A stretch of DNA of 41,550 nucleotides, from assembly GCA_044225505.1 (NCBI GenBank), contig JBGAIN010000061.1, positions 1 through 41,550 of the forward strand. Direction: 5' to 3'. Of this stretch, positions 1-41,550 are shown piece after piece. The notes under the pieces are model-generated. The model had not been told where the DNA came from. It saw nothing but the letters and a program-made list of their open reading frames with translations, and did no database searches. Both the position numbers and the translations under genes were made by a program. Position 1 is the first letter of the stretch, and each line of letters starts with the position of its first letter. This stretch comes from Limisphaerales bacterium (GTDB lineage: Bacteria; Verrucomicrobiota; Verrucomicrobiia; Limisphaerales; SIBE01).

Positions 1-1282
1 GCGAGTCCGGCTGAAACCGGCGCCCCGAACAGTCTCGGCACGGTTGGTAGGTCCGATAGCGGGAGAGCAACACGCGCACGTGCATTTTGTAAGCACGCGA
101 TTCCAACCAGCGAAAATAACCTTTGATCCCGTACCAAGCGTGGGGAAACTCGTGGGCGGAATCTTTGCCGTAGTCCGGATCACCTTCCATCAGCCAACGC
201 TGCCACTTTGAATCGAGTTGATTGAACGGAACGTCCACCGGGACATTGCGACGACGGCAAAATTGCATCAGGTCATCCTGGCATTCGGCAGATTGGCCAC
301 TTTGCCAAGGCTTGACCACGCCCTGCCGCAAAGTGAGCGTGGGGTCGGGAACGGCCAAATTATAATCGATCGTGATCGTCCGCCCGAAACCACGGCAGGT
401 CGGACAAGCTCCGAGCGGATGATTGAAGCTGAACAACGCGGCCGTTGGAGCCCGATACTCCAAGTCGCACGCCGCGCAATGGAGACGATTGGAGTAGTGC
501 CGAACGGTCGCGTTCGATCCTCGCAACTGCAGTTTGCCTTTGCCGAAATGATAGGCCTGCTCACACGCTTCAATGAAGCGCGCGCGGTTTGCCGGCACGA
601 CACGAAGCCGGTCTTGGAGGACGGTCACCGATCGAGTCAAACCCGCCGTGCGCAGTCGCTCCGCAGCATCTTCCACACGAATCACCTCGTCGGATTGCCC
701 CGGCCCCGCGGGAAGAACTAGTCGCTGATACCCCTGCTTCGCAATGAGCGCCAACGATTCCTCGAGGCTCAGCTTCTCTGAGAGAGGCAACTGGAACAGG
801 ATCCAAACTTCGTCCAGCGCAGCTTCTCGCTGCTCCTGATTACGAGTGAGGTCCTGCCAGGCATCCAACGGCGTGTCTTTGCGCACTAATTGCCCGCACT
901 GACGACAGTAAAGCTGCGCAATATGCCCCCAGACCACCTTCATGTACTCACACAATTCCGTCATGGTGCCGACGGTTGACCGGGTCGACTTGACGGCGTT
1001 GCGCTGCTCGATCGCGATGGCTGGGGGGATCCCTTGGACCGAGTCCACCTGGGGTTTATCCATGCGGTCCAGGAACTGGCGAGCGTACGGGGAGAACGTC
1101 TCGACGTAACGGCGTTGGCCTTCGGCGTATAGTGTGTCGAACGCTAAGGAACTCTTTCCCGACCCGCTCAACCCGGTCACCACAATGAGCCGCCGGGCGG
1201 GAATATCCAAATCGAAGTTCTTTAGGTTATTGTGCCGGACGCCCCTCAATCGAATGAGGTCGCCAGCCAAGGGTCGCGACAT
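1..1282 (-). CDS. uvrA: Excinuclease ABC subunit A, 5' portion (runs off the left edge; absent from the ORF track)
   Basis: Manual translation from ATG at 1282 gives MSRPLAGDLIRLRGVRHNNLKNFDLDIP..VVTGLSGSGKSSLAFDTLYAEGQRRYVETFSPYARQFLDRMDKP, with Zn-finger CxxC pairs (CRQC, CAAC, FSFNHPLGACPTCRGFG, CRDC). The frame is open to the window edge. Confidence 0.97.
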   Translation of the reverse strand, partial: MSRPLAGDLIRLRGVRHNNLKNFDLDIPARRLIVVTGLSGSGKSSLAFDTLYAEGQRRYVETFSPYARQFLDRMDKPQVDSVQGIPPAIAIEQRNAVKSTRSTVGTMTELCEYMKVVWGHIAQLYCRQCGQLVRKDTPLDAWQDLTRNQEQREAALDEVWILFQLPLSEKLSLEESLALIAKQGYQRLVLPAGPGQSDEVIRVEDAAERLRTAGLTRSVTVLQDRLRVVPANRARFIEACEQAYHFGKGKLQLRGSNATVRHYSNRLHCAACDLEYRAPTAALFSFNHPLGACPTCRGFGRTITIDYNLAVPDPTLTLRQGVVKPWQSGQSAECQDDLMQFCRRRNVPVDVPFNQLDSKWQRWLMEGDPDYGKDSAHEFPHAWYGIKGYFRWLESRAYKMHVRVLLSRYRTYQPCRDCSGRRFQPDS

Positions 1283-1338
1283 CGTCGCGCAATGTAATGT
1301 GCTCCCGGCCCGTGTCAACGAACTTGGCGGTCAATTCC

Positions 1339-2646
1339 TCACAACACTGTCCCGTGGGGAATGATGCCGTTCTTGGGGACAATGACGATGCCGTCGCGGA
1401 TGTAGAACAACGGGTCATCCATGTTCTCGGGCTTGCCTGCCGGGGTAATCACGCAGTTGTTGCCAATCCGCGCATTCTTATCGACGATGGCATTTTCAAT
1501 TCGTGTGTTTGTTCCGACACCGATGCGGGGACGCCCGGACTTCTCATTCTGACGAATAGACTCGGCGGATTCGAAATAGTCGCTCCCCAGGAGGATCGTA
1601 CGGTCGAGACTGCTCTCCCGGTCCACTAAACAGCGAATCCCGACCAGGCTGTTCGAAATGCGGCAATGATTGAGGATGCACCCGTCCGAAATAACGGCAT
1701 GATCAATCTGCGCTCCGTTGATCTTGGACCCGGGCAGGAAACGCGGCCGGGTGAAGATGGGGGCGCTCATGTCGAAGAAGTTGAAACGGGGTAGTTCGGT
1801 CGTGAGATTAAGATTGGCTTCAAAGAAGGAGCGGATCGTTCCAATATCCTCCCAGTACCCTTGGAAGATATAGGAAAAAACGCGATGGGACTGAATTGCT
1901 CCTGGGATGATATGCTTGCCAAAGTCCGTATGGGTATTCTCCAAGAGGTTCATCAGGACGTCGCGGTTGAACACGTAGATACCCATGGACGCCAAGAATG
2001 TCTCTTGGCCACCTTCGATCTCCAATGTCGCATGCCATTCTGACGGCAACCGCAATGTATCCTGCACCGCTGGATCTTTGGGCTTCTCTTCAAATCGGGT
2101 AATCCGACGTTCGGCATCGATCTGCATGATGCCAAGGGAACGACACTCCTGCCGCCCCACAGGCATCGTCGCAACGGTCAAATCGGCGCGCGATTCGATA
2201 TGCTGCGCCACGATGTTCCTGTAATCCATGCGATAGAGCTGATCGCCACTGAGAATCAAGGCGTAGTCAAAGTCGTGGTTCAGAAAGTGCACCCGATTCT
2301 TGCGGACGGCGTCCGCCGTGCCTTGATACCAGGATGTATCCGCGTAGGTTTGCTCGGCCGCCAATATCTCGACAAAACCGCCGGAGAAATGATCAAACTT
2401 GAAGGATTGCGAGATGTGCCGATGCAACGAAGCTGAATTGAACTGGGTCAAAAGATACACCCGTTTCAGTCCCGAATTGATGCAGTTGGAAATCGGAATG
2501 TCAACCAGCCGATACTTTCCCGCGAGCGGCACCGCGGGCTTTGACCGATCTCGCGTGAGGGGAAACAAACGAGTCCCTTGTCCGCCACCAAGGATGATGG
2601 AGAGGACTCGGCTTGTGTCGACACCCATGCGCTTGGACGAAAACAT
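1339..2646 (-). CDS. glgC: Glucose-1-phosphate adenylyltransferase (ADP-glucose pyrophosphorylase)
   Basis: ILGGGQGTRLFPLT..RSKPAVPLAGKYRLVDIPISNC, WYQGTADAV, SGDQLY, FEEKP, ASMGIYVF, DFGKHIIP, GYWEDIGT, and a C-terminal hexapeptide-repeat region. Confidence 0.97.
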   Translation of the reverse strand: MFSSKRMGVDTSRVLSIILGGGQGTRLFPLTRDRSKPAVPLAGKYRLVDIPISNCINSGLKRVYLLTQFNSASLHRHISQSFKFDHFSGGFVEILAAEQTYADTSWYQGTADAVRKNRVHFLNHDFDYALILSGDQLYRMDYRNIVAQHIESRADLTVATMPVGRQECRSLGIMQIDAERRITRFEEKPKDPAVQDTLRLPSEWHATLEIEGGQETFLASMGIYVFNRDVLMNLLENTHTDFGKHIIPGAIQSHRVFSYIFQGYWEDIGTIRSFFEANLNLTTELPRFNFFDMSAPIFTRPRFLPGSKINGAQIDHAVISDGCILNHCRISNSLVGIRCLVDRESSLDRTILLGSDYFESAESIRQNEKSGRPRIGVGTNTRIENAIVDKNARIGNNCVITPAGKPENMDDPLFYIRDGIVIVPKNGIIPHGTVL

Positions 2647-2814
2647 AAAGTGATCCTTTTGAAGCGTAAATTATTCTGCTTATAGCCTTCGGCACCGTAA
2701 ACAGCAAGAGCGATTGAGTTCCTGCGACAGAATCCGGCAGAAACCGAATGCGCTCTCTCACGGTTGAACAAAGGCGCTGGTGCACCATTTCCGGAACCGG
2801 TAGCTTTGGCAAGC

Positions 2815-3216
2815 TCAGGATGAGCGGCGTTTGGCAGCAACACGCCTGGCGAACGGCTCGATCTTGATGACCGCGCGTTGATGCAGTCCGCGGGCCAGCA
2901 ATTCCTCCTCGTCCCGCGCCTCAATTTGGAAAGTCACCGTCCGATTCTCCGAGCTGACGACCCTCGCCAGGCAGGTCACTGCGGCTCCGAGCGGCGCTGG
3001 CGCCAAATGACGCAAGTCGATCTCAATTCCGACCGATCGTTCTGCTGGATCTAGAAACGGCACTAACGCTTCGCGGGCCGTCCGTTCAAGAAGGCCGATC
3101 AACCGAGGCGTCGCCAGCACCGCGGGCATGCCGTCGGCGGCAAAATCGATGACGTGTTCGTTCTGAACTGTGAACGAGATTTGATGGACAGTCCCGATCG
3201 GCGGACGCGCTTTCAT
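2815..3216 (-). CDS. Hot-dog-fold thioesterase (FlK-like family)
   Basis: VLATPRLIGLLE..SVG..LRHLAP..G motif pattern (Thr/Glu/His triad of FlK-like thioesterases); 133 aa. Confidence 0.85.
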   Translation of the reverse strand: MKARPPIGTVHQISFTVQNEHVIDFAADGMPAVLATPRLIGLLERTAREALVPFLDPAERSVGIEIDLRHLAPAPLGAAVTCLARVVSSENRTVTFQIEARDEEELLARGLHQRAVIKIEPFARRVAAKRRSS

Positions 3217-3219
3217 GCT

Positions 3220-3666
3220 TCACGGTTGCCGGCAACCAATCGTCAGCAGGACATTTGCCCAGAGCGCTTGGTCAGCCGTCTGCACGGTCAAAACGTGATC
3301 TGGTGACGCCACTTGTTGGTAAAAATCCCACTTCAAAATCGGTTCCAAGGAGAGCGTGCTCCCCGCGGCTCGAACCAGACGCCGATACTCCTCCCAGACA
3401 GGCGGCTCGCCTTTTGCGGCGTAAGGGTCATCCGGCGGTATCCCCATCGTATTAATCCGCTCGACGGGAATGGCAGTCAGCAAGGTCTGCAATACCTGCG
3501 ATACCGTGACAACCCCTGGCGCAAGGTTCAAGCTGACCACCTTTGAGTTGGGTCCGCGCTTCGTCGAGGCGGGATAATTACCATCGGCGATGAGCACGGT
3601 AGCGTGATGACCGGCACTGCCCAGAATCCCATTTATTTCGGGGTGAATGAGTTGATGTTTAAGCAT
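3220..3666 (-). CDS. RbsD/FucU family sugar mutarotase/pyranase
   Basis: MLK..LIHPEI..LG.AGHH..VLIADGNYP and FYQQV..T.D...AN motifs; ATG at 3666 preferred over TTG at 3687. Confidence 0.88.
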   Translation of the reverse strand: MLKHQLIHPEINGILGSAGHHATVLIADGNYPASTKRGPNSKVVSLNLAPGVVTVSQVLQTLLTAIPVERINTMGIPPDDPYAAKGEPPVWEEYRRLVRAAGSTLSLEPILKWDFYQQVASPDHVLTVQTADQALWANVLLTIGCRQP

Positions 3667-3704
3667 GCGTTGGGCCCTTTGTGACAACGGGCGATAGATC
3701 GGGA

Positions 3705-4520
3705 TCAGCCCTTAAAAAAGCGTCGAAAAGCGTCGAGGGTCTGGCGCGCGGCCGCTTCAGAGGTGGGCAGCGGCAGAATCTCAGCTGAGATCGCTCCTCG
3801 ATAATTAATTTCACTTAGAGCTAGCGCCAAGGGGGCGACGTCGAGATGACCAAAACCGATCGCCTGACGATTACTGTCGGCAAAATGCACGTGGCCTAAA
3901 TTTGGTCCGGCGAGTTTGAGAGCATCCGCCACATTCGCCTCCTCAATATTCATATGAAACCAATCACAGAGAAGCCGAACATTGCGGGTCCGTAATCGAC
4001 TCAGAAATGTCAGGGTTTCTTCCACCCTGTTGAAGATGTTGGTCTCATAACGGTTGAGCGGTTCGAACATTAAGGGCACGCCCAGCGCGTGCGCCCGAGG
4101 ACCGAGTTGTTCGAGGCCCTCACTTAACCATGCTAAAGCGTCTTCGCGCGAGACTTTGCCTTCCCAACGCCCTTGGAGCGAGCCCAGAATCGCGGGAGCC
4201 CCAAATCCGCCCGCCAAATCAATAATCGAGGCGGCAAAAGCCACCGCTTGACGCCGCACCGCTGGATCCGGGTCAGTCAGCCGCAGCTTCCGCACGACCC
4301 AGCCCGCGCCGGTTCCCATCGCGGCTAGTTTCAATCCGTTCCCCGCCAAAGCTCGCTTGAGTTGCGCCGCGTCCAACTCCTCCGCCGACCGTGGAAAGAC
4401 TTCCACGGCGTCGAAGCCCAGTGCCGCAGCGCGCTGGCAGCCGTCGTCCAAACTGTCCCAGAACACAAAGGGGCCGCCCCGCGCTTCGGGCACCAAAGAA
4501 ATCGTTACGGCAGAAAACAT
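3705..4520 (-). CDS. Sugar phosphate isomerase/epimerase (xylose isomerase-like TIM barrel)
   Basis: GFDAVE, EPLNRYE, DWFHMNIEE, HVHFADSNR and SAE metal-binding motifs. Confidence 0.92.
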   Translation of the reverse strand: MFSAVTISLVPEARGGPFVFWDSLDDGCQRAAALGFDAVEVFPRSAEELDAAQLKRALAGNGLKLAAMGTGAGWVVRKLRLTDPDPAVRRQAVAFAASIIDLAGGFGAPAILGSLQGRWEGKVSREDALAWLSEGLEQLGPRAHALGVPLMFEPLNRYETNIFNRVEETLTFLSRLRTRNVRLLCDWFHMNIEEANVADALKLAGPNLGHVHFADSNRQAIGFGHLDVAPLALALSEINYRGAISAEILPLPTSEAAARQTLDAFRRFFKG

Positions 4521-4616
4521 GGTCGCATGGCCTTGACTCGCCCGGGGTCAGTCCCAGCCAGTCTTCAGAGCGGTTCTAGCGGGAAGTCCGAACCTGTGCA
4601 ACCCATTACCGAGTGA

Positions 4617-5933
4617 TCAACGCTGCTTCAGTTCCGTCGCGAACCCGGAGACCCGATTGCTCTCCACTTGGATGCGACGGGCTTCCGCGCCGATCTGAAC
4701 CGCGATGCGATTGGCCGACGCGCGGCGCTCGATGATCTCATTCCCTCGCAACACAACGTCTTCGGTTTCACCTTGGACATCAATAGCCACGCCGTCACTG
4801 GCCGCGTTGTCGATAATCCGGTTGTTTTCGATCCGGTTGCGGTGCGGGGCAAAGTCTTTGCCACGTTCGGGACGGAACAAGACGCCGACCTGAGCGCTAT
4901 TCACAATTTCATTCTCCGACACGATATTGTCCGTGTCGCGATGTCCAATCGAAATGCCCACCCGATTCCCGATGATCTGGTTTTCCTCGGCCAATCCATA
5001 CTTAACGCCCCAACAGAAAAACAGCCCGATATCGTTGCCGCGCACTCGGCAACGTCGAATGATCGGACGCTGCGAACCGGAACCCGGATGCAGCCCGAGG
5101 CCAGTGTGGTTTTCCGAAACGCAGTCTTCTACGAGAACGTCGTGACAAACCTGCCAGCTCATTCCGTCTCCGTTGTAGTTGCGAGCTTGGACATTGCGGA
5201 TCGTGACGCGGCTACAATCTTGCAAGAAAATGCAACCGGCGTAGTTGCCATCCAAGTTGCCGTTGTGCTCCTTGTTTCCATCGATCGCGAGGTCTTGGAT
5301 AACTACGTCGGAAATGAGTTCCCCACTAATCACGGGGAATAACGTCGAGATCGTGGCCCCCCCCAGCCTCCAAAGGTTCTCACGCAGCGCTCGATCCAAT
5401 TTGAACCGATTGCCTAGACGTCCCACCAAGATCCGCTTAACCACCACGGCCGCGCCGGTGTCGCGATTCTTGGCCCGCAGACAAACTCCGTCCCCCACCT
5501 GAAAACCGGTCGCGTCACTCAGGGTCACTTCCTGATCGTACCAATCGCTATCCTCGGCGAGCGGCGTTGTTACCGATGGCTCCTTGATCAGAAGGGTGGT
5601 TTCGCCACTACCCTTTAACCGAACCTTGGATTGCAGAAAAATAGCGTTCCGCAAGCGGTAAGTTCCGGCCTGTAACTGGACCGTCCCGCCACCCAAACGC
5701 GTCACATAGTCCACGGCAGCCTGGATCACGCGATCCGAAGTTCCGATGAGGTCGCCAGAGCCTGGCCCGACGGAAAGCGTCAATCGCTCAGACCAGTCTG
5801 GTTCCACGGCCGAATCCCCAGAAGTAGCCCGAGGCCGAGTCACTACTGGAACATCCAGAGCGTAACTGGGCGAAAGGATCAGGAGGGCAAAAAGTGTGAG
5901 CGACACGGGTGAAAACGAGGACAAGCGGCCCAT
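4617..5933 (-). CDS. Secreted right-handed parallel beta-helix (pectin-lyase-like) protein
   Basis: N-terminal signal peptide, IQAAVD..GGGTVQL.AGTY motif, and repeated Asn/Gly/Ile beta-helix rungs. Confidence 0.85.
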   Translation of the reverse strand: MGRLSSFSPVSLTLFALLILSPSYALDVPVVTRPRATSGDSAVEPDWSERLTLSVGPGSGDLIGTSDRVIQAAVDYVTRLGGGTVQLQAGTYRLRNAIFLQSKVRLKGSGETTLLIKEPSVTTPLAEDSDWYDQEVTLSDATGFQVGDGVCLRAKNRDTGAAVVVKRILVGRLGNRFKLDRALRENLWRLGGATISTLFPVISGELISDVVIQDLAIDGNKEHNGNLDGNYAGCIFLQDCSRVTIRNVQARNYNGDGMSWQVCHDVLVEDCVSENHTGLGLHPGSGSQRPIIRRCRVRGNDIGLFFCWGVKYGLAEENQIIGNRVGISIGHRDTDNIVSENEIVNSAQVGVLFRPERGKDFAPHRNRIENNRIIDNAASDGVAIDVQGETEDVVLRGNEIIERRASANRIAVQIGAEARRIQVESNRVSGFATELKQR

Positions 5934-6097
5934 AGGTTTTTCCTAACTTGCGACGCGCCGAATGAAACTGCAAGGCCCGAGTCTCAAGGAAAAAAGGCCG
6001 GCAACTCGCTCTTTCTGCGATCTCTCAGGCATTGCGGCGTCGCCCGGACGAGACAACGCCACAAAACCAGAAGTGCCTTTCAATCGGAACGGAATGG

Positions 6098-7045
6098 TCA
6101 GGGAACGGCTCCGGACCAGAGCCACAACCATAGCCTGCCCCCACTCGCCAGAATGACCGCTCCCATCACCGCAATAGCGCCGCCGACCAGCGAACGGAGA
6201 CTTGGCCGTTCTCCTTCAATCCAGCGGGCAAACGGGATAACGATGATCGGGGTCGTGGCCACAATGGGCAGAACCACCCCGGTCGGATGCGTGGCCAGGG
6301 CCCATTGATAGCACCCGACTCCGAGAGTGGGCCCGGCCAAAACGTTCAGAACGATCCAGGGGATGGCAGATTGCCATCGCGCGCGCGGGGAGGAAGGCCG
6401 GCCTGTCAGTATATTCGGTGTCCGCTCGGACCGGCGTGCGATCGCGTAGGAAACGGCCGCCAAGCCCCACCCCGCGAGGATGCGTTGATATGCCGCAGAA
6501 AGGCCATCGATCGGCTCGCTGGCCGCCGAGGCCACGGCGTAGGCTTTGCGGCTGAGAACCGCCCCAGACCCTTGCCCAACGGCCGCCAAAACGCCAAAGA
6601 GAATACCGATCAACAAGGTTCGCCGCGGCACGGCCAAATGCTGGCTCGGGGCCAGCGCCAAGGAGACGCCGAACAAAACAGTTACGCTTGCCGAGATCTG
6701 CAGCGGCGACAAGGAGGTGCCTAACCAGGACCACTCGACCAGGGCGGCAAACGGCGCCGCCAGACAATGCACCAGCAGAATCGAAAGTCGCGAACCCAGT
6801 CGCGGCAAGGTCTGATAAAGCGCCAAGTCTCCGAGGCCAAACCCCAAACCTCCGCTGATGAGGAACCAAGGGAAAGCATTTCCGCCCCACCCAGCTCCGA
6901 CACTATGCGACCAAGTTGCCAAGAGCACCGTTGCCAGACTGATTCTATAAAAGTTCGCCGTCACACCCCCGAGCATCCGTGCTGTCTGATTGGCAGAGAC
7001 AGCCGATAGCGCGAACAGAAAAGTGGCGAGAAACGCCGGCAACAT
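6098..7045 (-). CDS. DMT/EamA family transporter
   Basis: About 10 hydrophobic helices in two repeats; SGGLGFGLGD and GERPS motifs. Confidence 0.88.
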   Translation of the reverse strand: MLPAFLATFLFALSAVSANQTARMLGGVTANFYRISLATVLLATWSHSVGAGWGGNAFPWFLISGGLGFGLGDLALYQTLPRLGSRLSILLVHCLAAPFAALVEWSWLGTSLSPLQISASVTVLFGVSLALAPSQHLAVPRRTLLIGILFGVLAAVGQGSGAVLSRKAYAVASAASEPIDGLSAAYQRILAGWGLAAVSYAIARRSERTPNILTGRPSSPRARWQSAIPWIVLNVLAGPTLGVGCYQWALATHPTGVVLPIVATTPIIVIPFARWIEGERPSLRSLVGGAIAVMGAVILASGGRLWLWLWSGAVP

Positions 7046-7169
7046 CGGCCGTCAGTGTGCACGAGGTCCGACCATTGTCACGCGGAGATGGGCACCAATA
7101 TTTCCGACTGTGCAAAACGGAGATGCCTTGGCAGAATCCCGGTATCCAGTTCTTTGGGAAAGGTTTTCT

Positions 7170-9497
7170 ATGTCACGATTATTGATGCTGCACTTGTTCG
7201 GTATCTGCCTCTTCCTGGCTTCCCTGATTCCAGCCCAAGCGGCTGACACCCTCGCCTGGCCCTCGGTGCGAGAGGTAGAATGGCAACCGCTCGCCGCGAG
7301 CCTTCGACGTGTTGTCCAAGCGATGGACCAGCTTGGGTCACCTCTTCGTCCGGCCGACCAAAAAAAGCTGGCCGCCGCGCTGGAGAATCCCGACTCATCC
7401 GAGACTGTCGCGCAGGTCCAGGCGATCCTGGATCCTTACTGCTTGTTCGGAGTTCAGGTGAATCCGGAGTCCCGCGTCAAAGTCGTGGCTGGGGCAGCAC
7501 GCCCTGAGCTCCTCGAGCAGGGCTGGCGAGTCTTCCTCGTCAAGGTCCAGAACGACGCGGGCGTCACGGCGGAACTCCAGGCAATCAGTCCCAATGCCCA
7601 GGCGCTCTACGATGGCGGTGCCGGAGGCGCGCTGTCTGACAAATTCTTTCGAAAGAAGAAAGGAGCAGCCGCCCCGGACCCCCGCGAGCTCTGGCTGGAT
7701 ATGGCCATGTGGCGGTCCCAGCCGCTGCGGAAAGAACTGAGCGGTTTGAAACTGGAATATCGCCTGATCCAATTTTACAGCCGCGACCCGGGAAAACGCG
7801 AAGCCAAAGTCCTTTTCGATGTGGGCCAAGGCACGCAAGATCTCGGATTCCGCAACGAGGTCGACATTCTGTTCGATTGCATTCCGGCGCGTGAGATCAC
7901 CCTCAAAGTGCGGGATGAGAACAACCAACCCACGACAGCAGCCTTTGTTTTCCGCGACCCGCAAGGCCGAGTTTACCCTTCCCAAGCCAAGCGCTTGGCG
8001 CCGGACTTTGGGTTTCATCCTCAAATTTACCGCGCCGATGGCGAGACGCTACGTCTCCCGGACGGCACGTACACCGTTGAGTTTTCTCGGGGCCCGGAGT
8101 CTGTCACGCACAACCGGCAGATTGCTGTGAAGGCGGATCAAACGCGGTTCGAGTTCAAGGCGGAGCGTTGGATTGACCCTTCGAAATTTGGCTGGTGGTC
8201 TGGAGATCACCATATCCATGCCGCGGGCTGCGCGCATTACACGCGGCCGACCGAGGGAGTGCACGCCCTGGATATGATGCGCCACTGTCTGGGGGAAGAC
8301 TTAAAGATCGGCTGTAACTTGACTTGGGGGCCCTGTTTCGACTACCAAAAGCAATTCTTCACCGGCAAGGACGACAAGGTTTCTCAACACCCCTACTTGC
8401 TTCATTACGACGTTGAGGTTTCTGGATTCGGATCCCATCAATCGGGACATTTATGTTTGTTGCGTTTGCGTGACCAAATCTATCCGGGTGGCGATTCAGA
8501 TACGCATTGGCCAACGCTCGGCCTGAACACCCTCCGTTGGGCGAAAAAACAAGGCGCGGTGTGCGGCCCAGCGCACAGTGGATGGGGACTAGAGGTTGAG
8601 ACGTCCGAATTGCCGAACTACATCGTGCCTCCCTTTAATGGGATTGGGGCCAACGAATACATCATGGACGTCACCCACGAAGTGCCCGGGCCCGATGGCA
8701 AACTCGTCCCGGCCGTTGATTTTCTATCGACCGTCGACACTCCTTACGTCTGGGAGCTGAACATGTGGTATCAAACGCTAAATGTCGGCTTTCGGACCCG
8801 AATTAGCGGCGAGACAGACTACCCATGCATTTACGGAGAAAAGGTCGGTCTGGGCCGTTCCTATGTGAAACAGCCCGAGCGGCTGAATTATGAGGATTGG
8901 TGCCAGGGAATCCGCGAGGGACGGAATTACGTGGGCGACGGCAAGAGCCATTTGATTGACTTTAAGGCGAACGACGTCGCGCTCGGTCAGAATGGGAGCG
9001 AACTTAAGCTTCCTCACCCAGATCGAGTCCGCCTCACTGTGAAAGCAGCCGCATGGCTATCCGAGAGACCCAACACCGAATTGCAGCGTCGTCCCTACAG
9101 CGAAAAACCCTATTGGGACATCGAACGCGCCCGGGTCGGAAGCAGCCGTTCCGTGGTCGTTGAAGCGATCGTGAACGGATATCCCGTCGCCAAGCAGTCG
9201 CTGCTCGCGGACGGATCCATGCGCGACTTGACGTTTGACGTACGAGTGGAGCGGAGCAGTTGGGTGGCACTGCGCGTCTTGCCCTCCTCCCATACCAATC
9301 CGTTCTTCGTGATGGTGGAAGACAAGCCGATCCGAGCGTCGCGTCGAAGCGCGGAATGGTGTCTTAAGGGGGTGGAGCAATGCCGTTCTCAAAAGGAACG
9401 CTTCATCAAAGCGGACGAAATAAGGCAGTTCAAACAGGACTACGCCCATGCCCGGGAGGTTTATGAACGGCTAATTAAAGAGTGCGATACGGAATAA
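7170..9497 (+). CDS. Secreted CehA/McbA-like PHP-fold metallohydrolase
   Basis: Start moved to ATG 7170, which gives a signal peptide (MSRLLMLHLFG..AQA) and removes the overlap with the EamA gene. Motifs WSGDHHIH, AHSGWG, SGETDYP, GRSYV, SSHTNP. Confidence 0.82.
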   Translation: MSRLLMLHLFGICLFLASLIPAQAADTLAWPSVREVEWQPLAASLRRVVQAMDQLGSPLRPADQKKLAAALENPDSSETVAQVQAILDPYCLFGVQVNPESRVKVVAGAARPELLEQGWRVFLVKVQNDAGVTAELQAISPNAQALYDGGAGGALSDKFFRKKKGAAAPDPRELWLDMAMWRSQPLRKELSGLKLEYRLIQFYSRDPGKREAKVLFDVGQGTQDLGFRNEVDILFDCIPAREITLKVRDENNQPTTAAFVFRDPQGRVYPSQAKRLAPDFGFHPQIYRADGETLRLPDGTYTVEFSRGPESVTHNRQIAVKADQTRFEFKAERWIDPSKFGWWSGDHHIHAAGCAHYTRPTEGVHALDMMRHCLGEDLKIGCNLTWGPCFDYQKQFFTGKDDKVSQHPYLLHYDVEVSGFGSHQSGHLCLLRLRDQIYPGGDSDTHWPTLGLNTLRWAKKQGAVCGPAHSGWGLEVETSELPNYIVPPFNGIGANEYIMDVTHEVPGPDGKLVPAVDFLSTVDTPYVWELNMWYQTLNVGFRTRISGETDYPCIYGEKVGLGRSYVKQPERLNYEDWCQGIREGRNYVGDGKSHLIDFKANDVALGQNGSELKLPHPDRVRLTVKAAAWLSERPNTELQRRPYSEKPYWDIERARVGSSRSVVVEAIVNGYPVAKQSLLADGSMRDLTFDVRVERSSWVALRVLPSSHTNPFFVMVEDKPIRASRRSAEWCLKGVEQCRSQKERFIKADEIRQFKQDYAHAREVYERLIKECDTE

Positions 9498-9662
9498 TGT
9501 GAACTATTCGATGTCCTATTACTCTTGCCCTACCGGCCCAAAAAACTGGCAGTGCGCCAACGTCAATCCAATCTCAGCGCCGGTTGGTGCCGGGCTCGCC
9601 CGGATTCTAAGGAACGTCCAACTGGGGAGTAACAGAGCCATCACAACCTGTCGGAAGGCTAG

Positions 9663-10061
9663 CTAATCGTTTTCCGAGTCCTGGCTATTGAAGAACGTAA
9701 GCATTTGGCGTCGTTGACGTTTCGTGGGGCGCCCGATTCCCGGGGGCAGTCTCCGCTGGCGTGCCGCCTCTTCATGGGCCCGCGCATATTCTTCGGCGGG
9801 CGTCTGGTCTTCGAGAAATTGCGGGATCGATTTCGGCCCGACTCGCCGGTCCAACAACCCGATTACCCGGACTGTCCGATGCACATTTCCCGACAGTGCT
9901 TGGATGACATCACCGATTCGGACTTCGCGTGAAGCCTTGACACTGTGGCCATCGATCTTAACGTGACCTGCGTTGCAGGCCAATGTGGCTAGGGATCGGC
10001 TCTTGAAGAGACGTGCCGCCCAGAGCCACTTGTCAATACGCACTCGGTCAACACCTTGCAT
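9663..10061 (-). CDS. hslR: Ribosome-associated heat shock protein Hsp15 (S4 RNA-binding domain)
   Basis: RIDKWLWAARLFKSRSLA..AC.AGHVKIDG..KASREV and C-terminal GRPTKRQRR. Confidence 0.92.
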   Translation of the reverse strand: MQGVDRVRIDKWLWAARLFKSRSLATLACNAGHVKIDGHSVKASREVRIGDVIQALSGNVHRTVRVIGLLDRRVGPKSIPQFLEDQTPAEEYARAHEEAARQRRLPPGIGRPTKRQRRQMLTFFNSQDSEND

Positions 10062-10152
10062 TCTCAAGAAGGTAGATTCGTTGCGGGAACATGCAATGCG
10101 AGAGTCGCTTTGCCTTTCCTAACGAATGATGCTTTGCTTGAGGGACGTTTTC

Positions 10153-12822
10153 ATGACAGACAGATTGCCAATTTACGAAGTTGAAGATCAGATTATCGCT
10201 CGGCTGCAGGAAAATCGCCGCCTAATACTGCAGGCGCCCAATGGTTCGGGCAAATCGAGCCAGGTGCCACAGATGCTCCTTAATCGGGGATTGGTGAAGG
10301 ACGGCCAAGTCCTCGTTCTCGAACCGCGCCGGTTGCCCGCTCGGCTTCTGGCCGCACGGGTTGCGAAAGAGCGGAATGTCGAAGTGGGAGCGGAGGTTGG
10401 ATATGAGATTCCGTTTGAGTCGGTCGCTGGAGCTGCCACGCGCATCAAATATATTACCGGCGGGCTCCTGCTCCAACAGCTGCTGCAGGATCCCCAACTG
10501 CAAGGGGTGCAAGCGCTGGTTTTCGATGATTTTCAAGAGCGACATCTTGACAGCGACCTAACGCTCAGCCGCGCCCTGGAGGCGCAGGAGAAAAGCCGGC
10601 CGGACCTGCTGATCATCGTGATGTCGGCCACCCCTTCCGACGGCGCGCTAGAAACCTTCATGCAGCCATGCTCGGTTTTAGTGTCGGAAAGCCGGACCTT
10701 TCCCGTTGAAACGGATTACGTTCCGCACAAGAAGAAAGAGAAGGACAAGGAGAAAGAAGAGTCGGAAGAGCCAGTTTGGGAAATGGCCGCCGAAGCCTTC
10801 AAGAAGCATGTGCAGGGCAAAAATGCGGGTGATGTGCTCGTATTTATGCCGGGCCGGTATGAGATTGAGCAAACGATTGAGGCCATTCGAGCTCTCCCCG
10901 AAGCCCAAGGATTTCTGCTCCTGCCATTGCATTGCGAGCTGTCGCCCCAAGACCAGGAGGCAGCGGTTGCGCGTTATGATCAGCCGAAGGTGGTCGTTTC
11001 GACCAACGTCGCGGAGACATCCCTGACGATCGATGGAGTCCGCTTGGTTATCGACAGTGGCTTAGCTCGAATCCCGAAATACGATGCCAGCACTGGCATC
11101 AACACGCGCCTCGTCGAAAAGATCAGCCGCGCTTCCGCGGATCAAAGGTCAGGCCGGGCTGGCCGGACTGCGGCAGGACGTGTCGTTCGACTATGGTCAT
11201 CTCAAGACCATTGGGAACGCCCCGAACATACCGATCCCGAAGTGAAGCGCCTCGATCTTTCGGAGGTTGCCCTTACCTTGAAGTCCGCTGGCATCGAGGA
11301 TTTGCGAACGTTTCGGTGGTTGGAAGCGCCGACGGAAGAAGCCCTAGAGCGCTCTGAACAGTTGCTCATTGATCTGGGAGCACTGGAAGCGATTGAACCC
11401 GCCGCGGCTTCCGAAACACCCGTGCCCGCACCTGCAGGCACGCCCGCTGAAGGCACAACCACAGCTCCGGCCGCCACCTCAGCCGATAAACCGCGCCCAG
11501 TGAAGGGGCGCTTGACCGACCTGGGGAGACGAATGGCCGCTTTCCCGGTCCATCCTCGCTACTCGCGAATGTTTCTTGCGGCACAGGGATATGATTGCAC
11601 CTACCACGCCTGTCTGGTTGCCGCGTTGACTCAAGGCAGGGAACTCCTGATGCGCAGTCCAGGGAAAGCAATTCTTACGCTGCGCGAGGAATTATTGGGG
11701 CACAAAGGCAGTTCGGATTTTTGGATTGCCATGCGCGCATGGGATTACGCTCGGGACAATGAATACCGTGTCGACGTGTGTCGAAAGGTCGGCATCCACG
11801 CCGTTACGGCACGGCAGGTGGGCCCGCTGTTCGAAGAGTTTCAGAAAGTCGCGCGCAGTCAAGGACTGCACGTGGACCAAAAATCACCTGCCCCAGATAC
11901 TTTGGAGAAATGCATTCTGATCGCATTTCCAGACCGAGTTGCCCGGCGTCTGGATGAAGGCACGCTTCGGTGCGAAATGGTGGGTGCACGTCGCGGGAAT
12001 CTGGCACGCGAGAGTGTCGTCCACCATAGCACCTTGCTTGTGGCATCGGAAGTTCGCGAGGTGGAAGGGGCTGATAAAACCCTAGCCACCATCTTGTCGT
12101 GGGCCACAGCGACAACGCTTGACTGGCTCCGTGAGTTTTTTCCAAGAGCGGTGCGAACAGAGTCACGAGTCTTTTTCGATAGTGCAGCTCGGCGCGTGTC
12201 GGCCGATGAGCAGGTTCGATTTCGCGACCTCGTGGTGACCACCCGCCGCAACGATCCAGCTCCCGCAGACGAAGCCACGCGCATTTTAGCAACCGAAGTC
12301 TCGCAGAAACGGCTGACTCTGCGCAACTGGGATGCGAGCGTGGAAGAATGGATATTGCGCCTCAACTTGCTGAGTCGGTGGAGCCCAGATCTCGGGCTGA
12401 CGCCGTTGGCAGAAGACGATCGTTACCAGCTCATTGAGCAGATTTGCCAAGGGGGCTATTCCTATAAGGATATCAAAGATCGCGAAGTCAAGCTGGTCGT
12501 CCAGTCCTGGCTATCCAAAGCGCAGCAAGAGCTGCTTGAGAAACACGCTCCAGAACGATTCGCGTTTTCCAACGGCAAGTCCGCAAAGATTCACTATTTG
12601 AAAGAAGGCCAGCCCTACATTGAAGTCCGCATTCAGGATCTGTACGGCGTCAAGACGACGCCGAAAATTGCCTCGGGCAAGGTGACGTTGCAGGTGCACA
12701 TCTTAGCCCCCAATATGCGTCCGATCCAGGTCACTCAAGATCTCGTCAGCTTCTGGCGCGAGCATTACCCGAAAGCGAAGAAAGAGCTGCAACGGAAATA
12801 TCCGAAGCACGAATGGCGCTAA
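10153..12822 (+). CDS. hrpB: HrpB-family DEAH helicase-like protein with degenerate motif II (DDFQ)
   Basis: LPI start, GSGKS, PRRL, MSAT, FMPG, TNVAETSLTIDGV, QRSGRAGR, HA2 (PVHPR), and HrpB C-terminal domain (APNMRPIQVTQDL.SFW..YP..KKELQRKYPKHEW). ATG 10153 is preceded by GAGGGA. Confidence 0.92.
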   Translation: MTDRLPIYEVEDQIIARLQENRRLILQAPNGSGKSSQVPQMLLNRGLVKDGQVLVLEPRRLPARLLAARVAKERNVEVGAEVGYEIPFESVAGAATRIKYITGGLLLQQLLQDPQLQGVQALVFDDFQERHLDSDLTLSRALEAQEKSRPDLLIIVMSATPSDGALETFMQPCSVLVSESRTFPVETDYVPHKKKEKDKEKEESEEPVWEMAAEAFKKHVQGKNAGDVLVFMPGRYEIEQTIEAIRALPEAQGFLLLPLHCELSPQDQEAAVARYDQPKVVVSTNVAETSLTIDGVRLVIDSGLARIPKYDASTGINTRLVEKISRASADQRSGRAGRTAAGRVVRLWSSQDHWERPEHTDPEVKRLDLSEVALTLKSAGIEDLRTFRWLEAPTEEALERSEQLLIDLGALEAIEPAAASETPVPAPAGTPAEGTTTAPAATSADKPRPVKGRLTDLGRRMAAFPVHPRYSRMFLAAQGYDCTYHACLVAALTQGRELLMRSPGKAILTLREELLGHKGSSDFWIAMRAWDYARDNEYRVDVCRKVGIHAVTARQVGPLFEEFQKVARSQGLHVDQKSPAPDTLEKCILIAFPDRVARRLDEGTLRCEMVGARRGNLARESVVHHSTLLVASEVREVEGADKTLATILSWATATTLDWLREFFPRAVRTESRVFFDSAARRVSADEQVRFRDLVVTTRRNDPAPADEATRILATEVSQKRLTLRNWDASVEEWILRLNLLSRWSPDLGLTPLAEDDRYQLIEQICQGGYSYKDIKDREVKLVVQSWLSKAQQELLEKHAPERFAFSNGKSAKIHYLKEGQPYIEVRIQDLYGVKTTPKIASGKVTLQVHILAPNMRPIQVTQDLVSFWREHYPKAKKELQRKYPKHEWR

Positions 12823-12887
12823 CGGCGCGACTCGTCCGCGGGAGAGGAGACTGAAAGGTGAATGGCGTGGGGCCAGATCGGGCCACG

Positions 12888-13544
12888 CTAGGCTTCGCGC
12901 CATTGAATCGCATGTTGAACGAGTTCCGTGGCGTTCTTCAAGTTCAGCTTCTCCTTGATGTGAGCTCGGTGTGACTCGATTGTCTTAATACTAAGGTGCA
13001 ACTCCTCGGCAATCTGGCGCGTCCCGTGGCCTTGGCCAATCAAATTGAACACTTCTAATTCGCGGTCGCTCAGATCTTCGAGCGGTGACCCGGTGCGGGC
13101 TGCTCGACCACCGACCAACTGGTGCATCATCTTTTTCTCCATCCGCTCGCTGAGGTAAATCTCACCGTTTAACACTTGTCGGATCGCGGTAAGGACTTTC
13201 TCAGTCGCTTCCTGTTTCATGACGTATCCAGCGGCGCCGGCCCTGAGCGCGCGCACTGCGTAAAGCGACTCGTCGTGCATGGAGAGCATCAGAACAGATT
13301 GGCGTGGAAATCGGACTTTGATATTCTTCAATAGCTCGATGCCATTGCTCCCTTTCAGGGAGATATCCACAATCACAATGTCGGGCGAAAGAGCCGCGAT
13401 CTGATCCAACGCTTGATGCACGTCGTCCGCCATCCCACAGACCGAGAGATCCTTCTCATGATCGATCAGCTCCGCCAATCCCTGGCGCACGACCGGGTGA
13501 TCATCGACCAGCAACACAGTGTTCTTAAGCTTTTTCGCTGACAT
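12888..13544 (-). CDS. NarL/FixJ family response regulator (REC + LuxR HTH)
   Basis: LVDDHPVVRQG, DISL, LSMH, GYVMK, LSDRELEVF..IAEELHLSIKTIESHR. Confidence 0.95.
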   Translation of the reverse strand: MSAKKLKNTVLLVDDHPVVRQGLAELIDHEKDLSVCGMADDVHQALDQIAALSPDIVIVDISLKGSNGIELLKNIKVRFPRQSVLMLSMHDESLYAVRALRAGAAGYVMKQEATEKVLTAIRQVLNGEIYLSERMEKKMMHQLVGGRAARTGSPLEDLSDRELEVFNLIGQGHGTRQIAEELHLSIKTIESHRAHIKEKLNLKNATELVQHAIQWREA

Positions 13545-13680
13545 AGTTTGGTGTGAAATAATAGGTGAATGACCTGCGCGCACGAAACCGCTCGCGCAAG
13601 GCATCACGGAATTTGCACGAAAAACGCAACCGCAATTTTAATCGCGAGTGGCTAGGCTGAGCCGCGCGATGCGGCACATC

Positions 13681-13995
13681 TCAACCAGAGACGAAGCCTG
13701 AGCGCTCACGCCACTTAGCCCATGTCCGCACGAAACTTAGCACCTTCCAACCTCGCCAAGCGAGTTTGGGAATTCTGGCCAATCGGCGCCAGGGTGTTCG
13801 GATCAGCACCGCAGCGAGGCCGGTGATGAACAAGGGCGAGCGCCTCAGACTGTTGACGAAGGCCAGGACAGATCCGGTCGTTCGAATGGGACTCTCGAAC
13901 TGCTGGCACAGAGCGGACAACTGCCTACGCTGGGCATCCGATTGCGCGATCAACTGCGCACGCCGCAAAGCCAAATGATCTCGCGTCGAGTTCAC
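13681..13995 (-). CDS. YqjK-like protein
   Basis: GTG at 13995 overlaps the upstream TGA (GTGA). LALRRAQLIAQSDAQRRQL..basic amphipathic C-terminus; third gene of a yqjD-yqjE-yqjK-like arrangement. Confidence 0.7.
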   Translation of the reverse strand: MNSTRDHLALRRAQLIAQSDAQRRQLSALCQQFESPIRTTGSVLAFVNSLRRSPLFITGLAAVLIRTPWRRLARIPKLAWRGWKVLSFVRTWAKWRERSGFVSG

Positions 13996-14405
13996 GGTCT
14001 GGTGGAAAGCTGTTGATAATCTTTCGTCAACTCCGTCAACGTGGCACCGAACAGCTTCGGTTTCAGTCGATATTTTCGATGTGTCACGATGCCCAGGACG
14101 ATACCTGCAGTCATATACAGCAGCGCGAACCCACCCAGCACCGCCAACCGATAGGGCGTATCCCAAAAAGCAGCCACGATTAGCAGCGTGATCAATAAGA
14201 CCCCAAACGTCAGGCAAAGGATCGCCGTGGCGGCGAAGATCAGCAGCTGTTGAACCCGGTCGCGTTCCTCTTGTAGTTCGGTCGAAAACAGTTCAAGTCT
14301 CGTCCGGAAGAGTTCCACCCAGGTAGCCAAATAGGCTTTGAGCGACTGTATCAAGCTGGGAGGATGCGAATTCTCCTGTGCGCGGTCGCCAATAGCCATA
14401 GGCAT
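13992..14405 (-). CDS. YqjE-like (holin superfamily III) membrane protein
   Basis: RTRLELFSTELQEE, two TM helices, F.ATLTELTKD. Confidence 0.88.
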   Translation of the reverse strand: MPMAIGDRAQENSHPPSLIQSLKAYLATWVELFRTRLELFSTELQEERDRVQQLLIFAATAILCLTFGVLLITLLIVAAFWDTPYRLAVLGGFALLYMTAGIVLGIVTHRKYRLKPKLFGATLTELTKDYQQLSTRP

Positions 14406-14409
14406 TTTC

Positions 14410-14685
14410 CTAACGTCGGGACATGAGCAATCCGAGAATCAAACCGACGCCAGCCGCGATTCCAACCGCTTGCCACGGATTATCTCGAACATAGTGATCG
14501 GTCGTCCGCATACACTCGCGGGTCCGTTCAGAGACCAGCGCCTGCACCTCCGCCAAAGCTTCCTTGCTTTGATCCAAACTCTCTCCGACCCGCTGAGCCG
14601 CTACCGCAGCCGCGTCTCCAAGGGCCCGGCCAGCACTGGCGGCATTTTGTTCAGCACTGTTTTCTCCAATTCGATCCATAGACAT
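14410..14685 (-). CDS. YqjD/ElaB (DUF883) ribosome-binding membrane protein
   Basis: C-terminal D.YVRDNPWQAVGIAAGVGLILGLLMSRR signature; ATG at 14685 or 14679. Confidence 0.9.
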   Translation of the reverse strand: MSMDRIGENSAEQNAASAGRALGDAAAVAAQRVGESLDQSKEALAEVQALVSERTRECMRTTDHYVRDNPWQAVGIAAGVGLILGLLMSRR

Positions 14686-15028
14686 TCCTATAAGTTCAAG
14701 GTTGTTCAGACTGACCGATTGAGTTGGCAACGGCTATTTCGGCATCCTCGGGAATTAACAGTCTTAGAGACTTCATCTCGAGGTGAGACGGAATCGGCAC
14801 GATTGCCATCAAGTCATTCTCAGCGGAGGATACCAGCCAGAGTATCGGCGCTGGTCGCCCTGCCCATCAGGGAACTCACGGATCTTCCTGAGATCCTCCA
14901 TTCGCTGTCTCAGCCAGAATCTGGATATGACGATACTGGGAAGGGCAGGCCTCAGCTATCCGGATGGCACCCGTTTTTTTACCCGGGAGCACCCTCGAAT
15001 AACCTTAATCGAATCCCCGATCCTCAAG

Positions 15029-16462
15029 TCACGCCTCAGTCGCGGTCGATTTGGCTTTCCGACTGTAGACATGAGTGGAGTGTCCGTAAAATGCTTCCGC
15101 ACACTCCATAATGGTTTCGGAAAGGGTGGGATGCGGATGGACGGATTCCGCCAGGTCGCGTGCGGTTGCCCCCATCTCGATCGCCAGCACCCCTTCGCCG
15201 ATCAGTTCCCCTGCTCCCGCCCCGACGATGCCGACGCCTAGAACTCGCTCGGTTTCCGGCTCAATCACAAGTTTCGTCATTCCATCCGTTCGATCAAAAC
15301 TAAGGGCTCTCCCAGAGGCGGACCAGGGAAATTTTGCAACCTCGACTTCGATCCCCTTTTCTTTGGCTTCCGCTTCGGTCAAGCCGCACCAAGCTAGCTC
15401 CGGATCGGTAAAAACGACGGCGGGGATAACGATGTTCTCGAACGAGCTATATTCGCCCACGATGACTTCTATCGCAATGCGCGCCTCTTTTGTGGCTTTA
15501 TGGGCCAACAACGCACCGCCGGTCACATCTCCGATGGCGTAAATTCCAGGTTCATCAGTCTGTTGCCGTGCGTTGACCTTGATGAAGCCTTTCTCGTCGC
15601 GGGCGACCTTGGTATTCTCTAATCCGAGGTCTGCACAGTTCGGAACGCGTCCCACGGAAACGAGAACGCGGTCGAAGGCCTCTACTGTCTGCCCGGCTTT
15701 GCTTTCGAAAGTGACCTGGATTTGCTTCCCGGCAGTGGCCATTTTGGCGACCTTGGTGCCAACGCGGACTTCTTTGAAGTGGGTTTCGGCATAGCGCTTC
15801 ACAGGTCGGACAAGATCGGCATCGGCGCCCGCGAGAATAGAATCGAACGCTTCCACCACCACCACTTTGCTCCCGAGCGTCGCGTAAACCGTCCCTAACT
15901 CCATCCCAATATAGCCACCGCCAACGACCAGAAGTTCCCCTGGAATCTCCTCAATCTCCAAGGCGTCGCGAGACGTCATGATCCGAGGGTTCCCAAGATC
16001 AAACGCCTTTGGCATGGCCGATTTGGATCCTACCGCCAATATTGCCTGTTCAAACCGGATGAACTTCTGTCCTTCCGCGGTTTCCACTCGCACGGTTCGG
16101 CCGTCTTCCAAGTAAGCGCGACCGTGCAACACCTCGACCCCGCGCCGCTGCGCCAAACCCCGGACACCTTGGCCAAGCTTATCCAGAATCGATTCCTTCC
16201 AAGCCCGCATCTTGTTGAGATCAAGCTTCGGCGCAGGAAAATCGATCCCGCGAACGCTCGATTCCCTGGCTTCGCTGATGAGTTTAGTCGCATGCAGGTA
16301 AGCCTTCGAAGGAATACATCCCCAATTCAGGCAGACCCCTCCCAATCGCTTTTCCCGTTCGATCAGGATAACTTTCTTGCCTTTATCGGCAGCGTAAAAG
16401 GCAGCGGCATAACCGCCAGGCCCCGCACCAATGACCACGATTTCAGTTTGCGTCGGTGACAT
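15029..16462 (-). CDS. lpdA: Dihydrolipoyl dehydrogenase (E3)
   Basis: GAGPGGY, GGVCLNWGCIPSK, GGGYIG.E, HPHPTLSE. Confidence 0.97.
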   Translation of the reverse strand: MSPTQTEIVVIGAGPGGYAAAFYAADKGKKVILIEREKRLGGVCLNWGCIPSKAYLHATKLISEARESSVRGIDFPAPKLDLNKMRAWKESILDKLGQGVRGLAQRRGVEVLHGRAYLEDGRTVRVETAEGQKFIRFEQAILAVGSKSAMPKAFDLGNPRIMTSRDALEIEEIPGELLVVGGGYIGMELGTVYATLGSKVVVVEAFDSILAGADADLVRPVKRYAETHFKEVRVGTKVAKMATAGKQIQVTFESKAGQTVEAFDRVLVSVGRVPNCADLGLENTKVARDEKGFIKVNARQQTDEPGIYAIGDVTGGALLAHKATKEARIAIEVIVGEYSSFENIVIPAVVFTDPELAWCGLTEAEAKEKGIEVEVAKFPWSASGRALSFDRTDGMTKLVIEPETERVLGVGIVGAGAGELIGEGVLAIEMGATARDLAESVHPHPTLSETIMECAEAFYGHSTHVYSRKAKSTATEA

Positions 16463-16485
16463 AGATGAGACAGCGATGCGAGTGT

Positions 16486-17775
16486 TCAGACTTTGGCGTC
16501 TGCTTCCGCGAAGTTTTCCAGAGCCGCGATCAGATCGACCATAAAACGGGCCGCATTTCCTCCGTCGATGAGACGATGATCATACGAAAGAGCCAATGGC
16601 AGGAGCAATCGTGGAACGACTTTATCCTCTCGGACCGCAGGTTGCATCGCAGCTCGGCCCACGCCCAAAATCGCCACTTCTGGACGATTGATGATCGGGG
16701 TAAAATGAGCACTCCCAATGCCCCCTTGATTCGAAACAGTGAAAGTCCCGCCGCGCATATCCTCTGGCGCCAGCTTCCGATCTCGGCCTTTAGCTGCTAG
16801 GTCCTCAATTTCTTTGGAGAGTTGCAGCATCGTTTTGGTATCAACGTCCCGAATAACGGGCACGAGCAGTCCCGCTTCCGTATCCACCGCTAGACCAATG
16901 TGGATGTACTCTTTGAAAACGATCTTCGACCCGCTCTCGTCGAGGCTGGCATTGAAGATAGGATGCTTGCGCAGCACGATGGCCAGGGCCTTCAAGACAA
17001 ACGCCGTGACGGTCAACCGACCTCCTTGAGCTTCATACGCCTTGGCCAAGCGTTTCCGCAGATCCGTCACCCGCGTCAGATCGGCGTCATCGAATTGGGT
17101 CACATGGGGAATCGCCGTCCAACTCTCCGTCATGCGCCGGCTGATGACTTGCCGCAGCGGCGACATCGCCTTGGCGGAGATCGGGCCCCACTTGCTAAAA
17201 TCAATCGCCTCGCTAGCCGCGACACGAGACTGCTCTTTGGCTTTGGCAAACGCGACTTGCTGCAATCGCTGGATATAATTGCGAACGTCCGCCAGCACTA
17301 TTCGGCCGCCATTTTGGCTGCCCCGAATCTTACTAAGGTCAATCCCCAAATCCTTCGCCAATCGACGCAGCGAAGGTGCTGCGGGTGGAGGAAACCCAGC
17401 CTTTTTCGAAGCGGAAGTGGAAGTGGCTAGATCTTCCAGGTTTAGACCCGGGTCCGCGTAGCCGTCTTCTTTCGGTTCTGGCTTCTCACTCGGCTCGGCC
17501 GCAGCGGGCTGAGGAACTGCGGCAGGTGCGGCGGCGGCTTCCCCGGCTCCGCCCAAAGTAAGAATCACTTGCCCCACACCGAGTTTATCTCCAGCTTTGA
17601 CACGCACATTAGACACCTTTCCCGCGGCGGGCGAAGGAATAGGCGCAACCGCTTTTTCGTTCTCCAGTTCGAGTATCGTCTGGCCTTCCGTAATCACATC
17701 GCCTTCCTTGACGAAAAGCGTAACGACCGAGCCGGAATCGACTCCCTCCCCTAGTTTAGGCAACCGTACATCCAT
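16486..17775 (-). CDS. aceF: Dihydrolipoamide acetyltransferase (E2) with one lipoyl domain
   Basis: MDVRLPKLGEG lipoyl domain (ENEKA), E3-binding domain (AAPSLRRLA), catalytic SYDHRLIDG; start ATG 17775. Confidence 0.93.
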   Translation of the reverse strand: MDVRLPKLGEGVDSGSVVTLFVKEGDVITEGQTILELENEKAVAPIPSPAAGKVSNVRVKAGDKLGVGQVILTLGGAGEAAAAPAAVPQPAAAEPSEKPEPKEDGYADPGLNLEDLATSTSASKKAGFPPPAAPSLRRLAKDLGIDLSKIRGSQNGGRIVLADVRNYIQRLQQVAFAKAKEQSRVAASEAIDFSKWGPISAKAMSPLRQVISRRMTESWTAIPHVTQFDDADLTRVTDLRKRLAKAYEAQGGRLTVTAFVLKALAIVLRKHPIFNASLDESGSKIVFKEYIHIGLAVDTEAGLLVPVIRDVDTKTMLQLSKEIEDLAAKGRDRKLAPEDMRGGTFTVSNQGGIGSAHFTPIINRPEVAILGVGRAAMQPAVREDKVVPRLLLPLALSYDHRLIDGGNAARFMVDLIAALENFAEADAKV

Positions 17776-17931
17776 AAAGTAATTGTGTAACGATGCAGAA
17801 AGCCGGCGCGAGTCGCCAGTTAATTTGATTCGTTGGTCGCTTGTCGATTGCGCCGGCGGCGGGACGAACCGTCCGCCCTCTGGCACTGAGCAACTTGGGT
17901 CTCAGGAACAACCGAAGGCATACGCTCGAGC

Positions 17932-20713
17932 TTACGCCAAAACCAGGTGTGGGTAGGCCTTTTCCGGATTCACACCCAAATCACGCATGGCGCGATCGAC
18001 CTGCTCTTTCGCGACGGCGCCCTTTTGCGATAGCGCATACAACGTTGCCACGACCGTCAGTTCCGCGTCCACTTCGAAGAATCGGCGCAGGTTGGCCCGA
18101 GTGTCACTGCGTCCAAAACCGTCGGTCCCCAACGTCGTCAGGCCTCCCGGAACCCAAGGCGCAATCTGATCCGGAACAATTTTCATGTAATCCGAGACGG
18201 CCACGAATACCCCTTCTTCCTTCTCCAAGATCTCTTGGACAAAGGGTTTTCTAGGCTGCGCTGTTGGATGCAGCATGTTCCATCGACTCACACCCAAGGC
18301 GTCATTCCGCAGCAGCTTATAGCTCGTGGCGCTCCACACGTCGGCCGACACGTTATAGCGCTCTGCCAAAATCTCCTGCGCCCTTAACGCCTCCTTCAAA
18401 ATCGGTCCGCTACCCAGAATATGGGCTTTATGCCCCTTGCCCGCAGGACCCGGCTTAAATTTATAAAGGCCTTTCAATATTCCCGATTCCACACCCGGTG
18501 GCATCGGCGGCATGGGATAGTTCTCATTGTAGAGCGTCAAATAATAGAAGACGTCCTCGCCCTCACGATACATGCGCCGAAACCCATCGGCGATGATCAC
18601 CGCGATCTCGTAGCCGAACGCCGGGTCGTAGGTAATTAACGATGGGATGGTGCTCGCCAGAATATGACTATGCCCATCTTGGTGCTGCAACCCCTCTCCG
18701 TTCAAGGTTGTCCGTCCAGCGGTGGCACCGAGGAGAAAGCCCTTCGCTTTAATATCGCCAGCCAACCACATGAGATCCCCAATCCGCTGGAACCCAAACA
18801 TGGAATAGTAAATGTAAAACGGAATCATATGCGTTCCGTAATTCGCATACGCCGTTCCGGCCGCGATAAAAGACGACATCGCCCCTGCTTCGGTGATGCC
18901 CTCCTCCAAGATCTGGCCATCCTTCGCTTCGTGGTAGTAAAGCAACGAAGACTTGTCGACGGGCTCATAGAGCTGTCCTTTGGAAGAGTAAATTCCAATC
19001 TCACGGAAGAGCGCATCCATGCCAAACGTCCGTGCCTCGTCAGGAATGATCGGCACGATGCGACGCCCGATTTCTTTGTTTCGCAAGAGAATCGTGAGCA
19101 GACGCACAAATACCATTGTCGTCGAGAATTCGAAGCGTCCAGACCCCTTGGCGAATTCTGCAAAATCTTCGATCTTCGGCTCTTGAATCGGCTTTGCGAC
19201 AACCCGCCGCTCGGGCACAAACCCGCCCAGAGCCCGGCGTCGCTCCACCAGGTATTTTGCTTCACTGCTATCCGCAGGAGGACGATAAAATGGCGTTTCT
19301 GCGATTTCCTCATCTTTAATCGGAACGCCAAATCGCGACCGAAATTCCCGAAGCTCTTTTTCGTTTAGCTTCTTCTGTTGGTGAGTGATATTCCTTCCTT
19401 CGCCCGCTTCACCCAGGCCGTAACCCTTGACCGTTTTGGCTAGAATGACAGTCGGCTGGCCTTTGTGTTCCGAAGCCGCCTTATATGCCGCGTAGACCTT
19501 GGCAGCATCATGCCCACCGCGCATCATCTTGTGCAGTTGGTCGTCGGTAAGATGATTCACCAACTCGAGCAACGGCGGATACTTGCCAAAGAAATTCCGG
19601 CGCACGTAACTCCCAGGTTCCACCGAGTACTTTTGATACTCGCCGTCAACAGCCTCCTCCATTCGCTTCCGGAGAAGCCCGGTATGATCCGCAGCCAGTA
19701 ATGCGTCCCAGTCCGATCCCCAAATTACCTTGATCACATTCCAACCGGCGCCTCGGAATAGTGCCTCGAGCTCCTGAATGATCTTACCATTCCCGCGCAC
19801 GGGACCGTCCAACCGCTGCAAATTGCAGTTCACTACCCAAATCAAATTGTCTAAACTTTCGCGCGACGCGAGGGTGATCGAACCCAGCGATTCCGGCTCG
19901 TCCGTCTCCCCGTCCCCCAGAAAACACCAGATTTTAGGCTCCTCGCCTTTCACAAAATCCCTGGCGCGCAAGTAACGGCAGAATCGAGCTTGGTAAATCG
20001 ACATGATTGGCCCGAGTCCCATGGAGACCGTGGGGAACTGCCAAAAATCCGGCATTAGATAGGGGTGCGGATACGATGATAGCCCGCCCCCTTCCGACAA
20101 TTCCAAGCGAAAGCGTTCTAACTGCTGAGCCTCGATTCGGCCTTCCAAGAACGCTCGGGAATAATTCCCGGTTGTGGCGTGTCCCTGAAAGTAAATCAGG
20201 TCGGCTGGATGTCCGCCTTGGCCTCCGCGGAAGAAGTGGTTGAAACCGACCTCATACAAGGTCGCGCTCGAGGCAAACGTGGAGATATGGCCACCAATGC
20301 CGTTGTTCTTGCGGTTGGCGTTAACGACCATGGCCATCGCATTCCAGCGAATGAGACTCTTGATGCGCCGCTCGATTTCGCGGTCGCCTGGGTAGTCCGG
20401 CTNNNNNNNNNNNNNNNNNNNNNNNNNNNNNNNNNNNNNNNNNNNNNNNNNNNNNNNNNNNNNNNNNNACATACGGTGTGCTCACAACAGGTGGCACCCC
20501 GACCCCGCCCGCTCTGAGTCGCTGCACTACGTTGTCTAGAAACGAAGAGGCTCGACCTGCGCCCTCCCGCCGCAAAAGGTGTTCTAAAACAGATTCCAAC
20601 GATTCGATCCAGTGCGGCCCGTCTCCCTGATCGGTTTTCGACACTGCGTCCACTCCAGATCGGGTCCGCCCCTTTCGCGACGTGATCGGTTCTCTATCAT
20701 GCTCAGATCTCAT
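17932..20713 (-). CDS. aceE: Pyruvate dehydrogenase E1, homodimeric type, interrupted by an assembly gap
   Basis: The N-terminal part (WIESLESVL..STPY, ORF 20321..20713) and the main body (PDYPGD, GGHISTFAS, GDGETDE, NLQRLDGPV, PDEARTFG, GEGLQHQDG) lie on either side of an N run. Confidence 0.95.
20403..20468. other. Assembly gap (66 N)
   Basis: N run inside aceE. Its length is incompatible with the reading frame: the flanks need a gap of 2 mod 3. Confidence 0.99.
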
Positions 20714-20801
20714 GCGATAAGCTCTGTCCTATTAGAATTCCAACAAATTGTCACCGGACTTTCTCGGCGACGAAAGATACAGTAGTCTGGTTGGCACACA
20801 A

Positions 20802-21539
20802 ATGAAATACCTCGATCTGAGCCTCTCGACGCCAGCGGCGAACTTGGCTTGTGATGAGGCTTTGCTCGATCAATGTGAGCGTGGAGAAGCGGAGGAACTC
20901 CTGCGCATATGGGAGTCAACCGTGCCGTTTGTGGTCATTGGTTATTCAAACCACGCCCCGCGGGAGGTTCACCTGCGCCGCTGCCAAGACCACCAGATTC
21001 CCATCCTACGACGGTGCAGCGGGGGCGGCACTGTTGTCCAAGGTCCCGGGTGCTTAAATTACTCACTCTGTTTGGAAATTGCGTCCAGGCCAATGCTCGG
21101 CACCATCTCGGGCACCAACCGGTTCATCATGGAAGAGCACCGTCGGACATTTGCCCGCCTGTTGAGAGGCTCCGTTGCTGTCCAAGGACATACGGATCTC
21201 ACGGTTCAAGGCCGGAAGTTCTCCGGCAATGCTCAACGGCGAAAGCGCCGATTCTTGCTCTTCCACGGCACGGTCCTTCTGAACTTCGATCTCACACTGA
21301 TTGGTGAACTGTTGCCGCTCCCTTCCAAACAACCAGATTATCGCAAAGCACGAGACCACGCCGAATTCCTGGTCAACGTGCAAATTCCTCCAACGGACGT
21401 CAAGCAGGCGTGGCGGCAAGCTTGGGGCGCGGAAATTCCCGCGCGTGAAGTGCCGACCGAAGATTTGGAGCGGCTCGTCAAAGAAAAATATGGCCGCGAG
21501 GATTGGAACCTGCGCTTAAACGATGCGGCTGCAACGTGA
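20802..21539 (+). CDS. Lipoate-protein ligase A / octanoyltransferase family protein (catalytic domain only)
   Basis: NLACDEALL, RRCSGGGTV, DL...GRKFSGNAQ, HGTVL; divergent from the PDH operon. Confidence 0.9.
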   Translation: MKYLDLSLSTPAANLACDEALLDQCERGEAEELLRIWESTVPFVVIGYSNHAPREVHLRRCQDHQIPILRRCSGGGTVVQGPGCLNYSLCLEIASRPMLGTISGTNRFIMEEHRRTFARLLRGSVAVQGHTDLTVQGRKFSGNAQRRKRRFLLFHGTVLLNFDLTLIGELLPLPSKQPDYRKARDHAEFLVNVQIPPTDVKQAWRQAWGAEIPAREVPTEDLERLVKEKYGREDWNLRLNDAAAT

Positions 21540-21574
21540 GCATTTCGATCTTGGCGCCGGGAGACGCTTTCGAA

Positions 21575-22739
21575 TCAGTTGCCGCTAGGAAGCGCTCGAT
21601 AGAATTTCTGCCCAGGAACCGATGTCTTCGAGTCAATGAACTCAGAGGTGCGGCTGGGTAACGCCACTTCCCGCACGAAATCCCACCGCACCAAATCGGT
21701 CGACGATTGGATGGTAAACCGTTCGCCCACTTGACCTGTGATCCGGATTTGAAATCCTGCGCTAGCAAGCGAACTTCGCGAAGCAACCGCTAATGTGCCA
21801 GAATTGGCATTCCCCAGTTGGACCGCAGCAGGACTAAAGAAAAGCCCCATGATAACGGCATTATTGCCGTTCAACTGACGGATACGCACTCGAACGTGGC
21901 CTTTGATGTCCCAAACCAGGTATTTCCCTGACTGAAAATCCGTCACCGTTTGCCTGGTCAGCAATGCCCCAGTGTTGGCATCAACCAGTTCGATGAGCTC
22001 CGAGCGTCCGAGCAAATCCCAGTTTACTAAGAACGACGCACTGGCGGTGCTGCTTTCCGGCAAATCGACGTCGCAGCGTGCCTTGGAACATGGTCTGTCC
22101 AGTTCGGTCGAGGATTCGAAAGCTCGAATCCTCCGGGACACGCAGTTCGCCAAGACTTCCCAAGTAATACCCGACCATGGCCTTTTTGGGAAAACTCGGG
22201 TTGTATCCGACCTGGTTCACATGAACCGCTGGACTGTGGCGGCGCTCATCCATCGTGGCCGAGGAGTGTTCCGAGGTCGACCCGAGCTGACCGTCCGGAT
22301 TGGTCACCTCGATGTTTTGCCCATCCCTAACCGCCGTCGCCAATTCCAAGTAAAGCCAGTTTGCCACGCGCAGATTACGTTTCTTCCCCGGAGCATAGAG
22401 CGGACGGCGCTTGAAGCCCATGCTCCGCACGGTCGCGAACTCATTCTCGATCCGAACCGTAACCTGATTAGCCAGGGGCAATTGCAGGCTCGAATTTTGC
22501 ACAAAATCCCAACGAGAGACCTGAGCAGCGCCCGGCTCTTCGGTGTTAATCAGGGTGAGTTCGAGGAGCGTCGGCGAATTTACCTTTAGGGCAAGACTTC
22601 CCACATCGGGCATTCGCAGCGGGTTGGCATCCGCCAGCGGCAATGCGCTGACCGCCGCCACATTCCCAGACATCTTTGGGGCCAACGCTAGTCCCAGCAC
22701 CAGGAACAGGGAAATCTTGCACAGCCGCGAAACCACCAC
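21575..22739 (-). pseudogene. Frameshifted chimera: GH9-type N-terminus (signal peptide + Ig-like domain) joined to C-terminal extracellular domains; catalytic domain missing
   Basis: Frame 1 (GTG ~22739) has a signal peptide and HSPAVHVNQVGY.P..PKKAMVGYYLGSLGE (GH9 Ig-like CelD_N pattern), then runs into non-homologous sequence after FQGTLRRR. Frame 2 from ~22070 gives NWD..GRSE.IELVDA.TG..GKYLVWDIKGHV..NAVIMGLFF and a terminal IQSSTDLVRW..FID..FYRA. Confidence 0.7.
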
Positions 22740-23123
22740 CGAGACAATCTCGGACAGAATTCCGACATGGAACGCGACGTAGCCAACCGCTGGACATATT
22801 TCCCGCACGACCGCGCCGCACGGCGGAAAACCGCAATTCTCAAGCACGCTGTGAAATAGCAATGCATGTACCTGGAATGACGCTTTTCGAAGCGAACCCA
22901 CGCAACGAACGACCAAGCCCCGACGACATTTACCCTGGGGAAAGGGCGGTCGCTCTCGGGGAAAAGTCCGGAGAAAGTTTCTTTAAGATTTTGGAAAAAA
23001 ACCTTCCAGAGCTTTAGGCTTGCGGACAACCCTCGAATTGCATGACGAGACTTGTCCGGATCACAGACAAGCTGTCTTGATCAAAGCCAGCGCCCCGCCG
23101 TTCGTTGTCCTCGTGGAACCCTC

Positions 23124-24380
23124 TCAACTCGCGCAGAACCGTTCAAATTCGCCGCCAAAAAGCTGCCGCACGTCTCTCCGAATCTCTTCGACCGTGGGCG
23201 ACCATCCGCTCTCTGCTAGATCCGAGTATTTGTCTATCAGCACCTCGGTGATTACGCGCCGAGAATGCCGCCACTTATAGATCAACTGATCTAAGACTCG
23301 CGCGTCCGAGTGTTGTGGAGTGAAGCTCAAGCCCAACAACTCCATTCTCATCCGAGTCATCTCTTCGACAATCGATGGCACGTTGGTAAACCACCAGCAG
23401 CCAAAAACGTGCAAGTTGCGGAACTTCCTGGCGAGAACGCAGAGTTCATGTTGATTCTCGCGCGCCAAAACTGTGACCAGGAATTTATTGTTTGGATATT
23501 CGGCACAAAGCACTCGGAGAGCGCTCAAGTCCGTCAACCCCTCGCCATCACCAGCTAAACGCAAGGCCGGGTTTACGGCCCGCCGAACTCCCGGCATCAG
23601 GGCAAAAGGAAGCCCAAATTCCCGGCAGTGTGGCAGGACCACTTTGGCCATCAATTGAGGGGCCAGGTCCTTCCCGGGAAACGTAAAATCGGGTGGGAGC
23701 GAGACCATGACATACTTGGCTTGCATGCGCCTCGTCCAATCCTCCAAAAACCGTCGAGCTCCCGTAACACTGGACTCGGAAAGCGTCGGGCCGGTCCGAT
23801 ATCCCCAAGCGCGCAACCGACGAGTTGTGTTCGGCCAATCCAGCAAGAGGGGATCAATGCGCAAGCCACTTGTAAAACGCTCGTCACGAGTCCACTCTCG
23901 CTCCCAGACTGGCCGTTCCAGATCGTCCAATGGCGAATTGGTCATGCAGATCTGCCGGACCCCGCCCAACTCCATGCAACGCGTGACGTAATCCTCCACG
24001 CGCCATTTCTGAAACCATTTGCGAAGCGACGGCAAGTCCCGCTTCCGCGCGTCCAGTCCGAGCGACTGCAAGGTTGTGACCACACCTCGGCAAGCTTCCG
24101 AGAGGGGTGAGTGTTGGACAAAGAGTGCCTCCCAAATCAGGTCGGCTTGCTGTGTCTTGGATAGGGACCAAAACTTGTCGTAGGGAATTTCGAAGTAGCG
24201 AAACCCTTCTGCGACCAAGTAATGATAGACGAGCAGATCGTCAATTCCCCAAAGCAGCAACGGGCCAAACGCCGGATCGTAAAGATGGGTATGGATATCG
24301 TAAACAGAGGTCTCCTGGACAACTCGCGTCACGGTCTGCGCAAGGTCTATCGATTTCGAGGCATGCCTGGGGGATTTCAT
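23124..24380 (-). CDS. uxaC: Uronate (glucuronate) isomerase, amidohydrolase fold
   Basis: DIHTHL, LWGIDDLLVYHYL, MTN, GCWWF, QHSDARVLDQLIYKW; ATG 24380. Confidence 0.9.
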   Translation of the reverse strand: MKSPRHASKSIDLAQTVTRVVQETSVYDIHTHLYDPAFGPLLLWGIDDLLVYHYLVAEGFRYFEIPYDKFWSLSKTQQADLIWEALFVQHSPLSEACRGVVTTLQSLGLDARKRDLPSLRKWFQKWRVEDYVTRCMELGGVRQICMTNSPLDDLERPVWEREWTRDERFTSGLRIDPLLLDWPNTTRRLRAWGYRTGPTLSESSVTGARRFLEDWTRRMQAKYVMVSLPPDFTFPGKDLAPQLMAKVVLPHCREFGLPFALMPGVRRAVNPALRLAGDGEGLTDLSALRVLCAEYPNNKFLVTVLARENQHELCVLARKFRNLHVFGCWWFTNVPSIVEEMTRMRMELLGLSFTPQHSDARVLDQLIYKWRHSRRVITEVLIDKYSDLAESGWSPTVEEIRRDVRQLFGGEFERFCAS

Positions 24381-24464
24381 AAGACTCAGCAATGGTTTAA
24401 CGCGGATCGTGAACGAGGGTAGTGAGCCTCTGGTTACAACCGAGGTCAAGGCAAACTGTCGCCG

Positions 24465-25502
24465 CTACAGCCCCAGGTTGCTTCGGGCGTAAACCAGCGA
24501 TTTACGAACGGCCTCATTTTCCCGTTCGAGCTTCTGCTCGGGCGTCAAGCCGCTCACTTGTGGGATCGGCTGACGGGACGCCCGTGCGCGCACGAAAGAA
24601 AACGTCGCGGCCAGCTCCGCCCCTTGCACTCCCTCGAGCGGTCCCCAGTATGCTCTGGTCAAGCAAGGGACCCGGAGCGCATCGCGGGTGATCATTTCCA
24701 GCGTAAATTCCAAGTCGGGCTTCACTTGTCGAAGCGTTTGAACAATTCGGGCCAAATCGAGGCACCCCTCGCCCAAAGGCACCTCCGCCAGAAGAAAGCC
24801 ATCGTCGCACTCACGCACAGCCATGTCCTTTAAGTGGGTCGAATAGGCGTAGGGCGCATACGCCTCCACTACCGCGATTGGATCTTCAAGTAGCGCAATG
24901 CTGTTTCCCGTGTCGACGCAGATCCCGATAAACTCACTACTGAGCCTTCGTAAAAGCGGCACCATCTCATCGATCCGCCAGTCTTTGTGATTTTCTACTG
25001 CCAACCGAATCCCGTGCTGCCGCATTATCCTTTCCGCACGACCCAACGACCACTCCGACTGCGTCGCAAACTCGCGAAAGGCCACGGCATCCCGGAACGT
25101 TTCGTAACGACGTCCGGCCAAGCATGCCGCGCGGACCACCGTCACTCCGGTCTCCTTTGCCGCCACCACTTGGGACGAAAACCTCTCCAGATCTGCATCG
25201 GTCTTTGGCAAGGAGATTTGCCCTTCGAGATAGAGCCCTTTCGCTTCAACTCGCTCCCGAATCTTTCGATTGACCGCGGGATCGGAGGAAATCGCCGTCT
25301 TCGCTTGGCCGCGCATGATCGAGGGCCAGCGCAGCGCATAGGAAATAGAACAAACTCCAAGCTTGTGCCGGCGCACGCTTTGCCCCGAGCAAACGGATTC
25401 CCAGGGCAATGCAACGCCTGCGGCGAGCACGGCAAGCATCTGCCGTCGACTCAGAGGCACGATGCCAGCGCACGTCCGAAGCGGTCCAGAGGTCATAGTC
25501 AT
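24465..25502 (-). CDS. Tat-exported sugar phosphate isomerase/epimerase (TIM barrel), possibly with an internal deletion
   Basis: SRRQML twin-arginine signal; AVENHKDW, CVDTGN, THLKD, LEMITR. Confidence 0.85.
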   Translation of the reverse strand: MTMTSGPLRTCAGIVPLSRRQMLAVLAAGVALPWESVCSGQSVRRHKLGVCSISYALRWPSIMRGQAKTAISSDPAVNRKIRERVEAKGLYLEGQISLPKTDADLERFSSQVVAAKETGVTVVRAACLAGRRYETFRDAVAFREFATQSEWSLGRAERIMRQHGIRLAVENHKDWRIDEMVPLLRRLSSEFIGICVDTGNSIALLEDPIAVVEAYAPYAYSTHLKDMAVRECDDGFLLAEVPLGEGCLDLARIVQTLRQVKPDLEFTLEMITRDALRVPCLTRAYWGPLEGVQGAELAATFSFVRARASRQPIPQVSGLTPEQKLERENEAVRKSLVYARSNLGL

Positions 25503-25655
25503 GGGTGAACACCGACTTATCTACCAGAGCCCGGCAGGATCGTGAACAAAATTGGCAGAATATTCCTAGTTCCATCGACCAGAGCGCGCTCTGCCGCTGG
25601 GAGGGTCCGGAGTTTGCGCTTTGTCCAAAGACGGTTTTGCCCAATACTCCGTCCG

Positions 25656-26909
25656 GTGAAGTCCATTGAATGGCTCACGCTGGCGGCTTTGGCCGCCTGT
25701 GCCGCGGCCAGTTTCTTTTTTGCACTGGCCGAATCGGCGCTTTTCTCCCTAGGCCGATGGCGGGCACAGCAGTTGTCGGAAGAGAACAATGTGCGTGGCG
25801 AGGAAATCCGCCAGTTACTGCAGGAGCCGCAAGATCTTTTAGCGACGATCGTCCTGGGGAGCACCTTTGCCCATGCGGGAATCGTGGCCACGGGCCTATG
25901 GCTCGGAATCGGGGGCCAGTGGCCCATGATCGCCGCGGTCGCTGGCGCGCTATTGATTCTGCTCGTTTTGGGAGAGGTTGTCCCAAAGACATTGGCGGCC
26001 CGATATCCGGAACGCTGGGCCCTTCGATTGGTCCGGCCGATTGCAGCGATTCAGCGCCGCACGCGCCCCTTGCGGCAGATTGCCCAGCGGGCGAACAACT
26101 TCATCCTCCACGCCATCACACCCAGCACCTGGAAGACACAGAGCGCGTTGACCGACGAAGAGTACCAGGAACTTCTCGAAATGGCTTATCAACAAGGCAG
26201 TTTAGGCCGAGGCCAGCGGGACCTAATCCTCCAGATCATCCGCCTGGACCGCCGCACAGCCAAGGATGTTATGAAGCCACGAGCTCGCATGGCGTCCATT
26301 CCTGATGATTTGCCATTGGAAGATATGGTTTCAGCCGCGCGAAAACACCAACACCGCCGTCTGCCAATGTATGACGAATCGCCCGACACGATCGTCGGCA
26401 TTTTGAACACTCGCGCCTTACTGCTAGATCCGCAAACGGATCTGGTCGAAGCAATCGAATTCCCTTCGTTCGTCCCGGAATCGATGAACCTTCTCCAACT
26501 CTTCCGGAGCCTCCAGCGGCAGAGGCGTGGCCTCGCGATCGTCATGGACGAATATGGAGGCACTGCCGGGCTCGTCACCACGGAGGACATCCTTGAAGAA
26601 GTCGTCGGCGACCTCCGCGGAGAGGGCGAACCGGAAGGCTTTACCCTCGAGAAGTTGGGAGACGGTCGCTGGCGAGCGAACGGAACGCTTCGGCTTGAAG
26701 ATTTTCGACGCGAGTATGCGGATTTGGGCGACACTCCTGGAGTGGACACCCTGGGCGGGTTGCTCGTCACTCTCCTGGGCGTCGTTCCGGTGCAAGGGGA
26801 ATCCGTCGTCCACCGAGGCTTGCGCCTGACCGCATCCGTCGTGGACGATCGGCGAGTCCGCGAAGTGTATGCAGAGATGGTGAAAAAGAAATCGGGAGGT
26901 CCTGGGTGA
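25656..26909 (+). CDS. CNNM/CorB (hemolysin-family) CBS-pair protein with CorC_HlyC domain, paralog 1
   Basis: FFALAESALFSL, GEVVPK, VMKPR, RLPMY, MDEYGGTAGLVTTEDILEEVVG, DTLGG; GTG at 25656 chosen as start. Confidence 0.92.
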   Translation: MKSIEWLTLAALAACAAASFFFALAESALFSLGRWRAQQLSEENNVRGEEIRQLLQEPQDLLATIVLGSTFAHAGIVATGLWLGIGGQWPMIAAVAGALLILLVLGEVVPKTLAARYPERWALRLVRPIAAIQRRTRPLRQIAQRANNFILHAITPSTWKTQSALTDEEYQELLEMAYQQGSLGRGQRDLILQIIRLDRRTAKDVMKPRARMASIPDDLPLEDMVSAARKHQHRRLPMYDESPDTIVGILNTRALLLDPQTDLVEAIEFPSFVPESMNLLQLFRSLQRQRRGLAIVMDEYGGTAGLVTTEDILEEVVGDLRGEGEPEGFTLEKLGDGRWRANGTLRLEDFRREYADLGDTPGVDTLGGLLVTLLGVVPVQGESVVHRGLRLTASVVDDRRVREVYAEMVKKKSGGPG

Positions 26910-27895
26910 TTTCCACCGCGTTATCAGGCTTCGTCCTTTTCCTTTGTTGTTTGCTCTGTTTCGCCTTGTCCGGAATGGAAGCTGGGGTTCTGGCGCTTAG
27001 CCGCTTCCGCATTCGACGGCAAATGCGTGCCGGCGTTCGCCGGGCTGTGCTTCTACACAACTATCTAGAGAATCCGGAAGACTTCCTTTGGACGATTCTG
27101 GTTGGCAACACCCTGGCGACGTTTGCTGCTTTCAGCCTGATGGTGGTCTGGCTCCACAACGCCGTGGGCGGCCAGGTCTGGCTCTTTGTCATCGTTTTTA
27201 TTCCGATCGTCTTCCTGTTTTATGTCTTCTGCGATCTCCTGCCGAAGATGCTCTTCCGACAGTTTCCCAATCGATTGTGCCTGGCCCTGGCAGTTCCGTT
27301 TCGGCTCTTGCATGTCCTGGTCTCTCCCGGCGTCGCGATCCTCAATTGGTTTTCCGATATCGTGCTGCGGCTGACTGGGCGAGAACGCTTTCGGGGTCGG
27401 ATCTTTAATACTCCCCGCGAAGTGCGTCTCGCCTTGCAGGACTCCGCCCAAATCCTGTCCACCGAAGAGCGCACCATGGTCAACCGCGTCCTCGACTTGC
27501 AGGAACTGACGGTCCAGTCCATTACGGTGCCACTACAGCGGGTGATCGGGGTTTCGGAACTAACGCCCGTCCGTGATCTCCTTGAAATCGGCCGGCAACA
27601 CCCCGTCAGTCGCTTGCCCGTTTGGAGTGGCGCCGGAACGAACCGGCGCATCGTCGGCGTCGTTCGCCTGAGCGCCTTTCTTTACGCGGAATCTGTCGAT
27701 CTGGATTCCCCGGTAGGACGTTTTGCGCATGCCCCACTGCAACTTCGGGAAGACATTCGCTTGGAAGAAGCGCTGCGGCGCATGCAACGCAGTCGTCAGC
27801 GTATGGCCGTCGTTATCGGATTCAACGGTCGCGAAATCGGTATCGTCAACCTGCGGGATATCCTGAAATCGATTTTCGGCGAAGTCACTCTCTAG
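26906..27895 (+). CDS. CNNM/CBS-pair protein, paralog 2 (no C-terminal CorC domain)
   Basis: SGMEAG, ILVGN, DLLPK, SRLPV, GIVNLRDIL; GTGA overlap with the upstream gene. Confidence 0.9.
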   Translation: MISTALSGFVLFLCCLLCFALSGMEAGVLALSRFRIRRQMRAGVRRAVLLHNYLENPEDFLWTILVGNTLATFAAFSLMVVWLHNAVGGQVWLFVIVFIPIVFLFYVFCDLLPKMLFRQFPNRLCLALAVPFRLLHVLVSPGVAILNWFSDIVLRLTGRERFRGRIFNTPREVRLALQDSAQILSTEERTMVNRVLDLQELTVQSITVPLQRVIGVSELTPVRDLLEIGRQHPVSRLPVWSGAGTNRRIVGVVRLSAFLYAESVDLDSPVGRFAHAPLQLREDIRLEEALRRMQRSRQRMAVVIGFNGREIGIVNLRDILKSIFGEVTL

Positions 27896-27896
27896 C

Positions 27897-29309
27897 ATGC
27901 ATTCCGACGCTTTCATGCGGGTGGGACTGGAACTGATCCTGGTGGTCGTCCTAGTGTTGATCAATGGCTTCTTCGTCGCGGCGGAGTTTGCCCTCGTCAA
28001 GATTCGCGACACTCAACTGACCCCGTTGATTGCCAAAGGCCACCGCCGCGCCCGGATCGCCCACCGGGTCATCCGCAACCTGGATTCGTCCTTGAGCGCT
28101 TGCCAACTTGGGATCACGCTCGCGAGCATTGGGCTGGGCTGGATTGGAGAACCGGTCTTTCGCGTCTTGCTGGATCCCGTGATGCACGCGTTGGGGATCG
28201 GTTCGCCCGGAGTGCAGAAGACGATCGCGGCCGTTGTCGGGATGGGAGTCATCACGTTTCTGCACATCACTGCAGGCGAACAAGCGCCGAAATGGTTGGC
28301 GATTCAAAAGCCGCTGCCGACGTCGTTGTGGGTCGTCCAGCCACTCGCGTGGTTTCATCGAGCGTCCTATCCCTTCATTTGGCTGCTCAATCGCGCGTCG
28401 CTCAGCTTGCTGCGTATCTTTGGCATTCACCCCAAAGACGGGGGTGAACATGGCCATTCTGAAGAAGAACTTCGGTTACTGCTGGCAACCTCCGAATCGC
28501 AAGCCGGATCGAGCCCTCTCGGTCGCGACATCGTTCTCAACGCCCTTGACTTGCGCCATCGCATCGCCCGCGACGTCATGAGGCCACGTCAGGAAATCAC
28601 TGCCCTGGACACCGAAGCTAGCTTAACCGAGTGCCTGGACCTTGCCGAGAAGAGCCGTTACTCCCGCTTCCCGCTCTGTGAGGGGGGTGACTTGGACAAG
28701 ACTCTGGGTGTGGTTCATTATAAAGACCTTTTCGCAATGCGCTTAAAAGTGCGGCGCGGCGCCGATTTGGCCCCCGTGGCTTGGAAACTGATTTACGTTC
28801 CTGAAACCGCGCGCTTGCAGAAGCTCCTGCAGTTGTTCCTCGAAAGGAAACTGCACATGGCCATCGTCGTGGACGAATACGGAGGAACGGTTGGGCTGGT
28901 GACGCTGGAAAACATTCTGGAAGAACTGGTTGGCCAGATCCAGGACGAGTTTGACCAGGAAAAACCTCTCTTGCTAAAGCAGGGCGAGCAAACATGGGAA
29001 GTCGCTGGAGCCCTGCCGCTTCACGAACTCGCGGAATTGGTGAATGAGCCCCTCTCCGCAGAAGGGATCACCACCGTGAATGGCTGGGTCACCCAACACA
29101 TGGGCGGTTTTCCAAAAATGNNNNNNNNNNNNNNNNNNNNNNNNNNNNNNNNNNNNNNNNNNNNNNNAAAAATGGGAGACGTCATTCCCGTGGGCGATTT
29201 CCAATTGCAGGTGGAAGAAATGGATGGCATTCGCGTGGCGCGCTTGCGTTTGACGCGGGTCAAACCAGCTGTAGACCCCAATGCCACGCAGACAGATAAG
29301 GCTGGCTGA
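27897..29309 (+). CDS. CNNM/CorB (hemolysin-family) CBS-pair protein, paralog 3
   Basis: NGFFVAAEFALVK, QLGIT..GWIGEP, GEQAPK, SRFP, VDEYGGTVGLVTLENILEELVG.IQDEFD; contains an N gap. Confidence 0.95.
   Translation: MHSDAFMRVGLELILVVVLVLINGFFVAAEFALVKIRDTQLTPLIAKGHRRARIAHRVIRNLDSSLSACQLGITLASIGLGWIGEPVFRVLLDPVMHALGIGSPGVQKTIAAVVGMGVITFLHITAGEQAPKWLAIQKPLPTSLWVVQPLAWFHRASYPFIWLLNRASLSLLRIFGIHPKDGGEHGHSEEELRLLLATSESQAGSSPLGRDIVLNALDLRHRIARDVMRPRQEITALDTEASLTECLDLAEKSRYSRFPLCEGGDLDKTLGVVHYKDLFAMRLKVRRGADLAPVAWKLIYVPETARLQKLLQLFLERKLHMAIVVDEYGGTVGLVTLENILEELVGQIQDEFDQEKPLLLKQGEQTWEVAGALPLHELAELVNEPLSAEGITTVNGWVTQHMGGFPKMXXXXXXXXXXXXXXXXKMGDVIPVGDFQLQVEEMDGIRVARLRLTRVKPAVDPNATQTDKAG
29121..29167. 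other. Assembly gap (47 N) with duplicated 7-bp flanks
   Basis: AAAAATG occurs at both 29114-29120 and 29168-29174; merging the copies gives GGFPKMGDVI. Confidence 0.95.
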
Positions 29310-29423
29310 GACATCGCCAACGCGCCATTAGCGGCAAATCCTGCCTGGTTTGTGTCGTTGAATCGTTCCGCCCCGTAAAAAGTCCGTTGAAAAGTTCCAG
29401 CGCCCGAACTAATTTGAACCGCG

Positions 29424-30329
29424 ATGCTTGGTGATCGTGCTTACATGCGGAGCCCATCCTTTGGTTCTCAAAGGTCCGCAACCGTTACCCTCGTTATTCT
29501 CAATGTCGCGATCTACGTGGTTCAATGGGTGCTTCGCTATTGGGGTCCTGCAGTTTACGACTCGATCTTTCCTTACTTAGCGTTGAGCCAATCGGGGCTT
29601 GCGCACGGTTATGTGTGGCAACTGGTCACCTACCAGTTCATGCATGGTGGCCCCCTTCATCTGCTGGTCAACATGCTCCTGGTCTTTTTCTTCGGACGGG
29701 CGATTGAAGATGCGTTAGGGAGTAAAGGACTACTTCGGGTCTATCTTTTGAGTGGCGTGGTAGGCGGGCTCGTTCAGATTCTTTATCAGGTTGCCATGGT
29801 GCGGATCGCGCCGGGGTTTCACGCCGGCAGCGTTGTTGGCGCTTCGGCTAGCGGTTTAGGTTTGCTTGCGGCCTACGCCGCGCTGTTTCCGCATCGGGAA
29901 ATCACTCTGCTACTCTTCTTCTTTCTCCCGGTTTCCCTGAGCGCCCGGACGCTCTTGCTCATCAGCTTCGGACTGGCCGTGTTCGGCATGATCGTTCCCA
30001 TGGGCAATGTCGCTGAGGCCGCCCATTTGGGAGGTCTCCTTACGGGACTCGCTTATATCCATTGGATCGTTCAAGGAACAGGTTGGCCGTCATTCTCACG
30101 CTTCCGGCCAGCAGCTCGTCCCAAAGTCCTGGTGACCGCTCCCTTTCCCAAAAAGAACTTTTGGCAGCGTGCCAAACCCACGGAATCCGAAGACCTACCC
30201 CCAGCCGAATTCATCAGTCGCGAAGTTGATCCGATCCTCGATAAGATCTCCGCATACGGGATACAAAGTCTGAACGACAGTGAGCGCCGCATACTCGAAG
30301 CCGCCCGCGCAAAGATGGCAAAACGCTGA
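29424..30329 (+). CDS. Rhomboid family intramembrane serine protease with C-terminal VDPILDKIS..G..SL domain (DUF6576-like)
   Basis: WQLVTYQFMH..HLLVNM, GASAS (catalytic Ser), AHLGG (catalytic His). Confidence 0.93.
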   Translation: MLGDRAYMRSPSFGSQRSATVTLVILNVAIYVVQWVLRYWGPAVYDSIFPYLALSQSGLAHGYVWQLVTYQFMHGGPLHLLVNMLLVFFFGRAIEDALGSKGLLRVYLLSGVVGGLVQILYQVAMVRIAPGFHAGSVVGASASGLGLLAAYAALFPHREITLLLFFFLPVSLSARTLLLISFGLAVFGMIVPMGNVAEAAHLGGLLTGLAYIHWIVQGTGWPSFSRFRPAARPKVLVTAPFPKKNFWQRAKPTESEDLPPAEFISREVDPILDKISAYGIQSLNDSERRILEAARAKMAKR

Positions 30330-30482
30330 ACCTCAAGCTGGAGGGTTCCTGCCCCGCTGTTCATCCGAATTGGCCAACAACCGAATTGGCCATTGCCACG
30401 CCACCACCATGACTGCAAGCGGACCTGTCGGACGTTTGTTCTGAACCGTCCGACCCGAATTTCATCAGCCCGCCTTCGAATA

Positions 30483-31385
30483 CTACTTCTGGTAGATCGG
30501 ACCGCAGAAGATTTCGTTCGGGATTGGAGCTTTATTAATCAGTTGCCAGGAGAGGTTCCATTTGACGTTTTCGGCACTCCCTCCGAACTTCCCGACGACC
30601 GCTCCGCCCGGGAGGCTGGTTGTGGTACTCTGACCGTTCGGATTGTTGATATTCCACCAAGCCGCCACTCCCGCGTGACGAATGGAAACTCCATTGCCCG
30701 TATTGCCTGGAGGCGGGACATTCGAGGCGTCGTTAAAATTCAGGGCGTCCAACTCATTCTGCTCCCACATCTGCCAGTCCGTCCCGTTGAAATCACTGGT
30801 CTTGTAAGTTTTGCCATCGGGGTTCAATGGGGCTTTTCCAATATTATTATACCCACCAATGGTTCCGTTCCAGCAATAGGAGGTAAGCTTCAACGGTCTC
30901 GCAAGCCAAAGCTGTCGCAACTTGCCTCCGCCTCGCGTCGCCACATCCTTTGGGCACCAACAAATTTTGTAGTCGCCCAGGAACGGTCCCAGCTGACTGA
31001 TTTTGAAAAAGGCGACTTGATTGCTGAATTGTAGTGAGTTGACATCCTTGCCTGCGGCGGAACCAGGCGCGGCGGGTCCATTAGGAATGCGGCCGTTGTT
31101 CTTCGTCGCGTAAACCCATCCGTCCGGTCCGGACAGGTCGCCCCCCCAAGTTGGGTGCGGCAGCCGATCATCGTTGTCGGTCGCATAAAGCTGGCTTGCC
31201 AGAAGGATTTGTTTGACGTTGTTCAAATCCAACGTCAGTTGCGCGCGATCTTTGGCGCGACCCAGTGCGGGAAGCAACATGCCCGCCAAGATTGCGATAA
31301 TCGCAATTACCACCAGCAATTCGATCAGAGTAAAAGCCGCTTGTTTGGTTGACCGGCCCGAGAAGAATGCGCGGGTTCTAATCAT
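30483..31385 (-). CDS. Prepilin-type N-terminal cleavage/methylation domain protein (PVC-expanded family)
   Basis: [45 protein letters not shown]. Confidence 0.9.
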
Positions 31386-31614
31386 AGCTTTTCGTTGTCG
31401 CCGGGCGCTGGGAACTCGTCAGTAGAGCTGGCGCGTTAGGCGCAGACGCCCTCAGTTGCAAAAGGGATAACGCAATCGTTCCTGAAACAGAAGCTTAATC
31501 GTCGCTCACGCGTAAGCCGGCCCACTTTTCTTGCTGCCCCGTCTCGCACCAAGCCACCCAAAACCTATCTTCTGACTTGAGCTTCAAGAAGATTCTGAAA
31601 ACGTCTTCCATAGC

Positions 31615-34320
31615 ATGCGCACTCTTTTCCCTATCACTCGCGTCCTGCGTCGGGTCGCCTGGGTTATGGCCGCCGCTTGGCTGGCCATCTCCCCAGGGCG
31701 GAATGAGGCGGCCGACAATCGAGAGCTCGCTGGCCAACGCGGGACTCGCTACTCCACCACTCCGGTCAGTCAGCTGCTCACGCCGCGAGGCCTTCAAGTG
31801 GAACTGCCCGGGTTTCGGCCCCAGGCGCTCGCGCTCTCGCCCAACGGCCGCTTGCTAGTGACTTCCGGAAAAAGCAGCCATTTGATGGTCGTCAACCCGG
31901 ATTCTGGTGAGATCCTTCAGAAGGTCGAATTACCCAGCGAAACGATCAACGAGCCCATGCCAGCTCCCCCTTCCGCGAATATTCTAAAGCCCGATACTTC
32001 GGGCCAGCTCAGTTTTACCGGATTGACCTTTACTCCGGACGGATCCCGGATCTACCTCGCCAACGTCAACGGCAGTATCAAAGTATTCAACGTCGACGAC
32101 GATCGTGTCACTCCCTCGCACTCGATCCCGCTCCCCAAAGCCAACGCGCCCCGGCGGAAGGAAGAGATCCCCACTGGATTGGCCGTTTCGCCCGACGGCA
32201 AGACCCTCTACGTCTGCGGTAACCTGTCGAACCAACTGCTCGAAATCGACCTGGCATCCGGGAAAGTGCAGCGTGCGTTTCCGGTTGGAGTTGCGCCTTT
32301 CGGCGTCGTTCTGATCGGGACAAAAGCGTATGTGAGCAACTGGGGGGGGCGGCGCCCTCAACCCGGTGACCTCACGGGGCCGGCCGGTCGAGGGACTGAA
32401 GTCAAAGTTGACCCGATTCGCAATATTGCCAGCGAAGGTTCCGTCACCGTCATCGACCTTCCCCTTGGGCGAGTCTCGAACGAAATCCTGGTGCACCTCC
32501 ACTCTTCAGCCTTGGCCGTCTCGCCAAACCAGAAGTATCTGGCGGTCGCTAATGCAGGCAGCGACAATGTCAGCGTGATCGACACGCAAACGGACGCCGT
32601 GGTGGAAACGATCTGGACGAAACCAAACCCGGCCGAGCTCTTCGGCGCCTCCCCGAACGCGCTGGCGTTCGATAACACCGGATCCACTCTTTATGTGGCC
32701 AACGGCACCCAGAACGCCGTCGCCGTGGTGCGGTTTCAGCCGGCCAACCGCCAGTCCGAGCTGCTCGGCTTGTTTCCCGTCGGATGGTTCCCCGGCGCGC
32801 TGGTCTTTGACGCCCCGCGGAAACGCCTTCACGTGGGTAATATCAAAGGTTTGCCGATGGAAAAGCTGCGCAACAAAGACAATGGCAACGAAGGCTTCAA
32901 CACTCATCAGTATCATGGGTCCCTTTCCCTCGTTCCGCTCCCCGCCAAACGCGAACTTCGCCAGTTGTCCGCGGTCGTTTACGAAAACTATCGCCGTGAA
33001 CAAGTGCGCGCCGCCCTGCTCCGACCCCGACCGAATCAGCCTGCCCGGCCGGTGCCCGAGCGAATTGGAGAACCCAGTTTGATCAAGCATGTCGTTTACG
33101 TCATCAAAGAGAATCGGACCTTCGATCAAGTCCTCGGCGACGTCAAAGAGGGCAATGGCGATGCGAAGCTCTGTATTTTCGGGGAAAAGGTCACGCCCAA
33201 CCAACACAAGATGGTGCGAGACTTCGTCCTGCTCGATAATACCTACTGCGCGGGAATCCTCAGTGCCGACGGTCATCAATGGAGCACCACGGGCTTTGGC
33301 ACGGACTATCTGGAACGTTCCTTCGCGGGCTGGCCCCGCAGTTACCCAGACGGCATGGGTGAAGATGAGGAAGATGCCCTGGCCTACGCCCCGAGCGGCT
33401 TCATTTGGGATAACGCCATTCGTCACCGGGTCAGGCTCTGGAATTTTGGTGAATTCGCTGCCCCGGTTTGCGGCTGGTCCAATCGCCAACGGAAAGGGTC
33501 CCCCGCTTGGAAGGATTTCTGGGCAGAATTCCAGCATGGTCAGGGCGAAGTGCATATCACCAGCCGGCCGAGCGTCGAGAGCATGCGTCCATTCACACCG
33601 ACCAATTACGTCGGGTGGATCATGGATGTTCCGGACGTCTGGCGCGCTCGCTACATCACGAACCAACTCGCTCAGTGGGAACGCGAAGGCTCAATGCCTC
33701 AGTTGATCCTGATCTGCCTCCCCAACGACCACACCAGCGGGACGAGCGCTGGGTCGCCCATCCCTGAAGCATGCGTCGCCGACAATGACTTGGCCTTCGG
33801 ACAGATCGTGCAAGCGTTCAGTCATTCGCGTTTCTGGAAGGACCTGGCCATCTTCGCCATTGAAGACGATCCGCAGGCCGGTTGGGACCACGTCAGCGGC
33901 TATCGCACTACCGCATACGTGATCAGCCCGTATGCTAAACGTCGCGAGACAGTCAGCACGCAATACAGCACGGTCAGTATTCTCCGCACGGCGGAGCAAA
34001 TCCTCGGCATGGCTCCAATGAACCAATTCGACGCGGCGGCAACCCCCATGTCCGACTGTTTCACAGACCATCCGGATTTCACCCCCTTCACCGCAGTCGC
34101 TAACAACATTCCCTTGGATCAAATGAATCCAGATCCCAAGGCCATTTCTGACTCGTTGCTGCGAAAGAACGCTTATGCCTCGGCCCGGCTTAACTTCAAG
34201 AAAGTCGATGCCTGCCCGGAAGATGTGCTCAATCGGGTGCTCTGGCACGCAGTGAAAGGCAGCGCGGCGCCCTACCCGACTTGGGCGATCTCCATGGTCG
34301 ACGACGACGACGATGATTGA
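31615..34320 (+). CDS. Secreted YncE/YVTN beta-propeller + phosphoesterase/alkaline-phosphatase-like protein
   Basis: Signal peptide, repeated SPDG..LYV.N blades, HVVYVIKENRTFDQVLGD, SADGH, LPNDHT, EDDPQAGWDHV; ends in DDDDDD. Confidence 0.9.
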   Translation: MRTLFPITRVLRRVAWVMAAAWLAISPGRNEAADNRELAGQRGTRYSTTPVSQLLTPRGLQVELPGFRPQALALSPNGRLLVTSGKSSHLMVVNPDSGEILQKVELPSETINEPMPAPPSANILKPDTSGQLSFTGLTFTPDGSRIYLANVNGSIKVFNVDDDRVTPSHSIPLPKANAPRRKEEIPTGLAVSPDGKTLYVCGNLSNQLLEIDLASGKVQRAFPVGVAPFGVVLIGTKAYVSNWGGRRPQPGDLTGPAGRGTEVKVDPIRNIASEGSVTVIDLPLGRVSNEILVHLHSSALAVSPNQKYLAVANAGSDNVSVIDTQTDAVVETIWTKPNPAELFGASPNALAFDNTGSTLYVANGTQNAVAVVRFQPANRQSELLGLFPVGWFPGALVFDAPRKRLHVGNIKGLPMEKLRNKDNGNEGFNTHQYHGSLSLVPLPAKRELRQLSAVVYENYRREQVRAALLRPRPNQPARPVPERIGEPSLIKHVVYVIKENRTFDQVLGDVKEGNGDAKLCIFGEKVTPNQHKMVRDFVLLDNTYCAGILSADGHQWSTTGFGTDYLERSFAGWPRSYPDGMGEDEEDALAYAPSGFIWDNAIRHRVRLWNFGEFAAPVCGWSNRQRKGSPAWKDFWAEFQHGQGEVHITSRPSVESMRPFTPTNYVGWIMDVPDVWRARYITNQLAQWEREGSMPQLILICLPNDHTSGTSAGSPIPEACVADNDLAFGQIVQAFSHSRFWKDLAIFAIEDDPQAGWDHVSGYRTTAYVISPYAKRRETVSTQYSTVSILRTAEQILGMAPMNQFDAAATPMSDCFTDHPDFTPFTAVANNIPLDQMNPDPKAISDSLLRKNAYASARLNFKKVDACPEDVLNRVLWHAVKGSAAPYPTWAISMVDDDDDD

Positions 34321-34352
34321 CCTGCTTCTTCTGACCGCACCTCAGCTCAGTC

Positions 34353-35792
34353 TCAAAAACTCAAGAGCAGCTGCCAAATAAACGTATTGCCAAGTCCGTC
34401 AATGTTCTCCCACACCTGGCGGATCATCTCGGGATCACCTGCGATCAGCGGCAATTCCTTGGCTTTGTCTTCCCAGGGCACACACACTCCTGGCCGGACT
34501 CGCGACGTGGGACGCCCTGCCAGGCCCGGTAAACGTGATCGTTCCGCGGGCGATTGCCCAGCGTTGCACGGTGGATCTGCTGACAAGGCAGCGTGCCCAG
34601 TGGAATAGACCCCATACTCGCGCACAAACTCGGTCATGACCTTGAGGTTTTCGACAGAGGTATCGTCCTGCATGATGGCGCTGGCATCCAGAATGTACCC
34701 GCCATCCTTCGCCACGCCATCGATCACCTTGCGGCAGTGATCACGCACTTCATCGGGTTTACCGTAACTCAACAGGACGTTTGGAATCCCACCGCTCAGG
34801 CAGAATTTGTGCCCAAAAGTCTGGTGCGCCTTGAAGATATCGCCGCGATCGACGTGATACACGATGCTGCGCTCGGGCAACTCCGCAAAGCGGCTGTAAT
34901 GGTAATCCCAAACTCCTTCAGCGTAGAACAGGGTTTGGTGTCCGTGCTTCCAGAACTCTTCGATAATCGGGCGTAGCGTTGGCCAGTAATGAGACTCAAA
35001 TTGCTTCGGATTGATGAACGGGACGCAACCGCGATGCATCCAGAAACCGATCGGCACTTGTTTCTTCGGATCCGCCGTCGTCAATCCGACATGGCAAAGA
35101 TGGGGCATGAGCGCTTCGCATGCTTTCAAGACCTTGTCCGGCTGCGTATGCATGTCCATGGTCAAGCCGACATACCCACGCAATTTGTCCGCAATAATGT
35201 CGAAGGGCGCCTTGAAAATTCCGGCAATGGCCGACACCGTCCCGCACTCCGTTCGCAAGCGCTCGATCTGCGGGCCGAAAGCGTAGAAGTAGGAGAGCAT
35301 CGCCATGGCTGTTTTCACCAACGCCACGTTGCCCCGGTAGTTTGGCGCTTTCCCCGGCGCGCTCATTTCGGTCGAAATGCGCGGCAACCAAACGTTATAG
35401 AGAAACCCAGTCGGATCGTCGATCAGGGCGTCATACTCGTCCGCACGCATGAACGCCCCGTCCTCCGGCGGTTCGATATAATTAAATCCCACCGTGTGCG
35501 GCATGCCTATTCCAGGAATGCCATAGTAGCGCAGCCCCATCGCCTGGGCTAAGCCCGTCCAGACGTAAACCATGTTCGGCACGACCGCGTCCCAGTCGAA
35601 ATCCCGCGCGCACCGCACCGCCGCCTCAAAGGCCTTGGTGTAATCATGGGCCACTTGCTGACAAGTAAATCCTGCGTATTTGCCGGTAAACTCGGCCACA
35701 AATGGCCGGATTGGGATGCAGTCCGGCTTCTCGTTCCGCATCGCCGTGATGTAGCGAGCCAGACGTTGGTCATAGCGCGACTGGGTACTCAT
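34353..35792 (-). CDS. Uroporphyrinogen decarboxylase / MtaA-CmuA methyltransferase-family TIM barrel
   Basis: KPDCIP, APFD...D.LRG, FWMHRG, FESHYWP, CLSGGIP..LL..G.PDEV...C..VID..A.DGGYI; ATG 35792. Confidence 0.82.
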   Translation of the reverse strand: MSTQSRYDQRLARYITAMRNEKPDCIPIRPFVAEFTGKYAGFTCQQVAHDYTKAFEAAVRCARDFDWDAVVPNMVYVWTGLAQAMGLRYYGIPGIGMPHTVGFNYIEPPEDGAFMRADEYDALIDDPTGFLYNVWLPRISTEMSAPGKAPNYRGNVALVKTAMAMLSYFYAFGPQIERLRTECGTVSAIAGIFKAPFDIIADKLRGYVGLTMDMHTQPDKVLKACEALMPHLCHVGLTTADPKKQVPIGFWMHRGCVPFINPKQFESHYWPTLRPIIEEFWKHGHQTLFYAEGVWDYHYSRFAELPERSIVYHVDRGDIFKAHQTFGHKFCLSGGIPNVLLSYGKPDEVRDHCRKVIDGVAKDGGYILDASAIMQDDTSVENLKVMTEFVREYGVYSTGHAALSADPPCNAGQSPAERSRLPGLAGRPTSRVRPGVCVPWEDKAKELPLIAGDPEMIRQVWENIDGLGNTFIWQLLLSF

Positions 35793-35957
35793 CCCCAAAC
35801 CTTGCCTCAAGCCGCGTCGGAAGGACTTGCCCGCGGTCAAAGGATTCTGCTGCTCTGCCAGGCGGAAAGTGCTGGGATTTTCGCCGTCCAATCCGGGCGA
35901 TCTTTGATGGACGCGGCGGGTATAGGGAGCTCCGATTCCTGGACGAGCGAACGACCG

Positions 35958-38216
35958 TCAACGAAACGAGTCAGCCGGTCGCTGAACCGGCTCAACCAAT
36001 TGCTTCGCTTTCTTCACCAGGTTCACAAATTCGGCTCGGGAACCGTCTTTGTCAGGGCCCTTGCCCTGCTCTGCCAAGGAAATCACGCTGTTGAAAGTCG
36101 TGCTGCCCGCTTGGGACGAGTCTTGCAGCAACATGCCAAAGCTCGCCACCGCCGCCACGAACTGGGTGTCCGCTGACGCTTGGCTCAGTCTCTGTCCGTT
36201 GTCCAAGAACGGCCATTCCAACATTCGACTTTGATCGCCACTCGGTTGTTTGTAACGCAGCTTTACCGTCAGCAGTTCGCCACTCGCATCGGCCAGTGTT
36301 TTTACCGGCCGAGCAGGACGCTGGTACTTCAAGCCCGTCACGGGCGCCTCACTCTTCTCTCCTGCCGGAACGATCTCATAGAGCACTGTCACGGCGTGAC
36401 CCGCGCCCACTTCACCGGCGTCCTTGCTGTCATCCTCAAAGTCCTGAGCTCGGAGCCGGCGTTTTTCGTATCCAATCAAACGATAGGAGAGAACCTGGGC
36501 GGGGTTGAATTCGACTTGAATCTTAACGTCTTTGGCCACGGTCACGAGATTCGCTTGCAGCTGATCGCTGAGCACCTTTTGCGCTTCTTCAAAACTGTCG
36601 AGGTAATGATAGTTTCCGTTGCCCTTATCCGCCAGGCGCTGCATGAGCGCATCGTTGTAGTTGTCCATGCCAACTCCCAATGTCGTCAGGAAAACGCCCG
36701 TCTTGGCCTGACGTTGGACAAGCTCAATCAGGTGTGACGGCTCCGTCATGCCCACATTGAAATCGCCGTCCGTGCAAAGGATAACGCGGTTGACACCGCC
36801 CCGGATCAAATTCTCCGCCGCGATGCGGTAGGCCGTCTGAATCCCCTGGCCGCCGTTGGTCGACCCGTCCGCTTCCAGCCCGTCGATCGCTTCCAGGATC
36901 GCCGCTTTTTGTTCGCACGAGGTGGATGGCAAGACGACCCGCGACTGGCTGGCGTAGACGACGATGCTAATCCGATCACTTTCGTTCATTCGCTTGGCCA
37001 GGGCGCGCAGAGCTTGTTTGATGAGCGGCAGCCTATCCTCCGGCTGCATCGACCCTGATACATCGATGAGAAATACCAGATTGCAAGGCGGTCGCTTCTC
37101 GCCTCGGAGCGTCGAAGCCTGAAGCCCTATCCGCACCAGGCGATGTTCCGGAGCCCACGGACAATCGGCCGATTCCATCTGGATCGAGAACGGCTCCCCT
37201 CCCCGCGGCGGCGCATAATCGTAGGAAAAGTAATTCAACATCTCTTCGATCCGCACCGCGTCGGGCGGAGGACGCTGCCCCTGGTTCAAAAAGCGCCGCA
37301 CGTTCGCATACGATGCGGTATCGACATCCACGGAGAACGTGGATAACGGATGCTCCAGAACCGCGCGAAAGACGTTTTCTAGATACTTGGGATAGAGTGC
37401 AGTTCCAGGTCCCGGACTGACGGACGGATGGATGGCTGGACTCGGCGCGTATCGCCTCGCTCCCCCTGGCACGACCGGTCCCCGGATCGCGTCTTCCAAT
37501 CGCGAGGCCGCTGGTGCCGCGGATGCCATTTGGCGCGGAGCCAGGCCATATCGGGAATAAACTTCACCAGGCGCCGCCGATGGTGCTGGCGGGACAGTGG
37601 AGTTTGGCGAAGGCACGCGGCCAGTCGTCGGAGCGACCGGTCGCAGCCCGTAACGATCCATTAGACGCGGATCCATGCGATACACCGTTTCTGGAGCGCT
37701 GCCCTTCTCCGTCTCGGCCAGTACCTCTTCCAACGGTGCCACCACTGCTGGCATGGGTTGCGTCTCGTTCTTTGCGAGCAACCGGGGCGAGAGAGCGATA
37801 TTTGTCCGGGCGGCGGCCGCATTGGAGACCGCAGCCCTGGAATGCACCATGAGGTGCGAAGCGCTGTCGCCGGTATCCCTGGAGATCTGGATCCTTAGGC
37901 CGAGGGCGAGCAAGAGACAGGCAGCAGCAGCCAGACCTCCGGCCATGGCCACGCGCGCCCAGGAAAAGGGAACGACCTTGTCGACTGCCCCCTGCGCCGC
38001 CGTCTCGATCGCAGCCCGTTGCGCGGGCTCCAGGACCGGACCTTGCTCCTCGGCTAGCTCTTGGCTAAGCAAAGCGCCCGCGCGCAAAATCTCGTCCACG
38101 TCACGTTGCAACTCCGGGCGATCTTTCAGGGCCTCTTCAACAGCCTTGAATGTGGCTGCGTCCAGTTCCCCCAACGCGTAGGCCGTCAACATGGGATTGT
38201 CAGGCTCGATTCTCAT
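35958..38216 (-). CDS. Anti-sigma-like N-terminus + TM + YfbK-type von Willebrand factor A domain protein
   Basis: LTAYALGELD anti-sigma-like helix, a TM segment, PLSTFSVDVDTASY, intact MIDAS DVSGS, TDGDFNVG, YRLIGYE, DAGEVG. Confidence 0.9.
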   Translation of the reverse strand: MRIEPDNPMLTAYALGELDAATFKAVEEALKDRPELQRDVDEILRAGALLSQELAEEQGPVLEPAQRAAIETAAQGAVDKVVPFSWARVAMAGGLAAAACLLLALGLRIQISRDTGDSASHLMVHSRAAVSNAAAARTNIALSPRLLAKNETQPMPAVVAPLEEVLAETEKGSAPETVYRMDPRLMDRYGLRPVAPTTGRVPSPNSTVPPAPSAAPGEVYSRYGLAPRQMASAAPAASRLEDAIRGPVVPGGARRYAPSPAIHPSVSPGPGTALYPKYLENVFRAVLEHPLSTFSVDVDTASYANVRRFLNQGQRPPPDAVRIEEMLNYFSYDYAPPRGGEPFSIQMESADCPWAPEHRLVRIGLQASTLRGEKRPPCNLVFLIDVSGSMQPEDRLPLIKQALRALAKRMNESDRISIVVYASQSRVVLPSTSCEQKAAILEAIDGLEADGSTNGGQGIQTAYRIAAENLIRGGVNRVILCTDGDFNVGMTEPSHLIELVQRQAKTGVFLTTLGVGMDNYNDALMQRLADKGNGNYHYLDSFEEAQKVLSDQLQANLVTVAKDVKIQVEFNPAQVLSYRLIGYEKRRLRAQDFEDDSKDAGEVGAGHAVTVLYEIVPAGEKSEAPVTGLKYQRPARPVKTLADASGELLTVKLRYKQPSGDQSRMLEWPFLDNGQRLSQASADTQFVAAVASFGMLLQDSSQAGSTTFNSVISLAEQGKGPDKDGSRAEFVNLVKKAKQLVEPVQRPADSFR

Positions 38217-38736
38217 AACAATGGAGCGTGTTCAGCTTGCGGCGAACCGTTTTCAAGGCTGTGTGCAAGAGAAAGCCGACGTTGCTGACCGAGAGACCGG
38301 TAATCCGGCTGATCTCCTCATAGCGAAATCCCTCTTGGAGTTTTAGCCGGACCACTTCCCGCTGGTTCTTGGGAAGCTGTTGGATCAGGCCCAGGATCTG
38401 ACCGGTTGTCTCCCGTCTTTCGAGCTCGCCAGCCGGCGATAATTCTCCGGTCGCGCACCGCTCCAAGTCTTCTGCCTCCAACGGCTCAACCCGGTTTTCC
38501 TTTCTAAGAACATCCAGCGCGCGATTTCGGCAGACCCGAAACAGCCATTCTGCCAGGTAAGGTTCGACCTTGGAACGAGGCTCCCGGCATAGCTTAAGAA
38601 ACGTCTCCTGAACCACATCCCGGGCCCGTTCGGGGTCGCACGTGATTCCCGCGGCATAGCGAACGAGCGGGCGTTCATAACGCTGCAGCGCCTGCCGTAT
38701 CCATTCGCTCGCGCTCTCGTCGCTCCCGTCGTTCAT
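38200..38736 (-). CDS. ECF (sigma-70 group 4) RNA polymerase sigma factor
   Basis: ARDVVQETFLKL, WLFRVCRNRALD, LPKNQREVVRL..G.RYEEIS.ITGLS; overlaps the vWA gene by 17 bp. Confidence 0.95.
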   Translation of the reverse strand: MNDGSDESASEWIRQALQRYERPLVRYAAGITCDPERARDVVQETFLKLCREPRSKVEPYLAEWLFRVCRNRALDVLRKENRVEPLEAEDLERCATGELSPAGELERRETTGQILGLIQQLPKNQREVVRLKLQEGFRYEEISRITGLSVSNVGFLLHTALKTVRRKLNTLHCYENRA

Positions 38737-38767
38737 AGACGTCTCATGCACATTGGCCTCTGCTGAG

Positions 38768-38794
38768 ACAACGCGCGAGCCGGGATTTTCTTAG
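38768..38794 (-). promoter_or_regulatory. Putative ECF-dependent (autoregulatory) promoter CTAAG-N16-CGTTGT
   Basis: The minus strand reads CTAAG aaaatcccggctcgcg CGTTGT about 30 nt upstream of the sigma ATG. The CGT-containing -10 and 16-bp spacer fit ECF promoter architecture. Confidence 0.45.
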
Positions 38795-38837
38795 TAACTA
38801 TTTCTTCAAGGCCATCACCGCGGCCGACTAGGAATAC

Positions 38838-38906
38838 CTAGTGTTGTCGCGCCAGTTCCAACCACTGCTGAAACCATCCTGAATCTTCCCACGTGTTCAT
38901 GGTCAT
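38838..38906 (-). CDS. Putative small peptide MTMNTWEDSGWFQQWLELARQH
   Basis: AGGAG at 38914-38910 lies 9 nt before ATG 38900 (in-frame ATG also at 38906); TAG at 38840-38838. Below the ORF-track length cutoff. Confidence 0.4.
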   Translation of the reverse strand: MTMNTWEDSGWFQQWLELARQH

Positions 38907-39162
38907 TCGCTCCTAAGGTTTAAGGATTCTGCCGCACCGCCCAAACCGCTATGCCCCCTCTTCAGAATACGGTCCAACTCCCCTGAATCTGTCGTGGTAT
39001 TGCTTTTGGTTTCGGTTTTGAGAAAGTGCCTGTGCAACCCTGTTCACCTGTTGATACCGGTAAGATCGAAAACCTTCTGCGAATCGATGTCGCGCTCCTC
39101 GGCCAGCCCCCTTCCCTCAACACCACGCAACCCAACTCCGTGAGACCGCGAAACGATACTTT

Positions 39163-41139
39163 ATGATGCGCCTTCTCCCTCAGATTCTTTTCTTCCCCCT
39201 CGTTGTCCTGCTCGGCTCACTAGCCGAAACCCGCGCCGATATCACGCTGCAGTCGCTTCTGGAAGAGATGATCGACTTTACTGCCGTCGCGCGTTGGCCC
39301 GACGCTGAATTCACCTGTAAACAGGCCAGCAGCTACGATCGCGAGACCATCGCCCCCGACCAACCGGGCTGGTTCGCCAACAGCGATCAAAACCAGTTCA
39401 TCCGCGTTGAAACACGTCAGGGCCGCACGGAAAAGGTGATGCTGGACGCCGATGGCCCCGGCTGTGTCGTCCGTTTCTGGCTCACGACGGACCGGAACAA
39501 GAAAGGCACTCTCCGATTCTATCTCGATGGCGCCGCCGAACCGGCTTTGGAGTTCCCCGCCTACGACCTGCTCAGCGGCAATCTCCGCATCGGACCGCCT
39601 TTGGTGCAACCACACCCTGGGTACCGGCCGGATAGCAATGGGGGAAATAACTTTTACCTCCCGATCCCCTATGCTCGCCATTGCAAAGTCACCTGGGAAG
39701 AGTCCGGTCAAAGCTCCCGCTACTATCAGATCAATTACCGGACTTACGCCCCAGCGACGGCGGTGCAGACCTTCTCGACCGCAGCGCTGGACGCGGCTCG
39801 ACCGTTGATCGAACAGGTCAATCGTGCGTTGCTGACACCCCCCGCGCCCGCTGGGCAGACTCTGTCAACCAATGTCGACCTCGCCGCTGGGCACGAGTAT
39901 TCCCTGCCCTTGCCGCCAGGGCCCGCCGCTGTCCGGCAGCTCGAACTGCGTGTCCCGCCCAGCGCATTGACGTCACCAGAACGGGACCTTCGTTCCTTAG
40001 TACTCCGCATGACCGTTGATGGTGAGCCGTCCGTCTGGTGCCCCGTCACCGACTTCTTCGGCAGCGGTGTGGGCTTGAACTCCGTCCAAAGTTGGTATCG
40101 GACCGTCATCACCAACGGCGTCATGATCTGCCGATGGGTCATGCCTTACGAGAAAACCGCCTCGCTCTCACTCGTCAACCTCGGTGAACACGCGATTCAG
40201 GTCTCTCTGCAAACGATCCTTAATCCCTGGACTTGGGACCCGCGTTCCATGCACTTTCACGCCACGTGGCACTACGAAGCCGGGCTTGCGCTCTACAATC
40301 CCGTCGCGACGTGGTACGGCGAAGGGGATGAGAAGATCTGGGTGGATGGCGAGTCGTTTCCCTCACACGTCGGCACCGGGACCGAGGACTATTATGGCTA
40401 CTCCTATGCCCCCAAACCCGTGCACCAAACGCCGTTCTGTGCCGAACCACGGATCGATCAGCCGATGACGCAAGGTCACAACACTTCCACGCGAACCCGC
40501 AACCTCGATGGCATCCCGTTCCGTCGTTCGCTTCAATTTGACATGGAACTGATCTCCTGGAAGCCAACTACACTAACCTACGCCGCAACAACTTACTGGT
40601 ATTCCTTCCCAGGCACCGCTGCGTCCGTCCAACCCCAACCCCGGGAAGCTGCCCTCCCCATTCCCACGCTATCCGATGCCGTCGCCGCGGCTGTTCCCGC
40701 TCGTAAACCAGGCGCTGTAGAGTGTGAATCCATGACGGTGCGCTCCAAGTCCACCGACTTTTCCGTGAGAGAGCAGGTCATGGACCCGTTCGGCGGCGAA
40801 CGTTGGAGCAACGGCCGCCAGCTGCTCGGGGCGACCTCCCGTGTCGGTGACACTTTCGAAATCGAGTGGCCTGTCACGGATTCGAAGTCGCGTCGTCTGG
40901 TGCTCTACGCCACCCAAGCGCCCGATTACGGTACGCTCCGTTTCCGCATCAACGGTCAACTCGTCCAGGAAACGTTCGATGGCTATGCCAAAGAGGTGCA
41001 GCCTGCGGCGCCAATAGCGCTTGGAACCGTGGCGCCACTCGAAGGGAAGTACGCGCTACAAGTTGAAGTGATCGGGACTAATCCGGCGTCCAAAGGAATT
41101 AAGAATCTCGCCGGCTTGGATTGCGTTGTCATGGAATAA
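39163..41139 (+). CDS. Secreted DUF2961 (GH172-like) glycoside hydrolase with a C-terminal beta-sandwich domain
   Basis: Signal peptide, QASSYDR, DGPGCVVRFW, YLPIPY, DFFG, MPY, WYGEGDEKIWVDGE, GTGTEDYYG. Confidence 0.85.
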   Translation: MMRLLPQILFFPLVVLLGSLAETRADITLQSLLEEMIDFTAVARWPDAEFTCKQASSYDRETIAPDQPGWFANSDQNQFIRVETRQGRTEKVMLDADGPGCVVRFWLTTDRNKKGTLRFYLDGAAEPALEFPAYDLLSGNLRIGPPLVQPHPGYRPDSNGGNNFYLPIPYARHCKVTWEESGQSSRYYQINYRTYAPATAVQTFSTAALDAARPLIEQVNRALLTPPAPAGQTLSTNVDLAAGHEYSLPLPPGPAAVRQLELRVPPSALTSPERDLRSLVLRMTVDGEPSVWCPVTDFFGSGVGLNSVQSWYRTVITNGVMICRWVMPYEKTASLSLVNLGEHAIQVSLQTILNPWTWDPRSMHFHATWHYEAGLALYNPVATWYGEGDEKIWVDGESFPSHVGTGTEDYYGYSYAPKPVHQTPFCAEPRIDQPMTQGHNTSTRTRNLDGIPFRRSLQFDMELISWKPTTLTYAATTYWYSFPGTAASVQPQPREAALPIPTLSDAVAAAVPARKPGAVECESMTVRSKSTDFSVREQVMDPFGGERWSNGRQLLGATSRVGDTFEIEWPVTDSKSRRLVLYATQAPDYGTLRFRINGQLVQETFDGYAKEVQPAAPIALGTVAPLEGKYALQVEVIGTNPASKGIKNLAGLDCVVME

Positions 41140-41168
41140 CTTAGCATTTCGGCGCGACGCCCAGAGGC

Positions 41169-41443
41169 CTAGTGTGGTGACCGCTAAGTCCTTGCACTTT
41201 CGCGGCGAGGGTTTTTGCGCGCCCGCAAGGCGCGAGCGAGGCGCATACCCGTAGCGGTCTGGAACGAGCGAGGAACGCGGCAGGCGCGCGAAAGAACCGC
41301 CGCCCAAAGGGTTGCGCTGAAAAGGGTCCTGGCTTCGTTGCTCCTCGGTCAGAGAGCGCGGCGGCTATCCTCCGTCGTCGCGCCTCGCCAGGACCCGTTT
41401 TGAGCGCAACGAAAGTATAAGGACTTAGCGATCACCACACTAG
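41169..41443. mobile_element. Non-autonomous MITE, 275 bp, with 34-bp terminal inverted repeats that begin and end in CTAG
   Basis: CTAGTGTGGTGACCGCTAAGTCCTTGCACTTTCG (41169-41202) versus the reverse complement of 41410-41443 (CTAGTGTGGTGATCGCTAAGTCCTTATACTTTCG): 31/34 identical. No credible coding capacity. Confidence 0.85.
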
Positions 41444-41550
41444 CGCCAGAGACACAGGCTGTAGGCACTGATCGCAAATTGATCGCCTCCGCTACCCTCA
41501 AGTCATCCGACTCCAGGAATCACGATGGAACTCCTGAAATAGGTTCCGGG

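What the first reader, a model, noticed from the sequence alone, without database searches (positions are those of the whole stretch)
10153..12822. Full-length HrpB with a dismantled ATPase/RNA-binding RecA1 domain: candidate pseudo-helicase
Seen: motif II reads DDFQ (GAT GAT TTT CAA, 10525-10536) where HrpB has DEFH, so both the catalytic Walker-B Glu and the His are replaced. Other RecA1 motifs also deviate: PRRLPAR (usually PRRLAAR), GYEIPFE (GYxxRF), ITGGLLLQQ (TEGxLxR), SATP (SATL); in RecA2, LHCEL (LHGxL). Walker A GSGKS, motif V (TNVAETSLTI), motif VI (QRSGRAGR), HA2 and the HrpB C-terminal domain are intact, and the ~890-codon ORF has no stop or frameshift. Established: the motif II Glu activates the hydrolytic water in SF2 helicases. 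Inference: the clustered substitutions point to a retained, NTP-binding but hydrolysis-impaired paralog acting as a scaffold, clamp or regulator, not random decay.
Basis: partly seen in the sequence, partly recalled or inferred. Interest (0 to 1): 0.72.

Follow-up and report, generated by a model that had tools for sequence, protein, structure and literature searches.

The report
Degenerate HrpB helicase beside intact paralog
One uncultivated sludge bacterium still keeps and apparently transcribes its usual HrpB RNA helicase gene, but the ATP-burning half has lost its conserved residues while a second, normal HrpB gene sits elsewhere in the genome.

Summary
Window 10153-12822 (+) is an 889-codon HrpB gene with DDFQ at 10525-10536 and the other listed deviations. 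A contig from a study not flagged as a possible source matches 10303-12900 without a difference, so it is not an error.

It is the positional ortholog of the clade's HrpB. All 119 close homologs, 134 diverse representatives and both same-genus genomes are canonical. The acceleration is gene-specific: AceE and HrpA from the same genome evolve at normal rates. It is strongest in RecA1 (3.3x). There, lineage-specific changes hit invariant and variable columns equally (19/88 vs 7/32), the signature of lifted constraint rather than targeted remodelling. The other domains are also relaxed, but less.

The genome also carries a second HrpB subfamily copy (37% identical, all motifs canonical). Across 31 related genomes the two subfamilies almost exclude each other (26 of 28 carriers have one).

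Best reading: the second copy released the resident one, which lost catalysis. It stays open (neutral simulation: P of no stop about 0.005-0.02) and matches metatranscriptome contigs. Whether it is a selected pseudo-helicase or a slowly dying relic is unresolved. A second degenerate full-length HrpB exists in the same genus clade.

The parts
10153..12822 (+). hrpB-1: 889-codon ORF plus stop (protein P0001), the positional ortholog of the clade's HrpB
   Evidence: Homologs start at MTDRLPI. Flanking synteny with G001 and G002.
10140..10145 (+). Shine-Dalgarno-like GAGGGA upstream of the ATG at 10153
   Evidence: Read directly from the sequence. Function is inferred.
10234..10260 (+). Motif I: APNGSGKSS where 117 of 119 close homologs read APTGSGKST. 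The GSGKS core is kept, with T30N and T36S.
10318..10353 (+). Motif Ia: LEPRRLPARLLA, with A62P (A in 129/134 diverse representatives) and Q57E
10396..10422 (+). Motif Ib: VGYEIPFES, with R87P (R in 133/134 diverse representatives) and Q85E
10453..10482 (+). Motif Ic: ITGGLLLQQL, with E103G and R108Q (R in 126/134)
10522..10545 (+). Motif II: FDDFQERH, with E126D and H128Q (E and H each in 134/134). The DDFQ codons lie at 10525-10536.
10621..10635 (+). Motif III: MSATP. SAT is kept, with L161P.
10732..10749 (+). Lineage-specific in-frame 6-residue K/E-rich insertion (KKEKDK). Coordinates are approximate.
   Evidence: read laying flagged repeats at 10725-10760.
10924..10944 (+). RecA2 segment PLHCELS, with G261C (G in 121/134)
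11002..11037 (+). Motif V: TNVAETSLTIDG, canonical
11143..11166 (+). Motif VI: QRSGRAGR, with the arginines intact
12436..12816 (+). HrpB_C domain (PF08482, residues 762-888, E 6e-39)
9663..10067 (-). S4-domain gene, divergent from hrpB. It holds the same position in G001 and G002 and serves as a synteny anchor.
12888..13607 (-). LuxR-type response regulator, convergent with hrpB. It is 91-92% identical and in the same position in G001 and G002 (synteny anchor). No gene is co-transcribed downstream of hrpB.

Best explanation
The window gene is the resident HrpB (here called HrpB-1) of this Verrucomicrobial lineage. In this one species it has lost selective constraint on the helicase core, completely in RecA1 and partly elsewhere.

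The losses cover the motif II Glu and His (E126D, H128Q), the conserved arginines of motifs Ib and Ic (R87P, R108Q), and A62P, E103G and L161P. The protein should therefore no longer couple NTP hydrolysis to RNA translocation. That conclusion is inferred from general SF2/DEAH knowledge and has not been assayed.

The likely cause is redundancy. The same genome carries a member of a second HrpB subfamily (HrpB-2, 37% identical) with every motif canonical. In related genomes the two subfamilies behave as alternatives.

HrpB-1 is nevertheless still an open 889-codon frame with a start signal. It matches metatranscriptome contigs, and its non-RecA1 domains change less than RecA1. It is therefore most likely still made as a full-length, catalytically degenerate protein under weak residual selection. 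That would make it a pseudo-helicase in the broad sense, released by a paralog. What it is kept for, if anything, is not shown.
For: Orthology. TIGR01970 scores above its cut-off. The S4-domain gene and the response regulator flank hrpB in both same-genus genomes. aceE lies on the same contig as hrpB in G002.

Uniqueness. Of 119 close homologs, 118 read DEFH and 1 DEYH. All 134 diverse representatives have E126 and H128. The G001 and G002 orthologs are canonical.

Loss of conservation. P0001 deviates at 35 of 306 columns conserved at 97% or more. The median across the 120 sequences is 2.

Gene-specific acceleration (Tajima counts). HrpB shows 111 vs 66, 111 vs 49, 124 vs 58 and 109 vs 48 (p 9e-4 to 1e-6). 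AceE shows 51 vs 43 and 51 vs 47. HrpA shows 42 vs 31 and 30 vs 40 (all four controls not significant). AceE has 2 of 404 violations and ranks 55 of 120.

Domain pattern. The path from the clade ancestor in RecA1 is 0.739 against a sibling mean of 0.222 (3.3x). Other domains run at 1.4-1.8x. In RecA1, changes hit invariant, intermediate and variable columns at 19/88, 5/23 and 2/9. Invariant columns in RecA1 vs elsewhere are hit at 19/88 vs 19/223, p=0.003.

Paralog. P0394 (907 aa) is 100%, 99.3% and 99.7% identical to the three pieces on C13 and C316. All its motifs are canonical. It has 6 of 318 violations.

Distribution over 31 genomes. 12 have HrpB-1 only, 14 have HrpB-2 only, 2 have both and 3 have neither.

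Maintenance of the frame. The neutral simulation gives P(no stop) of 0.19 for RecA1, 0.089 for the rest and 0.005 for the whole gene at the observed 11.4%. There are no frameshifts and only in-frame lineage-specific indels: one of 6 residues plus two single-residue events in the variable linker. Four RNA-library contigs are 100% identical to parts of the gene.
Against: The other four domains are also relaxed. Invariant columns are hit at 7-12%, against 0.3-2.3% in 13 pooled siblings. Outside RecA1, discrimination between invariant and other columns is only marginal (OR 0.55, p=0.06). This also fits a gene on its way out.

In this assembly the HrpB-2 copy carries a frameshifting deletion of about 115 nt that removes motifs Ib and Ic, and it is split over two contig ends. 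Redundancy in this exact genome is therefore not secure.

G017 has both subfamilies, and both are canonical. Coexistence alone therefore does not force decay.

RNA contigs do not prove transcription, because DNA can be present in RNA libraries.

No biochemical data exist. dN/dS is not measurable.
Confidence: 0.5

Rival explanations
1. Relic in decay. The gene has no remaining function. It lost HrpB activity either because HrpB-2 took over or because HrpB is dispensable here. It simply has not yet been hit by a stop, a frameshift or a deletion.
For: Changes are spread flat across conservation classes in RecA1, and also in RecA2 (6/78 vs 3/33) and the CTD (4/57 vs 6/88). All domains are accelerated. 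Three substitutions to proline fall at conserved sites, and there is a low-complexity insertion. The near mutual exclusivity of the two subfamilies implies that one copy is normally lost. hrpB deletions give no phenotype in E. coli or P. aeruginosa (PMC7237152, passages read). The HrpB-2 allele in this assembly is itself frameshifted.
Against: An open 889-codon frame is improbable after this much change. P(no stop) is about 0.005 to 0.02 from substitutions alone, and no frameshift is present. The change rate differs 3-fold between domains, which uniform neutrality does not predict (p=0.003). The start signal is intact and the gene matches RNA-library contigs. P0093 shows that a far more degenerate copy (57 of 306 columns) can stay open over 905 codons in this clade.
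Confidence: 0.3
2. Adaptively retooled pseudo-helicase, which is the first reader's reading in its strong form. Selection drove the loss of hydrolysis and RNA translocation to create an NTP-binding clamp, scaffold or regulator.
For: The GSGKS core and motifs V and VI are intact. E126D keeps a carboxylate. P0001 and P0093 share 12 violated invariant columns where 7.1 are expected (p=0.029). Among these, G134S, S593P and H611G are identical replacements found in no other clade member checked. In P0093, radical changes spare hydrophobic invariants outside RecA1 (16/94 polar vs 5/96 hydrophobic, p=0.011).
Against: Within RecA1 the changes are not focused on catalytic residues. They are spread evenly. 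In P0001 the polar versus hydrophobic contrast is not significant (p=0.41-0.44). The DDFQ state is confined to one lineage, so no conservation of the new state can be shown. P0093 lost different residues: it keeps motifs I and II but lost SAT and the R338 arginine finger.
Confidence: 0.12
3. Still an active RNA-dependent NTPase that tolerates unusual motifs.
For: The family score is above its cut-off. Asp can in principle replace Glu. Motifs I (core), V and VI are intact.
Against: E126 and H128 are invariant in 134 of 134 diverse representatives, and all 119 close homologs read DEFH or DEYH. R87 is R in 133 of 134. There are six hits at 33 core positions, against at most 2 in any of the 134 diverse representatives and 0 in 118 of the 120 close-set sequences. 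The loss of all conservation signal in RecA1 argues that the activity is no longer under selection.
Confidence: 0.07
4. Sequencing, assembly or binning artefact.
For: The genome is a 342-contig assembly with 4.7% estimated contamination.
Against: Contigs from three further studies are identical, one of them spanning 10303-12900. The exact protein is on 4 contigs. Synteny and GC3 are typical of the window. The substitutions are of many types and include no frameshift.
Confidence: 0.01

Closest known systems
HrpB of E. coli (PDB 6EUD, 6HEG) and P. aeruginosa
   Same: Same family and architecture: RecA1, RecA2, WH, HA2/ratchet, OB and the HrpB C-terminal domain. The protein aligns end to end with 6EUD at E 9e-97 and scores above the TIGR01970 cut-off.
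   Different: The characterised proteins read DEFH, GYxxR, TEGxLxR and SATL. PaHrpB is an RNA-dependent NTPase that is killed by K33A (PMC7237152, passages read). The window protein has lost those residues in RecA1. It also carries a P/A/T-rich linker of about 40 residues and a K/E-rich insertion.
HrpB-2 of the same genome (contigs C13 and C316; intact form P0394)
   Same: An HrpB-family protein of similar length with the same Pfam domains.
   Different: It is only 37% identical, and every helicase motif is canonical. It belongs to a subfamily that replaces HrpB-1 in 14 of the 31 related genomes.
P0093, a second degenerate HrpB-1 in the same genus-level clade
   Same: A full-length open frame (905 aa) with degenerate helicase motifs. 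Its terminal branch is 0.45 against 0.18 for its sister.
   Different: The lesions differ: Ia RR to QP, R87H, G104E, R108T, SAT to APV, N285E, T292G, G334A and R338G, with motifs I and II intact. The tree places it with the canonical G002 ortholog, not with P0001.
Deinococcus radiodurans PriA and yeast Utp25 (described pseudohelicases)
   Same: Helicase homologs retained with degenerate helicase motifs. I saw only titles and abstract starts in the search listing.
   Different: They belong to different helicase families. As I recall, the degenerate state there is a fixed trait of the lineage or family. Here it is confined to single species-level lineages and no function has been shown.
Inactive C-terminal helicase cassette of Brr2 (recalled from memory, no call)
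   Same: An SF2 helicase module with degenerate motifs that serves a non-catalytic role.
   Different: It is eukaryotic, part of a tandem-cassette protein and deeply conserved. The comparison is by analogy only.

Membership tests
HrpB (TIGR01970 equivalog) | Whole-protein score above the curated cut-off | tested here: met
   572.4 bits against a cut-off of 546.15. NF008662 scores 489 against 1053, which is not met. The N-terminal half scores 374 bits, against 405-426 in six family HrpB-1 orthologs (G001, G002, G003, G006, G008, G010).
HrpB (TIGR01970 equivalog) | Domain architecture: two RecA domains, WH/HA2, OB and HrpB_C | tested here: met
   Pfam finds DEAD, Helicase_C, HA2_N and HrpB_C. 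HA2_C is below its cut-off. The protein aligns with 6EUD over residues 4-418 and 587-888.
HrpB (TIGR01970 equivalog) | Orthologous position in the genome | tested here: met
   The S4-domain gene and the response regulator flank hrpB in G001 and G002.
Catalytically competent DExH/DEAH helicase | Motif II reads D-E-x-H | tested here: not met
   It reads DDFQ. E and H are each present in 134/134 diverse representatives, and all 119 close homologs read DEFH or DEYH.
Catalytically competent DExH/DEAH helicase | Conserved arginines of motifs Ib and Ic, and the Ia segment | tested here: not met
   R87P (R in 133/134), R108Q (R in 126/134) and A62P (A in 129/134). Their role as RNA contacts is recalled, not tested.
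Catalytically competent DExH/DEAH helicase | Motif I GxGKS/T and motifs V and VI | tested here: met
   GSGKS, TNVAETSLTIDG and QRSGRAGR are present. T30N and T36S are atypical.
Catalytically competent DExH/DEAH helicase | RNA-stimulated NTPase or unwinding activity | not testable with these tools
   This needs purified protein.
Pseudoenzyme (pseudo-helicase) | Catalytic residues lost in an otherwise recognisable, full-length homolog | tested here: met
Pseudoenzyme (pseudo-helicase) | The degenerate form is maintained by purifying selection (conserved across a clade, or dN/dS below 1) | tested here: inconclusive
   The state is unique to one lineage. dS is saturated, with pS 0.68-0.78. Indirect support comes from P(no stop) of 0.005-0.02 and a lower change rate outside RecA1 (p=0.003). 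Against this, invariant columns are relaxed in every domain.
Pseudoenzyme (pseudo-helicase) | Expressed, with a non-catalytic function | tested here: inconclusive
   Four identical contigs occur in one RNA library. No function was tested.
Pseudogene | Disrupted reading frame | tested here: not met
   No stop and no frameshift in 889 codons.
Pseudogene | Neutral substitution pattern over the whole gene | tested here: inconclusive
   The pattern is flat in RecA1, but the rate is about 3-fold lower in RecA2 and the CTD.

The most novel reading that the evidence does not exclude
In this Verrucomicrobial genus the resident HrpB has been converted twice, independently, into a long-lived NTPase-independent protein. 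This happens once its helicase job is covered elsewhere. The parallel replacements shared by the two lineages (G134S, S593P, H611G) would then mark adaptive retooling of the RNA-binding surface. That would be a recurrent natural route from a DExH helicase to a pseudo-helicase, and a handle on which parts of HrpB act without ATP.
Probability: 0.2. Interest if true: 0.6.

Novelty: new variant of a known kind. Interest (0 to 1): 0.4.

Why it matters
HrpB is widespread, and structures of the E. coli protein have been solved. Its cellular role remains unknown, and deletion mutants of E. coli and P. aeruginosa show no phenotype (PMC7237152, passages read).

This locus is a natural experiment with three parts. 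The resident copy has lost its RecA1 constraints. A canonical copy of a second subfamily is present in the same genome. Across 31 related genomes the two subfamilies substitute for each other.

That gives a testable statement that the two subfamilies are functionally equivalent. It also supplies two natural catalytically degenerate HrpB variants, which could be used to separate ATP-dependent from ATP-independent functions.

The finding is modest. It concerns one uncultivated species, no function is shown, and paralog-driven decay is an ordinary process.

Tried and rejected
Pairwise dN/dS (NG86) against the same-genus orthologs. Synonymous sites are saturated (pS 0.68-0.78, dS from 1.3 to infinite), so omega of about 0.1 says nothing about the terminal branch.

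Ancestral-state reconstruction. The script machine does not offer it, and I did not pursue it by other means. I used relative-rate counts and per-domain branch lengths on a fixed tree instead.

GC3 as a sign of relaxed codon selection. hrpB has 0.616, inside the window's range of 0.59-0.70, so it is uninformative.

Polar versus hydrophobic invariant columns in P0001. The contrast is not significant (p=0.41-0.44 in RecA1, 0.79-1.0 elsewhere).

AU test for a P0001+P0093 clade. The constrained tree is 28.8 lnL units worse but is not rejected (p=0.168). Independence of the two degenerate lineages is therefore favoured, not proven. It is favoured by the ML tree (100/99 and 95/90), by the AceE tree and by quartet site counts (32 vs 14 and 18; 31 vs 11 and 11; 22 vs 12 and 14).

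Exact 46-nt scan of JGI metagenome contigs. This looked for other alleles at the HrpB-2 deletion site and found 0 matches.

Earlier notes of this scan. None fit.

Parts of the gene without cover in runs X10, X11 and X15. I draw no conclusion from them.

Structure prediction, fold search and complex prediction were not run. A model built from a deep alignment would not report on point substitutions, and no binding claim is made.
Full report
**1. The observation**

Window 10153-12822 (+) is an open frame of 889 codons plus a stop. The ORF listing extends it to an ATG at 10126. Homologs begin at MTDRLPI, and the database protein P0001 has 889 residues, so 10153 is the start. A GAGGGA lies at 10140-10145.

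GAT GAT TTT CAA occupies 10525-10536 and reads DDFQ.

The protein scores 572.4 bits on TIGR01970 (HrpB equivalog, cut-off 546.15). Pfam finds DEAD, Helicase_C, HA2 and HrpB_C domains. It aligns end to end with E. coli HrpB (6EUD, E 9e-97).

**2. Is it more than chance?**

- Among 119 close homologs (58-69% identity), motif II is DEFH in 118 and DEYH in 1. The motif Ib arginine, TEG..LLR, SATL and LHGEL are essentially invariant.
- Among 134 full-length representatives of the wider family (34-58% identity), E126 and H128 are each invariant in 134/134. R87 is R in 133/134, A62 is A in 129/134 and R108 is R in 126/134.
- At 33 core motif positions, P0001 carries 6 substitutions. In the close set of 120, 118 carry none. 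The 134 diverse representatives carry at most 2.
- Over all columns conserved at 97% or more, P0001 deviates at 35 of 306. The median across the 120 sequences is 2.

**3. Is it an artefact?**

No. The exact protein is on 4 contigs from NCBI and Logan. Twelve studies hold the stretch or part of it.

I laid four runs from four studies, none flagged as a possible source:
- X6: one 5248-nt contig covers 10303-12900 and another covers 10100-10296. Both show 0 differences and 0 gaps.
- X10 (soil) and X11 (sludge): identical pieces. In X11 one short 39-nt piece at 10596-10634 carries 3 other letters and runs on unlike the stretch, so it is probably from another organism.
- X15 (a metatranscriptome): four identical contigs at 10265-10441, 11687-11947, 11971-12152 and 12444-12609. 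This fits transcription but does not prove it.

**4. Orthology and context**

The neighbours are ordinary chromosome genes: glgC, an S4-domain gene, a LuxR-type response regulator, the pyruvate dehydrogenase genes and lipoate ligase.

In both same-genus genomes (G001, G002), hrpB sits between the same S4-domain gene and the same response regulator. In G002, aceE is on the same contig. The window gene is therefore the positional ortholog. The G001 and G002 orthologs are canonical at every motif, as are G003, G006 and G008; G010 is canonical at every motif the scan matched, but the motif VI pattern was not matched there.

**5. How is it evolving?**

Tree. In an ML tree P0001 falls inside the genus-level clade. 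Its end branch is 0.42-0.44, against about 0.2 to 0.3 for its siblings.

Per-domain branch lengths. On a fixed topology, the path from the clade ancestor is 0.739 in RecA1 against a sibling mean of 0.222 (3.3x). The other domains run at 1.6x (RecA2), 1.76x (WH/HA2), 1.75x (OB) and 1.43x (CTD).

Relative-rate counts (Tajima). The acceleration is specific to this gene.
- HrpB: 111 vs 66, 111 vs 49, 124 vs 58, 109 vs 48 (p from 9e-4 to 1e-6).
- AceE from the same contig: 51 vs 43 and 51 vs 47 (not significant).
- HrpA from the same genome: 42 vs 31 and 30 vs 40 (not significant).
- AceE also has only 2 of 404 conserved-column violations, ranking 55 of 120.

Conservation classes. I defined the classes on sequences outside the clade.
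- In RecA1, P0001's lineage-specific changes hit invariant, intermediate and variable columns equally: 19/88, 5/23 and 2/9. The seven siblings examined hit invariant RecA1 columns 0-2 times in 87-88.
- Outside RecA1 the rate at invariant columns is lower: 19/223 (p=0.003 against RecA1). Invariant columns there are only marginally protected relative to other columns (OR 0.55, p=0.06).
- By domain, invariant columns are hit at 21.6% (RecA1), 7.7% (RecA2), 8.7% (WH/HA2), 11.9% (OB) and 7.0% (CTD). In 13 pooled siblings the range is 0.3-2.3%.

Constraint is therefore gone in RecA1 and clearly weakened everywhere else.

dN/dS is not informative, because synonymous sites are saturated.

**6. Is the open frame surprising?**

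I applied random substitutions (kappa 2) to the canonical G002 gene until the observed fraction of changed residues was reached. This gives:
- P(no stop) = 0.19 for RecA1 at 21.6%.
- P(no stop) = 0.089 for the rest of the gene at 7%.
- P(no stop) = 0.005 for the whole gene at 11.4%.

The product of the first two is about 0.02, and this counts substitutions only. The lineage shows only in-frame indels: one of 6 residues plus two single-residue events in the variable linker. There is no frameshift. No gene lies downstream on the same strand, so polarity cannot explain the open frame. Complete neutrality of the whole gene is therefore unlikely, but not excluded.

**7. The second HrpB**

The family model finds three DEAH-type genes in the genome:
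- a canonical HrpA on C48;
- the window gene;
- a further HrpB-like gene, split between the end of C13 and the start of C316.

All three pieces of the third gene match one database protein, P0394, at 100%, 99.3% and 99.7% identity. P0394 has 907 aa and comes from an independent Logan contig. Every one of its motifs is canonical. It is 37% identical to P0001 and has 6 of 318 conserved-column violations, ranking 7 of 120.

In this assembly the C13 copy lacks P0394 residues 98-135, which hold motifs Ib and Ic, and carries a frame shift. I cannot tell whether that is a real allele or an assembly fault.

**8. Two interchangeable subfamilies**

I classified HrpB hits in 31 related genomes by identity to P0010 (HrpB-1) and P0394 (HrpB-2):

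| Class | Genomes |
|---|---|
| HrpB-1 only | 12 (two of them divergent: G021, G028) |
| HrpB-2 only | 14 |
| Both | 2 (G000 and G017) |
| Neither | 3 (67%, 83% and 91% complete) |

So 26 of the 28 carriers have exactly one type. The type switches even within one genus: in g3, G004 has HrpB-1 while G009 and G012 have HrpB-2. G001 and G002 have no HrpB-2 detected. G002 is 96% complete and G001 is 63% complete.

This is the pattern expected of functionally equivalent alternatives. It offers a cause for the release of HrpB-1 in G000. G017 carries both in canonical form, so coexistence permits decay rather than forcing it.

**9. A second degenerate copy**

P0093 (905 aa) is the only sequence with more violations than P0001: 54, or 57 when both are excluded from the consensus.

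It keeps motifs I and II. It has lost the Ia arginines (RR to QP), R87 (to H), G104 and R108, SAT (to APV), N285 and T292 in motif V, and G334 and R338 in motif VI.

Placement:
- The ML tree puts it beside the canonical G002 ortholog (support 100/99) and puts P0001 with P0002 and P0003 (95/90).
- Quartet site counts agree: 32 vs 14 and 18; 31 vs 11 and 11; 22 vs 12 and 14.
- An AceE tree agrees too, if P0276 comes from the same contig. I inferred that only from equal contig length and source.
- The AU test does not reject a single clade (p=0.168).

The two proteins share 12 violated columns where 7.1 are expected (p=0.029). Three of these are identical replacements seen in no other clade member checked.

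In P0093, radical changes outside RecA1 spare hydrophobic invariants (p=0.011), and a 905-codon open frame after that much change is not credible under neutrality. That lineage therefore looks like true retention, which raises the odds that P0001 is retained as well.

**10. Reading**

Shown:
- orthology;
- uniqueness of the degenerate motifs;
- gene-specific acceleration, strongest in RecA1;
- loss of the conservation signal in RecA1;
- presence of a canonical paralog subfamily, and the near-exclusive distribution of the two subfamilies.

Inferred:
- loss of RNA-coupled NTPase activity. This rests on the general role of the motif II Glu and the Ib/Ic arginines in SF2/DEAH proteins, which I recall rather than tested;
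- redundancy as the cause;
- continued production of the protein.

Open: whether the protein is kept for a non-catalytic job or is a slow relic. I put 0.5 on a paralog-released, catalytically degenerate protein that is still maintained. I put 0.3 on plain decay, 0.12 on adaptive retooling, 0.07 on retained activity and 0.01 on an artefact.

**11. Comparison with what is known**

HrpB of P. aeruginosa is an RNA-dependent NTPase that is killed by K33A. hrpB deletions in E. coli and P. aeruginosa give no phenotype, while X. citri shows motility and biofilm effects (PMC7237152, passages read).

Pseudohelicases are a known kind: D. radiodurans PriA (PMC4504706) and Utp25 (PMC9539457). For those two I saw only the search listing with abstract starts.

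Four full-text searches returned no paper whose listed title or abstract start describes a degenerate HrpB or the two Verrucomicrobial HrpB subfamilies. The search terms were HrpB+DExH+helicase+E. coli; pseudohelicase; HrpB+Verrucomicrobia; and pseudoenzyme+DEAH+helicase+inactive. Subscription-only papers are not covered by those searches.

The finding is a new variant of a known kind and of moderate interest.

Noticed in passing
G000 contigs C13 (L006 1441-3089) and C316 (L005 1-912): A second HrpB-subfamily gene is split over two contig ends. Relative to the intact 907-aa P0394, the C13 copy lacks residues 98-135 (motifs Ib and Ic) and carries a frame shift. It could be a real allele or an assembly fault.
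   Followed up: partly
Protein P0093 (905 aa, ENA; no DNA held): A second, more heavily degenerate full-length HrpB-1 in the same genus-level clade. It deviates at 57 of 306 conserved columns, has lost SAT and the R338 arginine finger, and keeps motifs I and II. The tree places it beside the canonical G002 ortholog.
   Followed up: partly
31 related genomes (G000-G030): Two HrpB subfamilies are almost mutually exclusive: 12 genomes have only HrpB-1, 14 have only HrpB-2, 2 have both and 3 have neither. The type switches within one genus (g3).
   Followed up: partly
window about 10732-10749, and residues 414-452 (about 11392-11508): There is a lineage-specific K/E-rich 6-residue insertion in RecA2. 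A P/A/T-rich linker of about 40 residues lies between WH and HA2. E. coli HrpB lacks this linker, and it is even longer in P0093.
   Followed up: no
window 12888-13607 (-): The LuxR-type response regulator next to hrpB is 91-92% identical to its G001 and G002 counterparts. The flanking S4-domain gene is 56-67% identical and hrpB 66-67%.
   Followed up: no
window 6990-9497 (+) and 23124-24449 (-): Two large ORFs (835 and 441 aa) have no Pfam match at E 1e-5.
   Followed up: no
window 25542-29309 (+): Three consecutive CNNM/CBS(/CorC) transporter-like genes lie in tandem.
   Followed up: no
window, within aceE (17932-20713, -): A run of N interrupts the 5' part of aceE in the window as supplied, so the ORF listing reports a shortened ORF. 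Nothing was interpreted from it.
   Followed up: no
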